NCBI GenBank assembly: GCA_016839625.1
Contig: JAEOTY010000022.1
Location: forward strand, 1 to 60,501
Reading direction: 5' to 3'
DNA: 60,501 nt
Source of the DNA: Candidatus Hodarchaeota archaeon
GTDB lineage: Archaea > Asgardarchaeota > Heimdallarchaeia > Hodarchaeales > Hodarchaeaceae
Shown here: piece after piece, positions 1-60,501 of the stretch
Layout of the letters: each line of letters starts with the position of its first letter
Position numbering within the stretch: the stretch's first letter is position 1
Made by a program: the position numbers and the translations under genes
Notes under the pieces: model-generated
Told to the model about the DNA's origin: nothing
The model's input: the letters and a program-made list of their open reading frames with translations, nothing else
Database searches by the model: none

Positions 1-155
1 GCTCCTAAGCAGAAGTTCACACCATCAATACTATTTGATTTTCCACTCCCATTTGGTCCTACAATAACAGTGAATCCCTTCGCGAGAGGCATACTGACAG
101 TTCCAGGTCCATATGATTTCCAACCAGTCATTTTGATCTCTTTTATATGCACCAT
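1..155 (-). CDS. smc: SMC-family chromosome segregation ATPase, first 51 codons only (gene runs off the left edge)
   Basis: Reverse-strand translation from the ATG (complement of 153-155) gives MVHIKEIKMTGWKSYGPGTVSMPLAKGFTVIVGPNGSGKSNSIDGVNFCLG. The WKSY head (FKSY-like) plus Walker A GPNGSGKSN is the standard SMC N-terminus. It is absent from the ORF track because it is truncated by the window edge. Confidence 0.7.
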   Translation of the reverse strand, partial: MVHIKEIKMTGWKSYGPGTVSMPLAKGFTVIVGPNGSGKSNSIDGVNFCLG

Positions 156-342
156 TCGGAAAGCCTCTGCGGATGAGAAAAAATATTCGCACTTCTACGT
201 ATTTTGATCCCTTATTATAGCTCTTCTTTTTAAAATCTTGGTAGGATCAGGTATTAGCATATATATACCTATTATAAATATATTCCAACAGATTCGTCTT
301 GAAGACATAATAGCGTTTTAAGCTAAAAACCATTCAAAGAAA

Positions 343-1845
343 ATGCAAGTGTTGAAGATGGGAATTGAAGAGTCAAAAGGAGATTCTCCTACCGAAAAAA
401 TGACTTTAACTTTATTAACCACTAGATTATTAAGAGAAACACGAACATCAATTGAAAAAATGCGGAATGTTATTGCTTTAGGTTTATATGCAGCATCTAG
501 TGGTATCATTATTTCTTTTATAATTGCTTACTTTAATAAATCATACTTACAGCAATCTTTGCAATTGAGTCGAGAAGTTGCAGAATCTATCTTCAGTTAT
601 TCAGTCGCAGCAGGTTCAGTCGGATTCCTTGCTATAGTCATCATTGGAGGAGCGTTTTCTGATGACTATCGGTCGAAATTTGGTCATCGAGCTCCTTTTA
701 TATTGCTAGGATGCTTGCTTTCTGGTTTTATGTTGCTTCTAACCCCTATCATTGCAGGGAGCTTCGCGGGTACTGCTTATGAAGATTTAATGTATATTCT
801 TTTCCCATTATGTTTTTTCATTATCTATATTGGTTTAGGTTTGGCTACTTCTCCTTATGGAGCCCTATTGTCAGAGTTGTTTACCAAGGAACAACGTGGA
901 TGGGTGGGGTTAGTTTTAGCTGGATTTGCAATTTTAGGTAGTTCCATCGGGCTAGTTTTCCTTGATAAGATTGCAGCCTTACTCTTTACACTAAGTGAAA
1001 CATTCCAATTAAACTTTTTACTTGAATTTGGCTTGTTTCTTTTCCCTGCACTGACGATCATCATTGCGGGAGTTCTAATCTTCATCTTAGTGGAAAAAGC
1101 AAATCCACCTTTTCCTCCCCTAGATTCCACTATTGACGATATTAAAAATACGCCTTCCTACATAATGCTTGGAGGATCCGACTTTGGGAAAATGTTTTTT
1201 GTTCAATCTTTTTGGGGATTCGCTGCAGAAACAGTCTCAATATATCTGTTTATTCACTTAACAACCTCAAACTCCCCCATCTCGTCTGAAGAAGCCCCCA
1301 TAGTATTATTACTCGTTGGTATTGCCTCTGCAATTATGGCGATCCCTGCTGGACTTTTCATTCAAAAATTTGGGAAAGTGAAAACCGCAATCGTTGGTTC
1401 TTTGATTTACTCAGGGTTCTGCTTTATACTTGCGGGGATGGAAATTGGGGATTATTATTCCCTAATTCTCATTATAGCAGCCTTTGGCGGATTTGGCGCG
1501 GTTTTCATTGAATCTGTTCGTGTATCCTTACCAGCTGATTTGGTGCCCGAAGGAAAAGAAGCACAGTTTATGGGCATCAATAAATTTGGTGCGACCTGGA
1601 CGACACCTGCTGTAGCACTTATAGGAGGCTTTTTACTCGCATCTCTTGCTGGTTGGGCATATTCTGCAACCGCAATTATGTTTGGGTTAGCAGGGCTTGC
1701 TTCATTGGCCGCTACAATTTTATTATTCCTTATTTCGTATGAGAAAATGGTTCGTGTGGAGTATGATAAATTCTACAAACGATATTTAACAGCTAAAGGC
1801 TTTATAGGGGAGCAAATGGATAAAATCGTTGACCAATTTATCTGA
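343..1845 (+). CDS. MFS/GPH-type membrane transporter
   Basis: The 500-aa ORF has about 12 hydrophobic segments. The loop motif DDYRSKFGHRAPFILLG resembles the D..R.(R/K).G.R.P signature of GPH/MFS symporters. It is a paralog of 8131..9537. The N-terminal 40 aa are hydrophilic, so the true start may be an internal Met. Confidence 0.7.
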   Translation: MQVLKMGIEESKGDSPTEKMTLTLLTTRLLRETRTSIEKMRNVIALGLYAASSGIIISFIIAYFNKSYLQQSLQLSREVAESIFSYSVAAGSVGFLAIVIIGGAFSDDYRSKFGHRAPFILLGCLLSGFMLLLTPIIAGSFAGTAYEDLMYILFPLCFFIIYIGLGLATSPYGALLSELFTKEQRGWVGLVLAGFAILGSSIGLVFLDKIAALLFTLSETFQLNFLLEFGLFLFPALTIIIAGVLIFILVEKANPPFPPLDSTIDDIKNTPSYIMLGGSDFGKMFFVQSFWGFAAETVSIYLFIHLTTSNSPISSEEAPIVLLLVGIASAIMAIPAGLFIQKFGKVKTAIVGSLIYSGFCFILAGMEIGDYYSLILIIAAFGGFGAVFIESVRVSLPADLVPEGKEAQFMGINKFGATWTTPAVALIGGFLLASLAGWAYSATAIMFGLAGLASLAATILLFLISYEKMVRVEYDKFYKRYLTAKGFIGEQMDKIVDQFI

Positions 1846-1905
1846 ACTTAATTTATTATGTTTGAGGAATATTCATGAATAATATCCCGTTTAAAAACTG
1901 ATTTT

Positions 1906-2100
1906 ATGAATGATCCCTCCTCTCTTACTACGGTGAAAGTGGAATTTTTTGAAGATAAGGATAGAACAAATCTGACTTTTGAACACAAAGGATGGGGAAA
2001 CTCGCTTGATTGGGTTAAAGCCCGAGATTGGCATGAAGAGCAATGGAATGCTGTGTTAAATGAGTTAAAGCAATTTGTGGAATCGGAAAAGATTGGTTAA
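1906..2100 (+). pseudogene. C-terminal remnant of an SRPBCC/AHSA1-like (Aha1 domain) protein
   Basis: The 64-aa ORF TTVKVEFFEDKDRTNLTFEHKGWGNSLDWVKARDWHEEQWNAVLNELKQFVE looks like the last third of about 150-aa SRPBCC/AHSA1 proteins. Only about 60 nt separate it from the upstream MFS stop, and an in-frame TGA lies at 1876-1878. There is therefore no room for the N-terminal two thirds. Confidence 0.4.
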
Positions 2101-2154
2101 ATGAATACTAGGATCTAATACCAATAACAATGTCATTGAAGTGACTTAAGAAGC

Positions 2155-2718
2155 TTACATTGTACTCTGTCGTCTTTTTTGCTCAACGATAATTATGCCT
2201 AAATGAGCAAATGGTGATTCAACCCCATTACCTGACTTCGCAGAGCATAAGTAATAACCTGCAAGATTATTTTCTTTAGAAAATCTTTCAGCTGCTTGAG
2301 CTGCAATATTTCTTCTATTATCATCTATAGTATCCACTTTGTTTCCAAGTAAGACGATAGGAAGATCTGGTTTATTATGTTGTCGAATCATCCTTATCCA
2401 TTCAGGTAATTCTGCCATAGTTTGAATTCTTGAAGTATCAAACGCTACCAGTGCTCCAGAAGAGCCCTGACAATAACCAGGGAAAAGAGATCGAAATCGG
2501 TCTTCTCCAGCGTAATCCCAATATGCTATCCGTAAAACTTTGTCTCCCACTTCTTGATCCATTACTAAAAAATTGACCCCCACAGTGGTAACTGCTGGGA
2601 TAAAGTTATTCGTCTCATATCTTTTCAGTAATGTGGTTTTTCCTACCCCTCCAGGGCCCGCTACTACAACTTTTACTGTTAAAGTGTTTGCACTGAAGAT
2701 AAATTTAGTTTTCGACAT
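2155..2718 (-). CDS. Ras/Rab-superfamily small GTPase
   Basis: G1 GPGGVGKTT, G3 WDYAGED, G4 GNKVD, G5 CSAKSG. Length 187 aa, with no C-terminal CaaX. Confidence 0.85.
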   Translation of the reverse strand: MSKTKFIFSANTLTVKVVVAGPGGVGKTTLLKRYETNNFIPAVTTVGVNFLVMDQEVGDKVLRIAYWDYAGEDRFRSLFPGYCQGSSGALVAFDTSRIQTMAELPEWIRMIRQHNKPDLPIVLLGNKVDTIDDNRRNIAAQAAERFSKENNLAGYYLCSAKSGNGVESPFAHLGIIIVEQKRRQSTM

Positions 2719-2750
2719 GAGTGTAGCCTTTTTTCAGCACTATTTTACAA

Positions 2751-3278
2751 TCATTTCTGATGTTTTTGATGAATAACCATGGCAATTCTTTGAAATAAGC
2801 GTTCAGTGTTTTCCCCTGTGATAGCACTAGTCTTGAAATACTCTGTTATAGGATATTTATTTCTGAATTCATTGATTTTTAGAGGTGAAGTTGTGATTCC
2901 TAGATCAGCTTTCGTGGAAACAAGAAAGTTGATACTGTCGGTATTGTCTTCTCCTTGTTCATAGACCTTTATCCATTCATGAAGAGCCTCAAAGGTTTCC
3001 TCACGAGAAGGGTCAAAAGCGAGAATAAGTCCATCACAATTTGAAGCATATTGAGGAAATATCATCCTAAATCCTGGTTCTCCTCCAAAATCATATAGAT
3101 GGATTTTTACTGTCGCACCATCTGTTAGGGTTATTGTTTCGATAGTAAACTCAAATCCAATTGTTGATCTCAAATCTTTCAATGGAAACTGATTGTGTTT
3201 AAACCTATGGACAAGACTCGATTTACCAACATGTTTCTCACCCGCAATTACCACTTTAAACGGTCTTTCCATCGTCAC
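2751..3278 (-). CDS. Ras-superfamily small GTPase (divergent G4)
   Basis: G1 GEKHVGKSS, G3 YDFGGEP, G4 STKAD (TKxD instead of NKxD), G5 TSAITG. Length 175 aa. It lies 32 nt upstream of the next GTPase on the same strand. Confidence 0.8.
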   Translation of the reverse strand: MTMERPFKVVIAGEKHVGKSSLVHRFKHNQFPLKDLRSTIGFEFTIETITLTDGATVKIHLYDFGGEPGFRMIFPQYASNCDGLILAFDPSREETFEALHEWIKVYEQGEDNTDSINFLVSTKADLGITTSPLKINEFRNKYPITEYFKTSAITGENTERLFQRIAMVIHQKHQK

Positions 3279-3381
3279 AGCTGTTTCACTTCTATTTGAT
3301 GATCAAAAGCTTTTGTTTGATAAAGTTATAGAATCCTTTTCTATTTATACTATTTCATTCAGCAATCAAAAAAACAACTTT

Positions 3382-4611
3382 TCATTCATTCTTTTCTTTT
3401 GAGGACTCGTTGGGTATTGTAGTTTCTGTTTGTTGATCTGGATGGCTTTCTCCAGCATTAGAGGGCGTATGATCCTTTTCGTAAACAGAAGATGGTATTT
3501 GAATCTCTGAAGTCTTCATGAGGAGTGCCAGTTCTTCAGCCAGAACAGCTACGTTGGAGAGTAACGAAAACACTACTTCAAATTTCTCGTTGACTTTACG
3601 GTCAATGATAGATAAAATCTCCTCTTGAAAGTTTTGTAACTCTCTTTGGTAACTCTTAATGCTATCAGTTTGCTCCTTCATGGTTGTTTCGTATTCCTGA
3701 ACATTTTTCTCCAGTCCTTGTATCAGGTCATCACGGGTTTTTCGAGCCTCCTCTTCCAATTCATTAGTAAGATCAGTAATTTTGTGTTTCAGTTCTTCAC
3801 CAATCTTTCGGGGCATGAAACTGGCTGAAACTTCATCGAGAATTTTGGTATCAGACTCTTTTAGCGAATGTGCTGTGATAGTTAGTTCAGTTCGGATATT
3901 TTCGTTATAACTCTCAACAATTCGTGAAAAATTCTCAAAATGAGTCTTTTGATCTGCTTTTGCTAGACTGACTAATTCTTTCAATTTCTGTTTGAATTGT
4001 CTGAGGCTGTCCCTTTGTTCTTCTAAAGCAGCTGCATGATTTTGGTTAATCTGATTAAGCTGCTCTAGCCCGTCTCCAACCATTCCAATAGTTTTTGTAA
4101 ATGAATCAAAATTCGCTTGAGTTTTCTCAGAATGATCATTCATTTGAGACTGTGTAGCTTCTTGTGTTTGATTTACTGAATCAATTTTCGTGTTAATAGT
4201 ATTTACTTCTTGGGTTAAATCAGTCTCAAATTTTTCTTCTATGGTACCCAATTTTGATGTGAGTTCTTCAAATTGGGTTTCAACATTTTGTGTTTGTTGT
4301 TCAAATTTTTCTTCTATAGTACCCAATTTTGATGTGAGTTCTTCAAATTGGGTTTCAACATTTTGTGTTTGTTGTTCAAATTTTTCTTCTATAGTACCCA
4401 ATTTTGATGTAAATTCTTCAAATTGGGTTTCTACCTTTTTTTCTTTGTCCTGAAGCTCAGTATCCCACTTCTTGATTGTTGAAGTTGTTTCATCCTGTTT
4501 TTCCTTAAGTTTGTTAATAATTGCAGTGTGTTCTCCAACAAATTTCGTCAATTCTAAGATCTGTTCAGCGATTTGTAGTTCATCATCTAAATTATTAGGA
4601 TTTTGCGTCAT
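3382..4611 (-). CDS. Coiled-coil protein with three 25-aa tandem repeats
   Basis: The 409-aa sequence is strongly E/K/Q/L/T-rich with heptad character throughout. VETQFEE(F/L)TSKLGTIEEKFEQQTQN is repeated three times near the N-terminus. Its start overlaps the stop of the upstream ORF by 17 nt. Confidence 0.7.
   Translation of the reverse strand: MTQNPNNLDDELQIAEQILELTKFVGEHTAIINKLKEKQDETTSTIKKWDTELQDKEKKVETQFEEFTSKLGTIEEKFEQQTQNVETQFEELTSKLGTIEEKFEQQTQNVETQFEELTSKLGTIEEKFETDLTQEVNTINTKIDSVNQTQEATQSQMNDHSEKTQANFDSFTKTIGMVGDGLEQLNQINQNHAAALEEQRDSLRQFKQKLKELVSLAKADQKTHFENFSRIVESYNENIRTELTITAHSLKESDTKILDEVSASFMPRKIGEELKHKITDLTNELEEEARKTRDDLIQGLEKNVQEYETTMKEQTDSIKSYQRELQNFQEEILSIIDRKVNEKFEVVFSLLSNVAVLAEELALLMKTSEIQIPSSVYEKDHTPSNAGESHPDQQTETTIPNESSKEKNE
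4228..4440 (-). repeat. 75-bp in-frame tandem repeat, about 2.8 near-identical copies, inside the coiled-coil gene
   Basis: The unit aaatttttcttctat(g/a)gtacccaattttgatgt(g/a)a(g/a)ttcttcaaattgggtttcaacattttgtgtttgttgttc starts at about 4228, 4303 and 4378. Only 1-3 substitutions separate the copies, and the third copy diverges at its end. Confidence 0.85.
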
Positions 4612-5035
4612 TGTTAATTTTCTCCTTCAAAATTGATCTTGTGCTGGTGAGCGTTAAACGGATATCTTCTAGTCGGTTAATTAATTTGGTCTCGATACTT
4701 TCCTGATGAATGAATTCTTCGATATTGATTTGTTTGCGGATCACTGGCAAGAAACGTTTCCAATGAGTTTCAACTTCTTGAATGTGTTTTAATGCAGAAA
4801 GAATGACTATGTTTGTTTGATCAGTAAGAGAATCTACCAAAGCACCGACTTTCTTATCATCAATTTTTAATTCATTAATACCAATTTGGAGATTAGGATG
4901 CCTTTTGAGTAATAAAAGAGAGTCTGCTTTTTGTTGGATTATTGGAAAGACTTCTTGAGGAGTTTGTAGGAAGATTCCAGTTACAGCGAAACCTTCTGCG
5001 AATTTTTCCAAGACTGGTCTCAAATTTGTACTCAT
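4595..5035 (-). CDS. Hypothetical protein, first gene of the GTPase operon; possible roadblock/LC7 (MglB-like) fold
   Basis: The 146-aa soluble ORF overlaps the coiled-coil gene by 17 nt. Its N-terminal LRPVLEKFAEGFAVTGIFLQTPQEVFPI... loosely resembles the start of roadblock/LC7 domains. The fold assignment is a guess from pattern and gene context only. Confidence 0.45.
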   Translation of the reverse strand: MSTNLRPVLEKFAEGFAVTGIFLQTPQEVFPIIQQKADSLLLLKRHPNLQIGINELKIDDKKVGALVDSLTDQTNIVILSALKHIQEVETHWKRFLPVIRKQINIEEFIHQESIETKLINRLEDIRLTLTSTRSILKEKINNDAKS

Positions 5036-5218
5036 TTTCCAGATCTCATTTTGAAATAGTTTACCTTAGTTGCTGATTAAAAACATTACATATAATACAT
5101 TACAATTTATTTGCTGCAATAATAATTATTTGGTAGAGTGAATCATTTTATTCCGAACCGTAAAACACATGTTAGCTTTATCTATTGATTTTTTGCGAAT
5201 TATGCTAGTGCTCAAGGT

Positions 5219-5920
5219 ATGATTTTCATGTTGGAACAATTAACCATTATTATTCCCACATTAAATGAACGAAGTAATATCGATCAAATAATAAATCGAT
5301 TACTATCACTTTATCCCCAAATTTCGATCATTGTTGCAGACGATGGGTCTATAGATGGGACTGATGAAGTGGTTTTGAATTGGAAAGCAAAAAATCCTCG
5401 TGTTCTTTTTTTAGATAGGAAAGACGAACCTGTGAAAGGGTTAACTATCTCTCTGGTTGATGCGATTAAAACTCTAACTACGGATTATTTCCTCGTTATT
5501 GACTGTGATTTCCAACATCCTCCTGAACGAATTGCTGATGGACATCAGTTACTGTCAGAGGGGTATCAACTGGTTATCGGTACCCGTGCAAGCATTGAGG
5601 GGTGGAGTTTTCGTCGAAAGCTTATTTCTTGGGGTGCTAGTACTCTAGGCAAATTCTCTCTCTTATTAAGAAGAAGACCACGACCAAGAGATATTGTAAG
5701 CGGTTTTTTTGGTGGACAAACTCTGTTTATACGAGAATTATTAGAACAACACCCAAAAACTATCTCCCCTAAAGGTTATAAACTGTTATTTGATCTCCTT
5801 AAAGTTATGCCTCGCAATACTCTTATCGGAGAATTTACATACACCTTTCAATCACGAAAGGCTGGTCAGTCAAAAATAGGTATGAAACAAATATTAGTTT
5901 ACTTTCGGTCGCTATTCTAA
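5219..5920 (+). CDS. GT2-family glycosyltransferase (dolichyl/polyprenyl-phosphate hexosyltransferase-like)
   Basis: IIIPTLNERSNI, IVADDGSIDGT and VIDCDFQHPP are GT-A fold DxD-type motifs, as in Dpm1/polyprenol-phosphate mannose synthases. Length 233 aa. Confidence 0.8.
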   Translation: MIFMLEQLTIIIPTLNERSNIDQIINRLLSLYPQISIIVADDGSIDGTDEVVLNWKAKNPRVLFLDRKDEPVKGLTISLVDAIKTLTTDYFLVIDCDFQHPPERIADGHQLLSEGYQLVIGTRASIEGWSFRRKLISWGASTLGKFSLLLRRRPRPRDIVSGFFGGQTLFIRELLEQHPKTISPKGYKLLFDLLKVMPRNTLIGEFTYTFQSRKAGQSKIGMKQILVYFRSLF

Positions 5921-5953
5921 GTCTCTCTAGGTTTCCTGAGGGAAGTTAATTAA

Positions 5954-6862
5954 ATGACAACAAATGTTAGCAGCTTTTTTAAAACCATGTGGAATGTTTT
6001 TATTATTCTTATAAACAAACTTAGTTCTTTTAATAATGAGGGAAATGAAAAATGGGGTCAGGGCAAATTTAAAATCTTCAAACTACTAAATTCATTAATT
6101 ATATGCTTCATTCTTTTTTCAATTGTTTATATTTTCAAAATAACAACAGTTTCTCATATATCGTCATCAACTACTAGCTTTACCCCTATTCAGGAAATAA
6201 ACCTTGATTTTGAACAAAATCTTGTTGGTTGGGAGGTGATTTCAGAGCATTCTGGGTCTGATTTCCAATTAGATACAACCGTGAAATATGAAGGCGATTC
6301 TTCAGGCCGTTTAAACGGAACTACCAGATATCGTTACAATTTTACCAAGAATCTGGGGCAATATGTTCCTTTTACAAGTAACACCTCCTTGTCTTTCACA
6401 TGGCGCTTTGAAAACACTCTGGTAGACTATATTGGTTTCATACTTTTTACCCCGCTAGGTCAACCTGACATTTATGTGACGAGTTATTTTGGAGGGGATA
6501 TTTATCTCAATAATAGTAATTACTTGGTCATTCAATATCGAAACGAGGCGACTTTTACTTGGTACGTTCACACACTCAATTTGACTCAAGCTTACATGCA
6601 GTACTATGGTTACACTCCTGACAGTATTCTGGCATTAGATGTCCTGAACTTCTATGACACTAATCCAACGGGACAGATTACGAATTTTGACTCACTTCTA
6701 ATTAGTAATCTTCTTACTATCACTCCTCCCACTTCTACTGAGCCCTCCACCACTTCCCCGTCATTAATTACTTCTTTACTACTGGAACCATTTGGTTTTG
6801 TAATTTTAATATTATTTCTTTTTAGACGTAGACGTACTAAAGGGAAACAAAAATCTAACTAA
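5954..6862 (+). CDS. Exported, probably N-glycosylated surface protein with a C-terminal sorting-signal-like tail
   Basis: There is an N-terminal signal anchor (LLNSLIICFILFSIVYIF) and several N-x-S/T sequons (NGT, NFT, NTS, NNS, NLT). A Thr/Ser/Pro linker is followed by EPFGF, a hydrophobic helix and RRRRTKGK. Confidence 0.55.
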   Translation: MTTNVSSFFKTMWNVFIILINKLSSFNNEGNEKWGQGKFKIFKLLNSLIICFILFSIVYIFKITTVSHISSSTTSFTPIQEINLDFEQNLVGWEVISEHSGSDFQLDTTVKYEGDSSGRLNGTTRYRYNFTKNLGQYVPFTSNTSLSFTWRFENTLVDYIGFILFTPLGQPDIYVTSYFGGDIYLNNSNYLVIQYRNEATFTWYVHTLNLTQAYMQYYGYTPDSILALDVLNFYDTNPTGQITNFDSLLISNLLTITPPTSTEPSTTSPSLITSLLLEPFGFVILILFLFRRRRTKGKQKSN

Positions 6863-6915
6863 ATCAAGCTTTAATCCAAGAACTGAAAAAAACTAAATAG
6901 CGAAAATAAAAGAAT

Positions 6916-7545
6916 TTACGCTTTACGATACTTGGGAATAGTCCGTTGCGTAGGTCGAGATTGTAAGCGAGCAGTAATTCTACGGCTTGTTTTTCGTTGT
7001 CGGTTAACAAATCTTATGATATTCTCGCCCAAAAGAGAAAAAGCGGATTCAATATTCACACCTGTTTTAGCAGAGGTTTCAATATAGTTACAAGTGAATC
7101 CTTCTGGTTTGGTTAGATTGGTAAGCCGCTCAGTAAACACTCTCCCTTGTTCTGGAGAAACAGTATCGTCGGATAATTCCCGCATGTCAATCTTATTAGC
7201 CACAACTACAATGGGGACTCGACCCCGACCATTATGTGTCCAGAGTTCATTAATCCATTTAGGAGTGTTGAAGTAAGAATCAGGACGCGTGACATCATAA
7301 ACGAGAAGAGCACCCACGCTACCCTTGTAGTAGACTTCGCGAACCGCATCAAATCGTTGCTGTCCCGCCAAGTCCCAAATTTGAAATCGGATGGATTCCC
7401 CAGCTATAGTAGAATCTTGCATTGCAAAATCCGCGCCGATTGTTAGCAGATATTGGGCTTTAAAACCATGACCAAGGTATCTTTCTCGAATGGCGGTCTT
7501 TCCCACCCCTCCGTCGCCAATAAGCACAATTTTAAGAACTGTCAA
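6916..7545 (-). CDS. Rab-like small GTPase
   Basis: G1 GDGGVGKTA, G3 WDLAGQQRF (DxxGQ), G4 ANKID, G5 TSAKTG. It has a basic C-terminal tail without Cys. The start is non-ATG (TTG) in the track. Confidence 0.85.
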   Translation of the reverse strand: MTVLKIVLIGDGGVGKTAIRERYLGHGFKAQYLLTIGADFAMQDSTIAGESIRFQIWDLAGQQRFDAVREVYYKGSVGALLVYDVTRPDSYFNTPKWINELWTHNGRGRVPIVVVANKIDMRELSDDTVSPEQGRVFTERLTNLTKPEGFTCNYIETSAKTGVNIESAFSLLGENIIRFVNRQRKTSRRITARLQSRPTQRTIPKYRKA

Positions 7546-8130
7546 AGATTATCCCAAGTTATCAGAGTTATGTAGTTTTAATATGCTTTACTCGAGAGTT
7601 TGTCCGAGTAAGGTCTGATTCAATGATTTGAATAGTTACCAGTTTAATAGGTTTTCCAATTTAAAGAGGCCAATATGAATACACATAATATATTGTATTT
7701 CTTTGTTATGGATTAGGAAGGAGAATTAAAGCACCTAAAGAGAAAAAAATGAAAAAGGGTGAAGGACTTCACCCTAGTGTGGATTCTGAGGATGTTCCAG
7801 TTCCTGCTTCACCAGATTTGACTCCAAACATCATTACAAATGCAACAACGAAGCATATAGTACTTACTGGAAATAACACCTTAAAATTTCTCCCAGAATC
7901 GGTAATCATTGTGTTTTTTTATGCCTTCGCTGCTAATAATAATATTCAGCAAGAAATAGGAATATTTTGCTTTTAAGTGGTACATATTAAGAAGCTAATT
8001 ATGATAAAAGACGTAATTCTCCTAAAACCTTATATCTAATACAACAAGATGGAAATTACGTGAGTTATTTTTGAAATAAATCGCCTTAAATGACATTACA
8101 GGCTCTGAAAACATTTCTGGTGACTTAAAA

Positions 8131-9537
8131 GTGTCTGACATTGAAATAAAAAAAGATACAAGTTCCCTAAGATACACGTTATTGATTGGACTTGGTTTTA
8201 TGACCACAGGTATTTCGTGGTCAATGTATAACACTTATGTACCCTACATGCTTGAGAAGACATGGTTTTTTAAGGAAAATGTTTATCTTGTTGTTTTTCC
8301 TGCTCTTCTCTTAGTAGGTTTCATTATGACGCTAGATAACATTGCAGCTTGGGTTATTCAACCATGGATAGGTGCAAAGAGTGATAACACATGGCACGCT
8401 AGGTGGGGAAGAAGAATGCCTTATCTCTTGATTGGGATTCCTGTTTCTGCTATAGCATTTGTAATTATTCCTCTCATGTGGTGGTTTATTCCAGGTGAAG
8501 AATTTCCTGGTGGATTGATTGCTTTATTATTGTTTATGTTAGCGATAAATGTGTTTAATGTCTTCATGGCCTCCTATCGTTCTCCAGTTGTTGCTCTTAT
8601 GCCAGATTTAATACCTCCTGAAGATCGCACAAAAGCAAATGGAGCAATTAATCTGATGGGTGGATTAGGAGCGGTAATTGCTTTCTTTGGTGGGAAATTT
8701 GTAGTAAATTTTGGACGTGGAATTGGAGAACCTCAAGGGCTAGGGGATGAATTTGGTTTCACATTCGGTTTTGCTATTACTGGCATTATCATGGTATTAG
8801 CTCTTGTAATTTTACAAATCACGATTAAAGAGTCTAAAACTCCTTTTGGTAAGGAAATTGAGGAAACAGTGAAATTGAAGGCTGCATTCAAAGAAGTTTT
8901 TATAGCTGAAGATAAATCAGGGATTTTTATTTTACTGGCGATTTTTTTATGGTTCACGGGTTATCAAGCGATGGAAACTTTTTTTTCTCTCTATGGTGTT
9001 TATACCCTTGACTTTGTAAATGTCGAGGATGCTGCGTTTTATCTAAATGCGTTTGCAATCCCGTTCTTATTGATGGCTGTTCCTGCAGGACTTATTGCTG
9101 TTCGTATTGGTCGTGCAAATACCATTAAAATCGGTTTAATAGGGATTCTAATTGCTCTAGCACCTCTAGCTTTTCTCCCAATGCGTTCACTAACTGACAG
9201 TAATCGGCCTTTTGCGTTGAATATCTTAGTTGTATGCCTAATATTTGGAGGTTTAAGTTGGGCGCTTGTGAACATAAATAGCATTGTGATCGTATGGGAA
9301 ATAGGAGGTGAAAAACGAGGAGCTTATACAGGTCTCTATTATTTCTTTAGTATGATGGCAGCTGTTGTTGGCCCACCTCTTGTTGGTTTAATGCTTTCGA
9401 TCATCAGTAGGTTGCTTGGAACTGTAGGTCAAGAAATGGATTTTCTTTTCTTAGTATCAGTGATCTTCTTGTTTCTAGCTTTCTTGTCAATGTTCAAAGT
9501 GAAAACAGGAGAGTTAGGCCGAAAATTAGGAGAATAA
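8131..9537 (+). CDS. MFS/GPH-type membrane transporter
   Basis: The 468-aa ORF has about 12 TM segments. The motif SDNTWHARWGRRMPYLLIG is typical of the GPH/SLC45-like symporter loop 2-3. Confidence 0.75.
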   Translation: MSDIEIKKDTSSLRYTLLIGLGFMTTGISWSMYNTYVPYMLEKTWFFKENVYLVVFPALLLVGFIMTLDNIAAWVIQPWIGAKSDNTWHARWGRRMPYLLIGIPVSAIAFVIIPLMWWFIPGEEFPGGLIALLLFMLAINVFNVFMASYRSPVVALMPDLIPPEDRTKANGAINLMGGLGAVIAFFGGKFVVNFGRGIGEPQGLGDEFGFTFGFAITGIIMVLALVILQITIKESKTPFGKEIEETVKLKAAFKEVFIAEDKSGIFILLAIFLWFTGYQAMETFFSLYGVYTLDFVNVEDAAFYLNAFAIPFLLMAVPAGLIAVRIGRANTIKIGLIGILIALAPLAFLPMRSLTDSNRPFALNILVVCLIFGGLSWALVNINSIVIVWEIGGEKRGAYTGLYYFFSMMAAVVGPPLVGLMLSIISRLLGTVGQEMDFLFLVSVIFLFLAFLSMFKVKTGELGRKLGE

Positions 9538-9636
9538 GCCATTTTTCTTCCTTTTTATCATTTTTCAGTCAAAATTGTCTTAAGTCCAGATTATTTCTTT
9601 CTTTCTTGATCAATAAGGCTTGTATTTTCATTCAAA

Positions 9637-10962
9637 TTATATGAAAACCAGTTCAAAAAACCAGATCATATCTTTCAGAAGTGAATATCCCGCATTTATT
9701 CCTCTTATTGTTTGCGGAACAGTGATTTTGAAATCTATCCCTTTGTTAGGTTGGCCTTTTGTGGTTATGATGCAGAGATCAGTGTCGGTAATTCTATGGG
9801 CTATTCCAGTATGCAGTTTGAGCTTGTCTATTATCTCTGGATGTCCTGAAATTGTAATATCTTTCCATGAATCACTCCAATCTGTTGACCGTGCTTTTTC
9901 TTGAAATTTGATTTGAAGTTCAAAAATTAGTGATGGAGAGAGAACTGAAACCATATTAAACTGGGCTAGCTCTTCACCTGGAAATGTAACAATAATTTCT
10001 TGCGCAGCTCTTGAAAAAGTTAATATTTTGACTTGTGAGGCTTCAAACTCTAGTTTTTTGACTTGATAGCGAATGGAGCTGAACAGTGATTGATAGGGGT
10101 TTTCAATGGATATTAGTTTCGCAGGAACTATTTCCTCTATTGGTTTATCAAAATCAGCTGAAATCTCCAAGTAAGATTCATCAATTTCAACAGGTTCTTC
10201 TTTTATCGATACAGCCTTTTCTGGAAAGGCATTTGACACTATTTGAATTTCCTTTTCTATTTTTGGGATCCGTAATGGCGGAGGAAGATCAATTTTTTTT
10301 CTTTTACGGATACCTCGCATGAGATAACCTGTTTCAGAAAGAGCGCCAACAGTTCCAAGGAGTATGTTATAAGCTTGAACAAAACTGTTAGAACTCATAG
10401 TTTCCATGCGTACTTGAATAACAGGGACATCCTGCACCCAACGAAGATCGAATCCTTCTAAATCAAAACTTCTAAGAATAAGTTTTCCTAAATCAGCCCG
10501 CATCAGCATGTTCTGTGCGAAAAGTGAATTCTCCGTTAAAATAAGAAATCGGTCATCAAACCTAGGAATACCTATTTCAACTTCTTTCCCGTGTCGTGAC
10601 ATCTTGTTCCATCTGGATTCGAGACTTAAAGATAGATTAAAGGGTTCATTATCTCCTTTTTGGTACTTGCGGTGATCAACTTCCCCTCTTAGGATTAAAT
10701 CTTGATCTGTTCGATTTGATTCTTTGTGAGTGACTACCTTCACTTCTACAAGTTTAAATGGACCAGCATCTCGAGATTGAATTATCGGGTCAGTTGAAAT
10801 GCCCCCATAATCAACAATAACAGTCTTGGAATACCGTCGACTTAAATATCGATAAACGTCTAAAGAAAAGTCTTTTTCAGCTTTTATGGATGAACGTAGG
10901 ATGAAGAAAATGAGGTATGAAATAACAAATACGAATATACCAATGAAGATGAATTCAAGCAA
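9637..10962 (-). CDS. Hypothetical N-terminally membrane-anchored protein
   Basis: The 441-aa ORF has one N-terminal TM (FIFIGIFVFVISYLIFFIL). I recognise no motif in the remainder. Confidence 0.5.
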   Translation of the reverse strand: MLEFIFIGIFVFVISYLIFFILRSSIKAEKDFSLDVYRYLSRRYSKTVIVDYGGISTDPIIQSRDAGPFKLVEVKVVTHKESNRTDQDLILRGEVDHRKYQKGDNEPFNLSLSLESRWNKMSRHGKEVEIGIPRFDDRFLILTENSLFAQNMLMRADLGKLILRSFDLEGFDLRWVQDVPVIQVRMETMSSNSFVQAYNILLGTVGALSETGYLMRGIRKRKKIDLPPPLRIPKIEKEIQIVSNAFPEKAVSIKEEPVEIDESYLEISADFDKPIEEIVPAKLISIENPYQSLFSSIRYQVKKLEFEASQVKILTFSRAAQEIIVTFPGEELAQFNMVSVLSPSLIFELQIKFQEKARSTDWSDSWKDITISGHPEIIDKLKLHTGIAHRITDTDLCIITTKGQPNKGIDFKITVPQTIRGINAGYSLLKDMIWFFELVFI

Positions 10963-11188
10963 CCAAAATCACCCATTTAAAATAATCCACGTGATTTAGC
11001 CTTTAGTTTATTATGATATAGCGGTTTTGTTCACCACTGCTTTGAGTCTATCTAAAGGAGACATTTGTGTCGAGAAAATTGAATATTTATAACTTGGTTC
11101 CAAATTAGTCTAAATCAGATTCTAGCCTCTTCTTGTGACACGTATTTTATGATATCATCAATATTTTACAGAAAAGAGTTGAAACTTA

Positions 11189-11479
11189 ATGAAAACACGG
11201 AGAGAAAAAATTATCAAGCTTCTTTCGGAGCATGAAGATATGACACTACAAGAATTAGCAGATTTGATAAACGTACCAGTGAAAACGGTTGTCCAAGATA
11301 TTGATTCAGTCAGAAAAACGATTAAATATGATAATAAGCGAATAGAAGTTCGTCCCGCAGTATGTTTGAATTGTAATTTTGTCTTTTCTGGTAGATCTCG
11401 GGTATCTGATCCTCACAAGTGCCCCGAGTGCCATTCTGAATGGATTGCTCCCCAAAAGTTCCGAATTTCCCCTTCCTAG
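11189..11479 (+). CDS. Small transcription regulator: HTH fused to a zinc ribbon (COG3357-like)
   Basis: KIIKLLSEHEDMTLQELADLINVPVKTVVQDI is HTH-like. It is followed by CLNC-x20-CPEC (four Cys). Confidence 0.6.
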   Translation: MKTRREKIIKLLSEHEDMTLQELADLINVPVKTVVQDIDSVRKTIKYDNKRIEVRPAVCLNCNFVFSGRSRVSDPHKCPECHSEWIAPQKFRISPS

Positions 11480-11565
11480 GCAACGGAGCATTTGAAATTG
11501 GGAAGGGGATTTTCTTTATCCTAATATCAACAGTTCTTAATATTCTAATAATCTATTCGTAAGGT

Positions 11566-12069
11566 CTAGATTTCATCTGATGTAGGTTGGTAGTTACCTT
11601 TGTATACTGTTTTATCATCAACAGCACTTATGAAAATCATCTGCGCAATCGCTACTGATACATGCAATGAAAAAGGCAGAGACGCGAGTAATAAAATTCG
11701 ACCACGATTATCTCCCACTCCTTGAAACCCTTTATCCCATATTCCCGAGAATACTGTAACCCCCATTCGCAAAAGGGTAGATCGTGGTGCAACAAATCCA
11801 ATAGCATTATTGGGGATGATGATTTCCTCTGCGACTTCCACTAAATAGGACCCTGGTCTTAACTCCCAGAAGTTATTGGTAAGCTTTAGTTCCAATAAGT
11901 TAGGATATTGTCTTTGTTTAATCTCGGAAGTTAATCTAACTTTTCCATCTAGCTGGAATAACCGTTTTATAGAGATGTCAATTCCATTGGGTTGAACAAT
12001 CCCCTGAGGGATGAACTGTTGTATTTTCACACCTGGCCAAACAGCAGGCATTGGGTGTTGCTGATCCAT
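11566..12069 (-). CDS. dut: dUTPase of the dCTP deaminase/dUTPase superfamily (archaeal type)
   Basis: The 167-aa sequence contains VQPNGIDISIKRLFQL, PGSYLVEVAEEIIIPNN and FVAPRSTLLRMGV..SGIWDKGFQG. This matches the archaeal Dut pattern. Confidence 0.7.
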   Translation of the reverse strand: MDQQHPMPAVWPGVKIQQFIPQGIVQPNGIDISIKRLFQLDGKVRLTSEIKQRQYPNLLELKLTNNFWELRPGSYLVEVAEEIIIPNNAIGFVAPRSTLLRMGVTVFSGIWDKGFQGVGDNRGRILLLASLPFSLHVSVAIAQMIFISAVDDKTVYKGNYQPTSDEI

Positions 12070-12339
12070 AATGATTATACTATCCTATGAGTGTGGGTGA
12101 CTCTATACCGACAAAATTAATTAGCAGGTTAAAAAATTAATAGTATTCTATAAGTGAAATATTTTCGTAAGGTACTTGTCTTTCTCGAAAGAAATTTATC
12201 TTTCTGAATTAGTCTTACTTAGCATTTCAGATTACATAGGTTAAATTACAAGCATATAGTTTTCAAGCGAATAGAAACAAATTAAAAGAAATCTTGTTTT
12301 TCGCGTTAAAAACAATATGGTTTAGGATGGTATAATAGA

Positions 12340-12984
12340 ATGGCTAATCGTAAATGGCATTTGATAACTGCAATGATTGTGTTTTTCATTTATTTAGTAA
12401 TCTATTGGTATTTAGATACAAACTTTATACCTGAACTTCCCGATATTGCTATATTATGGGTTGTAACAGCCTTTATCATGGCTTTAATAGGTGCAGAAGC
12501 CCCTGATTGGGATTTACTAGTAGGTTGGCTACATCATCGGGATATTAGTACTCATAGCATTTTTATTCCATTAGTTGTAACCATTGTTTTCCTCATTCAG
12601 AAATATATGACTCCTGATGATCCAGCGTTGGTACTAGCTCTTGTTTTCACCCCATTCTTCATTGGTTTTTCATCTCATCTTCTGTTGGATCTGTTCCCAA
12701 GTGTTGATCCAGAGAAGGAAGTAAAAGAAAAAGGTGTGACACACACTGCTGCATTGTTATTAGGTGGTCTGATTTCAGGATTAACTGGAGTCGAGACAAT
12801 CAAGGCACTTCAAGGAACATACTTGATTCATCTTCCGTTCAAGATGCCTGTAATGAGTGAAAAGAAAGGGAAAGCTTGGGAGATTCGAAGAACTCTACCA
12901 TTACACGCCTCTCGATGGTGGTTATTCTTTAATGGACTGATAACTGGACTCTTAGGGCTGCTCCTTCTTGTTATCCTTGTATAG
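12340..12984 (+). CDS. Membrane-bound metal-dependent hydrolase-like protein (YdjM/DUF457-like)
   Basis: It has multiple TMs, with APDWDLL and HHRDISTHS motifs resembling DUF457. Confidence 0.45.
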   Translation: MANRKWHLITAMIVFFIYLVIYWYLDTNFIPELPDIAILWVVTAFIMALIGAEAPDWDLLVGWLHHRDISTHSIFIPLVVTIVFLIQKYMTPDDPALVLALVFTPFFIGFSSHLLLDLFPSVDPEKEVKEKGVTHTAALLLGGLISGLTGVETIKALQGTYLIHLPFKMPVMSEKKGKAWEIRRTLPLHASRWWLFFNGLITGLLGLLLLVILV

Positions 12985-13050
12985 GGTTAAAAAGCCCATT
13001 TTCTTTTTTTTCTCAAAAACTAGAATCCTTAATATTTTCGAGTGGGGATT

Positions 13051-14250
13051 TTACGATTCTAAAACCTTTGTGATTATGTTTAAAGCCCAATCTATTTCTT
13101 CTTTAGTGATAACAAGTGGAGGAGCGAAGCGAATCGCAAAATCGTGTGTCTCTTTTGCTAAAATGCCTTCTTCAATGAGTTTTTCTGTATAGGGACGCGC
13201 TTTCTCATGCAATTCTACGGCAGTGAATAATCCCTTGCCTCGGACTTCTTTTATACGCGAATGGTCGATTTTTTGTAATCCTTCTAGAAAATATGAACCC
13301 AATTCTGCTGATCTCTGGTCTAATTTCTCCTCCACAAGAACGTCAAGTGCAGCATCACCCACAGCGCAAGCTAGAGGAAAACCACCAAAAGTTGAACCAT
13401 GTGATCCAGGAATAAAGACCTCCATAATTTCTTTTCGAGAGACCACGGCTGAGACAGGAAGTAATCCGCCTCCAAGCGCTTTACCTAATGTCATAACATC
13501 TGGAATTACTCCTTCATGTTGATGGCAGAACATCTTTCCCGTGCGCCCAAAGCCAGTCTGTATTTCATCTAGTATCAGGAGTACATTATTATTGGTACAA
13601 ATATCTCTAATTTTTCTCAAATAACCTTCTGATGGTACAATAACACCAGCTTCTCCTTGAATGGGTTCTACTAAGAAAGCAACCGTATTAGGAGTTATTG
13701 CATCTTTTAAAGCTTCAGGATCATTGTAGGGGATAACTATAAACCCAGGAGTATAAGGGCCAAAATTAGTATTAGCAAGAGGATCTGTTGAAAAACCTAC
13801 AATGGTTGTTGTTCTCCCATGGAAATTGTTTGCACAAACAATGATCTCCGCTTTGTCTTTTTCTACCCCCTTTACCTCGTAACCCCATCGACGCACCATT
13901 TTAATAGCTGTTTCAACGGCTTCTGCTCCTGTATTCATAGGTAATGCCATGTCAAACCCCTCACCACATACATCAAGTAAATGCTTCAGATAAAGACCCA
14001 TGCGATCATTGTGAAAAGCGCGAGATGTTAGCGCGACACGATCCAGCTGATCTTTTAATGCTTCAACGATTTTAGGGTGCGCATGACCCTGGTTTACCGC
14101 GCTATAGGCACTTAAACAGTCTAGATACTTCTTTCCTTCAACATCCCATACCCATGGTCCTTTAGCTTTGGCAATAACAACAGATATGGGATGATAGTTA
14201 TGCGCACCGTGAATAGATTCAATTTCCATATATTCTTTTGAACTGGTCAA
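13051..14250 (-). CDS. rocD: Ornithine aminotransferase (class III PLP aminotransferase)
   Basis: [60 protein letters not shown] and TLGKALGGG (PLP lysine context). Length 399 aa. Confidence 0.9.
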
Positions 14251-14728
14251 CTCTATTACCTCAAAAACTTGATAAGCACAGTTTTAGCTTTGATTGGTTC
14301 TTATCAAGCGACGTATAAATAAATTATCCAAGTGGAAAGTTCCAGAACACTTCACATTATGAATACTTTTCCACACAAAAAATATATTCAGGCTTTGTTA
14401 CGCGGTATCAAATGTGCAGAATGCTTTCACAACAAGGATACTAGTCCAAAATTTTATAAGTTTTCAAGGTTCAATCTGGCGATGATATGACACGATAAAT
14501 CTCCCTGAAACCACAATAAATCAAAAACTTTTTTAGAGAGTGATACCCGAATGTACCTGTTTTAATATGCAGACTTCTGATCAAATTATACAGCAAATTT
14601 TACAACATACCGACTTTACAAAGGACGAAGTCTACAAAAGGATTAGACAACTTGAAGACTCTCTCCACTTTCATCCTGATGATAACTACGATTCTACTAT
14701 CCCCAAACTCCTTGTTTAAGAGTTAAAT

Positions 14729-16147
14729 GTGGATCTAGGTGATCCTACTGATTATCTATATACAGAACTAATTTTCGACAAAGACCCTTTCTTTATTAGA
14801 ATCATCCCTTTAGTTTCCATTGATAAAGAGAGAATTCAAGCCACACTACGGAAACCAATGGCTGATTTAGCTAGAGAATATTGTGGTTTTATGACTGATG
14901 ATTTTTTCCGTGTAGGGTTAAATTTCTTCAGTGAAAATAGTCAAAATCTTGTTGTTAGGGATGGAATCTTGTTTTCCTTCAAATCTTACAGGGACAGTTA
15001 CAATTACGTTACCGAAATCAGAGGAGGGGATGAAATCGAGGAGTATAGCCTCGAAGAGGTAATCAATCAAGCAGAACTGTATAGAACATTTACTGATTAT
15101 AGGATTGTCCAGACTGCAGATCGAGAGAAATCTTTTCTTCCTTATTCTGTTATTTGTAAAATCTTCAATGATCCTCCAGAATGGGCAATTATTGACACTG
15201 AGAACATTAAAGGATTCCTGAGATTTCCCTATATTACCCTTGAATCCCTTCAAATGACTCCAGATTTAAAAACACTCACAATCGATAACTTTTGGACAAA
15301 AGAAATTATCGGAACAGAGGCATTAAATTTCTGTCACAGTTTAGAAGAAATTAGTATTTTTGATGAAGGGCAGATCCTAAAAAAATTCGATTTTCCTAAG
15401 CGTTTACTCCTTCCAAATCTGAAAATACTAGAAATCATTGGTACTAGTCTAAAATATTTACAACTAACGTTCCTGCAAGACTCGCCTAATCTTCAGAGCA
15501 TAAATGTTGTACAAAACCTCCTTGTCAAAGAAATTGTCTTCCCACTCCTAGAAAAACATGCTTTGCTGGAGGAAATTCAACTTAGTAATAATCATCTAGA
15601 GTCCTTTGTGCTGCCTGACTTATTAAATTGCCCAAATCTGAAGGAATTAGCTGTAAGTAGGAATCATCTTCAACAATTAAACCTAACTCCACTACGTTCT
15701 TGCGTCAACCTTCAGAAATTAAATTTGAGCGCAAACCAGATCAAAAACCTAGACCTCTCTCCACTTCAACACTGCCTTAATCTTAATGAGTTTTTTATTA
15801 ATAATAATCGTATCGAGACACTAGACCTCACCCCATTGCAACACTGCAATCACTTGAGGTATTTTGATCTTAGCAGAAATCGGATAGAAAAACTAGATCT
15901 ATCTACTTTTCAACATTGTTCCAGTATAAAAGAAATAGCTCTTTCACATAACCTTTTGAAAGACTTGGATCTCTCCCCTCTTAAAGTACTTCCCAATCTA
16001 GAAAAAGTGAATTTAGCAGATAATCACTTGGAAGTCATTGACCTGTTTCCCGTTCAACACTGCCCGTATCTTAAGACTATCGATTTACAGAATAATCCTC
16101 TTAAAAATATTCTCAATCAGAAGGATCTACCAGTTTTAAGATATTAA
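14729..16147 (+). CDS. Leucine-rich repeat (LRR) protein
   Basis: The C-terminal half holds about 10 units of about 22 aa, L..L.LS.N.L..LDL.PL..C.NL. Examples are LKELAVSRNHLQQLNLTPLRSCVN and LQKLNLSANQIKNLDLSPLQHCLN. The track start is GTG. An in-frame 50-codon ORF lies just upstream (see findings). Confidence 0.85.
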   Translation: MDLGDPTDYLYTELIFDKDPFFIRIIPLVSIDKERIQATLRKPMADLAREYCGFMTDDFFRVGLNFFSENSQNLVVRDGILFSFKSYRDSYNYVTEIRGGDEIEEYSLEEVINQAELYRTFTDYRIVQTADREKSFLPYSVICKIFNDPPEWAIIDTENIKGFLRFPYITLESLQMTPDLKTLTIDNFWTKEIIGTEALNFCHSLEEISIFDEGQILKKFDFPKRLLLPNLKILEIIGTSLKYLQLTFLQDSPNLQSINVVQNLLVKEIVFPLLEKHALLEEIQLSNNHLESFVLPDLLNCPNLKELAVSRNHLQQLNLTPLRSCVNLQKLNLSANQIKNLDLSPLQHCLNLNEFFINNNRIETLDLTPLQHCNHLRYFDLSRNRIEKLDLSTFQHCSSIKEIALSHNLLKDLDLSPLKVLPNLEKVNLADNHLEVIDLFPVQHCPYLKTIDLQNNPLKNILNQKDLPVLRY

Positions 16148-16263
16148 GTTCGAGACAAAAACTTTGTCCAAATGCTTGAGAGTTTTTCAAAGTAAAAAAA
16201 TACATTCAGATTTACAAAAGCAGTATTCTTCAAATTTTCTTCCAACGCCAGATTTTGCGATAT

Positions 16264-16956
16264 TCAATCAAGATTTGCTACCCATTCGATTTCTAGCCAA
16301 GTTGAAAAGTTAGTACGATCCTTAGGATCATATAAAGGAAGAACAATGGAAGCAGGAAATAGGCATTCAAAACCAGCATTAGTACCACTCTGATTGTGGG
16401 GAAGGTGCCACCTTTCGGAAATAGTGGGAGAATGGGTACCTGCAAGTAATTCGATGGTCACGTTTTGGATTGAATATTTGTTCTCGGGATTTAAAGATAG
16501 AGAAACGGTAAAAGCATAATCGGAAGCAAAGGAGCCGTTAACAGCCGAAATAAGTATTGTCCAAGAAATACTTGCGTTTAGATTCTCTTGATTCACAATA
16601 AACTCCGTAAAGTTCTTGTGAGAAAAACAGACTCCAGTATATATTCCAGCATCAGTTCGCGTAAGGAGAAGGTGGCCAAAAGTAGGAAAAATGAAATTTT
16701 CGGTTTGATTATTAATATCCGCGTTGATTGTTGAAGATAAAGTACCGATTTGTCCCCAATCCGAGAGATTTCTGTCAATACAAATGGATTCAGAGGGAGA
16801 TTCAGGAATGTTTAAGAGAGATTGAAATTCATACTGAGTATAATGATTGTGAGCAATAAATTGACTTGCAGACTGTATGGATATATTAAGTAGTCTTTCA
16901 ATAGGAATATCTCCTTTTTTGTATCGAATATCAAATGCAGCGGTAGTCTCATTCAC
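16264..16956 (-). CDS. Hypothetical protein
   Basis: The 230-aa ORF has no TM and no motif I recognise. Confidence 0.4.
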   Translation of the reverse strand: MNETTAAFDIRYKKGDIPIERLLNISIQSASQFIAHNHYTQYEFQSLLNIPESPSESICIDRNLSDWGQIGTLSSTINADINNQTENFIFPTFGHLLLTRTDAGIYTGVCFSHKNFTEFIVNQENLNASISWTILISAVNGSFASDYAFTVSLSLNPENKYSIQNVTIELLAGTHSPTISERWHLPHNQSGTNAGFECLFPASIVLPLYDPKDRTNFSTWLEIEWVANLD

Positions 16957-17089
16957 AAAAGGGATGTTATTCGTTTTATAACTGAAATCAGCACAGCCCT
17001 CACCTTATTATAATATTATTTTTGATTCTCTTTTTGGCAACTATTTCATCTAGATACCTGTATTGTAGGTGTTGTTATAGATTTAAATA

Positions 17090-18100
17090 TTAAAATAATG
17101 GTTGATATGGAGAAAAAAATATAACAATAGGTATAGACAACCCTATACATAAAATAGTGTAGAGAACAAGTGTTATGACAATCTCATTGTCATTCTCTGG
17201 CCAACTTTTATTTAACAATACTCTAAGAGGAGTAAGTAATAAACCAGAAAAGATTTTGGGTAGGGGAATCATAAATGGAGTATGATTACGCCAATTTTCA
17301 TAACCTGATATTTTCTTCTCAATCATGCTATTTTCTTCACGCATTGCAATTCCTATTACACAAATTGCTGATAATAACCAGAACAGAGAAGGCACAGGGA
17401 GCCATCTCTCCAAGCCAGGCCGAAATCCAATTAGAATCATCATACCATAAGTTGCCAATAAGTACCCTAGATATTGAGGGTGTCGACAGTACCTATAAAT
17501 CCAAAAGTCCGTGAATTTACATCCTACAGATTTTCCTTCAAGCCAAGTCAAATTACCAAAAATAAACAAAAATACTCCTATTATCATAATGAGGAAAGGA
17601 AGTAGAAACTCTAATCCTCCATAGATTGTCAAATAGACTGGGAAGAAAATACAATCCCCAAGAAGTAATATCTCTGGGTAAGTTTCCGCGATTGGTAACC
17701 AGAGCATCAGTAAAGCGCTAAGACCAGCCAGCCATGTCATTGAAACGCTTAAATAGCTAAATGTTGGAAGAATTAGAGCTACTGAACCGGCGAATGATAG
17801 TTTAAATCGCTTAATGAGGAAGCCAATGATAATTAAACTTAAAAGCACAACCAATGCAATAAAAAAGAAAATTGGTATTTTTTCTATCCAAGCAACTTTG
17901 ATTGGGTCATTACCGTGATAAGTCCAAGGATCAGGTACAAGTGTTATCATGATGTATTGAAAAAAAACAAGGATTAAAATGGCAGCGAAAGCAAAAAAGA
18001 CATAAGTAAGGATCATTGTTAGAATCAAGATAAAAATTATGAAAGATAACATTTCCTTTTTGGTAACAGGTTCAATCTTATCTCTCTCTTGATTTAGCAT
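17090..18100 (-). CDS. ICMT/PEMT-family integral membrane methyltransferase
   Basis: The 336-aa ORF has about 8 TMs. The C-terminal YRYCRHPQYLGYLLATYG matches the RHPxYxG signature of isoprenylcysteine carboxyl methyltransferase-family proteins. Confidence 0.6.
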   Translation of the reverse strand: MLNQERDKIEPVTKKEMLSFIIFILILTMILTYVFFAFAAILILVFFQYIMITLVPDPWTYHGNDPIKVAWIEKIPIFFFIALVVLLSLIIIGFLIKRFKLSFAGSVALILPTFSYLSVSMTWLAGLSALLMLWLPIAETYPEILLLGDCIFFPVYLTIYGGLEFLLPFLIMIIGVFLFIFGNLTWLEGKSVGCKFTDFWIYRYCRHPQYLGYLLATYGMMILIGFRPGLERWLPVPSLFWLLSAICVIGIAMREENSMIEKKISGYENWRNHTPFMIPLPKIFSGLLLTPLRVLLNKSWPENDNEIVITLVLYTILCIGLSIPIVIFFSPYQPLF

Positions 18101-18500
18101 GGAATCAACAATTTTACAACCATTGGCGCTGTTGATCTCGGAGAATTTACTTATGATTGGGGAATACGTAGTGCTGTTTTTAATGAAGATCCTATTGGGA
18201 ATTTTCCTTTGTTTTTACAAAATTTTGTTTCAATGGCTTTCTTTGCACCTGCGATAATCAACCCACTCGCGCCATATGTTGTTTGGTTGATTATGGGTTT
18301 ATTTCTTTGTATTCTCAATTCCATCAGTTTATTTAAAACATTCTCCAAGTGAATGTGCTGAAATGTTTATTCTCGAAAACTGACTTTTTTCTCTTTTACT
18401 TGGGATAGTACAGGTTTATTGCTAACGAAGTATTTCAGATTTTTTTCAAAGCCTTTTTTTAGAATTCTGCAAAGAAAACCTTCTTAATGGTTGTAAAACT

Positions 18501-20030
18501 GTGACCAAACTAAACTATTGTAGAGGGTATATCATGATGTGTAAGAAATTTCATTGCTTTATTATTGGTTTCGTTATCCTATTGATGATTTTGCCGATAA
18601 CTGGAGTCATTAGTAACACTGAAGTTGTTAATGATTACTATTTTTCTGTCCCGCAAGAAACAGTGAATGTTAGTATCAACTTAGATGGATCTGCGGATAT
18701 TGAATATCGGATTACTTTCAAAGTGGAACCTGGGGGACAAACTATTGATATTGTGGATATTGGGTTTCCTAACAAGCATTATGATCTTGGAAGTGTTACC
18801 GCTGATGTAGATGGGCATACTATCACAGATATAAAAGTTTCAGAGGCGATAGATATTGGTGTGGAAATCCATCTCGGTACATATGCAATCACTGACACAG
18901 GAACTTTACACGTTCGGGGAAACCAGCCGTACATGGTATTTGAAGATACTGAGGAGGAGGAAATGGCTTCAGTAGAATTTGGAAACACTTGGTGGGGTTC
19001 TGCTTATACCACGGGTTTTACAAACTTAACTACACGAATTATTTTTCCCGCTACTGTAGACGCATCAACTTATACCAAGTGGCACCGATTACAACCAGAC
19101 CAGCAATACAGCTTATCAAACGGTCGTAAGGTATTCGAATGGCATGAGCCAAATGCGCTGCCTGATAGACAGTACCAATATGGAGTTTCTTTTCCTAAGG
19201 AAGGTGTGACATGGCATACGGGTATCCCTCCCACCACAGAAGAGCTTCTGATAATGATAGCCGTTGTTGGTGGCGTGATAATTGTTATTATTATTGTAGT
19301 TATATCTTATAGCAGGAAGCGGCGTCGATTGATGGATTACATCCCGCCTTTTGTCTCTGTTCCCACGGCTGGCCCCAGAACTGACCTCCGTAGAGAAGAG
19401 GTGGCAATTGTCCTGGAGAAACCAGTGAATGTTACGATTTCAATGATTATTCTCACCCTAACCCAGAAAGGCCTGCTACGACAGCTTTCATCTGACAGTC
19501 CTCTCCTTGAACCCGTCCGAGGGGCTCCAAGAAAGCATATCCGTAAATATGAGCGAGTTGTTCTTAGCTCTATTCGTCCAGATTTCAGTCTTGATGAGGA
19601 TGATATGGTAAAAGCCGTATCTAGCCTAGTAAAGTCCACTCAACGACGTACACGCGGCTATTCTTATGAAAGAACTATGGAATATTATGAAAACTTAATT
19701 CGAGACTCCATTGCAACAATTAAATCAGAACCCGATCCACGGAATGTTCCTGCTGAAGCTTGGTTTTGGGCAATCTTGGATGAGGAATTCTTACCTGATT
19801 TAGAAGTACAAATCACAGAGCACGAGGATTATTACGATTACTATCCTTGGTATTACCATTATGGTTATCATCATTGGTATTGGGTACCTCGGGGCCGATC
19901 TTTCACAAGCCGTTTGACGAGAATTAGCCATCCGATTCCTCGGAGTAGTAGTGGGGGTTCTAGAGGAGGCGGTGGGTGTGCCTGTGCTTGTGCTGGTTGT
20001 GCCTGTGCCTGCGCTGGAGGTGGACGCTAA
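18501..20030 (+). CDS. DUF2207-like bitopic membrane protein with an aromatic-rich segment and a C-terminal Cys-Ala repeat tail
   Basis: It has a signal/TM, then ETVNVSINLDGSADIEYRITFKV (DUF2207-like N-domain). A TM (IMIAVVGGVIIVIIIVVISY) followed by RKRRR puts the C-terminus in the cytoplasm. It also has YYDYYPWYYHYGYHHWYWVP and the tail SSSGGSRGGGGCACACAGCACACAGGGR. The probable true start is the ATGATG at 18534. Confidence 0.7.
   Translation: MTKLNYCRGYIMMCKKFHCFIIGFVILLMILPITGVISNTEVVNDYYFSVPQETVNVSINLDGSADIEYRITFKVEPGGQTIDIVDIGFPNKHYDLGSVTADVDGHTITDIKVSEAIDIGVEIHLGTYAITDTGTLHVRGNQPYMVFEDTEEEEMASVEFGNTWWGSAYTTGFTNLTTRIIFPATVDASTYTKWHRLQPDQQYSLSNGRKVFEWHEPNALPDRQYQYGVSFPKEGVTWHTGIPPTTEELLIMIAVVGGVIIVIIIVVISYSRKRRRLMDYIPPFVSVPTAGPRTDLRREEVAIVLEKPVNVTISMIILTLTQKGLLRQLSSDSPLLEPVRGAPRKHIRKYERVVLSSIRPDFSLDEDDMVKAVSSLVKSTQRRTRGYSYERTMEYYENLIRDSIATIKSEPDPRNVPAEAWFWAILDEEFLPDLEVQITEHEDYYDYYPWYYHYGYHHWYWVPRGRSFTSRLTRISHPIPRSSSGGSRGGGGCACACAGCACACAGGGR
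19977..20015 (+). repeat. TGY-GCY hexanucleotide repeat encoding (Cys-Ala)3-Gly-(Cys-Ala)3
   Basis: The sequence reads tgtgcc tgtgct tgtgct ggt tgtgcc tgtgcc tgcgct, immediately before gga ggt gga cgc taa. Confidence 0.9.
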
Positions 20031-21350
20031 ATGACGGAAAATAGTAAATTAGTGCATTTAAGAGAAGGAGAGGATGGGGATATTCGAATGCATCTTCGTC
20101 ATCAAGGTGATAGTGGTCTCCTTATCATTAATGCCTCGAGAATATTGAACCTTAACTCTACTGCAACGTTTTTTGTAGAAAGAATCTTGAAAGGTAAAGC
20201 GGACTCTGAGATTGTTAAGGAGCTTAGAAGTCTGTATCGCGTCAGTGAACAGCAAGCTAATACTGATCTACAATCCCTGAAAGAAATGATACACACGTTA
20301 TCAACTACCGATGATATTTGTCCCATTCATTCCCTTCAGATGGAAGAATCGAATTTAACAGAGCTTCCTCTGACTGCTCCTTTACGTATGGATCTAGCTA
20401 TCACCTATCGGTGTAATAATAAATGTGAACACTGTTATAATCAACCAGACTCACCTAATGCAACTGAATTAGATACAAACTATTGGAAATCCATCTTAGA
20501 GCGACTTTGGGGGATATCCATTCCCCATGTGACTTTTACAGGAGGTGAACCCACGTTACGCTCCGATCTGCCTGATTTAATTGATCACGCAGAGGATATC
20601 GGAATAGTTACTGGACTTATTACAAATGGGCGAAATCTGAAGGATGCCAACTACCTAGATAAGTTAGTAAAAATGGGGCTTGATCATATTCAGATAACAT
20701 TTGAAAGCGTAGATGAAAGAATTCACAACCAAATGGTGGGAAATGATCAAGCGTGGGCAGAAACGGTTGAGGGAATAAGAAATGCCATAGATACACCCCT
20801 TTATACTCTGACGAACACCACACTCACTCGAATAAATGCCCCCAAGATAGAAGAGACTATTGAGTTTCTGAATAGCCTTGAGGTTGAACAATTCGCTTGT
20901 AACTCTATAATATATGCTGGAAAAGGGAAAAATATGTCACTGATTGCCTTAACAGAAAGCGATCTGATCCCTATTATCGAATCGATTCAGGATGCAGCAG
21001 ATGATTATGGGATGCAGTTTATTTGGTATACTCCAACCAGATATTGCGAACTTGACCCCAACAACCTTGGGTTAGGAGTCAAACGATGCTCAGCATCTCA
21101 TTTAGCTATGGCGATCGAACCCAATGGAACTGTTATTCCATGTCAGAGCTATTATAAAGGACTAGGCCATATTCTAAATGACAGCTGGGAGAGTATTTGG
21201 AATAATCCTCTATCAAAGGAACTTCGAACTCATACAAACGTCCCTGATGAGTGTCAGAATTGTAACCAACTTGAGATTTGTGGTGGTGGCTGTCCTCTGA
21301 GTTTTTATCGTGAGGAATATCTATGTCCCGAGAGCCAAGCCAACGATTGA
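20031..21350 (+). CDS. Radical SAM enzyme with an N-terminal PqqD/RRE-like domain and a C-terminal SPASM domain (peptide/protein-modifying type)
   Basis: CNNKCEHC (CxxxCxxC, nt 20412-20435). The N-terminal LLIINASRILNLNSTATFFVERILKGKADSEIVKELRSLYRVSEQQANTDLQSLKEMIHTL is PqqD-like. C-terminal Cys clusters are CSASH...IPCQSY and CQNCNQLEICGGGCP. Its ATG directly abuts the TAA of the upstream gene. Confidence 0.85.
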   Translation: MTENSKLVHLREGEDGDIRMHLRHQGDSGLLIINASRILNLNSTATFFVERILKGKADSEIVKELRSLYRVSEQQANTDLQSLKEMIHTLSTTDDICPIHSLQMEESNLTELPLTAPLRMDLAITYRCNNKCEHCYNQPDSPNATELDTNYWKSILERLWGISIPHVTFTGGEPTLRSDLPDLIDHAEDIGIVTGLITNGRNLKDANYLDKLVKMGLDHIQITFESVDERIHNQMVGNDQAWAETVEGIRNAIDTPLYTLTNTTLTRINAPKIEETIEFLNSLEVEQFACNSIIYAGKGKNMSLIALTESDLIPIIESIQDAADDYGMQFIWYTPTRYCELDPNNLGLGVKRCSASHLAMAIEPNGTVIPCQSYYKGLGHILNDSWESIWNNPLSKELRTHTNVPDECQNCNQLEICGGGCPLSFYREEYLCPESQAND

Positions 21351-22114
21351 AATCTAAGGATCAAATCTCCACCGAGGATGATGTCAGATACTTTGATGAG
21401 CTCTACCAAGGACAACTAGATTGGACTGCTTCAACCAGAAAGCATTTATACCGACAGATGGATCTCTTTCATGCAGAACAGGTTTTAGAAGTAGGATCTG
21501 GTACAGGAGCGATTTTGAGGGAAATTCATACAATAAATCCTCGTGCTAGGCTCTTTGGTCTTGACCGAAATTTAGTGGCGTTAGAGTATTCCCAAAAAAA
21601 GGCGACAGATGAGACCTTGATTCTAGGAGATGCTACTCTCTTACCATTCTCTTCCCAAAGCTTTGATATTGTGGTATGTCACTATTTCCTTATGTGGATT
21701 GAAGATCCTATTACTACTTTACGTGAAATAATGCGAGTAACTCGTTTTGGGGGATGGATAGCCTGTTTAGCTGAACCTGATTATGGAGGTCGGTTGGATT
21801 TCCCTGATAGTGAAATATGGAAAGATCTTCTTCTAAACTCTCTTTCTGCAGCGGATCCTTTTATAGGAAGAAAATTAAGAACATATTTTTATCAAGTTGG
21901 ACTGAAAGCACATGTTGGATTACAATCAGTGGTTTTACCTTCTGACACGGTAAATAACCTTTATGAGGCCGAACTTGCAAAGCTAGAGCGATTTATTTCC
22001 CCTGAGAATAATATAAAATTAAAAAAATTAACTGAATTTTTTAAGACTCATAAAACTGAAGAGCTGTTCAGCTTCATGCCAGTCTTCTATGCACTTGCTC
22101 ATAGAACAGAATGA
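21323..22114 (+). CDS. Class I SAM-dependent methyltransferase
   Basis: VLEVGSGTGAILREI (motif I), LGDATLLPF and FDIVVCHYFLMWIEDP. It overlaps the rSAM gene by 28 nt. Confidence 0.8.
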   Translation: MSREPSQRLKSKDQISTEDDVRYFDELYQGQLDWTASTRKHLYRQMDLFHAEQVLEVGSGTGAILREIHTINPRARLFGLDRNLVALEYSQKKATDETLILGDATLLPFSSQSFDIVVCHYFLMWIEDPITTLREIMRVTRFGGWIACLAEPDYGGRLDFPDSEIWKDLLLNSLSAADPFIGRKLRTYFYQVGLKAHVGLQSVVLPSDTVNNLYEAELAKLERFISPENNIKLKKLTEFFKTHKTEELFSFMPVFYALAHRTE

Positions 22115-22118
22115 ATTA

Positions 22119-22604
22119 TTACTTGTCTTCCTTCTCATTTAATTTATCAAAATTAAGAACTTGATTTTGCTTAATTTTCTTCAAAGTTATAGAAGTATAT
22201 GTTTTGTTAACTCCAGGAATAGTAGAGATTTTTCTTTCGACGATTTCGTGGAGGTTTTCAATGTTTTGAGCGTTTCCAATACAAAGAATATCGTGAATAC
22301 CAGTGGTAATCTTAACGATGTGGATTTCTGCGATTTTTTTTAGGACAGATAACACATCATCCATGACACTAGCGTTAATGTCCAATTCACATATGAATTC
22401 GATTGGATAATTCACTTTTTCAGGATTCACTTTAATGGTAAAACCCGTTATTATTCCTTTATTCTTTAGTTTTTCTACTCGGTCTGATATAGTCTGGGCT
22501 GTAACATCCAATATTTCTGCAATATCTGTATATGTAGTCTTTCCATCTTTACTTAAAGAGCGAATAATCATTTCGTCGATTTTATCTAATGTTGTAATCA
22601 CCAT
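22119..22604 (-). CDS. Lrp/AsnC-family transcriptional regulator
   Basis: IIRSLSKDGKTTYTDIAEILDVTAQTISDRVEKLKNKGIITGF is an HTH_AsnC motif, followed by a C-terminal RAM-like domain. Length 161 aa. Confidence 0.85.
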   Translation of the reverse strand: MVITTLDKIDEMIIRSLSKDGKTTYTDIAEILDVTAQTISDRVEKLKNKGIITGFTIKVNPEKVNYPIEFICELDINASVMDDVLSVLKKIAEIHIVKITTGIHDILCIGNAQNIENLHEIVERKISTIPGVNKTYTSITLKKIKQNQVLNFDKLNEKEDK

Positions 22605-22701
22605 TTTACTACTACCACTTAATGCTAGTCATGAATGAATTATTGTGATTGCTTTAGGTGAAATAGAATATATCAGCTTTTATTCTCTTCTTGTGTTCCC
22701 A

Positions 22702-23553
22702 TTAAGAAGTTGATTGGCGATTCAATCGCCAAATAAGCCAGTAACGATGAGCAATACTCGCAGGGAGAAGAGCTGGTAATAAGACTAGAAATCCTAATAT
22801 GAACCAAGAGTAAGAAATCTGACTAATACTTAGAAATTGAAGCAAAAAATAGATTCCAATTGCAAATATGGAATAAACACCAATAAATACGACATAATCT
22901 GCTAAAGTATCGAATGCACCTTTGGCAAATCCGAATAGTCCATTAATGACGAGTAGAAATAGTTCAGCAATCCCCTGCAACATGAGATACATGAATTCAG
23001 CGAATCCCCGAATGATCGCTACTAATGTTGTTGTTCCACCTTTAATGACGGATTGTGCACCTGCAACTATAGAATCAAGTCCAAGATAAGCACCAGGGAT
23101 CGCAATAAGAATTGCATAGAGGAGTAGTAAAAATATCGCTACTATTTCATCAAGTATGTTAGATATTATTAAGAATCCAATGAAAATTGCAAAAGGAACA
23201 ATTAATATTGAAAAACTAACTAATCCATCAATTCCAGGATTCATTTCTTTTTTTTCTGGGTTCCTCGAGAAGAATTGGACTGTTCGATTAGCTTGGGCAT
23301 ATGTTTTTGTTGGACGAGCTCGCCGAGTGAAACGTACAATAGATTCACCTTTAGGTTTTTTTGTTGGTTCAACAACGATATTTCCAACGTCAAATTCCTT
23401 GAATTCGTCTCTAGCTACTTTTCCTGCTTTACGAATTTCCCTATCTATAATATTTCCAGCATCGACAACTTTTTTCCCGAGAAACTTCCCGAGCTTTTTT
23501 GTTGCACTGTCTTTTTTCTCGCTCATTGTACTTTTCATCCTGTATTCATGCAA
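22702..23553 (-). CDS. Hypothetical polytopic membrane protein
   Basis: The 283-aa ORF has a basic N-terminal third followed by about 5 TM helices. I recognise no motif. Confidence 0.5.
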   Translation of the reverse strand: MHEYRMKSTMSEKKDSATKKLGKFLGKKVVDAGNIIDREIRKAGKVARDEFKEFDVGNIVVEPTKKPKGESIVRFTRRARPTKTYAQANRTVQFFSRNPEKKEMNPGIDGLVSFSILIVPFAIFIGFLIISNILDEIVAIFLLLLYAILIAIPGAYLGLDSIVAGAQSVIKGGTTTLVAIIRGFAEFMYLMLQGIAELFLLVINGLFGFAKGAFDTLADYVVFIGVYSIFAIGIYFLLQFLSISQISYSWFILGFLVLLPALLPASIAHRYWLIWRLNRQSTS

Positions 23554-23724
23554 TTCGTTCTATAATTATGAAACTATTAATAATCTTTCACATTTTTAAG
23601 CCTTCTCTTCTTAATAACCAGTCTCATTATTATTACGATGAGTTTTGAAAGAAGAAAACAGATACGTCTGATAGAATCATCTTTCCGCAATTAAGTACAA
23701 TTATAGCAAACTTAAAATACTGTA

Positions 23725-24255
23725 ATGATTCAATTTCTGCCTCAGGTTTATTTCATGTACTCCCAAGAACCAAAGAATCTGAATGAATCGCCTGATAAAA
23801 CTAAAAAGGAACCATTTTTCTGTTCCCTGTGTTCTGCAACTAAAAATCGCTATGAAGAAAGAGTAAAATGTCCTAAATGTGCACGGCTTGTCTGTAAGGA
23901 CTGTTTTGAAAGCCTGAATGTGGTAGGACTGGTTCAATGCCCATTTTGTTCTTCTTCTCTCAAAATAGATAGTAAGGGACAAGATTCATCTGCTATTATT
24001 GCAAATATTCAACGAGGTCAAAGAAAAGTCGAAATGGGTGACTTGTTTAGTGCTGAAGCATATTTTCAAAATGCACTGAAATTAGACTCAAATTCAATTA
24101 TTGCTTGGAAAAAACTAGGAATACTTTATTTTAAGAAGAAAAATTGGGAGCGAGCTAAATTTTGTTTCTCAAAAGTTTTAAAAGTGAATTCACAAGACGA
24201 AGAGGCAAAAAAGATGTATATAGAGGCTGATCATCGGATCAGAAGTTATTATTAA
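23725..24255 (+). CDS. C4C4 RING-like zinc finger fused to TPR repeats
   Basis: CSLC-x12-CPKC-x4-CKDC-x11-CPFC gives eight Cys with cross-brace RING spacing. It is followed by TPR-like AEAYFQNALKLDSNSIIAWKKLGILYFKKKNWERAKFCFSKVLKVNS. The likely start is an internal Met (MYSQEP). Confidence 0.6.
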   Translation: MIQFLPQVYFMYSQEPKNLNESPDKTKKEPFFCSLCSATKNRYEERVKCPKCARLVCKDCFESLNVVGLVQCPFCSSSLKIDSKGQDSSAIIANIQRGQRKVEMGDLFSAEAYFQNALKLDSNSIIAWKKLGILYFKKKNWERAKFCFSKVLKVNSQDEEAKKMYIEADHRIRSYY

Positions 24256-24275
24256 TCATATAACCACCTCAAATG

Positions 24276-25424
24276 CTAATATCGAATCCGTGGATCTAAG
24301 AACGCATAAGTTACATCTGTTGCTAGATTGGCTAGGATGACCATGATCGCCACTAGCATATTGATTCCCATCATGAAATTATAATCTCTCAACTGGACTC
24401 GGATAACAGCTTCTCTACCTAACCCAGGCCAAGCAAAGACAGTTTCAGTCAGAGCAGCTCCGGCTAAAAGGAATCCGACAGCTAAACCCACTATGGTGAC
24501 GACAGGTAACAAAGCATTCCTTAATGCATGTTTGTAAATGACGAAGCGTTCTGACAAACCCTTGGATCGTGCTGTTAGAATATAGTCTTGTTTCAACACC
24601 TCTAACATACTAGATCGTGTTAAACGAAGTACTAATGCGGTTCCTGCTAAACCTAATACGATAGTGGGAAGTATCATGTGAGCAACCTCATCTAACATTA
24701 ATTCAAGAAATGTTTCATTCCCAGTGAGATTATAGCTTTTTGCACCAATTGAGGGAATTTTCATTCCAAAGAAAAGTTTCATGTCGGAAAACAAAATAAT
24801 AAACATGATTCCTGTCCAAAAGACTGGCATTGACACACCAAATAGTGCCAGTACTGTGCCTGCACTATCTAGCTTCGAATAGGGGTGCCTTGCTGAGAAA
24901 ATTCCCATAGGAATTCCTATTAATAGCGACATGATCAAAGAAGCTAATGAAAGCTTGATAGTTTGCCAGGCAAGATCTCCAATCATATCATTAATTGTAG
25001 ATCCTGTGTAGGAATTTCCCATATCGCCAAACATGAAACCACCCCGAAATGGACTTTCAGCAATCTGTAAATCCAGTGCGAACGTGTTTTGAATCCACCT
25101 AAATGGTGCGAAGATAACAAAATCCGTAAATTCACTGAGATAACTATCATCAAGAGTTCGACCAGAATTTCTTCCTACTAACCAAAAAGTATATTGTTCA
25201 TGTGGAGGCCGGTCTAAACCGAGTGCACGCCGCATATTGGCCATCTCCGCTTCAGTCATGGTAGGATCGTTTTGTTTTAACACATCGACATAATCTTGCG
25301 GAGCAAGCATTATCAGTCCGAAAAGAATTAGAGACACTCCCAAAAACAATGGGATAGAAAACAGTATTCGTCGAATAACGTAATTCCTTAATGTCATATT
25401 TACTCTACTCTCATTTTTATACAT
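24276..25424 (-). CDS. ABC transporter permease, DppB/OppB (peptide/nickel) family
   Basis: N-terminal YVIRRILFSIPLFLGVSLILF, and EAA-loop region YILTARSKGLSERFVIYKHALRNALLPVVT. Length 382 aa. No partner permease, ATPase or binding protein lies adjacent. Confidence 0.85.
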   Translation of the reverse strand: MYKNESRVNMTLRNYVIRRILFSIPLFLGVSLILFGLIMLAPQDYVDVLKQNDPTMTEAEMANMRRALGLDRPPHEQYTFWLVGRNSGRTLDDSYLSEFTDFVIFAPFRWIQNTFALDLQIAESPFRGGFMFGDMGNSYTGSTINDMIGDLAWQTIKLSLASLIMSLLIGIPMGIFSARHPYSKLDSAGTVLALFGVSMPVFWTGIMFIILFSDMKLFFGMKIPSIGAKSYNLTGNETFLELMLDEVAHMILPTIVLGLAGTALVLRLTRSSMLEVLKQDYILTARSKGLSERFVIYKHALRNALLPVVTIVGLAVGFLLAGAALTETVFAWPGLGREAVIRVQLRDYNFMMGINMLVAIMVILANLATDVTYAFLDPRIRY

Positions 25425-25625
25425 ATAAGATCTATTATAAAATACTATGACTGTGAGAGCTTAAAGAAAATGCTTTTCTCTGCAGAATCTTTAAAAAACT
25501 ACTACTATCTGCAAGATGTTTAAAAAACTGATACTTTGGTGCAATTTAAAAAATCAATAAAGTTACCATATAGTGGTTATAAAATCCTTTAACTTCAATA
25601 ATAAATATTAATCAGTTCTTAAATT

Positions 25626-28193
25626 GTGCGAATAATGAGATCCAATGGTAAGTTTTCAACACTGAAAATTGTATCTCAGTATTTTGAAGATTTTTTTTAT
25701 AACTTAAGCCCAAAGGTAGAAAAGCATATTCTCAACCAACTTAGTAATCAACAGCCTATACAAGAAAAGTTTCATGCGGTTCTAAATGAAATTTCTTGGT
25801 CTGAGTGGCAAAATTCTCGCTTCCAATTCGTTAACCCTATAACAAAGATACTCATTGCGTTAATTTACGATAAAGTTCTTCTCACATTAAAAAAAATGGA
25901 AAACTCAACTGAGCTTAACGAATTTTTAAGTAAAATTTCGATTCTTGCCGCCTCTCAAGTTAAAAGTTCCAATAATAAGGCTGAACTGAAGGATACCTTT
26001 TTTCAGTTGATTGAAGGTATCTGGAAATTAGCAGATCAATGCGAGCCACGAATCCCTATTCTGGATCCAGAGTCTTTTCCTCTCAATAAGCTCCTTGAAT
26101 TTGTTTTCAATGAGTGGGAAAGCTGTCTTGCAACTATAAATCTAATCCAACAGATTGAACAGGATAGTGGATGTGAAAATCAATTATTGCTGCCTTATAT
26201 TTTCGAGATAGGAATACCAGGCCAACGAAAACAACAGCAAGGACAAATTTTCACACCCGATCGAGTTGCAAGTTTTATTTGTAAGCAGAATATTTCAGCA
26301 AAAACGACTAGAGTTCTCGATCCTGCGTGTGGTACTGGTATTTTTCTATTAGAAGCGCTAAGAATTTTCGCCGATTCTCCCTCAGAACCTCATCAAATTG
26401 AGTTAATTGGTATTGAAAAAGATCCTTACCTAGCAGATATTGCTGAGAGTGCTATTAATTATTTTCTTTTGGTTAATTCTATTTCTCTAGACAATTGGAA
26501 AATTCACAGAGACGATTTCTTCAATTGCTCACCAGAATCGTGTGGATTATTTCGAGATAATGTAGATCAAACGGTATTACTGATGAATCCCCCATATACT
26601 CGTCATGAGCAATTAAAAGAGGAATATAAGAAGTATTTAGCAGATCAAATCAACTTTGATATAGCAGATATTAACAAAAATCATACTGCTTTTGGGAGTG
26701 TATTGTCAGGGAGATCTGGATTATATGTTTTTTTTCTTATTCATGCAACAAGATTTCTCAGGCCAGGGGATCATCTTGGTATGATAATACCCAATTCCTG
26801 GCTAGATGTGGATTATGGTCATCAATTACAGCATTTTATTTTGAATCATTATTTCATTGAATCTATTATTATTAGTCGTCTAGAAAGATTTATTCAGACT
26901 GTAGATGTGAATACTGCTGTTTTAAAACTAATCAGAAAGAAAATTGAAAATAGTAATAGAGAAATAGAAATCCAGAACCAAGTGGCGTTTATATCGATTG
27001 AGAAGACATCAGACCTTAACTATATTCAAGGCTCTTCCACATCAAGAGATTCCTCAGATGTTAGGATTGTTTCAGTAGAACAGAACAGTCTTTTTGCGAT
27101 ATCTAAGTGGGGTGTTTATCTTCGAGCTCCTTTAATCTATTTCCAATTGTTGGAACATCTTGAGAAGAGGATGGTTACTCTCGGAGACATAGCTCATGTA
27201 CGAAGAGGATTTACCAGCGGTGCTAATGACTTTTTTTATGTAGGTAAACCAGGAAAGTCCAACACATTCTTTAATTCTAGCTGGGATCCTGAAACAGGTG
27301 ATTTAAATCTATCTATAAAGAATGATACACTAGTTAGTCAGTTTCATGAGCAAGGTTTTCAAGTGAAAGACCCTATGTTTATTATTGAAAAAGGGTATTG
27401 GATGCACCTTTCTAATTCTTCCCAAAAGAATTTTACTTGGGAGTTTTCCCTTCAAAATGATAAAGGTGAGACTTGGGTACCCAACTATTTAGTGAAATCT
27501 CCTCGGGAGCTCTCAACATATGAAATCCATGAGGAAAACCTGAAATATATTGTGATCTTGATTTCAGAAGATACTTATTGGAATGGCTTGCAAACTGGTA
27601 TAAAAAATTATATTCGATGGGGAGAACAGTGGGTTCCTTCAGTAGGAAAAAAATTTAACCAAAGACCTACCTGTCTGTCACGAAAGAATTGGTATGAATT
27701 ACCTTCGAAAGAATATAAGTTATTTAACCTTTTATGTTTGATGACAATTAATGATCGGTTTTCCTTCTTCTATAATCCCCGCGGATTCCTTTTTGACGCT
27801 CGCCTTTATGGTATACGTTTTCTGCAAGTTACCAAATTTTTTGCCTACTATTTCTTATTTCTTAACTCTATCATCACAACAATTCAACTCGAGCTTTTAG
27901 GGAGAAGTAATTTAGGTGAAGGGGCATTAGATGTCAAAGTTTATGAGTACGAGTTACTTAAAATCCCAAGTTTTAAATTCTTTGAAGAAAATCAGTTAAA
28001 AAGTGTAATCAATATCTTTTCACGTGTTTTGGAGTGTTCTCCGTTCTCTGTTATTCAGGGAAAACCAAAATCAATTAAACAGTTGACAGATGCTTTTGTT
28101 TCTAATCTATTTACTCATTCCTCAGGGTTCATTAACAGCTTATTTGAGGAATTGAAGAATTTAGTTCGAATGCGTATTGAAAAAGCAAGATAA
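25626..28193 (+). CDS. Large gamma-class N6-adenine DNA methyltransferase-like protein (Eco57I/type IIG-like architecture, no nuclease motif seen)
   Basis: QIFTPDRVASFI (motif X), VLDPACGTGIFLLEAL (motif I), LLMNPPYTRHE (motif IV, NPPY). The C-terminal region has LGDIAHVRRGFTSGANDFFYV and LNS...GEGALDV, which is TaqI_C-like specificity. Length 855 aa. Confidence 0.8.
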   Translation: MRIMRSNGKFSTLKIVSQYFEDFFYNLSPKVEKHILNQLSNQQPIQEKFHAVLNEISWSEWQNSRFQFVNPITKILIALIYDKVLLTLKKMENSTELNEFLSKISILAASQVKSSNNKAELKDTFFQLIEGIWKLADQCEPRIPILDPESFPLNKLLEFVFNEWESCLATINLIQQIEQDSGCENQLLLPYIFEIGIPGQRKQQQGQIFTPDRVASFICKQNISAKTTRVLDPACGTGIFLLEALRIFADSPSEPHQIELIGIEKDPYLADIAESAINYFLLVNSISLDNWKIHRDDFFNCSPESCGLFRDNVDQTVLLMNPPYTRHEQLKEEYKKYLADQINFDIADINKNHTAFGSVLSGRSGLYVFFLIHATRFLRPGDHLGMIIPNSWLDVDYGHQLQHFILNHYFIESIIISRLERFIQTVDVNTAVLKLIRKKIENSNREIEIQNQVAFISIEKTSDLNYIQGSSTSRDSSDVRIVSVEQNSLFAISKWGVYLRAPLIYFQLLEHLEKRMVTLGDIAHVRRGFTSGANDFFYVGKPGKSNTFFNSSWDPETGDLNLSIKNDTLVSQFHEQGFQVKDPMFIIEKGYWMHLSNSSQKNFTWEFSLQNDKGETWVPNYLVKSPRELSTYEIHEENLKYIVILISEDTYWNGLQTGIKNYIRWGEQWVPSVGKKFNQRPTCLSRKNWYELPSKEYKLFNLLCLMTINDRFSFFYNPRGFLFDARLYGIRFLQVTKFFAYYFLFLNSIITTIQLELLGRSNLGEGALDVKVYEYELLKIPSFKFFEENQLKSVINIFSRVLECSPFSVIQGKPKSIKQLTDAFVSNLFTHSSGFINSLFEELKNLVRMRIEKAR

Positions 28194-28222
28194 CAGTCTA
28201 ATATTGAGTAATTGGAATCTAA

Positions 28223-30484
28223 ATGTTATATAAACACTCTACTGTTGTTAAGAAAAAACGACGTGGACAATATTTCACACATCCTGCAATTGCGCGGGAA
28301 ATTGTCCAAGATATTTGCGAATCCATTGTTTTAGAGCGTTTTTGGAAACCATGGGAAGCTCTTAAGGAATCTGCAGATTATTCAAAGATTCAACACCTAC
28401 TTGATCGAGTTTTAGCTTTACAGTTTGTTGATCCAGCCATGGGAAACGGAGTTTTCTTGATTGAAGTCTTTCATTACTTTGAGAAATTCATACAGCAGTT
28501 ATGGGAAAGGACTTGTTCATCTTCATTTTTAGTTTTTCTTTGTGATTATTTTCAGCAAAGATTAGCTTTAGATTTTTCATTACTTGAAGAAACAGATGAG
28601 TTAACATTAGATATTTGGAAACTCCATATTATAAGATCGATGATATATGGAGTTGATCTTGACCCAAAAGTTGTCGAACAGGCTCGTAATAATATCATTA
28701 GTGAATTTTTTACTTCCCAAATTAAACCATTAGCAAGAATTTTTACTCATCTTAATTTAAAAATCGGAAATTCGTTATTTTCTCCTTTACGAATGGATAA
28801 TGAAAACAGAGCTCAGTTATATTCTCAATTTCATTCAGATATTAATGTTCTTCTTCTTCAAAGGAAGCAAATCCAAGAACGTTGCTGGAATGCTTTTAGC
28901 GATCTAGAATTAGATCGTTTATTTGAGGAAAATGAGACACAAAAAGATCGTCTTGCAAATCAGCTGATTACTCAAGTTGCTTCCATTCCTGGGTTCTCTT
29001 TTTTATTAAAAGTTGAAAATACTGAAGTTAATCCATTTTTATGGGAGCTTGAATTTCCAGAGGTTTTTTTCCCTGATAAACCTGGATTTGATGCCGTTAT
29101 TGGAAATCCTCCTTGGGATAAATGGAAACTTTATGATCGTGAATGGTTAGGATCTACTGCTATCGGAAAATCAGATCACGCTCAGCAAATCAGTGAAATT
29201 CTAAAGAATGACGCTGAATCTCATTCAGATTATTTAAAATTAAAAGAATTTTACAAGGTGACCACAAAATATTTCAACAAGTATTTTCAGTGGCAGCCAG
29301 GTGAAAAAAACCTATTCAAGCTTTTTTTCGAACGTTTTTACGATCTTTGTTGTTGTTCTAATGGTTTTGTGGGAGTCATACTTCCTGGAGGGTTTTTAGG
29401 TGAGTATTACAGTCAACCTTTACGGGAAATGCTATTAAAACAAATGCAGCTTCACTATATTATTGAAATCATCTCAAATCAAGAGATGTTTCCTGATGCT
29501 GAACCTGGTCTAAGTATTCTTATTATTCGGGCCCAAAAAAATAGTACAGGAAAATTATTCTCATTTATCAAAGGGATTACTTCAATAGAAGCTTTTACTA
29601 AACTATTCAAAGAAGATTTTAAGAAACAATCTGATAATCTCATTTTCTTTGCTCAAGAGGATATTCTTAATTACTCCCCTAGATGTATCATTCCAGCTGT
29701 ACGAAATCAATTGGAATTGAGAATATTTCAGAAAATGACCAAATATCCTTCTCTTTCTTCTGCGATATGGGGTTGTAACACTTCTCGTGGAGTCGACATG
29801 ACAAATGATCGTGATTTATTGGTTAAAAATCAAACACAATTTCCGCTTATAGAGGGACGCCATTTAGTTCGTCTTGGGTTTGATGATACGTCCCCTCGGT
29901 ATTGGATACGATCATTTGAAGAATATAAGAAAAAGATCCCATTCTGGAATCAAACAATTATTGTATGGAAAAATTTCTCGGGAAATCATCGTCGTCGTCG
30001 AATGCGGATAGCTATTCTTCCACCAGGAGCAGTTATTTCAAATAGTGTGATTTGTTTGTATAATTTTCCGTCCATACCTGACGTACACTATTATCTGGCT
30101 GGGATTATGTGTTCAATTCCCTTTGAATTTCGTATACGTCAACTTTGTTATGGAATAAATATCAATCAATATGTTATCGATAGTATAACAGTCCCCTTTT
30201 TTGATCCTACTCAAGATCATCATCGAAAACTAGTAGCTACTGTCAAGCAATTCCTTCCACGCGGAAAAGAATGGGCAAAACGGAAAATGGAGGCTATTTC
30301 CTCGATTTCAAAAGCAAGGTTAGAGGTAGATTACCAAAATACAATCACTAAAATCGATGCATTAGCTGCTTCGATCTATAACCTGACCAGATCTGAATTT
30401 GAAACTACTTTGAATGCTCATTCTCAATTAGAGGATCCATACCGTATTCAGGCACTTAACCATTTTGACTTAGATAAACCTTAA
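28223..30484 (+). CDS. Large gamma-class N6-adenine DNA methyltransferase-like protein
   Basis: RGQYFTHPAIAREIV (motif X), FVDPAMGNGVFLIEVF (motif I), AVIGNPPWDKW (motif IV, NPPW) and PLIEGRHLVRLGF. Length 753 aa. It lies 29 nt downstream of the previous methyltransferase. Confidence 0.8.
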   Translation: MLYKHSTVVKKKRRGQYFTHPAIAREIVQDICESIVLERFWKPWEALKESADYSKIQHLLDRVLALQFVDPAMGNGVFLIEVFHYFEKFIQQLWERTCSSSFLVFLCDYFQQRLALDFSLLEETDELTLDIWKLHIIRSMIYGVDLDPKVVEQARNNIISEFFTSQIKPLARIFTHLNLKIGNSLFSPLRMDNENRAQLYSQFHSDINVLLLQRKQIQERCWNAFSDLELDRLFEENETQKDRLANQLITQVASIPGFSFLLKVENTEVNPFLWELEFPEVFFPDKPGFDAVIGNPPWDKWKLYDREWLGSTAIGKSDHAQQISEILKNDAESHSDYLKLKEFYKVTTKYFNKYFQWQPGEKNLFKLFFERFYDLCCCSNGFVGVILPGGFLGEYYSQPLREMLLKQMQLHYIIEIISNQEMFPDAEPGLSILIIRAQKNSTGKLFSFIKGITSIEAFTKLFKEDFKKQSDNLIFFAQEDILNYSPRCIIPAVRNQLELRIFQKMTKYPSLSSAIWGCNTSRGVDMTNDRDLLVKNQTQFPLIEGRHLVRLGFDDTSPRYWIRSFEEYKKKIPFWNQTIIVWKNFSGNHRRRRMRIAILPPGAVISNSVICLYNFPSIPDVHYYLAGIMCSIPFEFRIRQLCYGININQYVIDSITVPFFDPTQDHHRKLVATVKQFLPRGKEWAKRKMEAISSISKARLEVDYQNTITKIDALAASIYNLTRSEFETTLNAHSQLEDPYRIQALNHFDLDKP

Positions 30485-33188
30485 TAATGTGTATTTCGTC
30501 TGGGGTCAGACCATATAGTCCGAATATAAGTTCATTCAACTGTACCTCTAGATCTTTCCTTTTACTAGCATTTTTATCTGTCAATTTAGATGCGACTTCC
30601 ACAATTGATTTGTATTCTGGTTTAGCAGGATCAGGAACTATAAGTGGAAAATTTTGGATTTGTTTGGGATAATATTCGAAAAGACCACCTAGATCCTTAA
30701 TAGAATTTAACGCATAATATGTGAGCACTTCTGAATTCAAGATGGCTACTAGAAAGAGAAGAAAATCTTTCCTTGAGAATTTCTGTTTGGGAATTATCCA
30801 AACCACATCTTTTGATGAAAGATTGCCTCTCCAATCTATTGCAAAGGTATTCAAACTAGCTTTATAGGGTGATACAATTTTTAAGGAACTCCACTCCATC
30901 GTTTTTCTTTCATCACCAGATCGCCACAAATAAAATTCCAAAACACGACTTCTATTTAATAAAAGGGCTTTGTTTTGTTCAAGGTAATTCATCACTTTAT
31001 TATTTTCTTTTATTTCATGTTCGCGATAACTAGGAGCAAAAAGAACCTCTCTTCCTGTTTCTTCTACAAAAAATCGCTTTATATCTTTTCCTTTAATCCA
31101 AGACCTAATGTGGTTTAGATCAATCTTCAATACCTGCGAAAAATAATATTGGTCTTTGGGTGCAAAAACTTGATCACAACCAGTTTCAATTCCCTTACTA
31201 ATGTTACTAACATCGTTTAACTTCATATTTGAAACTAATTTGATATGATTAAGGAGTTTTAGCGTCTGGGGGTCAAGTAATTTCCACTTTTCTGGTCTTA
31301 AATCAGATTGATAAATTCTTTTTGTTTCTCTAATAACTTTATCAATTCCCTTGTGGTATTTATGATAAGCAAAACTCTGATTGGAGGAAAAGGATCCTTT
31401 CTTCAAGAATAAAATAATATTCTTGATGTTGGCTTTTTTGAAAATAGAAAACATTGCTAAATCGTAGATTTGAATAATTCCAGATGATTGTAAAATAAAT
31501 TCCCTAATTTTCGTTGCATATACACTATGCAATAGATATTTCGGAAGAATAAATGATAATATTCCATTATCTGCACGTAAAGCTGAAATTGCTCGATAAA
31601 TAAAAAAATATGATAAATCATTATTTCCTGTGTAGATTATTGGATACTCTACATGCAACATTTTGCGTGTAGTCGTCGGTAAATCTGTTAATGCTATATA
31701 AGGAGGATTTCCAACGATTAAGTCGAATTCTTGGGTATTATCTCCAAAATTTATCCAATGAAATTTCTTTGGAATTGAATAGGCTTTGCATATTACCTTA
31801 GAAGAGGATATTGCATCCTCTTCAGAGTTAAGTGGATGTGTAAAAACAGCATAGAGGGTATAGGATGAAGAAGGTGACTGTGAAAGAGAAAAACGAATAT
31901 ATTTCCTAATTTTTTTGTCTAGTTTATGTTTTTCATTATTCCAGCGAGCCCTATCTCCTTCTAAAATGAAATATTTGATTGTGTTTTTCTTTAAGAACTC
32001 TTCGAGGACCATGCCAAGATACCTCAAATTTCGAAAAGATTTTGGAGGCATCGTTAATTCGTAAAGAACAAATTGATTGAGCATTTTGAGGTCATATTGA
32101 TCATTTAACAGATCTTTTCTCTGTTTCAACTTCATTTTTGGCAGATTATTATTCCCAAAATCTGATGGTAAGGTTTGAAATCCAAAAAGGCTATCTCCCT
32201 CTATAATATTGCATTTAAATGAACAATCAGCTTTTAAATCCCTGTCCTCTTGGCAATTTATCCACAGCCAGAATTTAAGAGAAGTAATTTTAATCGCTAA
32301 AGGATCTGTATCTAACCCAAATAGGTTATTTTTGACTATTTTAATTTTTAATTTCTGAGTAGATATTTTTGGTTTAAGTTGTTTCGAAATATTCAACATT
32401 TGTTTTGCAGCAGCAAATAAAAACACACCTGTCCCGGTTGCTGGATCTAGAATTTTTATTCTCTCAAATGTCCTTAGAAATAAAGATTTCAATTCTTCGT
32501 CTTGTTCTAATATGCCCTGTTGACAATCAGATAGTGAATTAAATTCATTAAAGCCATGAAAAGTTATCTTTATCCAATTAAGCAGGCTTTCTTCAGTTAT
32601 GTGAGCTGCTAGAGGATAGGGTGTATAAACAACACCCCAATTACATTTAGTAGAGGATTCATGTGTTTTTAATTGAGCTGTAATTTCATCGAAGATTTCT
32701 AATGAAATTATTCCCTTCTTTTTGAGTTTTGAATCATTGTAGCTTCGCTCCCACTGAAATTTTGTAGATAGTTGATCTGCTATTGCACCCCAATTCATTG
32801 TTTTTAATGGGCTGTTCCAAATCTTTTCTTTTTTGCTAAAATTTTCACTAACCAGTAATTTTACAATATTTTCCGGAATTGATAAATCCTTCATTGAAAG
32901 AATTATTTCTTCAGGATTACCATAACAGTTGTAGACTTCTGACCAATTATCAAACCTTTTATTATTGAATAATGGGATATTATTTGGATTGAAGAATAGA
33001 AGACAGATGAATTGTATTATAAGGTCATTACATCTTTGCGATTTTAGTCTTGTTTCCTTTAGATCAATATTAATCTTTAATAAACTTAATTGAGAGTAGA
33101 TTTCTAATAGAATGTTTGTAATTTCTTTAGGAATCTCAGATACTCGCGAAAATTTAGTCCATGAATAAGTGATGTCTATTTCCTCCAT
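30456..33188 (-). CDS. Large gamma-class N6-adenine DNA methyltransferase-like protein
   Basis: WGVVYTPYPLAAHI (motif X), ILDPATGTGVFLFAAAKQ (motif I), DLIVGNPPYIALTD (motif IV) and C-terminal AILNSEVLTYYA...LGGLFEYYPKQIQNFPLIVP (TaqI_C-like). Length 910 aa. Its 3' end overlaps the convergent gene by 29 nt. Confidence 0.8.
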   Translation of the reverse strand: MEEIDITYSWTKFSRVSEIPKEITNILLEIYSQLSLLKINIDLKETRLKSQRCNDLIIQFICLLFFNPNNIPLFNNKRFDNWSEVYNCYGNPEEIILSMKDLSIPENIVKLLVSENFSKKEKIWNSPLKTMNWGAIADQLSTKFQWERSYNDSKLKKKGIISLEIFDEITAQLKTHESSTKCNWGVVYTPYPLAAHITEESLLNWIKITFHGFNEFNSLSDCQQGILEQDEELKSLFLRTFERIKILDPATGTGVFLFAAAKQMLNISKQLKPKISTQKLKIKIVKNNLFGLDTDPLAIKITSLKFWLWINCQEDRDLKADCSFKCNIIEGDSLFGFQTLPSDFGNNNLPKMKLKQRKDLLNDQYDLKMLNQFVLYELTMPPKSFRNLRYLGMVLEEFLKKNTIKYFILEGDRARWNNEKHKLDKKIRKYIRFSLSQSPSSSYTLYAVFTHPLNSEEDAISSSKVICKAYSIPKKFHWINFGDNTQEFDLIVGNPPYIALTDLPTTTRKMLHVEYPIIYTGNNDLSYFFIYRAISALRADNGILSFILPKYLLHSVYATKIREFILQSSGIIQIYDLAMFSIFKKANIKNIILFLKKGSFSSNQSFAYHKYHKGIDKVIRETKRIYQSDLRPEKWKLLDPQTLKLLNHIKLVSNMKLNDVSNISKGIETGCDQVFAPKDQYYFSQVLKIDLNHIRSWIKGKDIKRFFVEETGREVLFAPSYREHEIKENNKVMNYLEQNKALLLNRSRVLEFYLWRSGDERKTMEWSSLKIVSPYKASLNTFAIDWRGNLSSKDVVWIIPKQKFSRKDFLLFLVAILNSEVLTYYALNSIKDLGGLFEYYPKQIQNFPLIVPDPAKPEYKSIVEVASKLTDKNASKRKDLEVQLNELIFGLYGLTPDEIHIIKVYLSQNG

Positions 33189-33317
33189 CTTTAAGTTCTA
33201 AAATGAAAGGAGACCTTTTCCAAATCAGTAAAAGGTTGTTGTTTCAATTTATTTTTTTTCTAAAGAATTTTCCCAGCAGATTCGAGTAGGACTAATCTAA
33301 ATGAAAGAGGGGGTCAT

Positions 33318-33596
33318 TCAATACATATATTCTTTTTTACTTCTATGTACTATCAATCTGTTAATTACTACCAACCATACAAAGCATAGGATTCCCATTC
33401 CGATGAATAAAACTGTGATCATAGTCTTAAACCAAGTCGCATCTTGAAAACCTAGTAAGTTTCCTTCTTCTTGTTCTATTAATTCGTCTGGGATAAAGGA
33501 AGGAATAAAGAAACCTGCTAATATTAAAATAAGTGCAGCAAACATGCCAAAAATTTCTGTCCTATATTTTTCAAATAATCTAACCAAGAACGACAT
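33318..33596 (-). CDS. Small two-TM membrane protein, hypothetical
   Basis: The 92-aa ORF has two clear hydrophobic helices (FGMFAALILILAGFFIPSFI and MITVLFIGMGILCFVWLVVI). Confidence 0.4.
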   Translation of the reverse strand: MSFLVRLFEKYRTEIFGMFAALILILAGFFIPSFIPDELIEQEEGNLLGFQDATWFKTMITVLFIGMGILCFVWLVVINRLIVHRSKKEYMY

Positions 33597-34178
33597 TTGA
33601 GAAAAGACCTCCTATATTTTAAAATCTCCTTCTCTTTTTAGTTATATGTATGTCGTTAATAAAAGTTGCGAATTGGAGAAAAAATTCTTCTATAGAGTTG
33701 TCTCTCTTTTGTCATAATTAAAGGGACTCAATTTTTTGAGGAAACCCCGTACCCAACGTTTTTATTCTTCTTCCATTTTTTGCCCTTTGGCGAGGATACC
33801 GACGTTAATAATTTATTTTTGTTATTCGTTGTGCTATTGATTCTTTGAAGGAAAAAAGAGAGAGCAAAAATCAGAGTATATAAAGGTACTTTATAAAGAT
33901 ATATCTTCTTTATAAAAGCCCATAGTCTAAACTAGAGTTTATAAAGGCCCCTTTTAAAAGCCTAAAGGTATCATGTACCTTTTTAAGTCGAGATGTGTCA
34001 ATTTGTAACACCCAATTCAGTTGAGGGACTTTTTCTGAATATAATTATCTCATATTTCAACGACTTCAAGAGGAAAACATGGTCAAGCAAACGCGAATAG
34101 TAAAATCGAAGATGAATCTTGCTCCGAAAAAACTCCTAGAAGATAGAATTGGGCTATACACATAATTTATTGGTTCCA

Positions 34179-34186
34179 TTTATATA
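34179..34186 (+). promoter_or_regulatory. Candidate TATA box for the polB gene (implies a leaderless or very short-leader mRNA)
   Basis: TTTATATA is centred about 26 nt upstream of the ATG at 34209. No Shine-Dalgarno-like purine run lies in between. Confidence 0.35.
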
Positions 34187-34208
34187 ATTTACAATCAGAG
34201 AAGATGCT

Positions 34209-37200
34209 ATGTCGAAATCAAGGCGGTCTGAACCTTCTTATGCAGGCTATCGCTCTTGGTTTCAATCATTTCTGTATAATCAGCGAGAAAACATCCCCAT
34301 TTTCATCCTAGATTTTGAGACCCATAGTTATTGGGAAGATACGTATGAAAACCAGGAATCGAAACTGGTAAATGGGATTCAGATTTATTTTTTAGATGAA
34401 AATCATCAGAAACATAAAGCTTTCTTGAGACATGAACCATATTATTATCTCCTATTGGACAGTAATCTCTCCTCTAGCGAGACCAATCGTATAATGGCTC
34501 GAATTAAAGAAATTGGAGAGAAACAAGTAAGTAAAGTAGAGAAAGGAAATTATTACGATGCAGCTAATCTCACTTTTCTTGTTAAAAAACCTTTTATCAA
34601 GGTTACAGTTGATCGTCCAGGATCGGTTCCGACTCTACGCGCAAAATCTGAAGAAATATCTGGAATTAAAGAATGGAGAGAAGCGGATGTCCTATTTCAC
34701 CATCGTTGTGCGATCGATCACAATATCAGGGTAGGCGCATGGTATCAAGCAGAGATCACTGGTGGTGTAATCCAAAATCTTTCCTTAATTCCCAATAAAG
34801 CTCCCCCTCATTTGAAAATTCTAGCTTTTGATATTGAAACAGTTTTTGAATTGACTCGTGATCCTAATCCCAATAAAGATGCAATTTCCATGATTTCGTT
34901 GTTTACTGGCGATAAGAACGTTCTTCTTGTCAATTCAAATGTTGTAAAATCGAATAATCTTCAAGATATTGAAATAATCTTAAGACAAAGTGATGAGAAT
35001 AACCTGATACCTTGGGTCGATTGGGAAAATTCCGACGGTAAAATAGATTCATCCACGATTCTCGAGCGATTTCCAGTAAAATTTGTTATAACAAAAACAG
35101 AAAAAGAACTATTGCAATTATTCTATCAATTTATTAGAGAATATCAACCTGATATTCTCACAGATTTTTTTGGAGGTCGTTTCGACATCCCTTTTCTCGC
35201 TGTTCGATCTGAGAAGCATAAAATTTCATTAGAAAAAGAGACTGGTTTTAAAATCCTATTCAAAAATAGTCAAAGAGCTTTGGTTAGAAAAGATTTATAC
35301 AAGTATTATTCTGCTGCTAATATTGATCATGTATCTGGAGCAGGAATTATCCATTTAGACGCATATTTGTTTAATGAAAAATATAGTTATCTTCCAAAGA
35401 AGGATTTAGGCCTCAAACCTAGTGTTGAAAAGAAGCTAAAAATCAAACCAATAGGAAGGGAAGCATTATTTAATATTAAAGAGGATCCAGTTGGAGCAGC
35501 AGCTTATGCTTGTTGCGATGGATACATTACTTGGAAATACGTCCGAGAATTAGTCGTAGATTTTTTTATTTCAATGGGTCAAATGTTTCCTGTTTCCGCG
35601 TCGGAATTGTTAACTCGACGTGCTGGAACACTCGATGATCTTCTAATTGATGCTGAAGATCATCAACATGGAATCATAGGACGGAGGAGAGTAGGACAAA
35701 ACGAAATCGATTCTTTTTCACCTAGCATTCATATTGAATCCTTAGCGTACACAGGGGGCCTTGTTGAAGCTCGAAGACCAGGGATATGGCGACGTGATCT
35801 CTATTATGATTATACGGTTAATAAAGAAGCTGTAAGAAGCCTCAAAAAAATCGTCCAAAAAGTAATTGCAAAAGAAAGCAAAATGCTGGCTAAGAAAGTT
35901 ATTAAAGAAGAATTTGATAAGCTTCTCTTAACCAGCATCGGAGGAGTGACAGTAGAGTATTCTGAAGATCCAGTCAAATTTCTCAAACAATTTGAAGTTG
36001 AACTCTTAAAAAATGGCACACCACCTCAAAAGCTCACGAAACAATTAGATTACGTACGAAACATTTTGGAAGAGATTTCTGCTTATCATCCAGTGAACGT
36101 TGATGAGGTTACTACTGATATTCTAGCCCAAATTGACCAATTGTCTTCCCTGAGTGGAAAAACTCAACTGCACGGTATACACGTTGACGTTACTTCAATG
36201 TATCCGTCCCAAATTCGGCAATATAAACTTCAACCATCAGGGATCGTTCCCTTAACCATGTGTCGTATGTGTGATCTGGCGGAGGCTGACAATAGTTGTT
36301 TTTTTGAGGGCGACTGGGTCATTAAACTTACTGCTCATCGTCCGTGCCGCTTCAAATCGGAAGAATCTCGGAGATGCCCTCACTCGGTCTGTACCGCGGA
36401 GATCGAGGCTAAATGTAAGAATTATGAACCAATTCAATCAAATATTTCCCGTTCGCTTGAACTCTTCACGTTTGATGGAAAGAAGACTGAAGCTTTTATT
36501 CTTAAGGGATCTGAATTTGAGAATGTCCCAATTAATCAGACATACTTTGGATCAAGTATACCAAATAATCCCTTTGTTACCCTTCAACAATGGCTCAAGA
36601 ACTCGGTAGACGCAACACAATTGACAGCTACTTTAGATCAGAATCATTTTGTGGTATTTGATGACGCTCCTAAAAATCTTAAACTCCCAGCTAATGTTTT
36701 TATGAGCCTTGACGTAAGAACCAAGAAAATTTCCATTCTTTTATCAGTGAGTTCGCGTGTGTGTCAAAAAGCATACGATTTTATTGTTCGAATCATGGAT
36801 GACTTTTTCAACACACGTGTTCGTCATAAAATTGAAACTAATCGTCTAACGCAAATTATTATACAGAAAAAAGCGAATAACCAACCAATTACCCCAGAGT
36901 TATTGCGTCAACAAAAATATCATGATAGTACCCAATTAGGGATGAAGGTTCCTTTAAATTCTATCTATGGTCTACTTGGTATGAAAGGAGGGGTTAGGAA
37001 TGCCAGTACTCCCTGTGCAGGAATAACAACAAAGTTATCAGCAGATTTGATATATTGGGCCGCTAATCAGCTGGAACTAATTGGATTAGTGACAGAACTC
37101 GACACTGATGGTGTTTGGCTCTGGGTTCCAAAGTTATTTCCCTTGGATTTTCCTGTTACGATTCATAACCACCTTAAAGAAAACAAATCAAAAACATTTA

Positions 37201-38588
37201 GTGTAACACTTATTGATAAAATTCTCAATGAGAAAGTAGCTACATTTTCGAGAAATGACAATTATTGGATGAATGACGGTAAATCAATCACCCGTGCAAG
37301 TAAGAGTCTCATTCAATTCGAGCAAGATGGTCCTTATGACTTCCAATTTGTTATGGGAAAGAAAAAATATATTGTTTTCAATCATGATGAACAAAGACAA
37401 ACGTGGGTAGAGAAAGAATTAACAGGTTTAGAATCCAAAAGAGCAGATTTCTCAAAATTACAAAAATATTTTCAAGAAAAGGTCATCGGCGCTTATTTAG
37501 AACAATACAATCCAGATGACCCAAGAACACTTGGCGAAGTGTACCAAAACGCAATTAATACCGCCAATCTCATTCGGTCTGAAATGGTTGAGGGGCGAAT
37601 AGACCCGAGTTATTTTGTAAAACCAAAGGCAATTAATAAACCATTAAGGGCTTATAAGTCGAAATTACCTCAGGTATCAGCTGCTTATATTTTAAAGGAT
37701 CTCGGTTTCTCTGTGGATCCTGGTACACGGATCCAAATGTTAAATATCAAGGGGAACCATGTTATCCCCCGTCAGATTTTTGATTTTGAATTTAGTAAAA
37801 TTAAAGAAGTATTAGTTAAACACGCAATCGCTACTCTCAGTTTTATGCTCGGTGAACTCTCAACAAAAGAAGATCTAAAGAAGTTAATCGATGTCCGTCA
37901 ATATACTGAAGATGTTTTTGGCCCTGGACGAATCTACGATCGGATGATCCGCTATCCTATGGAAGCTCAACAATTAACTTCACATTCTCAACAGGAATTA
38001 GACTTGAATGATATCGAAACATATCCCAAAATCCCTGAAAAAGCATTAACAACTCAAGATTCCCAAGAGCAACAGTCGATTAGCCCAGAAAAAAAGAAGT
38101 TAGCTATGAAGAAAAGACGAAAGAGTAGCAAGTCCTCAATAAAGACTAAGAAACGATCTGGGAGCACAGTGACTTTTTCTCAAGAAAAACCAACGCGTCC
38201 GAGTTTAGAAAGCCTCTTTCAAAGCGATGTGAAAACCTCTGACTCTTTATCAATGAACTTTGCTAATGAAATTGTTAAAAAACCAATTAGATCTAAGAGA
38301 ACAGAAAAAATCAAAAAGGCTAAGACACACTCAAACTCTGTGAATAAAGCCAAACAGGAAGATATTAACAAAGAAATCCCCCTATTTACTTCAGAAGAGC
38401 TTCAAGAGCTGGAGAAAAACGAAACTTTTTCGAATGGTTCAAATAACAACCAGGAAAACTATGAATTGGAGTTGGATACTCCCGCTGAAGAACAGTTGGT
38501 ATGTTCGGAATGTGGAGCATTAGTTCATTCAGGAGAAATTACGGATGAAGGGTGTAAATTTTGCGGAGGACGTGTAATTACTCAATAA
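34209..38588 (+). CDS. polB: Family B DNA polymerase, Pol-epsilon-catalytic-core-like, with a C-terminal zinc ribbon
   Basis: Exo I ILAFDIET, Exo III YACCDGYITW, motif A HVDVTSMYPSQI, motif B KVPLNSIYGLLG, motif C TELDTDGVW (DTDG as in Pol epsilon, not DTDS). CRMC-x8-C lies 21 aa after the motif A Met. The C-terminal CSEC-x13-CKFC closes the protein. Length 1459 aa. Confidence 0.9.
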   Translation: MSKSRRSEPSYAGYRSWFQSFLYNQRENIPIFILDFETHSYWEDTYENQESKLVNGIQIYFLDENHQKHKAFLRHEPYYYLLLDSNLSSSETNRIMARIKEIGEKQVSKVEKGNYYDAANLTFLVKKPFIKVTVDRPGSVPTLRAKSEEISGIKEWREADVLFHHRCAIDHNIRVGAWYQAEITGGVIQNLSLIPNKAPPHLKILAFDIETVFELTRDPNPNKDAISMISLFTGDKNVLLVNSNVVKSNNLQDIEIILRQSDENNLIPWVDWENSDGKIDSSTILERFPVKFVITKTEKELLQLFYQFIREYQPDILTDFFGGRFDIPFLAVRSEKHKISLEKETGFKILFKNSQRALVRKDLYKYYSAANIDHVSGAGIIHLDAYLFNEKYSYLPKKDLGLKPSVEKKLKIKPIGREALFNIKEDPVGAAAYACCDGYITWKYVRELVVDFFISMGQMFPVSASELLTRRAGTLDDLLIDAEDHQHGIIGRRRVGQNEIDSFSPSIHIESLAYTGGLVEARRPGIWRRDLYYDYTVNKEAVRSLKKIVQKVIAKESKMLAKKVIKEEFDKLLLTSIGGVTVEYSEDPVKFLKQFEVELLKNGTPPQKLTKQLDYVRNILEEISAYHPVNVDEVTTDILAQIDQLSSLSGKTQLHGIHVDVTSMYPSQIRQYKLQPSGIVPLTMCRMCDLAEADNSCFFEGDWVIKLTAHRPCRFKSEESRRCPHSVCTAEIEAKCKNYEPIQSNISRSLELFTFDGKKTEAFILKGSEFENVPINQTYFGSSIPNNPFVTLQQWLKNSVDATQLTATLDQNHFVVFDDAPKNLKLPANVFMSLDVRTKKISILLSVSSRVCQKAYDFIVRIMDDFFNTRVRHKIETNRLTQIIIQKKANNQPITPELLRQQKYHDSTQLGMKVPLNSIYGLLGMKGGVRNASTPCAGITTKLSADLIYWAANQLELIGLVTELDTDGVWLWVPKLFPLDFPVTIHNHLKENKSKTFSVTLIDKILNEKVATFSRNDNYWMNDGKSITRASKSLIQFEQDGPYDFQFVMGKKKYIVFNHDEQRQTWVEKELTGLESKRADFSKLQKYFQEKVIGAYLEQYNPDDPRTLGEVYQNAINTANLIRSEMVEGRIDPSYFVKPKAINKPLRAYKSKLPQVSAAYILKDLGFSVDPGTRIQMLNIKGNHVIPRQIFDFEFSKIKEVLVKHAIATLSFMLGELSTKEDLKKLIDVRQYTEDVFGPGRIYDRMIRYPMEAQQLTSHSQQELDLNDIETYPKIPEKALTTQDSQEQQSISPEKKKLAMKKRRKSSKSSIKTKKRSGSTVTFSQEKPTRPSLESLFQSDVKTSDSLSMNFANEIVKKPIRSKRTEKIKKAKTHSNSVNKAKQEDINKEIPLFTSEELQELEKNETFSNGSNNNQENYELELDTPAEEQLVCSECGALVHSGEITDEGCKFCGGRVITQ

Positions 38589-38799
38589 TTAGTAAAATAA
38601 AATAGTATAGGGGTATTCAGACACTTTAATAGACTTTTCTCTGATTTCAATTAATTTACTCGAATCCTATTTACCCCAAAACCTGTATATATAAATCAAA
38701 GTGTAAGTTTAATACATAGGGATTTTGTTAAAATATTATTATAAAATGACTCCCTATTGCCATACAAGAGACCAATACTGTAATAAGGTTGAATTCTGA

Positions 38800-41067
38800 T
38801 TGACAAGCCAGTATCAATTTCCTAGATCACTAGAAGGATTTGCATTAGACCAAACAGAGCAGTTTCTTAAGCCGAGGACGTTTGTTGATTTATTATTTCT
38901 GTTTCTATTAATTTTTTGGTGGATGACATCCTTTTTATTCCCTAACAATCCAATATTCCGTGCTTCAATGTTTGGTGGTTTGATTGTTCTTCTCATATTC
39001 ATACCGTTATACATTTTCTTTGCAAAAACAGAAAAATCTGCGGCTTCTCCACTGAACAGAGCGATAAAAATTCTCATCTTCTATATCCTGATTCTGATCT
39101 TCACTCCTGATTTTACAATTCCGAATTTATGGGATCCAAATTTACCAATTTCTTATGGTGAACTCGAGCGAGCAATTGTATGCATTCTTGTTCCTCTAGC
39201 GATAATATGGAATGGTTTCTCCCCTAGGACTCTTAAGATAGGGTACTTATTTTATATCCAAAGGATTCTTCAGAGCTGCTGGCTGGCAACATTAATTCTT
39301 TACATTTTCAAAGGGATTTACCTTTTTCATCCTATTCCTATTTTGCCCTTGGATTTCGATCTTTTACTTCTTGTCGCATTTGGTATGTTTTTAATTGGGA
39401 ATCTAATTCCTGTTGCTCCTAAACAACTCTCACTGAGTGCAACTGATTTGTTTGATCAGTACCAAGCACTTAAATCTCAGAAAGAAAGATTGCGTGATGC
39501 TTTATTATTCGGTAGTGTTTGCTTACTAATTTTCTTATTTCTCCAGTGGATTAGTTCGGCTTATATCGAGCTCTTTCAATATATCGCTTTTCTTAGTCTA
39601 TTTATTGGAATAATTTTGATTTTCACCCCAGAAAGACATAATAAAAGAAAATTTGGTTCATTGTTAGATTCTATTTCTGGCCAAGCTCAAGTCATTGACC
39701 CTACAAGTAACCTTGGCAATCGTGTTCAAAATTTTGCTCAGACAATTCAAGAAACTAAGTTTAAAAGGCCAGAGCGAGTCTACACCATCCCAACTGATGG
39801 AATGAGGCTTATAAGTAAAGGAAAAACCACAGTGTCAGCTAGCAAAGGGGCAATTGCTGTACCAACTGTCACAGATAAAGGTACAGCGTTAGTGTTAATG
39901 GGTAAATCCGAATTAGAGACAAAAGCTGAAAACCAAGAAACTTCAACAAAAAAGGAAATTGAGGGAACTACCACATTATGGTTACAACCAGAAGAGTGGG
40001 ATAATATTCAACTCCAGTTAAATCCAATAGAAATGAGTGACTTGACGCAGAAGGAGTTGAAAGACGCAGGAATAGAGGTTGCAACAGAGATCTTTGAGAA
40101 AACTAAAAAAGCACTGAATGATCTAAAAGCATGGCGCGGACCACAAGGAATCTTTTCATCAGTTCTTGACACTGCTCCCTCAAAGTATGCTATTGAAGAA
40201 ACAGAAGATTATTCTCGTGTACGATTACCAGGTGTATATGTTTTTGAATCGAAAAACCTTGAACTGGTTAACATTTTAGGTGGTTTAGTAAAAGTAATCG
40301 ACATGAAGGGAGTTGGGCAATATGTTCAAGTTTTTGGAGGTTTTGTCACAGTTTTGGAAACATCTGAATATACATTTGTACAAACTCCTTTTGTTTCCGT
40401 TATTGATACACCAAAGGGAGAAAGAGTTAGAGTATTTGGAATCGATATTCAAGAGGGAGAAAAGCTTGATTTAGACGCAATGCGATCAAAAATCATTCAA
40501 GATAAGAGTAACTTTGACCAATTATTTACTAAGCGAGTAGAAACTCTTTTTGAAGAGGATCCTCAGCTATTATTAACTGATTCGAAAGGAGAAAAGCTAG
40601 GGTTTCTTGTAGGAGAGGATGAAGTATTAAGTGATACCTCCATGAGAATTAAAAGCGTAAAAGGACTAAAAGGTTTAAAAGGCCTAAAGGGCTTAAAAGG
40701 AATAGAGACGCATGATTCAGGTTTTCATCGAAGAGAACACAAGCATGAACATAAGCGTCAGAGAAAAGAAAAGAGAGCTAAGGTACGATTCAGTAAAACA
40801 GTAGCTAAGGAACAACCATCCCCAGAAATTGTCACGTTAGATCTCGATACTGAAGGTGTACCGAAAGATGATCCTCAGCTACAAGAAATAGAGGTAGCTT
40901 TAACCCGTGTTGAAGAATCTATTAATGTAGCTGATGAAAAATTCCTTAATAATGAAATTTCTGAAAGTAAGCATACGGAAATAATAGATCGATTGAAAGC
41001 AAGAAAAATTCAATTGAAAAAAGAGAAAGATGAAATCGAAAATAAACTAAAGTTGAAGTTCGTTTGA
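38800..41067 (+). CDS. Polytopic membrane protein with a large soluble C-terminal region, (KGL)4 repeat and basic/coiled-coil tail
   Basis: The N-terminal about 290 aa hold 7-8 TMs, followed by a soluble domain. Further features are SVKGLKGLKGLKGLKG, HRREHKHEHKRQRKEKRAK and a terminal coiled coil. The track start is TTG, so the true start is uncertain. Confidence 0.55.
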   Translation: MTSQYQFPRSLEGFALDQTEQFLKPRTFVDLLFLFLLIFWWMTSFLFPNNPIFRASMFGGLIVLLIFIPLYIFFAKTEKSAASPLNRAIKILIFYILILIFTPDFTIPNLWDPNLPISYGELERAIVCILVPLAIIWNGFSPRTLKIGYLFYIQRILQSCWLATLILYIFKGIYLFHPIPILPLDFDLLLLVAFGMFLIGNLIPVAPKQLSLSATDLFDQYQALKSQKERLRDALLFGSVCLLIFLFLQWISSAYIELFQYIAFLSLFIGIILIFTPERHNKRKFGSLLDSISGQAQVIDPTSNLGNRVQNFAQTIQETKFKRPERVYTIPTDGMRLISKGKTTVSASKGAIAVPTVTDKGTALVLMGKSELETKAENQETSTKKEIEGTTTLWLQPEEWDNIQLQLNPIEMSDLTQKELKDAGIEVATEIFEKTKKALNDLKAWRGPQGIFSSVLDTAPSKYAIEETEDYSRVRLPGVYVFESKNLELVNILGGLVKVIDMKGVGQYVQVFGGFVTVLETSEYTFVQTPFVSVIDTPKGERVRVFGIDIQEGEKLDLDAMRSKIIQDKSNFDQLFTKRVETLFEEDPQLLLTDSKGEKLGFLVGEDEVLSDTSMRIKSVKGLKGLKGLKGLKGIETHDSGFHRREHKHEHKRQRKEKRAKVRFSKTVAKEQPSPEIVTLDLDTEGVPKDDPQLQEIEVALTRVEESINVADEKFLNNEISESKHTEIIDRLKARKIQLKKEKDEIENKLKLKFV

Positions 41068-41114
41068 ATGATTACTGAATGAAACTAGGAATAGAAAACA
41101 AGAATTTTTAGGGC

Positions 41115-43088
41115 TCAAAAATTGTTTTCTGAGGATCCAAAAGCTTGAAGAGCCATATCTAAGCCTTTAATTATTGATTTTAGCTTGAATTTAGATTCCG
41201 CTTGTATAATTTGATCCATTTTTAGTGTTAAGAGGGAAATTCGGTTTTTAACGACTTTTTGTACTTCTTCTCTATTATTCTTAGTGTTATTTTCAATCCA
41301 TTCTATCATGTGGGAAATAGATTGAGTGAACATGTCAATCGCTCTTTTCTCTTCTTTTCTTTTTAATGCTACAATACCAGCATCATGATAGACTCTACTT
41401 GCACGCTTAAGACTAATCAAAGCATTGAACAAGGTTTTTTTTCGTTGTTCAAGGAGGGATTCAGTAGGTGGAAGAGTTGATAATCCTTTATATCCCGCGA
41501 GAAACATTTGAGCCGCATTTTCAAAATCTTCCAATCGAAAAAGAATGTTTGCAGATTGAATCTGAATGTGAATAAAATCTGAAACAGGAGCATTTGATTC
41601 CTTTAAACTTTTGAGCGCTATGTCAAAAGAGTCAATGGCTGATTGAAATTGATTTCTTATCTCCTCGATTCTCCCCTTTTCAAATGAAACCAAACCAAGA
41701 ATTCTATCTTTTTGAATGCTAGACTCTTGCTCTTCTAAGAGGCCTTCAGCTCTAGAAAGCAATTCATAGGCCCTATTATAATCTTTTATAATTCTGGCTC
41801 CGTCATATAGTGATCTACTGGCAGATATATAGTCCTTCGTCTCCATAAATAAATTAGTGGCTTCCTCTAGAAGTTTAACTGCTTTTTTATTATTGCCAAG
41901 TGAAAAGTAAGCATTTACTGCTAAAATTAATGATGTTGCAGCTTCCTTCTGTTTTTCCTCATTCATCAGTAAAAAATGCCCTGTTTTAACTCTTTGTTCT
42001 GCTGATCTTCGAACTAATCCAAGAGCATAAGCAGGATTTTCTTCCCTCTCCTTTTCAGCTTGAAACATTAACCTACTGGCATAAGTCGATGAATATTTTG
42101 CTGCTAAACGATAATTTTTTTCCATTGTTAATTTTACTGCTTTTTCGAAACAGGAATTAGCTTCATCAAAGCGAGATTGTTCGTGGAGTACAATCCCCAT
42201 GTCATTGTTGAGTGAGGCGATCAATAAAGGATCTTTTACCCACATAGCGCCTGCTTGGAGAAGCTCAATTGCTCTCTCAAACTCTTGAATATGATAAGCA
42301 CAATTACCGGCAAAACACGAGGCTTCTCCAGATTCCTCAAATAATCGAACTCGAGCATAAGCATCAGCAGCTTTCCCAAATGCCTCCCCTGCTTCTCGGA
42401 AATTGTTACCTGCTAAAAATATTTGACCAACCAACGAAAATGCGTGACCTGCTCCTTGATCATCAACGTTTTCCAATCGATTTGCAACTTTTAGAGCAGT
42501 CCATAGCTGGTTTCTGTCTTTGAGATTTTCCCAAGCATTTCTAGCGGTTTCTAGATCCTGAAGAGCTCGTGGGATAGCGTAATCAGAGTCCACATCGAAA
42601 GATATTGCATCAAGTTTTTCTCTATCTTCGTTTGTGCTAAGTGACTCGATAATCTTTTCCCAAATGGTTTGAGCAGAAAAATTAGAGCCTTCTTCCTTTA
42701 AAACGTCTAAATATTCAAAAATAAACGTTTCAAGATGAGAATTCATCTCTTTTTCTGTTGATTTTTCAGATAAAAATGCTAAAAAGAAAGGACGTTCTTT
42801 ACCACGTAAAGAGGGGTCTATCCATGAATCAAATGCAACACGGGCTGTTATGTTTTGACCCAAACTTAATAAGGGAACAGAGAACTCTGTACGCTGAGAA
42901 TGACCATGTTGTCCAAAAACGGTAACAGAAGCGAGGTAAATTTGCAGAGCAACGGATTCTGGGTCGTCTAATGATGCCACTGGGAATAAGGATATTATAG
43001 AAGGCCCTGAGATATCATCCCAGCGAACGGCGAGGATAGTAAGATCCAATCTTTCGGGTTCATGAGCCTCTGGTTTGAATGGTTCCAA
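41115..43088 (-). CDS. TPR/SNAP-like helical repeat protein with a possible longin/uDENN-like N-terminal domain
   Basis: The N-terminus LTILAVRWDDISGPSIISLFPVASLDDPESVALQIY resembles the opening of longin/uDENN modules. The rest consists of repeated helical hairpins, for example GAGHAFSLVGQIFLAGNNFREAGEAFGKAADAYARVRLFEESGEASCFAGNCAY. Confidence 0.5.
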   Translation of the reverse strand: MEPFKPEAHEPERLDLTILAVRWDDISGPSIISLFPVASLDDPESVALQIYLASVTVFGQHGHSQRTEFSVPLLSLGQNITARVAFDSWIDPSLRGKERPFFLAFLSEKSTEKEMNSHLETFIFEYLDVLKEEGSNFSAQTIWEKIIESLSTNEDREKLDAISFDVDSDYAIPRALQDLETARNAWENLKDRNQLWTALKVANRLENVDDQGAGHAFSLVGQIFLAGNNFREAGEAFGKAADAYARVRLFEESGEASCFAGNCAYHIQEFERAIELLQAGAMWVKDPLLIASLNNDMGIVLHEQSRFDEANSCFEKAVKLTMEKNYRLAAKYSSTYASRLMFQAEKEREENPAYALGLVRRSAEQRVKTGHFLLMNEEKQKEAATSLILAVNAYFSLGNNKKAVKLLEEATNLFMETKDYISASRSLYDGARIIKDYNRAYELLSRAEGLLEEQESSIQKDRILGLVSFEKGRIEEIRNQFQSAIDSFDIALKSLKESNAPVSDFIHIQIQSANILFRLEDFENAAQMFLAGYKGLSTLPPTESLLEQRKKTLFNALISLKRASRVYHDAGIVALKRKEEKRAIDMFTQSISHMIEWIENNTKNNREEVQKVVKNRISLLTLKMDQIIQAESKFKLKSIIKGLDMALQAFGSSENNF

Positions 43089-43248
43089 TCTATATCACTT
43101 AATTATAAAAACCTATTGAATTTATTTATTACGGCTTTAAAATAATCTGTTTTCCTTAAGGCTTTTCTGACATATTAAGAATCACTAGTAAAAAGTTAAC
43201 TATTAACAGATCTGTTCGAGAAGATAAGTGTACATTAACATTAATTGA

Positions 43249-45054
43249 TTAGTCATCCCTACTTGAGATTTCTCTTAAGCGACGAAGATCAATTAATTTT
43301 TTCTCTGATATTGTCATTCGGTCTACTAACTGAAATTCACCCAATTGTGAGAGTTCTACAGTTGGTGCTAAGGCTGTAAATGACTCGGAGCCATTTATCC
43401 TTATTATCATGCTGGTAAACTTGTCTTCTGGTTTTAATTGCCAAGATAAAAGTTTTTGAGCTTTTTCTTTTCCAATGGCAGGTTTTAGATAAGTTGGATC
43501 TACCATTGTAATGTTGAAATCTGAAGGTATTCGGTCTGTAAGAGTAATTTTTTCAGTAATCGGATTTGAAATTGAATAGTACCAAAGGTATTCGTAATCT
43601 TTTGAATCTACGATAGGTTGCGAAATCTTTTCTATTTTAATAACTCCAGCAACACATTCAACCTCATCCTTATAGTGTCTAGTAAGAGGTCTCTCGTGAA
43701 ATCGGTAAAAAACTGAAAAATTATCTCCTGGATTAAGAGAACTAAAGATCCATCTATACAGTGTAGATTCTGGTGTTGGTAGATTAATGGGTTTAATTTT
43801 AAAACTTGGTTCTGATTGTTTAACTATCAATTCTGGTGGGATAACATCTTCAATTAGGATTTCGCGTAGAACCATTCCCGTTGTATTTACGAAGTCTATC
43901 CTAGCTTCCAAGTCTTGCTTAACTGAATGAAATGAGCTTATTACTGAGACTTTATTTTCTTTTCTAAGAATTATTGAACGTTCAACTCGTTTTCTCAAAA
44001 TATATTCAACAGCAATCTTTTCTCCTGGTTCAATTTGGTCTTTTCTCCAAGTAAATACTAATCCATCGGTTGAACTTGTTTTTTCTTCCAATTTAAAATC
44101 AGTCTTTACATCAACAACCTCCCATTGAAACGGAATGGTGTTGACAATTTCAATGTTGAATAGTTCTTCTTCAAATACATTAGTCAGCTCTGTTTTTGAA
44201 ACATAATCCAGATCTAAATTGTCAGTACTTTTCAATACATCAGCTGTAGTTAATTCGCTAGCAGTATCTTGTTTCAATTCATCAGTACTTTTAGGCGCTT
44301 CAACTGATGAGGAGAGAGTATCATCCCCTTCAATCCCCTCTATTGAGGTTTCAATAGATTTAAAAGGGTTTAATGTGACCTCGGGATCGATAAATCGCGC
44401 TCCGCCCTCTTTATCTTTCACTACTGCGTTTGTTTGGATATTTTGGTACTTTTCTTCCCTTGTTGCCTTGGAAATAGCTGCTAGAACCGCGAAAGAACTC
44501 AGGGTTGATGATTCTTCATTCTCAAGCTGAGGAACTAGGTAATCTTTCTTTATTGGTTGAGCTTCTTCCTCGGATATCAATAAAGAATGATTGAGGGGGA
44601 TTAACTCCTCTTCCTCCTCAATCGGTAGAATATCAATATCTGGAAGTGCTTCTACTTCTATAGCTGCCTCCTCCGTTTCTTCTTCTTCTTCGATTTTTGA
44701 TTGTGTTTGGCGTTCAAGCGCATCTAAGGCAATTCGATATTGATGCGTTGTAGAGGAAAATCCATATTCCTTCCCTTTTTCAAGTAATATTTCAGCAGTT
44801 TCAATATCATCAATCATTAAATGGCGCATAATTGCTTTACCGTAACATACAGCCGCTTTTTCTCTATTTTTTAAGTCAAGAAAGAAATCTCCTGCTAATG
44901 TGAGATATTGGCCTGCTTTTTTTCGATCTCCCTTGTCATCATAACATTTGGCCGCATCTTCAAATAAACTTGCTGAAATCGTGAGAGAATGCTTTGAGGC
45001 TTCGGTTCCCTCTCTTACTAAATCTTCACAATCTGTTTTTGGCATTCTAGTCAC
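43249..45054 (-). CDS. Hypothetical protein: TPR/SNAP-like N-domain, acidic linker, three beta-rich repeats
   Basis: N-terminal LFEDAAKCYDDKGDRKKAGQYLTLAGDFFLDLKNREKAAVCYGKAI is followed by an EEEE-rich linker. Three segments then share the pattern (D/N).IP..(F/L)....W.....L.PG(D/E). Examples are VNTIPFQWEV..FTWRKDQIEPGEK, EDVIPPELIV..YRWIFSSLNPGDN and TDRIPSDFNI..LSWQLKPEDK. Confidence 0.5.
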   Translation of the reverse strand: MTRMPKTDCEDLVREGTEASKHSLTISASLFEDAAKCYDDKGDRKKAGQYLTLAGDFFLDLKNREKAAVCYGKAIMRHLMIDDIETAEILLEKGKEYGFSSTTHQYRIALDALERQTQSKIEEEEETEEAAIEVEALPDIDILPIEEEEELIPLNHSLLISEEEAQPIKKDYLVPQLENEESSTLSSFAVLAAISKATREEKYQNIQTNAVVKDKEGGARFIDPEVTLNPFKSIETSIEGIEGDDTLSSSVEAPKSTDELKQDTASELTTADVLKSTDNLDLDYVSKTELTNVFEEELFNIEIVNTIPFQWEVVDVKTDFKLEEKTSSTDGLVFTWRKDQIEPGEKIAVEYILRKRVERSIILRKENKVSVISSFHSVKQDLEARIDFVNTTGMVLREILIEDVIPPELIVKQSEPSFKIKPINLPTPESTLYRWIFSSLNPGDNFSVFYRFHERPLTRHYKDEVECVAGVIKIEKISQPIVDSKDYEYLWYYSISNPITEKITLTDRIPSDFNITMVDPTYLKPAIGKEKAQKLLSWQLKPEDKFTSMIIRINGSESFTALAPTVELSQLGEFQLVDRMTISEKKLIDLRRLREISSRDD

Positions 45055-45062
45055 TTGGTTAA

Positions 45063-45446
45063 TTATTCTATGATTCTGTACTTGGATTCAATAACTAAAA
45101 CTTCTGATATGCGGGGATTATAGTCCTCCAGAGGATTCCTGTCGTCATACGTAATGGATTGAAATGTCCTTGAAAAAATTACCCAAGAAACACGTTTATT
45201 GTTGCTTTTTACAAAATGAGACAATCTTTGAAAAGCCTCTTTGCCCTCGCTTCCGAATGATTGCTCACAAAGCTTCTGAATTTCAGTGAGTAATTCAGGA
45301 GTGCTGTTTCTGGAATAAAGCCCTAGTTTCTCAAGAAGGTCAGCCTCTTTTGGGTTAATTTTATTCTCTTTCAATAATTGAACGATGAACGAAGGATCTT
45401 GCATGCTTTGACTTGCTTCCCCAAAAGTAATATTGATGAAAGGCAC
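45063..45446 (-). CDS. Hypothetical protein
   Basis: The 127-aa ORF lies 8 nt upstream of the 601-aa gene on the same strand. I recognise no motif. Confidence 0.4.
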   Translation of the reverse strand: MPFINITFGEASQSMQDPSFIVQLLKENKINPKEADLLEKLGLYSRNSTPELLTEIQKLCEQSFGSEGKEAFQRLSHFVKSNNKRVSWVIFSRTFQSITYDDRNPLEDYNPRISEVLVIESKYRIIE

Positions 45447-45587
45447 GAGCTAAAACCTCATTCCGTTCTACTTCACTTTATTTTGTTATCAGTATAGTTA
45501 CAAATTGTAACTATAGGATATTAAAAATTTACTTGATTTAAATAATTTAATAAACAAATATCCAAAGGGGGTGGTCGAGAGCTTTAA

Positions 45588-46283
45588 TTGTCAGATATTC
45601 CGAATTGTTTAAAGGAATTACGTTCAATCCTTCAGAATGATTCCCGTTTGATCGTCGATCTTCCAGAAGGTTTTCAACGGGCAGCAGTATTAATCCCTCT
45701 CATTTATCGGGAGAATGGTTGGGCTATCGTTTTCACACGTCGAACTGAAACTGTGTCTCATCATAAAAAGGAAATCTCTTTCCCTGGAGGAAGACATGAA
45801 GACCAGGATAGAGATTTAATTCATACTGCTTTAAGAGAAATTCATGAGGAAGTAGGTATTCAAAAGATTCATGTAATTGGTTTACTTGATGATCTTTTAA
45901 CAATAAGCAAATATGTTGTTACACCAGTTGTAGGATTCATTGAGGATAATAGTGAGGTTGATCAAAATCAAATCAACGTTCCTGAAATCGATTATGTTCT
46001 GGAAGCCCCGATCTCAGATCTAGTTCTTCCAGACCATTTTTCAATAAGAGAAATGACATATCAAGAGAGTTTTAAGTTCCAAGTTCCATTTTTTGATTAT
46101 TTTGGAGAAATCATCTGGGGAGCAACTGGTAGAATTCTAGTGACCCTTCTGAAGAAATTCAACTTATTAAATCCAGAGTGTCGGTTAAAGTTGATGGAAC
46201 AAGATTTATGGGCAGAAAACGGTGATATCGACTATGGTTTGGACTATTTAGATAATGTTCAGGGTTTTTTTAAGAAAGAATAG
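45588..46283 (+). CDS. Nudix hydrolase, CoA pyrophosphatase-like
   Basis: The Nudix box is GGRHEDQDRDLIHTALREIHEEVGI. The upstream RAAVLIPL is typical of the NudL/NUDT7 subgroup. Confidence 0.8.
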   Translation: MSDIPNCLKELRSILQNDSRLIVDLPEGFQRAAVLIPLIYRENGWAIVFTRRTETVSHHKKEISFPGGRHEDQDRDLIHTALREIHEEVGIQKIHVIGLLDDLLTISKYVVTPVVGFIEDNSEVDQNQINVPEIDYVLEAPISDLVLPDHFSIREMTYQESFKFQVPFFDYFGEIIWGATGRILVTLLKKFNLLNPECRLKLMEQDLWAENGDIDYGLDYLDNVQGFFKKE

Positions 46284-46382
46284 CTTTCTTCCTTTTTGAA
46301 TATAACCTGAGCCTAACATTCAATATTGAAGCATTGTAAATCATTATAATGATTGTTTCTCTGGATCTTACAATTTATTTTT

Positions 46383-47711
46383 TTATGATTTCAAGCTCTT
46401 AGCTTGCACTTCATCGTAAATTTCTTTTATAGTGTCAAAGGTTACTTTTAATTTTCGTTGTGATATTATTTCGACGATTTGATCGATTAATGCCCCTTTT
46501 GCGCCTAACGAGGCTGCTAGATTTCGAGCATGTAGTTTCATATGTCCTGCTTGAATACCAACAGTAGCTAAAGCTCGAAGTGCCCCAAAATTTTGCGCCA
46601 ATCCAACTGCAGCCATAATTTCTGCAAGCTTGAGAGCTCCTCCAGGAACGCTTAATCCTAAAATCTTGAAAGAAATTTGAGCTAGAGGATGAATGCGAGC
46701 GACTCCTCCTACTAAACCAACAGCAAGAGGAATTTCTATCGTCCCTACTAAATCTCCAATAGTATCTTTTTCCCAAGTTGTCAAAGAGGAATATTTACCA
46801 GATTTTTTTACTGCAGCGTATGTGTGAGCACCTGCTTCGATCGCTCTCCAATCTTGTGCAGTAGCAATAGCGACAGCATCTATCCCGTTCATAATACCTT
46901 TGTTATGAGTACTACATCTATAAGGGTCTGCTTCTGCAAAAGCATATGCGTTAAGAATACCATCGATAACTTCCTCTCCTTTCATCTCTTTTGTTTCGAG
47001 CTCACTCGCTTTAAAAGTTGCTCTTACTCTTACTAAACGCCGATCTGCAAGGTTCGATATTATTCTTAAAAGGGCTTGGCCATCTGTAATCCTTTCTAGT
47101 AGAGGAGCAACGGCCTCATTCATTGTATTAACAGCATTCGCCCCCATTGCATCCCTAACATCCACAAAAAGTTCTACAATAACCATGGCTCCTTGTATTG
47201 CGCTTTGTAATACTTTCACGTTTATTCCGTGACATCCTCCTCCAAATTTGATTAAGATAGGATCCTGTTTATTTGCCAGCTGTACTATTTCTTGCTCATG
47301 CTCTAGAATTTTCTCCCGAGCGTTATTAGGATCAAGAACGTTGATAATCTGAATTTGACCAATCATAATTGGTGGTGTGGAACTAGTGAAAAATCCACCT
47401 TCAACGCGAGCAATTTTTGCAGAGTTTGATGCTGCTGCTACTACTGAGGCTTCTTCTACAGCCATAGGTATTAAATAATCCACACCATCGATAGTAAAAT
47501 TTGTAGCGATACCTAAAGGAATCTGCATGACTCCAATGGTATTTTCTATATAATGTCCTTGACCTGCTTTATCTAAAATATTAGTAGACTCTTTTAGATA
47601 ATCTATTTCGTCTTGATTTAAGTTGCAAAGCTTTTGGATCATATTCTGACGTTGTTCAGGACTCATTTTAAAGAATCCAGGAATTCGTGAGCTTATTTTC
47701 TGTTCACTCAT
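46383..47711 (-). CDS. hmgA: HMG-CoA reductase, class II
   Basis: ENTIGVMQIPLGIATNFTIDGVDYLIPMAVEEASVVAAASNSAK, VRDAMGANAVNTMNE, GLVGG and GHMKLHARN. This is the class II (Pseudomonas mevalonii/Archaeoglobus type) pattern, not the class I ATTEG pattern. Confidence 0.9.
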   Translation of the reverse strand: MSEQKISSRIPGFFKMSPEQRQNMIQKLCNLNQDEIDYLKESTNILDKAGQGHYIENTIGVMQIPLGIATNFTIDGVDYLIPMAVEEASVVAAASNSAKIARVEGGFFTSSTPPIMIGQIQIINVLDPNNAREKILEHEQEIVQLANKQDPILIKFGGGCHGINVKVLQSAIQGAMVIVELFVDVRDAMGANAVNTMNEAVAPLLERITDGQALLRIISNLADRRLVRVRATFKASELETKEMKGEEVIDGILNAYAFAEADPYRCSTHNKGIMNGIDAVAIATAQDWRAIEAGAHTYAAVKKSGKYSSLTTWEKDTIGDLVGTIEIPLAVGLVGGVARIHPLAQISFKILGLSVPGGALKLAEIMAAVGLAQNFGALRALATVGIQAGHMKLHARNLAASLGAKGALIDQIVEIISQRKLKVTFDTIKEIYDEVQAKSLKS

Positions 47712-47913
47712 ATTAAAGCTTCCAATTTCTTTTTTTATGGAAAACTATTACATTTCGGTAAAAATATGATTATTTCAAATTATTAAAATCCATTTTCTTG
47801 AGCATTTCGTTTTGCTATCCCTCCATTTTTCTGAAAAAAATTGTAGATAGGAAGCTTGGATTTTAGATTGGACGCAAAAATCGCTAAAATTCAAGAGAAA
47901 TTGAACGATAACT

Positions 47914-48804
47914 TCACTGTTCCATGTTAAGTCCAATAAATGTCTTGTCAGGGCATGTAAAATAGATAGAATTGCCTGCTGGGATTGGAATACTCAGATC
48001 ATCTAATGCCATGATTGAACTAGCATCAGGTTTTATATAAATTACAAGAATCGGTTTTGCTGTCTTACAACTAGTAGTTTTTGTTTTCTTTGGGACACTA
48101 TAAAAGGCAATTCTGCCTCCTTGAGATGCTGTTGAAATATGAAGAGTAGACATTACAAAGTCTTCGTTTGAAGCTTGGAAGAGAATCTTAGCCTTAGTTT
48201 CAGTTACCATAGTGTTTTCTTCCCTGTGAAAATATGTTTTATCAAGTCTTTTTGGTTTAATTGGTGCTGCTAGTTGTTCAACTTTTGGTTCAGGAGCAGA
48301 AGGAGGAAGAGGTGCTTCTATCGCAGAAATCGTCTTTTCATCTATGAACTTTGATTTTGTAGATGCCACTTTCTTTAGTGTACTTGGATGAGTGATTACT
48401 TGTGCTGGTTGGGGGTCGGGCAGGTCAGTAGAAAATGATGGAGGTGAAACCTCCAGAAGCGCTTCAGCCTCAATTCTCTTCCCACTAAGAGAATTCATAA
48501 AGTCCCTGAATCTAGCTGTTTCATTTCCTTGTTCTTCTGTTGAGACGCGGTGTGTTAGACCTTTTTCCATCCTCATTTGACGGGCGATCTGTGACGAGAT
48601 AAACCGTTTCCTAACATTCGAATTAGATCCTGTCCAAATGAAAATTTGTCGATCCTCATCATTTACAAAAATCAGGACTTCGGAGTCCCTTAAATCTTCT
48701 TCAGGGGAGGTGAATGTAACTGGAACATATTCTCCATCCATCGATGGTACAAAAACATGTACTTGCTGTTCGCTCATTTTGATGCCTTCTAAAAGAATTA
48801 TCAC
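47914..48804 (-). CDS. Gelsolin-domain protein with an uncharacterised C-terminal domain
   Basis: The N-terminal about 100 aa read LRDSEVLIFVNDEDRQIFIWTGSNSNVRKRFISSQIARQMRMEKGLTHRVSTEEQGNETARFRDFM. This follows the gelsolin-repeat pattern (D.fIL....iy.W.G..s...e...a...A......g...v.eg.E...F...F). A Pro-rich linker and a beta-rich domain follow. Confidence 0.55.
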   Translation of the reverse strand: MIILLEGIKMSEQQVHVFVPSMDGEYVPVTFTSPEEDLRDSEVLIFVNDEDRQIFIWTGSNSNVRKRFISSQIARQMRMEKGLTHRVSTEEQGNETARFRDFMNSLSGKRIEAEALLEVSPPSFSTDLPDPQPAQVITHPSTLKKVASTKSKFIDEKTISAIEAPLPPSAPEPKVEQLAAPIKPKRLDKTYFHREENTMVTETKAKILFQASNEDFVMSTLHISTASQGGRIAFYSVPKKTKTTSCKTAKPILVIYIKPDASSIMALDDLSIPIPAGNSIYFTCPDKTFIGLNMEQ

Positions 48805-49130
48805 ATTTTCTCTCTTTAATGTTTTGAATCACATGGTCATTTTGTGATTATATTCAAGAGGAGAAATTTTACTTGAAACTAGCTCAATTGTGGACTAAAA
48901 TGAATAATTCGGTTAGATATTTGTTTGAAAACCACACGTTCGATATAAAAATGTTTACTAATACATTGTACGTTTGAATATTGCGATTAACATGGTACAA
49001 ACAGTGCTTGAGTATTTAGCACGAAAGCAATCACAAAGTTTATATTAGGCTATTAAAAGCCAAGGTTCGATTTGTACAAAGAGTTATTTGATTTGTACAA
49101 GGTTTTACTTAAGTAACTGAACCTATATGT

Positions 49131-49232
49131 GCGGAGGTACCAAAGTGGCTATAAATCTGGGATTAACAGTCTTATTGGCTAAGGAGCAGCCTGCAAAGCT
49201 GTCTTACGCGTGTTCGAATCACGCCCTCCGCT
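49131..49232 (+). tRNA. tRNA-Cys (anticodon GCA) with a 30-nt insert in the D-arm
   Basis: Acceptor GCGGAGG (49131-37) pairs with CCTCCGC (49225-31), with discriminator U at 49232. T arm is GCGTG-TTCGAAT-CACGC (49208-24). Anticodon arm is GCAGC-CTGCAAA-GCTGT (49186-202) and the variable loop is CTTAC. Removing 49142-49171 gives D arm CCTT-ATTGGCT-AAGG and a 72-nt cloverleaf. Confidence 0.85.
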
Positions 49233-49342
49233 ATTTCCTTTTATCTGATTCTAAGTTGGAAAATTGTTAATTTCCTCTGACCTTGGATGTTTGTAAAAAT
49301 AATCTCGATAAATATAAAATTTTAGCTTCGGAGTAACAATCT

Positions 49343-51145
49343 ATGTCTGCTACTCTATTTGATGTTGTTGTAATAGATACGAATTTTTTTATCTCCTTGT
49401 TAAATGCAGGTGTTTCAGACACCCTATTACCCAATCTACAAAAAATTGCAGGATCAGTTGGGATGGAAGTTATGGTTCCAGATGAAATCCCGAAATCAGA
49501 TATACCAGGACGATTTCGTGAATTGCGGAGCAGTATCCCCAAATATATACGATTAGAACGTGTTAATCGTGCGTCAAATCTATGGAATCAAACCGCAAGG
49601 TATGCAATTCAAGAACGAATGGTTCGGGTAAGAGATGATCCAGCAGATATTGATGTTGTGATTTTAGCAAAGAAATTTACTCTCAAGGATAATAATAAAG
49701 TCGCCTTAGTATCGGATGATGAGGGAGTGGCACGAATCGTTAAGGAAAATCGTGTTTTCAAAGGAATCGAACATCTATCTTGTGGATCTTTTGTGTCAAT
49801 CCTAGCTGCAGCAGTAGTAGATCCTGAAATGCGGAAGATTCTAGATAAGACTGTTGAACGAGTATTTCATGCTTCTTGGAGTTATAAGAAAAAAACACGA
49901 CGTTACATTGATGTTGCCATGTTGATTAGTGATTTAACTGATACTGCGCGTTTTGTTCGATCTGCTGCTCAAGTTGGAACAGAGAGTACAATAGCTGAGA
50001 TCAAAGAAAAGAAAGTTCCTCCTCCTACGAAAGAACTAGAAATTTTAACTCCTGAAGACGCTCTGATTGTCTCCCAGCAATTAGTTATTAAAGCAAGAGA
50101 AACAAGGGAAAGTTATAACATTCAGGAAGCAGAACGGATGCTTCTCGAAATCTTGGCTAAAAGCTCTGAGTTAATTTATTCTATAGATGACCTCGAACAG
50201 CGAGTGATTGTTGAACGTATGCTCCGTTCAGAATTATTTGAGCATCATAGTTGGCTCCTAGACTTTAAATTAACGCGAAATCAAATTGTTGAAGCGTTAG
50301 TTCATGCTGAAGCTTGTCGTGTGTTCATGAATTTTATTTCTGTTGGTAATGAAGCAATTGAGAACTTACTTTCACTTCAAGGATTATTATTTCTATTATT
50401 AGGACAATATAAACAAGCTCTTAGTCTATTCGAATCTGTTCCTTCTATAGATCCTGATATGCATCCAACTCAGCTTCTTGGATTGACTGTTTCCTTAATT
50501 GCTAATGGACAACCAAATGAAGCAATTTTGCTCCTCAAGCGAAACCCTGAGCTCTTAGATGGCATGATAAGTTCTATGCACACGTATGCAAATGATTTAT
50601 ACTCTCATGACCAACACGAATTAGCGATTGCGATCCTTAAAACGATTGTGAAGAATTTTGGTGATCGAGAGGACGTTTATCGTTCTATCAAACGGTTATT
50701 TATTTTAACACGTCTTCGACCAGATTTAGTGGAGGTCGAGTTAAAAATTCTCAAAATTTTTAAACAGAAGTTAAAAGAAGAAGGGAAAGATTTAACTCGA
50801 AGAAGTTTTCCTGTAGGTTGGCAAAAGATACTCCCTCTTGAAATTTCTGCTGCTGAAAATGAAGAACCTGCTGAACAGTTCAAAGGATTTTACCATATTC
50901 TCAATTTGTCAAAGGATCATGAACGAAATGAATTAAACGTCATTGTATGGAATGAGAGCAATAACTCAACATGGAAGCTTGTTTTTGACGAAGCGTATAA
51001 ACCTGCTTTAGAAGAAAGTGTGAAGATTAAAATTACCTCGGGAACTGTTGTCAAAATCCATCCGGCTAAGAAAAGAGATGTTTATCGGGGTACAATTGTT
51101 TTTGACAATCCAGCGATTCAGCCTGAATTAGTTAAACCTTGGTAA
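49343..51145 (+). CDS. PIN-domain protein with a long helical (TPR-like) extension
   Basis: N-terminal FDVVVIDTNFFISLL, then PADIDVVILA and VALVSDDEGVARI give PIN acidic residues in the canonical order. The remaining about 450 aa are helical. Length 600 aa. Confidence 0.6.
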   Translation: MSATLFDVVVIDTNFFISLLNAGVSDTLLPNLQKIAGSVGMEVMVPDEIPKSDIPGRFRELRSSIPKYIRLERVNRASNLWNQTARYAIQERMVRVRDDPADIDVVILAKKFTLKDNNKVALVSDDEGVARIVKENRVFKGIEHLSCGSFVSILAAAVVDPEMRKILDKTVERVFHASWSYKKKTRRYIDVAMLISDLTDTARFVRSAAQVGTESTIAEIKEKKVPPPTKELEILTPEDALIVSQQLVIKARETRESYNIQEAERMLLEILAKSSELIYSIDDLEQRVIVERMLRSELFEHHSWLLDFKLTRNQIVEALVHAEACRVFMNFISVGNEAIENLLSLQGLLFLLLGQYKQALSLFESVPSIDPDMHPTQLLGLTVSLIANGQPNEAILLLKRNPELLDGMISSMHTYANDLYSHDQHELAIAILKTIVKNFGDREDVYRSIKRLFILTRLRPDLVEVELKILKIFKQKLKEEGKDLTRRSFPVGWQKILPLEISAAENEEPAEQFKGFYHILNLSKDHERNELNVIVWNESNNSTWKLVFDEAYKPALEESVKIKITSGTVVKIHPAKKRDVYRGTIVFDNPAIQPELVKPW

Positions 51146-51155
51146 AGGCACATGG

Positions 51156-52205
51156 TTAAACCATGGTGAAATCGACATCATGCCATGTCTCTTTGATTTG
51201 CTTTACTTCAAATTGGATCGAGCTTTTTTCAAGAAATTCAGTGAGGCCCTCTGAAATAGGTGGAAAAAATTGATTACAATCCATTATTAAAGACGAAATC
51301 CACTCTGGTTTTATCATTTCAAAGTATTTATTCCAAATGACAAGGTTTGGACTAGAAATATTTGTAATTTCTTTTACATTTCTATGGGGGATGGTAGGTA
51401 GCCATGGATTATCATTATCTTGTTCAATCAATGCTTGTAAACATATTTTGGAGGGTGATGCGGCAACTATTACTTCTTTCGATTGCATTTGAAAGAGTTT
51501 AGCTATCGTCGCAGAACCAATCTTATTGAGAACTAATCCATTGTGAATCAGGTCAGCTCCTAGAACAGCTATTTCTGCGTTTTCCGAGAACTCATTAATA
51601 GCAAAATCGATGCCTAAATGAGTTTTCCTGAAACCAGCATTTGCCAGAGAATACGCAGTTCTTTCACCTTCTTTTAAAGGTCTGGATTCTAAAACATATA
51701 TCTCCTTATCCGTGTAACCTTCCCCTGCTAGTTGTAATAAGGCAGTAATTATAGTAGATGAATGAGAAAAGGTGAGAAGCGAATCTTTATCTTTTAAAGT
51801 ATTAACAAGTGTATTAATGGTGTTCTTTTCTCCAATTCTCATTTGTTCTAGACGAGTTGCGAAAATTAATTCGATTATAGCTTTAGGATCCTCATCCCTA
51901 ATATTGTTTGGAGTTGTGAGTCGAGTTAATCGCGAATAAACAGGGAATAGAGCACTTTCAATCGTTGCCATGGGATGAGTATCAAGTAACAGTTTAATTC
52001 CAGTTTTTAGTATTTGTCTGTCGAGTTTATTTTCAAATCGAAGACATTCCCTTTTTAAAGCTGTCAGACATTTTTCTGCAATCTTTGCAGCACCACTATG
52101 TGTGTCTTTGTGGATTATTTCAACCTCTTTCAGAAAAGATTTTGATAACATATTAACCCCATTGATGAAATTGCAATATATTTCTGGTGAAGAGCCTGAA
52201 CTCAC
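51156..52205 (-). CDS. eIF-2B alpha/beta/delta-family protein (sugar-phosphate isomerase-like: R15P or MTR-1-P isomerase family)
   Basis: GADLIHNGLVLNKIGSATIAKLFQMQSKEVIVAASPSKI matches the family core GAD.i..nG.v.NKiG(T/S)..iA. Length 349 aa. Confidence 0.7.
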   Translation of the reverse strand: MSSGSSPEIYCNFINGVNMLSKSFLKEVEIIHKDTHSGAAKIAEKCLTALKRECLRFENKLDRQILKTGIKLLLDTHPMATIESALFPVYSRLTRLTTPNNIRDEDPKAIIELIFATRLEQMRIGEKNTINTLVNTLKDKDSLLTFSHSSTIITALLQLAGEGYTDKEIYVLESRPLKEGERTAYSLANAGFRKTHLGIDFAINEFSENAEIAVLGADLIHNGLVLNKIGSATIAKLFQMQSKEVIVAASPSKICLQALIEQDNDNPWLPTIPHRNVKEITNISSPNLVIWNKYFEMIKPEWISSLIMDCNQFFPPISEGLTEFLEKSSIQFEVKQIKETWHDVDFTMV

Positions 52206-52321
52206 AACATCTGATTATCTCAATTCTCTACCAGCATTTAAATAGTAACATTAATTTAACTGAAAATTATTTCAGTCTGATTCTCGTAAAATTATAAGGA
52301 TCTTTGACCATTTCTACAAAA

Positions 52322-53014
52322 TCAATGATTCATCTGTTTTCTCGTATGAACTAAGGTGTAATTCTTTGCTAGCTTTCCTAGCTCTTGTGCTTGCTTTGCA
52401 TTTAGATGGTAAGATGATTGATGGTTCAACACATTTGTTGCTTCAATGTAAGCATGTGTTGCATCTTTCAGAAAATTGTGAAGATTTTCATTCATTCCTG
52501 TGTCCCCAGTAAAAACCAACCATTTTTCTTCCTTTCTATAAATTGCGAAGCCCATAGCTGGTATTTCAGGTAACATTCCATGAGAGAGGGTAGATCCCAT
52601 ATGGGTCATTTGATACGTGATTACTCTAACCTCCTCCGTGACAATGATTTCATCCCGGGGCTGTAGTTCAGAAATATTCAATTTAAAGGGAATAGTATCG
52701 GAATATGAAGAAAGGAACAATTTTATTAGCCCATTTATTTCATGGGAATCTGCTGGATAGAAGATGTTTACTGGTAACGTTTGTCCGATCATTCTTAAAA
52801 ATCCCAATAATGAAAATAATCCTCCACAGTGATCATAATGGCCATGAGTAAGAAGTATAAACAGAGGAACTGATGTCGGAAAAGATATCCCCTCCTTAAG
52901 CAAATCTCGGACGATACCGTCACCTGTATCTAGTAAGATCATCATCTTCTCAGGGTCATGAATTAGGATCTGTGTAGCAATTCCTGCGTGAGAGTATAGG
53001 ACCTTGTGATGCAT
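52322..53014 (-). CDS. MBL-fold metallo-hydrolase
   Basis: LLTHGHYDHCGG (HxHxDH motif). Length 230 aa. Confidence 0.8.
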   Translation of the reverse strand: MHHKVLYSHAGIATQILIHDPEKMMILLDTGDGIVRDLLKEGISFPTSVPLFILLTHGHYDHCGGLFSLLGFLRMIGQTLPVNIFYPADSHEINGLIKLFLSSYSDTIPFKLNISELQPRDEIIVTEEVRVITYQMTHMGSTLSHGMLPEIPAMGFAIYRKEEKWLVFTGDTGMNENLHNFLKDATHAYIEATNVLNHQSSYHLNAKQAQELGKLAKNYTLVHTRKQMNH

Positions 53015-53046
53015 TTTATTGACCTAATTTTGAAATATAATCCAAA

Positions 53047-54132
53047 TCAAACATTTTCCTCATCAGGAAAAGAGTTCCAATTTAAGAGGGTTTCAATTAA
53101 TTGACAACGAAGAATTACTTCATTCTTGATGCCAGATTCACCACCAAAAAGGTCACCCATATCTTGAATGTTTAGTATGCTCATTAAGACCATTAATGCC
53201 AAGTGAAAATTCACAGGTAGATATGTTCCATAATATTTTGCAAGAGAAGACTGTTCATGAGCTAAGACTTCACTATATCCAGATAAAAAGGATTTCATGT
53301 TCATTCGGAATTTTTTCAAAGTTTTATCATGTCGATATTGATCTACTGCTTCTACCGCAAAGAAATTGCAGATATCTTCTAAACGATCGTGCTCAGTAGA
53401 CGTGTCTAGATATTCAGGGTCTATAAGGTGTGTTCTTATCATTGGTTTCTGCCCGATTCTAACATCAAAAATTAAATTCCCAGGATGAAAATCTCCAAAG
53501 CTAACGGATCCAGAAAACTGGGAAACCTGTTCAGCAAGAGGTAAAACTTGTTGAAAGAGATTTTTAAGAGCATTCTTTGAATCCTCTGCTAAAGGAATGT
53601 TTTCCATACTTCTTGTTAATAATAATTTATATTTATCAAACCAACAACGATCTGATTTTGTACCATGAAATGCTGCAAGGCCTCTTCCAGCAAATCGGTA
53701 TTTTTGAGGCCGAGGAATCTTGGATTCACGAAATACATCACCCTGAATTCCCTCCATCACTACAACATTTCTTGAGAAGAAAATGACTGCTGCGGATGAA
53801 ATCCCAAGAGAAGTATCATATTGTGAAAGGCGATTCTGCAAAATATTAATTCTTTTGACTACTTCCAAGGCTGATTCTTGTTCCTCATAAATTTTCACAG
53901 CTATACTTGCATCATCAGCTCCTAGATCTGAATCAAGTTGAACCTTGACAATATGGATTCCTGTAGTCCCTAATTTTCGTTCTACTGCTATATTTCGGAC
54001 ATTAATTTCCGTGGGACTTTGATGGTAGGATTTTTCAATGCTAGAGGCAAAATAGTCAGAAAATCCTTCAATTATTTTCATTAAAACAACTTTTAACCGA
54101 TTTTGGTGGGAGTCACTCATGTTAGCCTTCAC
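53047..54132 (-). CDS. Protein-kinase-like fold phosphotransferase (APH/ChoK/MtnK-like)
   Basis: VSFGDFHPGNLIF (catalytic-loop-like H.D.HpgN) and HLIDPEY (DxE/DFG-equivalent). Length 361 aa. Confidence 0.6.
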   Translation of the reverse strand: MKANMSDSHQNRLKVVLMKIIEGFSDYFASSIEKSYHQSPTEINVRNIAVERKLGTTGIHIVKVQLDSDLGADDASIAVKIYEEQESALEVVKRINILQNRLSQYDTSLGISSAAVIFFSRNVVVMEGIQGDVFRESKIPRPQKYRFAGRGLAAFHGTKSDRCWFDKYKLLLTRSMENIPLAEDSKNALKNLFQQVLPLAEQVSQFSGSVSFGDFHPGNLIFDVRIGQKPMIRTHLIDPEYLDTSTEHDRLEDICNFFAVEAVDQYRHDKTLKKFRMNMKSFLSGYSEVLAHEQSSLAKYYGTYLPVNFHLALMVLMSILNIQDMGDLFGGESGIKNEVILRCQLIETLLNWNSFPDEENV

Positions 54133-54280
54133 TTGAATAATTAACGCTAATAAATTTATTTCAATTAAATTTGAAAAAAGGTATATAGGTGTAAAATATT
54201 CCTAGACTGATTTGTTTCTTCAAAAAAATCACTAAATCGGTTTTTTTATATACAAAAATTCAATATGGTGAAAATCAATA

Positions 54281-54826
54281 ATGATACTTTCGTACCAAGA
54301 TATTATAGCAGCTATCGAGGCTAAAGAGATTAGTATTTCTCCTTTTGATAAATCTGCTGTAGGACCGTGTTCCATTGACCTTAAACTGGGGGATACATTT
54401 TTAGTATTTCACCATGGCAGGCTGTTCCGACCAAACGATCGGAAGGCTATATTAAAGAACTCAGAGATTTTTCAAATTGAAAAAGATGAAACGTTCTTGT
54501 TGTCACCAAACCAATTTGTCTTAGCTTCCACCCTTGAAAGAATTTCTATATCAAAGAATTATGCTGCCACCCTAGAAGGAAAATCTTCCATCGCTCGTCT
54601 AGGAATAGTTGTTCAGGCAGCAGGTTTAGTTAATCCAGGTACAGGAATAAAAAAGCCTTCCACCTTGACTCTCGAAATCGCTCATCGTGCGAACTCACCC
54701 GTTGAATTAAGCCCAGGCATGCCAATAATTCAAATAATATTTCATCAATTAACTTCAAAGGCCACTGTTGGATACGATGATCGAGAAAAGAGTATGTACA
54801 TAGGTCTCGGTGAACCTAGGGTCTAG
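54281..54826 (+). CDS. dcd: dCTP deaminase
   Basis: MILSYQDIIAAIEAKEISISPFDKSAVGPCSIDLKLGDTF, LEGKSSIARLGIVV and LTLEIAHRANSPVELSPGMPIIQIIF. Length 181 aa. Confidence 0.85.
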   Translation: MILSYQDIIAAIEAKEISISPFDKSAVGPCSIDLKLGDTFLVFHHGRLFRPNDRKAILKNSEIFQIEKDETFLLSPNQFVLASTLERISISKNYAATLEGKSSIARLGIVVQAAGLVNPGTGIKKPSTLTLEIAHRANSPVELSPGMPIIQIIFHQLTSKATVGYDDREKSMYIGLGEPRV

Positions 54827-54911
54827 ATTAAGGTTGTACATGAATTAAACCAATAAAAAAGGTTAAATAATTAAAATCAAATGTTGACGATGATTTTCTT
54901 TCTGGATGAAA

Positions 54912-57359
54912 TTAATTTTTCGTTTTATAGACAAATAAAATAGCAATGATAATCATAGAAGTAAACAAACCTAAAACAATGAGATGAATGGGGAAATCTG
55001 GAGAATTAGTGACATTTTGAATGAGCTCTCCTCTGGCAAGCCAAGCAACAGAGTTAAACGCCAAAACGTGATTACTTTGAGTGTTTCCGTTGTAAGCATA
55101 ATCTGAAAAACCAATGTTATCAAATAGTAGATCGGATCCATAGAGTAAAACTCTCCCACCTGTAGAACATTCATAAAAAGCCAAGGTTGGTTTCCCATCT
55201 GTTTCTGCAACAACTTGAGTATTGCTTCCTATCGTTTGAATATAGTTTCCCCAAAAAGGGAATGAGGAAATATCCATAGTAAAATTTTGAGGGGTAACAA
55301 TGGTAGTCTGATGAATTATTCCTGAAGACTCAGCTTGAATTTGTAAGTTAAAAGTCTCAAGGAGTTCATTCACTCCAGTAATATCGTAATAGGAACCATC
55401 TGAACTTAATATTAAGACTCCTCCGCCCAATGCTACAAATTGACAAACAGCTTCTATCGTGTTTGATGTTAAAGAGAGATACTCATTCCTTGGGTTTTCA
55501 ACCCAATCCATGTAAATGTCAGTTGCCAGCGATAAAGGATTAGCTAGAATCAAAACGTCATAATTTTGAAGGTCATTCAGTTGAAATGAACCATTAATAT
55601 GAGGGGTGACACTGTAATTATTTTCATAAGCAAGAAATCGTGTGAATGCAGAAAACATACCAATTGTACTCGATGTATCACCTTGTATCTCAAAAATATT
55701 TGTTCCATATCCATGTCGAACTATTCGATTGAGACTTTCATCGAAAAGAACTTTGGCATTTGGCAACCGTATTTCAAATTCTACTGCCAGCGAATTGTTA
55801 CCTAGAGAAATATTACTTGAGAGCGATTGAACCTCAGCTGAAGCTGGAATTGTGAAATTTATTGGAATAAGAGCTGTATTATTGATTGTATAAGATTTCT
55901 TAGGTGTACTGACAAAATGAGAAAGTTCTTCAGATACATCCACAGTTGCATTAAAACTTCTACTGCTTATTACCGTGAGATTGAAAACCACAGAACTACC
56001 TGAAAATAGAACTTCATAAGGATCAAAGGGTAACTTTTGAGGATGAAGATAAACTAAATCGGAATTGTTCTCAATTTTCTCGGTTGAATTTAGTATCTCC
56101 CAGGCTCGAGTGATATTGATAAATCCCGCGCCTTCTTCCCAAATGGGTTCTCCCATTGTATGTGCTCCAGCTAGAAGAGCAGCTTTAATTGTAGCAGCTG
56201 AATAGGATATATTATCACTTTTTAGATAACCCACGAGTAATGCAGCTGCCCCAGCAACAATTGGGGTTGCGAAAGAAGTCCCGTCCCATGGTGTATCGAT
56301 ACCAGGGGCTGCAATATCAGGTTTCAAAGAGTAATCAACCTTCGGGCCTCGTGACGCGAAATTCGCAATGTGAGTTCCTTCAATATTACTTGCAGTTGCT
56401 GCAATACATTGTAGTGCGGTTGAAGGATTGTTTAATGTCCCTCTATCACCATATGATGATCCAGAATTGCCTACTGACACAGAAAATACGATATTATGGA
56501 CAATCGAGATATAATTGATTACTTTATCTCGGAGTCCACTTGGTAGATTATGATATTGTCCTAAAGAGATGTTAATGACATCTATCGAATTGTTGACAAG
56601 GAAATCTATTGCTTCGAGTAATCCAGCTGTGGTTTCTTCCCCCCCACCTCCCCCAGCACCTTTTGTTGAAGCGTTATGAATTATCTTTGCGCTAAAAACT
56701 TCTACTTCTGGCGCAATTCCAGTAGTGGTTCCTGCCGCCAGACTGGCCACATTTGTACCGTGTCCCCAATAATCTTCTGGATCTGGAACGTCATGTGAAT
56801 ACCCGTTTGCTGAGGTAACAAAAGATTCACGATTCTTTATACGAGTACCAAATATTTCTGAATCATTTCTGACACCAGTATCAATAATTCCTAATTTCAC
56901 ACCTTGTCCTTTAACTCCTAAACTATGCAAAAACTGTGCCCCAGTTGAATCTTTGATCGACACTTTTGCTATACTACCTCTAGAGAGTCCATCTTGAGAG
57001 ATTTGAAGAGATTTCTGTAAAGCTAGGTTTGGTTCAATTTGATAGATTTCTTTTTGGTACTTCTTGAAAAAAAGAGATTTCATGCAGGAATTGTTGAATT
57101 TTATACGGATAACAGGGAAATTGGTGAACTCTGATATGATTAAAGAGTTGAAGGAATTTAAACTGGGGATACCTTGACAAAACATAACTAAAAAATCAAG
57201 GAAAGGCGTCTTATCATTATAACTCCTTAATGATAGTCTTTGACTATCATAAATAACTTCGTTGGGATATTCTGAATTGGGTAGAAATACAAACGAAACA
57301 ACCAGAAAAATTAGGAAAAAATATCGTTGTGACACAGAATTTTGGAGCATTACATTCAC
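54912..57359 (-). CDS. Subtilisin-like serine protease (S8), secreted and C-terminally membrane-anchored
   Basis: The catalytic triad contexts are GIIDTGV (Asp), HGTNVASLAAG (His) and GTSFATPIVAGAAALL (Ser). It has an N-terminal signal (YFFLIFLVVSFVFL) and a C-terminal TM (LIVLGLFTSMIIIAILFV). Confidence 0.9.
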   Translation of the reverse strand: MNVMLQNSVSQRYFFLIFLVVSFVFLPNSEYPNEVIYDSQRLSLRSYNDKTPFLDFLVMFCQGIPSLNSFNSLIISEFTNFPVIRIKFNNSCMKSLFFKKYQKEIYQIEPNLALQKSLQISQDGLSRGSIAKVSIKDSTGAQFLHSLGVKGQGVKLGIIDTGVRNDSEIFGTRIKNRESFVTSANGYSHDVPDPEDYWGHGTNVASLAAGTTTGIAPEVEVFSAKIIHNASTKGAGGGGGEETTAGLLEAIDFLVNNSIDVINISLGQYHNLPSGLRDKVINYISIVHNIVFSVSVGNSGSSYGDRGTLNNPSTALQCIAATASNIEGTHIANFASRGPKVDYSLKPDIAAPGIDTPWDGTSFATPIVAGAAALLVGYLKSDNISYSAATIKAALLAGAHTMGEPIWEEGAGFINITRAWEILNSTEKIENNSDLVYLHPQKLPFDPYEVLFSGSSVVFNLTVISSRSFNATVDVSEELSHFVSTPKKSYTINNTALIPINFTIPASAEVQSLSSNISLGNNSLAVEFEIRLPNAKVLFDESLNRIVRHGYGTNIFEIQGDTSSTIGMFSAFTRFLAYENNYSVTPHINGSFQLNDLQNYDVLILANPLSLATDIYMDWVENPRNEYLSLTSNTIEAVCQFVALGGGVLILSSDGSYYDITGVNELLETFNLQIQAESSGIIHQTTIVTPQNFTMDISSFPFWGNYIQTIGSNTQVVAETDGKPTLAFYECSTGGRVLLYGSDLLFDNIGFSDYAYNGNTQSNHVLAFNSVAWLARGELIQNVTNSPDFPIHLIVLGLFTSMIIIAILFVYKTKN

Positions 57360-57379
57360 TCTATAAGAAAGAGAGTCAC

Positions 57380-58270
57380 TTAAAGTAAGCTAAGCATGGT
57401 TGCAATGCTCTTTAATGATTTCTCTTCCATTCGATGGATCTGAAGGCCTTTTCCAACCTCAAGCGTAAAATCATTAGTTCCAGCTCCAATCCATGGTCCA
57501 GAGTTCATAAATTTAAGAGATATTTCATGTCGTTGTTCAAGTGTTTCAGCTCCCCTAAGTACATTGTCTCCTTTAATGATAATTTGGTTTAAGCCTTCTA
57601 TACCTGATGTTTCTAATGAAACTTTTATCTTAAGGTGGGAGAGTACAAAAGAACGCTCTGGGTCGTCATAATCTTTTGTGAGTTTTTTAATTAATAATGC
57701 ACGAATAGGTTTTCTACTAACTTTATCAGGCTCATTACTGATGAAAGGTAATATTTCATTCCTTAGAATCTCTACTCCAAGTTCTTGTGGTTCCAGAAGA
57801 ATTTTCTTTACTGATGGGAGATAAATAAACCGGAATGTTCTTCTGAGGCGTGCTGTCCTTGAAGAAAACTCAATATGAATAAAAAGCGCATGCTCACTCA
57901 ATTCATTTAAGGTAAACTTGCCCGAAATCTTAGCTGAAGCCTCTTTTAAGTATTTATCAACATCAAAAGCTTTTTTGCGGTTTTGGAGGTGAGACATTGG
58001 TCTGATCTTTGGGATATGATAAACATCCCACCATAAACCTGATATATTGAGAATTTCAGCGAATCTCTGAATTTTTTTTTGCTTAGATTCTGTCAAATTT
58101 TTAACTAGTTTAATTGTTGTTTCTTTATTCTCTTTAGAAAGGAGCCCGTTAGGGTGTAATTCGACTGAAGTCTTTTCCCATGTATCTATTAAACGTTTAA
58201 AAAACGAAGTAGGAAGATATGTTAGGTAAATGTATTCTGCTTCAGTACTCACAAAGATCACTCCTATCAA
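57380..58270 (-). CDS. Hypothetical protein sandwiched between a small GTPase and the subtilase
   Basis: The 296-aa soluble ORF has 20-nt gaps to both neighbours on the same strand. I recognise no motif. Confidence 0.45.
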   Translation of the reverse strand: MIGVIFVSTEAEYIYLTYLPTSFFKRLIDTWEKTSVELHPNGLLSKENKETTIKLVKNLTESKQKKIQRFAEILNISGLWWDVYHIPKIRPMSHLQNRKKAFDVDKYLKEASAKISGKFTLNELSEHALFIHIEFSSRTARLRRTFRFIYLPSVKKILLEPQELGVEILRNEILPFISNEPDKVSRKPIRALLIKKLTKDYDDPERSFVLSHLKIKVSLETSGIEGLNQIIIKGDNVLRGAETLEQRHEISLKFMNSGPWIGAGTNDFTLEVGKGLQIHRMEEKSLKSIATMLSLL

Positions 58271-58290
58271 ATATTTTCATCGAATTAAAC

Positions 58291-58833
58291 CTATTCTTGC
58301 CTTTCATCAAAAAAACTTTGAGCTAGAGTCTTAAAGGCTTCATCGACTTGAATATTATCTTTAGCAGAGGCTGAAATATGGCTATTTGCGTTGATTTCGT
58401 TAGCGAGAGTGATTCCTTCCTCTATCTCGATCATTCGATAATCCTCCAAATCAGCTTTATTGCCGACTAAAATAGTCTGAACTGAAGATTTACCCTGTTG
58501 TCCGCAGAATTCCATTAATTCTTTATACCAAGGGTCTTTAATATTTTCTAATGTTTCAGCTCGGGTGACATCATAAACAAACATTGCTAGATGGGCACCC
58601 TTGAAGAACATATGGCGGATAGCAGCAAAACGAGCTTGCCCGCCAATATCATTAATTGAAAGGGTCACTGTTCGACCATCATTTAGTGTTACTTGCTTTG
58701 AAGAGATGTCAAGTCCAACAGTTAGTTGATAAGAGTGTCGAAATCTCGCGTGGACGAACTGTGAGATCAATGACGTCTTACCCACGCCAGGGTCACCCAA
58801 CAAAACGAGTTTCAGTATTAATTTTTGTTTCAT
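58291..58833 (-). CDS. Rab/Ras-like small GTPase
   Basis: G1 GDPGVGKTS, G3 NDIGGQARF (DxxGQ), G4 GNKAD, G5 ASAKDN. Length 180 aa, with no CaaX. Confidence 0.85.
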   Translation of the reverse strand: MKQKLILKLVLLGDPGVGKTSLISQFVHARFRHSYQLTVGLDISSKQVTLNDGRTVTLSINDIGGQARFAAIRHMFFKGAHLAMFVYDVTRAETLENIKDPWYKELMEFCGQQGKSSVQTILVGNKADLEDYRMIEIEEGITLANEINANSHISASAKDNIQVDEAFKTLAQSFFDERQE

Positions 58834-58999
58834 TCGTATTTCAATCCCTGAACCTGCTTTATACGTTCTCTCTATCTCTATCTCATCCTATTAATCCCTG
58901 AGATCGCTCTGAATGTGATTAAAATGATCAATGCATCCGTTGATTCGTTGTTTATTATCAAATAATAAAAATAATAAATGTTTTTTTGAGTTATTTTTG

Positions 59000-60501
59000 A
59001 AATCCTCGCTATGAACCTTCCTTTTAAAGGGTTGTTATGACCTGAATTGCATTCGTACAAGGCCGAAAGAACGTTAATAATCGTGCAAAGCCCACTGAAG
59101 GACCTAAAGGGATTTTAACCTCTTCTTTTCTAGACGACTGATCAAAAGTATTACTCCAGTAGGAGAGATGGGTATTAAGACACCTTTGCAATTGAGGTAG
59201 ATTCTTTAACCCCCGACTAGGAGTCACATCTTTAATAACTCAATTAATACTTTCAATTCGGTTCGATTGAATTACCCCGCCGTCCATCGCTTTATAAGTG
59301 AGATCTAAAAGCAGTTCTATCTCCGCTTTGGTAGGACAGGTTAGTTCTGCCTCTGTAAGAGGGGGCGAAACCCATTCAATGTTCCAGCCAACAGGAAGTG
59401 GCCGGGGATGAAACTGGAACTGACGGCCGTGTTGGCGAAGACTTTTTCGTCCTCGTTTCTTTAACTGCCGTTTTTGGCCTTTTTTCCGGGGGGTATAGCG
59501 AGACCGCCGTTTTTGCTTATCTTTCACCCCTTTAGGCCGTCCTCGTTTTCTGGAAGGATTCGTCGATTGTTGAGTTTTCTTCTTTCGTTGCAAGGCATGT
59601 CCTGTTACCGGTCGGTTCGGAATAAAACTATTATAGGGAATTTCTAGGCTGGTTTGAAGCGTGGTACTAGTCTCCAGATCTGGTTGGAAATGATGTAACC
59701 GGACGTACTGCCAGGGGTGCGAATGGAGATGTTCTATCAGAAAACACTCCCGAGTTAATTGCGAACAAGTTTTTTGATAAGCATTCCAGCCATCCCCAAC
59801 AAAGATTGGTACTGAGGGGAGCTGAGCTTCGAGGGTCTGAAGAAGTTCTAGATAAACCTCGACAGTCCTGCCACGACTGAATTTCCACACCAAGGGCTTC
59901 CCACGAGCATCGACCAACAGAATTAATGCCCACGACACCTTTCCGATCCGAAAAAAGGTCTCATCCCAATAAATCGCATCTTCTAGTGGAACAGGGAGCT
60001 TTGTGACCTGTTGTAACGCTTGTCGTTTTTGGGCGAGTTGGGCGAGTTTCCAGTCCAGTGCTTGAGTAAAATAATGCTGAATCTGGGAGATTACACTGGG
60101 AGAGATCTGATGGATGGTGGCCACCGCTTTTGGGTCTAATCGCCTCTCAAAGAGATCAAAAACGATTCGTTCAAAGACAATTTCTGATAATTGCCTAAAG
60201 AGCCACGAGGTATGGGCATAAAAATTCATGTGGTGCCGTTTGCAATAAAATAATTGGGGATGTGCCGAATGTTTGCCATCAAAGCCGTCTTTTTTGAGAG
60301 AATTGCGGCGGGGGCCACATTTCGGACAATACACACTAAACTCAACGGAAGCTTTAAGAAAAGGTTCTAACTCAGGTTGTTCGGGCACAGACGCTTCCAG
60401 TCTGAGCCCTGCACGGTAGGTTTTTGTCATTGGGGTTCAACCATGACATTAACCTCCCAATGTAAAAATTTGTCGGGACTTTGTTAGCGAAGTTTTTGAA
60501 A
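59000..60501 (-). mobile_element. IS element (boundaries approximate; the right end may lie at or beyond the window edge)
   Basis: The transposase gene has visibly higher G+C than all flanking DNA. The composition shift begins near 59000-59030. A weak terminal inverted-repeat candidate pairs ...tttttgaaatcctcgcta... (about 59004-59023) with ...tagcgaagtttttgaaa (about 60485-60501). Confidence 0.55.
59024..60430 (-). pseudogene. DDE transposase with N-terminal zinc finger, interrupted by one in-frame TGA (59240-59242)
   Basis: CPKC...CKRHH, then IYWDETFF (D), IFVGDGWNAYQ (D) and QSNRIESIN (E region). ORF 59240..60430 stops at TGA. The 67-aa ORF 59024..59227 is in the same frame and continues ...ESIN*VIKDVTPSRGLKNLPQLQRCLNTHLSYWSN. 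I cannot assign the IS family by eye. Confidence 0.7.

Follow-up and report, generated by a model that had tools for sequence, protein, structure and literature searches.

A Hodarchaeota genome encodes a membrane protein that ends in alternating Cys and Ala directly ahead of a radical SAM enzyme, which raises the question of whether this tail is the substrate of the enzyme. We analyzed the locus in a 60,501-nucleotide stretch of Candidatus Hodarchaeota archaeon DNA (contig JAEOTY010000022.1), here called the window. The cassette consists of three genes, all on the + strand, as are the features given below. Gene 1 (18501..20030) reads as 509 aa from the GTG at 18501 in the list of open reading frames, but the likelier start is the ATG at 18534, which gives the 498-aa form of database gene call P0001, on which residues are numbered here. 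Gene 2 (20031..21350) encodes a 439-aa RRE(PqqD)-radical SAM-SPASM enzyme, and gene 3 (21323..22114) encodes a 263-aa class I SAM-dependent methyltransferase. The tight coupling of these genes in the original prediction is borne out by the sequence: the TAA of gene 1 (20028-20030) is followed by the ATG of gene 2 at 20031 with 0 nt between them, and the last 28 nt of gene 2 (21323-21350) are also the first 28 nt of gene 3. Across the Hodarchaeales loci compared, the three cassette genes are the sole common content, as flanking genes and upstream intergenic DNA differ and no conserved upstream ORF or DNA was found.

The gene 1 protein is recognized by neither Pfam nor NCBIfam, and literature searches did not recover it. 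It had been labeled DUF2207-like, a label that finds no significant HMM support: the protein has no Pfam match to DUF2207 (PF09972/PF20990) even at an E value of ≤10, and the DUF2207 N-terminal model matched none of four family members at the same threshold. The sole trace is a match of a bacterial homolog (P0045) to DUF2207_C (PF20990), with an E value of 0.057 and 13.5 bits versus a cutoff of 33. The likeness to DUF2207 (YciQ-like) proteins is one of layout, namely a signal or anchor, an extracytoplasmic beta domain, a transmembrane segment, and a cytoplasmic part with a Gly-rich end. In the AlphaFold2 (AF2) model, an N-terminal helix (residues 2-22) precedes a predicted extracytoplasmic beta-sandwich (residues 37-221, 18642..19196; pLDDT of >93), for which Foldseek found matches in M1 aminopeptidases (their N-terminal beta domain) and in the human OST complex (chain E). 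A single transmembrane helix, based on the AF2 helix and the sequence, spans residues 235-266 (19236..19331) and is followed by RKRRR and then by a winged-helix-like and helical domain (residues 287-465, 19392..19928; AF2 secondary structure). The basic stretch after the transmembrane helix and the positive-inside rule would place the C-terminal third of the protein, including the tail, in the cytoplasm. The tail is disordered in the model (residues 471-498), as expected for a substrate accessible to an enzyme. The aromatic patch noted earlier in the cytoplasmic domain (19830-19889) is indeed present, but it is not conserved across the family, being confined in alignment A1 to archaeal members and two odd bacterial ones.

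The tail itself is conserved while the bodies of the proteins diverge. As first read, the translated ORF ends in GGGG-CACACAG-CACACAG-GGR with six Cys (sequence end ...YYDYYPWYYHYGYHHWYWVPRGRSFTSRLTRISHPIPRSSSGGSRGGGGCACACAGCACACAGGGR; C-terminal peptide GGGGCACACAGCACACAGGGR), and the core tail CACACAG-CACACAG-GGR forms residues 482-498 (19977..20027) at the very C terminus. The final 10 residues and the stop are identical in 81 of 81 homologous sequences, while the codons vary freely: all four Ala, both Cys, all four Gly, all six Arg, and all three stop codons are in use. The bodies of the archaeal and bacterial proteins are only ∼30 to 37% identical. Invariance in all 81 loci together with free synonymous variation means that the tail is not a product of chance, and the alignments show that it is held by purifying selection. 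At least five Cys-x dipeptides are present in 131 of 147 family representatives, most of the others being truncated gene calls, and the number of upstream CA repeats differs among members. A second subtype, with a body identity of 23 to 27%, carries the tail C[VI]CAC..CACACAC[VA][SG]CACACA.GG.. and still adjoins the radical SAM gene. Alignment also revealed a leader-like motif, S-F-T-x-R-L/V-T-x-x-S/T-H/N-P-x-P (residues 456-469, 19899..19940), located 12 to 25 residues N-terminal to the first Cys of the tail. Within it, F457 is nearly invariant and P467 is invariant in archaea and bacteria alike, and the motif may serve as the recognition sequence for the RRE.

The gene 2 protein has the composition of a peptide-modifying radical SAM maturase, and all three of its predicted modules score above Pfam cutoffs. 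Radical_SAM (PF04055) matched residues 124-280 with 87.1 bits (gathering score, 29.5). The CxxxCxxC cluster motif, CNNKCEHC, lies at 20412..20435, and its three Cys (C128, C132, and C135) are retained by all 33 orthologs in alignment A3, placing the enzyme in the radical SAM superfamily. The SPASM auxiliary-cluster domain (21087..21326, from PF13186 and alignment A3) scored 41.6 bits against a gathering score of 21.5. SPASM proteins are defined here by this Pfam match above the gathering score together with the motif CX9-15GX4C ... CX2CX5CX3C ... C; C353, G366, C371, C408, C411, C417, and C421 are invariant in the same 33 orthologs, the CX2CX5CX3C element reads CQNCNQLEICGGGC, and C339 and C432 are conserved in at least 90% of the aligned orthologs. 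Judging from this conservation, eight Cys of the SPASM region would be enough to ligate both auxiliary clusters completely, so the cluster ligands give no specific pointer to thioether chemistry. The N-terminal domain (residues 7-92, 20049..20306, from PF05402 and AF2) matched PqqD over residues 33-83 (27.1 bits; cutoff, 23.4). RRE-containing RiPP maturases carry a PqqD-like winged-helix domain, a three-strand sheet plus helices, at the N terminus, and gene 2 has such a domain according to PF05402, the AF2 model, and full-length structural alignments. The model contains four strands (residues 7-41) and three helices (residues 43-92), and R19, H21, L22, R23, L31, N34, N42, T44, and A45 are invariant in the 33 orthologs. 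The best structural matches of the gene 2 model are SkfB, SuiB, PqqE, and CteB, aligned over the full length except for PqqE (∼320 columns), and the best PDB sequence matches are PqqE, SkfB, and SuiB.

The membrane protein and the radical SAM enzyme travel together well beyond the window. The gene 1 family comprises 1198 clusters at 50% identity (E value of ≤1e-3), and at least 335 species-level genomes, from Hodarchaeales and other Heimdall archaea to many anaerobic bacterial phyla, encode a relative. In a survey anchored on the membrane protein, the tail was present in all 80 GTDB species-level loci, and a radical SAM ortholog lay within 5.3 kb of it in 70 of the 77 evaluable ones. The ortholog (42 to 88% identity) is downstream on the same strand in 67 loci, separated by ≤200 nt in about 63 of these, and 4 to 5 kb upstream in 3; none was found within 4 to 8 kb in the remaining 7 of 77. 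Anchoring on the radical SAM gene gave the same picture in 77 evaluable metagenome loci, 65 of which have an ORF with a Cys-alternating tail upstream, mostly 20 to 170 nt away, and 12 of which lack a nearby tail ORF. Linkage is thus seen from both directions across more than 100 lineages. Other neighbors are less constant. An approximately 120-aa zinc-ribbon membrane protein that always ends in (E/A)EPKW is conserved in bacteria and sits directly upstream of the tail protein in 68 of 80 family loci. Gene 3 is a class I SAM methyltransferase as predicted, by the measure of a Methyltransf_11/25/31 match above the gathering score (Methyltransf_11, PF08241, 70 bits versus 21.2), and no specific NCBIfam family reaches its cutoff. 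It is not a constant member of the cassette, since homologs occur in 52 of 80 family loci, at varying positions. No conserved protease, transporter or exporter, or cofactor-using oxidoreductase was found in the family loci.

Comparison with curated families left gene 2 outside every NCBIfam subfamily with a known substrate: no family reached its cutoff, and the best 25 of 79 matches all scored ≤36% of theirs. PqqE is the best curated sequence relative (TIGR02109, 138.1 bits; cutoff, 381) and the best PDB sequence match (6c8v), and the mycofactocin maturase MftC (TIGR03962) scored 82.7 bits against 265. These systems share with ours a PqqD-type RRE, fused to the enzyme in gene 2, and a core that does not vary, as is seen in cofactor precursors. 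PqqE and MftC act on free peptides, in which they form C-C bonds at Glu/Tyr or Val/Tyr; the gene 1 core has no Tyr or Glu. SCIFF/ranthipeptide systems (CteB, PDB 5why, among the best structural matches) also have an RRE-radical SAM-SPASM gene beside that of a substrate whose C-terminal core is Cys rich and highly conserved. However, SCIFF enzymes act on a free peptide of ∼45 aa, whereas the core here makes up the final 17 residues of a membrane protein of ∼500 aa, and the Cys spacing, strict C-x dipeptides, is different. A link to the ACGX-repeat system (TIGR04340, rSAM_ACGX), suggested in the original prediction, failed the family test: bacterial orthologs P0211 and P0162 scored 53.8 and 61.2 bits versus a cutoff of 400, and TIGR04340 is not among the best 25 of 79 matches of the window's protein. 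Both systems pair a radical SAM/SPASM enzyme with a repetitive Cys/Ala/Gly-rich sequence, but the repeat here is a CA dipeptide with Gly at block ends only, and the candidate substrate is not a small peptide.

That a SPASM enzyme can act on Cys residues in a folded protein or subunit, and not just on natural-product peptides, is known from QhpD/QhpC and anSME, the latter a structural match of the gene 2 model (4k37). QhpC carries Cys-to-Asp/Glu thioethers, and anSME converts Cys to formylglycine in the sulfatase motif C/S-x-P/A-x-R, a motif absent from the gene 1 tail. Their targets are soluble periplasmic enzymes, in contrast to the membrane protein here, and neither anSME, QhpD, nor the SCIFF maturase is among the best 25 of 79 NCBIfam matches of gene 2. 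SkfB (6efn) and SuiB (5v1q/5v1s/5v1t), the top structural matches, align over ∼440 to 480 columns including the RRE (TMq, 0.61 to 0.64) at 17 to 19% sequence identity; they act on small secreted peptides, forming a Cys-Met thioether and a Lys-Trp cross-link, respectively. The cassette does not conform to the strict definition of a RiPP pathway, which calls for a short, ribosomally made precursor that loses its leader and releases its core as a peptide product. In virtually every complete family member, the candidate substrate is instead the tail of a membrane protein of ∼500 aa, although a tail-only search, whose short matches were mostly gene fragments, gave one possible free-standing 70-aa ORF (L163).

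Taken together, we think it probable that the cassette is a protein-tail maturation system in which gene 2 acts on the Cys-Ala tail of gene 1. The idea of a dedicated maturase for the tail of a large membrane protein was exposed to two computational tests, co-occurrence of Cys-Ala-tailed homologs with the radical SAM gene and placement of the enzyme among subfamilies of known substrate, and both came out in its favor. The cytoplasmic C terminus of gene 1 would be a RiPP-precursor-like unit fused to a large bitopic membrane protein, with a leader-like FTxxVTxxTNPxP segment followed by a linker rich in Gly and Ser and then, at the free C terminus, by the invariant core (CA)n-G-CACACA-GGGR. With its PqqD-like domain, gene 2 would dock on this leader-like segment and apply 5'-deoxyadenosyl radical chemistry to the Cys/Ala core. 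Our best guess at the chemistry, and the leading candidate, is thioether cross-linking: Cys-S to Ala-C bonds of the sactionine or ranthionine type would rigidify the two CACACA half-sites. Where present, the methyltransferase may then methylate, e.g., a thiol or the C-terminal carboxylate. Since the loci conserve neither a protease nor an exporter gene, the modified tail probably remains part of the membrane protein. What the sequences show directly is the order of the genes, their domains, the selection that keeps the tail constant, and linkage in both directions; that gene 2 acts on the tail, what the leader-like motif does, which chemistry results, and where the product ends up are inferred from these observations.

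The invariance of the tail also bears on what the product might be. RiPP cores normally vary, so seventeen invariant residues are unusual for one, and they suit a cofactor precursor or a site for binding a metal or cluster no less well than a cross-linked peptide. The tail might accordingly be the precursor of a redox or metal cofactor, tethered to the protein or released, made by the radical SAM enzyme with or without the methyltransferase. Candidate products include thiooxazole- or thioamide-like chelators, a C-C or C-S cross-linked chromophore, and a metal-sulfur cluster scaffold. An exact structure that is functionally essential would account for the lack of variation, as in PqqA/PQQ or MftA/mycofactocin, and constancy across two domains of life is more like cofactor precursors than antibiotic RiPPs. 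PqqE and the mycofactocin maturase (138 and 83 bits) are among the best-scoring curated relatives, the thio(seleno)oxazole radical SAM enzyme SbtM is among the weak NCBIfam matches of a bacterial ortholog, and the alternating Cys would put at least six thiolates on one face of a hairpin. Yet every family score is far under its cutoff, no protease, transporter, or cofactor-using oxidoreductase was found to be conserved in the loci, and the varying number of upstream CA repeats disfavors a single rigid cofactor spanning the whole tail. We regard this possibility as unlikely.

Two further readings take the tail or the enzyme out of a cross-linking pathway. If the tail were an unmodified metal- or Fe-S-binding handle, the three proteins could form a membrane complex in which gene 2 acts elsewhere: on a bacterial EEPKW zinc-ribbon protein through a Lys-Trp cross-link, on an unannotated small peptide, or on a nonprotein substrate. 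SuiB and WgkB make Lys-Trp cross-links, and they are found among the best structural matches and the weak NCBIfam matches of gene 2, respectively; with its invariable ending and its place beside the tail protein, the zinc-ribbon protein is a candidate alternative substrate. Neither the window nor the other Hodarchaeales loci contain it, however; there, radical SAM gene and tail protein remain tightly coupled (in the window, with no spacer before gene 2 and an overlap after it), and no shared upstream ORF or DNA offers another substrate. The tail, not the EEPKW protein, is present in every locus, and we therefore consider a handle of this kind rather improbable. Least probable of all, in our estimate, is that gene 2 is an epimerase or another modifier that does not cross-link, generating an alternating D/L segment by abstracting the C-alpha hydrogen of every other residue. 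The radical SAM epimerases EpeE/YydG and PoyD abstract C-alpha hydrogens, in a reaction that is mass neutral, and the strict two-residue periodicity of the core would suit such an enzyme. EpeE (8ai1) does occur among the structural matches, but only at rank 47; cross-linking maturases match far better in both structure and sequence, and nothing specifically indicates epimerization.

Conservation of the tail and its linkage to the radical SAM gene suggest that a large protein, not a small peptide, undergoes a modification that seems not to have been described. More speculatively, and with little confidence as yet, we suggest that the tail becomes a membrane-tethered, sulfur-rich cofactor or metal/redox center on the cytoplasmic side of a protein resembling a receptor, built by the radical SAM enzyme with or without the methyltransferase. 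If so, Asgard archaea and many anaerobic bacterial phyla would have a protein-derived cofactor in common, and the cassette would represent a new class of posttranslational chemistry on a full-length membrane protein, not a natural-product pathway.

The cassette comprises an ORF for a membrane protein with a Cys-Ala tail (gene 1, 18501 to 20030; the database gene call, P0001, encodes 498 aa from the ATG at 18534), followed by a radical SAM (rSAM) gene (gene 2, 20031 to 21350) and a methyltransferase gene (gene 3, 21323 to 22114), the last two identified as ORFs and by Pfam. The coupling of the three genes that had been claimed from the sequence was borne out: the ATG of gene 2 abuts the stop of gene 1 (TAA, 20028 to 20030), and the first 28 nt of gene 3 lie within gene 2. 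These three genes are the sole content common to the window and two other Hodarchaeales loci, L001 and L003, whose flanking genes and upstream intergenic DNA are unrelated, and no conserved small ORFs or DNA were found 5' of gene 1 among the Hodarchaeales loci. A flanking DUF1295/PEMT-like gene and an Lrp regulator (22119 to 22604) were dismissed as parts of the cassette, since neither is conserved in related loci. The former lies at 17090 to 18100 on the minus strand, where a divergently transcribed 336-aa polytopic membrane protein gives weak DUF1295/PEMT matches (isoprenylcysteine or phospholipid methyltransferase-like). A link to defense systems was likewise set aside, because the PADLOC matches were generic only (viperin-core and methyltransferase). 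Elsewhere in the window, the C-terminal two-thirds of a 472-aa ORF (14729 to 16147) consists of leucine-rich repeats (LxxLxLxxNxL). An 855-aa ORF (25626 to 28193) carries DPACGTG and NPPY, as N6-adenine DNA methyltransferases typically do, and further large ORFs follow it at 28223 to 30484 and 30456 to 33188 (minus strand); the locus is possibly one for restriction-modification or defense.

The domain assignments of the original prediction held for genes 2 and 3. Gene 2 exceeds the Pfam gathering thresholds for Radical_SAM (87 bits), SPASM (41.6 bits), and PqqD/RRE (27.1 versus 23.4 bits), and gene 3 matches Methyltransf_11 at 70 bits. Neither the window rSAM nor its bacterial orthologs reached the cutoff of any curated NCBIfam family. 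The scores were 138 bits for PqqE (cutoff, 381), 135 for the pseudo-SAM/SPASM family TIGR04347 (525), 124 for NirJ2 (500), 94 for SkfB (300), and 83 for MftC (265). Membership in the ACGX, SCIFF, PqqE, MftC, and anSME families was rejected, all listed scores falling far under the cutoffs, and the suggested kinship to the ACGX system did not stand, as the bacterial orthologs scored just 54 to 61 bits against rSAM_ACGX (cutoff, 400). NCBI labels the orthologs only as "PqqD family peptide modification chaperone" or "radical SAM protein." The top PDB sequence matches were PqqE (6c8v), SkfB (6efn), GDGT-MAS (7tol), and SuiB (5v1q). An AlphaFold2 model (pTM 0.82) has an N-terminal RRE of four strands and three helices, and its closest structures are SkfB, SuiB, PqqE, and CteB, RiPP maturases with the same RRE-rSAM-SPASM architecture, with anSME ranking after these. 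Across 33 orthologs, R19, H21, L22, R23, L31, N34, N42, T44, and A45 are invariant in the RRE strand region, and the cysteines of the rSAM cluster and the SPASM domain are likewise conserved.

Gene 1 was modeled by AlphaFold2 from 78 homologs (mean pLDDT 83.6). The model has an N-terminal hydrophobic helix, a confident beta-sandwich (residues 37 to 221), a single transmembrane helix (235 to 266) followed by RKRRR, a winged-helix-like and helical cytoplasmic region (287 to 465), and a disordered tail (471 to 498), which the positive-inside rule would place in the cytoplasm. Searched against the PDB, the whole model (window 18534 to 20027) best matched chain E of the human oligosaccharyltransferase complex (8pn9 and 6s7o), which we take to be ribophorin I, at an E value of 2e-9 over approximately 414 columns with a TMq of just 0.30; the ectodomain also resembles the N-terminal beta domain of M1 aminopeptidases. 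Gene 1 matched nothing in Pfam or NCBIfam, and its profile found nothing meaningful among PDB sequences. The proposed DUF2207 membership found no Pfam support for gene 1 even at an E value of ≤10; the sole trace was a faint DUF2207_C match in one bacterial homolog (E = 0.057), so "DUF2207-like" describes a layout rather than a demonstrated homology.

The family is neither rare nor confined to one lineage. A word-indexed search returned 716 relatives, and an exhaustive profile search returned 1198 clusters at 50% identity with an E value of ≤1e-3 (441 with ≤1e-30). In a scan with each GTDB species represented by a single genome, at least 335 species encode a relative. The best 80 loci of that scan all come from metagenome-assembled genomes, belonging on the archaeal side to Hodarchaeales/Heimdallarchaeia and among the bacteria to Chloroflexota (mostly Anaerolineae), Acidobacteriota/Aminicenantes, Zixibacteria, Cloacimonadota, Fermentibacteria/Aegiribacteria, Edwardsbacteria, Planctomycetota, and deltaproteobacteria. 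Overall identity between archaeal and bacterial members is only about 30 to 37%.

Despite these divergent bodies, nearly every complete member closes with (CA)n-G-CACACA-GGGR. In gene 1, the C terminus reads ...GGGGCACACAGCACACAGGGR, which is also the expected and well-defined tryptic peptide of the tail. In 81 of 81 sequences (the window and 80 loci), the final 10 residues and the position of the stop are the same, and together these sequences draw on every codon for Ala (four), Cys (two), Gly (four), and Arg (six) and on each of the three stop codons. An invariant peptide encoded by varied synonymous codons indicates strong purifying selection on the tail peptide, and the free variation of those codons at each position excludes a DNA repeat or slippage artifact as its source. 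Among 147 family representatives from the exhaustive search, a tail with five or more Cys-x dipeptides is present in 131 and a shorter CACA(CA)GGGR in 2, whereas 14, most of them evident truncations of the gene call, are tail-less; members differ in how many CA units lie upstream. The 17-residue core outranks almost all other parts of gene 1 in conservation. About 12 to 25 residues before the first Cys lies a motif, sFTxxVTxxTNPxP, kept from archaea to bacteria (F457 nearly invariant, P467 invariant) and followed by a Gly/Ser-rich linker, giving a layout of leader-like motif, linker, and core. The conserved RRE of the rSAM would fit this conserved motif. A second tail subtype is longer but related, C[VI]CAC[AH]xCACACAC[VA][SG]CACACA[GHS]GG[AG][RHG], on bodies only 23 to 27% identical to the window protein, and its members still sit immediately 5' of an rSAM gene. 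About 20 of the loci L088 to L148 carry this subtype (e.g., L095:2484-3956), with ten Cys in CVCACAxCACACACVSCACACAGGGAR and variants.

Linkage between the tail protein and the rSAM, which the original prediction had proposed as a check, was found from both directions. With the membrane protein as anchor, 3 of 80 species-level loci were too short to judge, and an rSAM is linked in 70 of the 77 evaluable ones: an ortholog (42 to 88% identity) lies downstream on the same strand in 67 of the 80, at a gap of ≤200 nt in about 63 of these, and 4 to 5 kb upstream in 3. The other 7 have no rSAM within 4 to 8 kb. With the rSAM as anchor (80 metagenome loci at 46 to 53% rSAM identity, 77 evaluable), a Cys-alternating tail ORF ends upstream in 65, mostly 20 to 170 nt away, and 12 are orphans, as are the 7 tail-protein loci. 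Methyltransferase orthologs occur in 52 of the 80 membrane-protein loci at varying positions: Asgard and Zixibacteria loci have them immediately 3' of the rSAM, Anaerolineae have them about 1.2 kb further downstream or else upstream, and one Chloroflexia subtype has them immediately 3' of the tail protein. In an expanded locus of a Chloroflexia metagenome-assembled genome (L053:3900-12500), the zinc-ribbon protein comes first, then an rSAM/SPASM gene, an unknown of 304 aa, a pseudo-rSAM-like SPASM-type protein without CxxxCxxC (6667 to 7965), two tail proteins in tandem (7947 to 9728 and 9800 to 11728), and finally a methyltransferase. L036, L059, and L149 likewise have duplicated tail proteins in tandem.

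A tail-only search returned 22 proteins of 39 to 75 aa, and those inspected proved mostly to be fragments of long homologs rather than stand-alone precursors, through a likely frameshift (L162) or a contig edge (L165). At L164:700-1124, a long homolog has one in-frame TAA some 110 codons short of its end, so that the tail is called as a separate 68-aa gene; this stop may mark recoding or a pseudogene, or it may be an error of sequencing. A 70-aa ORF at L163:3032-3244 appears to stand free; it ends in CACACAGCACACACAGGGR, with unrelated genes before it and a 4-nt overlap with the start of a methyltransferase homolog. This ORF looks genuine and is the only candidate stand-alone precursor peptide among the short matches inspected; the contig stops before any rSAM could appear.

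The evidence best supports a RiPP-style maturation system in which a large bitopic membrane protein carries the "precursor" as a fusion. In this reading, the RRE of gene 2 would bind the leader-like segment of the tail protein, the rSAM/SPASM domain would modify the Cys/Ala core, and the methyltransferase, where encoded, would decorate the product. By analogy with SkfB, CteB, and QhpD, we favor Cys-to-Ala thioether cross-links. The extreme invariance of the core points equally to a product that is cofactor-like or binds metal. A rival reading, epimerization by the rSAM, is prompted by the two-residue periodicity of the core. Because no conserved protease or exporter was found in the family loci, the product probably stays on the membrane protein.

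A rival candidate substrate for the rSAM is a bacterial protein of about 120 aa with two transmembrane helices, a C-terminal zinc ribbon (C..C...CPYC), and an invariant (E/A)EPKW end. It is encoded immediately 5' of the tail protein in 68 of 80 loci (L030:7543-7932, L053:3946-4335, and 66 others of L004 to L080). Against this assignment, the protein is missing from Asgard loci, including the window and the other Hodarchaeales loci. A window ORF at 23725 to 24255 was considered as a counterpart and rejected, its resemblance being insignificant (E = 0.036). In "Candidatus Heimdallarchaeum aukensis," a weak zinc-ribbon ORF (E = 0.005) lies upstream (L038:7333-7881).

Membrane-tail maturation as we favor it would work in the same manner as SCIFF/ranthipeptide, sactipeptide, or PqqE-type maturation. 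Unlike in those systems, the substrate here is a membrane protein of about 500 aa, and the family-membership tests run were all negative. Since QhpD and anSME are known protein-modifying rSAM-SPASM enzymes, the system is not categorically new. Searches for the tail string, Cys-Ala repeats, DUF2207 together with radical SAM, and RiPP precursors anchored in the membrane returned nothing relevant. We found no Pfam or NCBIfam model, and no paper in the openly accessible literature, for the tail family or its rSAM pairing; the original view was that such a tail with a dedicated maturase is not known to have been described. The system is real and widespread and represents an apparently undescribed variant of rSAM peptide maturation.

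As far as is known, RRE-rSAM-SPASM enzymes almost exclusively make natural products that are small peptides, or cofactors derived from peptides. In the present system, that machinery appears wired to the C terminus of a membrane protein of about 500 aa. The degree of constraint on the core implies a precise chemical or structural product, absent from the databases and papers searched. Anaerobic digesters rich in Anaerolineae and Cloacimonadota would be a natural source of ...CACACACAGCACACAGGGR peptides. Knowing what the product is would define a new protein modification and show what a large family of hypothetical proteins, abundant in sediments and anaerobic digesters, does; it would also bring full-length proteins under the leader/core logic of RiPPs.

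Follow-up and report, generated by a model that had tools for sequence, protein, structure and literature searches.

The window, i.e., the whole stretch of 60,501 nucleotides analysed here, comes from a Hodarchaeales (Asgard) archaeon and harbors a complete gene for a family B DNA polymerase resembling the eukaryotic Pol epsilon. In this enzyme, four cysteines homologous to the CysX cysteines of Pol epsilon would in all likelihood staple the palm insertion by the same cluster-based mechanism. The polymerase belongs to the archaeal group B10, also called Hodarchaeales Pol-epsilon-like PolB or Hodarchaeales Pol-epsilon-1-NTD-like PolB (PMC12680538, PMC10307638). Since B10 has been described since Kazlauskas 2020 (PMC7544198), a paper to which the initial annotation had pointed correctly, the enzyme is a new member of a known family rather than a new kind of polymerase. 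The standing of the Hodarchaeales polymerase as the closest known archaeal relative of the leading-strand Pol epsilon has likewise been published. The open reading frame encodes 1459 amino acids and starts with ATG; its features are as follows.

34209..38588, + strand: complete family B DNA polymerase gene (group B10, Pol-epsilon-like); open reading frame with Pfam DNA_pol_B_exo1 and DNA_pol_B, best PDB matches to Pol epsilon
34830..35522, + strand: 3'-5' exonuclease motifs Exo I DIET (D208/E210), Exo II FD (F325/D326) and Exo III YACCD (Y433/D437)
35853..36059, + strand: helical insertion of ~70 residues (549-617), ~13 residues in yeast Pol2
36186..36206, + strand: motif A DVTSMYP, residues 660-666 (catalytic D660; M664, equivalent to yeast M644; steric-gate Y665)
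36261..36299, + strand: CysX Cys1-3, C685-x2-C688-x8-C697, aligned to yeast C665/C668/C677
36300..36761, + strand: palm insertion (residues 698-851) separating CysX Cys3 from Cys4, located where Pol epsilon has its P-domain
36345..36416, + strand: second four-Cys set, C713-x9-C723-x4-C728-x7-C736, archaeal family only
36756..36770, + strand: RVCQK with CysX Cys4, C852 (codon 36762-36764), aligned to yeast VCQRENPFYV, C763
36945..36971, + strand: motif B KVPLNSIYG (K913, N917, Y920 and G921 invariant)
37095..37112, + strand: motif C ELDTDG, residues 963-968, including the Glu that characterizes the PolEpsilonN-like clade
37359..37370, + strand: KxY motif KKKY (KKRY in Pol epsilon)
38196..38219, + strand: PIP-like motif RPSLESLF, residues 1330-1337, within a basic, low-complexity linker
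38502..38564, + strand: C-terminal zinc-ribbon-like motif CxxC-x13-CxxC (C1432/C1435/C1449/C1452)

The polymerase and cysteine motifs named in the initial annotation (DVTSMYP, ELDTDG, C685-x2-C688-x8-C697 and C852 in RVCQK) were recovered exactly at these positions of the translation. In the alignment, the exonuclease and polymerase motifs have invariant catalytic Asp, Glu, Tyr and Lys residues, and the Exo I-III active-site residues are invariant or nearly so whether in B10, Pol epsilon or canonical PolB (alignment A1). A single chain carries intact sites for both polymerization and 3'-5' proofreading. The motif C Glu is a synapomorphy uniting PolEpsilonN, B10 and the group G3 (PMC7544198). 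The 549-617 insertion corresponds to a gap between HMMER blocks (yeast ~586 is matched by query 548, and yeast ~600 by query 621); in the AF2 model, helices span 539-577, 588-601 and 606-623. The gene is surrounded by ordinary chromosomal genes of Asgard-like character (Ras-family GTPases, gelsolin, HMG-CoA reductase). Just upstream of it lie three restriction-modification methylase genes.

The Pol-epsilon-type identity proposed initially is borne out by several lines of evidence, all placing the protein outside the canonical archaeal PolB clade. In the phmmer search of PDB, Pol epsilon cores were retrieved at E ~3e-52 vs. ~1e-13 for the canonical Thermococcales PolB. The AF2 model of residues 1-1200 (pLDDT 87.2, pTM 0.84) superposed best on Pol2 cores: Pol epsilon cores made up the entire top 36 of the Foldseek matches in PDB (E ~1e-59 to 1e-48, TM 0.66-0.75; 6H1V and 6QIB among the best superpositions), vs. 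E ~1e-32 and TMq 0.5 for canonical archaeal PolB and 1e-31 for the best viral PolB. In the exhaustive HMMER ranking of 1.84 billion representatives, the family itself was followed almost exclusively by Pol-epsilon-type proteins of ~2000 amino acids; those checked had much higher scores for Pol epsilon than for B10, and the three exceptions form a separate group carrying CysX. Canonical PolBs of ~800 amino acids reached only E ~1e-9 in the word-index search. The similarity to Pol epsilon extends over ~1000 aligned profile columns, and the catalytic core shows homology along its entire length to the eukaryotic enzyme's active N-terminal half. In the neighbor-joining (NJ) tree, built with one outgroup type and leaving out the bacterial group G3 and the groups B8/B9, the protein groups with Heimdallarchaeota LC_3 (P0061), nested inside a clade supported at 100%; this clade joins the 100%-supported Pol epsilon clade, opposite the canonical outgroup (split at 100%).

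Members of B10 share with the window protein a length of ~1430-1600 amino acids, DVTSMYP, E-x-DTDG, eight cysteines around the palm insertion and a single C-terminal CxxC...CxxC. Still, LC_3 is only 37% identical to it over two-thirds of the length; LC_3-type members feature longer loops (C-x2-C-x14-C and a more widely spaced second Cys set) and a PIP-like motif nearer the thumb. The best match across the whole core is Pol epsilon (yeast Pol2 1-1187/1228, human POLE; 6H1V, 6QIB, 4M8O, 9F6I), sharing the motif A Met, ELDTDG, KK[KR]Y, the four CysX offsets, a palm insertion in the same place, the 3+1 Cys staple and a PIP-like peptide after the thumb, at 20-25% identity. The window protein lacks the inactive C-terminal PolB half, DUF1744 and the CysA/CysB CTD of Pol epsilon but features, in addition, the second Cys4, a longer palm insertion, the helical insertion 549-617 and the zinc-ribbon tail.

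Whether such a gene represents the ancestral archaeal precursor of Pol epsilon is a separate question. The view that it does not, so that its features say little on the vertical descent of the leading-strand polymerase, was put forward by Kazlauskas 2020 (PMC7544198) and Forterre 2025 (PMC12395588); we consider it a serious possibility, albeit not the favored one. It competes with the evolutionary interpretation and leaves the function untouched. In line with this view, B10 is confined to one archaeal order: the 23 loci revealed by the scan of GTDB species genomes stem, with few exceptions, from MAGs labelled Hodarchaeota, Heimdallarchaeota or Promethearchaeota (B3_Heim, locus L018, included). 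One B10 copy (P0055/L001) resides on a virus-like contig, and the methylase genes adjoin the window gene. Moreover, an unannotated CysX family (P0211, P0229-P0236) was found on large environmental contigs of 91-242 kb with a mobile-element-like context and a PCNA of their own; P0106 is related to it, and P0178 is a third, ungrouped CysX sequence. The family belongs to the Pol-epsilon-like clade (100% vs. canonical PolB) and, judging by profile scores against Pol epsilon (996/949, vs. 814/807 for B10), is no more distant from Pol epsilon than B10. It shares DV[AS]SMYP, E-x-DTDG (in members with an uninterrupted motif C) and C-x2-C-x8-13-C ... CQK, lacks the second Cys4 and the zinc ribbon, matches Pfam POL2_thumb and, in most members, ends in or close to a PIP-like motif. 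Its Cys3-Cys4 insert is short: counted from the motif A Asp, Cys4 lies at +104 to +121, whereas the window protein has it at +192 and Pol epsilon at +121. On the other hand, the NJ tree shows B10 and Pol epsilon as two reciprocally monophyletic clades (100% each, neither lying inside the other), the distance to Pol epsilon is roughly the same for every B10 member, and the genomic surroundings of the window gene are ordinary. The P0055 copy, being nested within B10, resembles a capture from the host and not the source, which counts against this view.

The CysX cysteines are the feature in which the kinship with Pol epsilon is most specific. The yeast ligands named in the initial annotation (C665/C668/C677/C763; PMC6582351) are correct, and the spacing holds in the alignment: 21 residues separate M664 from C685, just as M644 from C665 in yeast. 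HMMER aligned C685/C688/C697/C852 onto these four residues; in the phmmer search, 'lqpsgivpltmcrmcdlaeadnscffegdw', with the first three cysteines, pairs with a 30-letter stretch of Pol epsilon, and 'rvcqkaydfiv' pairs with 'IVCQRENPFYV', upholding C852 as the fourth ligand position. Almost every Hodarchaeales homologue and eukaryotic Pol epsilon sequence has Cys1-3 at the same offsets from the motif A Asp (+25/+28/+37), and among the 140 long representatives that the exhaustive search supplied, most of them Pol epsilon, ~134 keep the CysX offsets. The CysX cysteines are invariant in all 43 archaeal B10 members and in 17 of 18 Pol epsilon sequences. Within segment 676-856 (181 residues, all matched in 21 of the 23 GTDB loci), the 43 archaeal sequences, whose identity to the window protein there is 27-94%, retain just 12 invariant columns, four of which are the CysX cysteines. 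Together with the shared offsets, this places the match, at the level of sequence, beyond chance and identifies the four residues as positional homologues of the [4Fe-4S] ligands. In the AF2 model, C685 falls within a short helix (682-686; cf. yeast C665 in helix 664-668), a strand starts at C697 and another finishes at C852, a layout indirectly in line with Pol2. Published papers call the CysX iron-sulfur site of Pol epsilon eukaryote-only, and the descriptions of B10 in the literature do not mention CysX; its invariance in the archaeal members was not found in the searchable literature and seems unreported.

The identity of the metal at this site and its occupancy are what we infer. Alternatively, with the fold and homology standing, the cysteines could hold Zn2+ or form disulfides in a purely structural role, [4Fe-4S] being a later eukaryotic gain; this appears rather improbable. 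Zinc, modelled at the CysX site of the Pol2 structure 4m8o, can occupy it opportunistically in Pol2 crystals (PMC6582351), but the Fe-S cluster is native in the yeast and human enzymes, including those expressed in E. coli (PMC6582351, PMC9581978). Cysteines also occur at the C685/C688 and C852 columns in five of seven canonical archaeal PolBs (alignment A1). In Thermococcales PolB, these positions presumably form the disulfide C428-C442, so a simple cross-link may have been the starting point of the CysX site. Against both variants, four cysteines rather than two are invariant, and their spacing is identical to that of Pol epsilon; against disulfides, Asgard archaea are described in PMC13053709 as inhabiting mostly stable subsurface environments, where cytoplasmic disulfides are unlikely.

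Canonical Thermococcales PolBs (KOD, 9N, Tgo, Pfu) share the family B architecture and catalytic residues with the window protein, but they comprise ~800 amino acids, their motif C has DTDS at its end and no Glu, their motif A reads D[FY][RKA][SG]LYP (SMYP in one), and Cys3, the palm insertion and the C-terminal tail are missing. The idea of a canonical PolB (B1/B2/B3) with convergent Pol-epsilon-like motifs, for which the Pfam result (generic DNA_pol_B and exonuclease domains, no POL2_thumb match) may be cited, is practically inconceivable, being refuted by the sequence and fold comparisons, the exhaustive search, the profile alignment and the NJ tree.

In the B10 polymerase with its probable CysX-type staple, the element to be stapled differs from its eukaryotic counterpart. 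The insertion between Cys3 and Cys4 comprises 155 residues vs. ~85 in Pol epsilon, so the extra length noted initially before C852 is real; still, the segment is not simply a P-domain plus an insert. Its isolated model (pLDDT 81.6) yielded no significant match among PDB folds, the Pol epsilon P-domain included, and hhalign aligned only the first ~37 Pol epsilon columns with ~61 B10 columns. Hence, a processivity or gatekeeper role is not simply transferable to B10. The lack of a P-domain match, as far as the models tell, seems unreported in the searchable literature. The same applies to the second four-Cys set, which sits inside the insertion and was overlooked initially: its positions are Cys in 42 of 43 B10 sequences and in none of 18 Pol epsilon sequences. 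It is probably a further structural metal site; the low pLDDT of its loop (54-57 in the isolated segment, 57-73 in the full model) is as expected of a metal-dependent loop.

A PIP-like pattern occurs in about two-thirds of the tailed B10 sequences, mostly as xQSL[DE]x[LI]F (SKNISEFF in the LC_3 type), and resembles the Pol epsilon stretches QKKISELF and QSSISKFF. The canonical first Gln is missing from the window motif; the linker peptide probably binds PCNA, and its presence in B10 seems unreported in the searchable literature. The terminal CxxC-x13-CxxC is kept in nearly all full-length B10 sequences, with Pfam zinc-ribbon matches below threshold only. It was described earlier (PMC7544198), and the zinc-ribbon CTD did not bind the Hodarchaeal DP1 in a yeast two-hybrid assay (PMC12680538).

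Overall, the mechanism is most likely that of yeast and human Pol epsilon (PMC6582351, PMC9581978). The four invariant cysteines, three at the N-terminal end and one at the C-terminal end, would close the base of the large palm insertion, and the cluster would serve as an "iron staple" keeping it in the conformation required for primer-template binding. By analogy, the insertion and cluster may contribute to DNA binding in the archaeal enzyme as well. The archaeal extras would be the second four-Cys site, probably binding a metal, the PIP-like peptide, probably contacting PCNA, and the terminal zinc ribbon. The published loss or decay of PolD in LC3/B3 genomes (PMC7544198) suggests that B10 may act as a replicative polymerase. 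If its cluster is indeed an iron staple, this polymerase would be cluster-dependent and sensitive to oxidation.

The polymerase gene of the window (34209-38588, plus strand) is an intact ORF with an ATG start encoding 1459 aa. Its product is, as far as the sequence tells, a proofreading family B polymerase (PolB), with the exonuclease residues D208/E210, D326 and Y433/D437 and the polymerase residues D660, Y665, K913/N917/Y920, D965/D967 and K1052/Y1054 all present in columns that are invariant or nearly so. Translation of the ORF bore out each of the positions assigned by the initial annotation to motif A, motif C and the equivalents of CysX, i.e., the four Cys ligands of the Pol epsilon [4Fe-4S] cluster:

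36186-36206, plus strand: motif A, DVTSMYP, residues 660-666
36261-36299, plus strand: first three CysX residues, C685, C688 and C697
36762-36764, plus strand: fourth CysX residue, C852, within RVCQK
37095-37112, plus strand: motif C, ELDTDG, residues 963-968

A 112-aa ORF lying in another frame within the polymerase gene (36271-36609) was taken as spurious. Three close homologues (P0006, P0010 and P0027) carry inteins of ~443 aa within motif C, inserted between ELD and TDG at a site following the equivalent of D965; the window gene lacks this intein.

The likeness of the CysX site to that of yeast Pol2 holds on closer comparison. The yeast numbering used in the initial annotation agrees with the published one (C665, C668, C677 and C763; PMC6582351), and the spacing is equal, C685 standing 21 residues past M664 and yeast C665 standing 21 past M644. 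In the phmmer alignments with PDB sequences, the stretch comprising C685, C688 and C697 pairs with yeast '[14 protein letters not shown]', and RVCQK, put forward as the site of the fourth Cys, pairs with yeast 'VCQRENPFYV'. In B10, the archaeal PolB group of Hodarchaeales Pol-epsilon-like enzymes to which the window protein belongs, all four Cys are invariant (43/43 aligned archaeal sequences, the window protein included); they are also present in 17 of the 18 Pol epsilon sequences. The offsets of the first three Cys from the motif A Asp (+25, +28 and +37) are identical in the archaeal family and Pol epsilon, and are kept by ~134 of the 140 long representatives, mostly Pol epsilon, from an exhaustive search. 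Within the segment 676-856, 12 columns are invariant in the archaeal family, a third of them (4/12) being the CysX positions. The topology, too, is that of the "iron staple" of yeast Pol epsilon: three Cys, then the palm insertion, then one Cys. In the AlphaFold2 model, C685 is located in a short helix (682-686), as is yeast C665 (helix 664-668); a long strand starts at C697, and the strand ending at C852 lies just ahead of the fingers helix.

CysX and the P-domain are said to be absent from all polymerases but Pol epsilon (PMC6582351, PMC9581978), and the introduction of PMC7544198 likewise limits them to Pol epsilon orthologues. A search of full-text literature with partial journal coverage, combining CysX or Fe-S with Asgard or Hodarchaeales, returned no description of CysX in the archaeal family.

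By analogy with Pol epsilon, the four CysX residues most likely hold a [4Fe-4S] cluster. When deprived of this cluster, the yeast and human enzymes have no polymerase activity and no longer bind DNA (PMC6582351, PMC9581978). In the archaeal protein, the predicted cluster would fix the base of the palm insertion and so make primer-template binding possible. It is improbable that the site harbors Zn or a disulfide instead, although canonical PolBs, too, have Cys aligned with C685/C688 and C852; in the Thermococcales enzymes these form a disulfide. Zn was found opportunistically at the CysX site in the Pol2 structure 4m8o (PMC6582351). Both substitutes sit poorly with the invariance of all four Cys and with the description of Asgard archaea as subsurface dwellers.

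Between the third and the fourth ligand of the probable [4Fe-4S] cluster, the insertion amounts to 155 residues in the window protein vs ~85 in Pol epsilon, and it accommodates a second set of four Cys:

36345-36416: second Cys4 set, C713-x9-C723-x4-C728-x7-C736, residues 713-736, inside the palm insertion

This set is present in 42 of the 43 archaeal members, and none of the 18 Pol epsilon sequences displays Cys at these positions; nor did a survey of the representatives reveal a Pol epsilon with such a set. Its spacing varies within the family and the confidence of the model is low there, which fits metal-organised loops. The second set probably binds a further structural metal, possibly as a second Fe-S cluster.

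The fold of the insertion was assessed with an isolated AlphaFold2 model of residues 676-856 (pLDDT 81.6), whose secondary structure is the same as in the full model. Compared with the PDB, it yielded a best E of 0.29 and no Pol epsilon match. An hhalign comparison aligned only the start of the insertion (~37 columns on the Pol epsilon side, ~61 on that of B10) with a probability of 96% and left the rest unaligned. The anchoring Cys and Trp account for part of this score, which is indicative only, since the length split left a few long-insert Pol epsilon sequences in the "B10" set. The insertion site and the Cys staple are common to the window protein and Pol epsilon, whereas the P-domain fold has no detectable match; as the 676-856 model lacks a significant PDB match, kinship of the folds is unsupported, though not disproved. 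Together, the second Cys4 set and the differing insertion fold, the latter as modelled, suggest that the archaeal and the eukaryotic lineages each evolved the P-domain independently.

The kinship with Pol epsilon, rather than with a canonical archaeal PolB1/2/3 clade, had been proposed from the motifs, and the sequence, fold and neighbor-joining (NJ) tree agree on it. Among solved structures, the catalytic cores of Pol epsilon are the closest by sequence (E ~3e-52, phmmer vs all PDB sequences), while the PolBs of Thermococcales reach only ~1e-13. A search over 5.8 billion proteins gave three tiers of matches: 62 full-length or partial homologues, the named ones mostly from Hodarchaeales, Hodarchaeota or Heimdallarchaeota (e.g., P0061 of Heimdallarchaeota LC_3, 37% identical to the window protein); eukaryotic Pol epsilon (E 1e-51 to 1e-34); and canonical PolBs of ~800 aa (E ~1e-9). 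The same order came out when 1.84 billion representatives were searched exhaustively with HMMER, the 148 matches at E <= 1e-30 starting with 16 clusters of the archaeal family followed by ~130 long proteins, nearly all Pol epsilon. The AlphaFold2 model of residues 1-1200 (pLDDT 87.2, pTM 0.84) was compared with the PDB using Foldseek, and Pol epsilon cores made up all of the best 36 matches (E 1e-59 to 1e-48, TM 0.66-0.75), including the Fe-S-containing structures 6H1V and 6QIB; canonical archaeal PolBs came next (1e-32, TMq 0.5 vs 0.7 for Pol epsilon). Together with the hhalign profile comparison of B10 with Pol epsilon (E ~1e-94 over ~1010 columns), these sequence and fold matches mark the protein as an active PolB module of the kind found in the N-terminal half of Pol epsilon (PolEpsilonN).

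In NJ trees built with one outgroup type (955 columns, 100 bootstraps; G3, B8 and B9 left out), the archaeal family forms a clade with 100% support, with the window protein and that of LC_3 well within it. Pol epsilon is also monophyletic at 100% and leaves the window protein outside, so neither group is nested in the other, a pattern that favours neither direction of gene transfer. The members of B10 are roughly equidistant from Pol epsilon (159-204 bits throughout), and these about equal scores revealed no subgroup of B10 nearer to it. Motif C reads E-x-DTDG in every family member where it is uninterrupted, and the Glu of this motif was used as a criterion common to PolEpsilonN, B10 and G3 (PMC7544198). 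A scan of GTDB, one genome per species, with a family-specific segment as the query recovered 23 loci of the family, among them those of B3_Heim and Hodarchaeum mangrovi; nearly all belong to MAGs labelled Hodarchaeota, Heimdallarchaeota or Promethearchaeota, while a few carry a different lineage label or none.

At the same time, the protein lies outside the eukaryotic Pol2/POLE clade and is devoid of the fused inactive C-terminal PolB half with its CysA/CysB CTD (DUF1744 and others). The families PF08490, PF23250 and PF22912 were not found in its 1459 aa; PF08490 is present in nearly all full-length eukaryotic matches, and PF23250 and PF22912 in most of them. The identity of a canonical archaeal PolB1/2/3 with convergent motifs is refuted by the E-values (~1e-9 to 1e-13 vs ~1e-52 for Pol epsilon), by motif C being ELDTDG and not of the Y-x-DTDS type, and by the exhaustive HMMER search, fold ranking and profile comparison alike.

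The C-terminal polymerase half of Pol epsilon is replaced in the window protein by a basic linker and a zinc-ribbon-like end. The linker harbors a PIP-like motif, and another insertion distinguishes the protein from yeast Pol2:

35853-36059: helical insertion of ~70 extra residues relative to yeast Pol2, residues 549-617, modelled as three long helices
38196-38219: PIP-like motif RPSLESLF, residues 1330-1337, in the basic linker between thumb and zinc ribbon

About two-thirds of the family members that possess a tail show a PIP-like pattern, chiefly xQSL[DE]x[LI]F, with SKNISEFF as the LC_3 type; the stretches QKKISELF and QSSISKFF, noted past the thumb in Pol epsilon sequences, resemble the motif of the window protein. 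This peptide probably tethers PCNA. The terminal C1432-x2-C1435-x13-C1449-x2-C1452 is zinc-ribbon-like and conserved across B10, with Pfam zinc-ribbon matches of sub-threshold significance only; the window protein thereby fits the B10 pattern of one Cys-rich metal-binding motif in the C-terminal domain.

Relatives of the polymerase were also encountered on contigs resembling mobile elements or viruses. P0055, a B10 member of 1147 aa, is encoded at 8001-11444 of locus L001 on the 53-kb ENA contig ZHAN22-2_SAMN18200493_METAG-scaffold_250, which is virus-like in its many small co-directional ORFs, ERCC4, RNase H and dCMP deaminase genes and several PHROG matches. This protein has kept CysX but neither the second Cys4 set nor the C-terminal tail; it is nested within B10 (98% in the NJ tree) and hence looks like a host capture. 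Further unannotated Pol-epsilon-like lineages are represented by P0211 with about ten relatives and by the ungrouped P0178. They feature CysX, a short insert and E-x-DTDG where motif C is uninterrupted, as well as a POL2_thumb match where Pfam data exist, and in most of them a PIP-like motif lies at the C-terminus or close to it. Two members of the P0211 family are placed as follows:

L026, 10001-14107: P0211, on the 91-kb JGI contig Ga0452216_000281
L027, 10001-15481: P0231, on a 242-kb contig

The contigs of this family are up to 242 kb long and abundant in hypothetical genes; L026 encodes PCNA, which is slightly nearer to archaeal clamps, along with DNA methylases, TnpB and an SMC-like ATPase. 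In profile scores vs Pol epsilon, the P0211 family (996/949) exceeds B10 (814/807), and its position in the NJ tree is weakly supported (34-43%). PolEpsilonN may have its closest relative outside eukaryotes in this mobile-element-borne family and not in the Hodarchaeales gene; the bearing of the family on the origin of Pol epsilon is a lead only. As for viruses, no relative was found with family-specific peptides in the IMG/VR scan, tblastn of the polymerase half gave no match in GenBank phages, and the best viral PolB in BFVD (1e-31) was no nearer than canonical archaeal PolB.

The surroundings of the polymerase gene resemble an Asgard chromosome, with four Ras-family GTPases, a gelsolin-domain protein, HMG-CoA reductase, an eIF-2B-family gene and dCTP deaminases. 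The features are as follows:

2155-2718, 2751-3278, 6916-7545 and 58291-58833, minus strand: four genes for Ras/Roc/Arf-type small GTPases
11566-12069, minus strand, and 54281-54826, plus strand: two dCTP deaminase/dUTPase-like genes
14729-16147, plus strand: leucine-rich-repeat protein
47914-48804, minus strand: gelsolin-repeat protein
18501-22114, plus strand: run of three genes, starting with a 509-aa ORF lacking a family match
20031-21350, plus strand: radical SAM enzyme with PqqD and SPASM domains, in the same run
21323-22114, plus strand: class I methyltransferase, in the same run
25626-28193, plus strand, 28223-30484, plus strand, and 30456-33188, minus strand: three consecutive restriction-modification genes of the Eco57I/N6_Mtase type

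The small GTPases, gelsolin and leucine-rich-repeat proteins are typical Asgard eukaryotic-signature proteins and hence fit a Hodarchaeales chromosome. The three-gene run looks like a RiPP-like peptide-modification cluster. The restriction-modification trio, one member of which has MmeI_Mtase and TaqI_C domains, is situated directly upstream of the polymerase gene and may constitute a defence island. No replication partners adjoining the polymerase gene were found within the window.

The polymerase family and its Pol epsilon kinship are already established: B10 was defined on the LC3 and B3 sequences, placed as sister to PolEpsilonN and characterised by the motif C Glu and one C-terminal metal-binding motif (Kazlauskas et al. 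2020, PMC7544198), and a Hodarchaeales-specific "epsilon DNA polymerase" is listed in PMC10307638. The reference to Kazlauskas et al. in the initial annotation was accurate, B10 being the group in question; overall, the initial observation is confirmed and its Pol-epsilon-like interpretation supported. The contribution of the finding lies in a CysX site conserved beyond eukaryotes, in the second Cys4 set and in the relatives borne on mobile-element-like contigs. The invariance of the CysX ligands in the archaeal sister family, together with their presence in the mobile-element-like family, indicates that the Fe-S site probably predates eukaryotes. A more elaborate scenario is put forward tentatively, as one that may well prove wrong: the CysX staple would be ancestral to B10, the mobile-element-like family and Pol epsilon, and the B10 enzymes would be two-centre metalloenzymes whose second Cys4 set binds a further metal and whose insertion fold is unlike the P-domain. 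In a small single-chain prokaryotic enzyme, free of the C-terminal half and accessory subunits, the role of the cluster would be directly testable.
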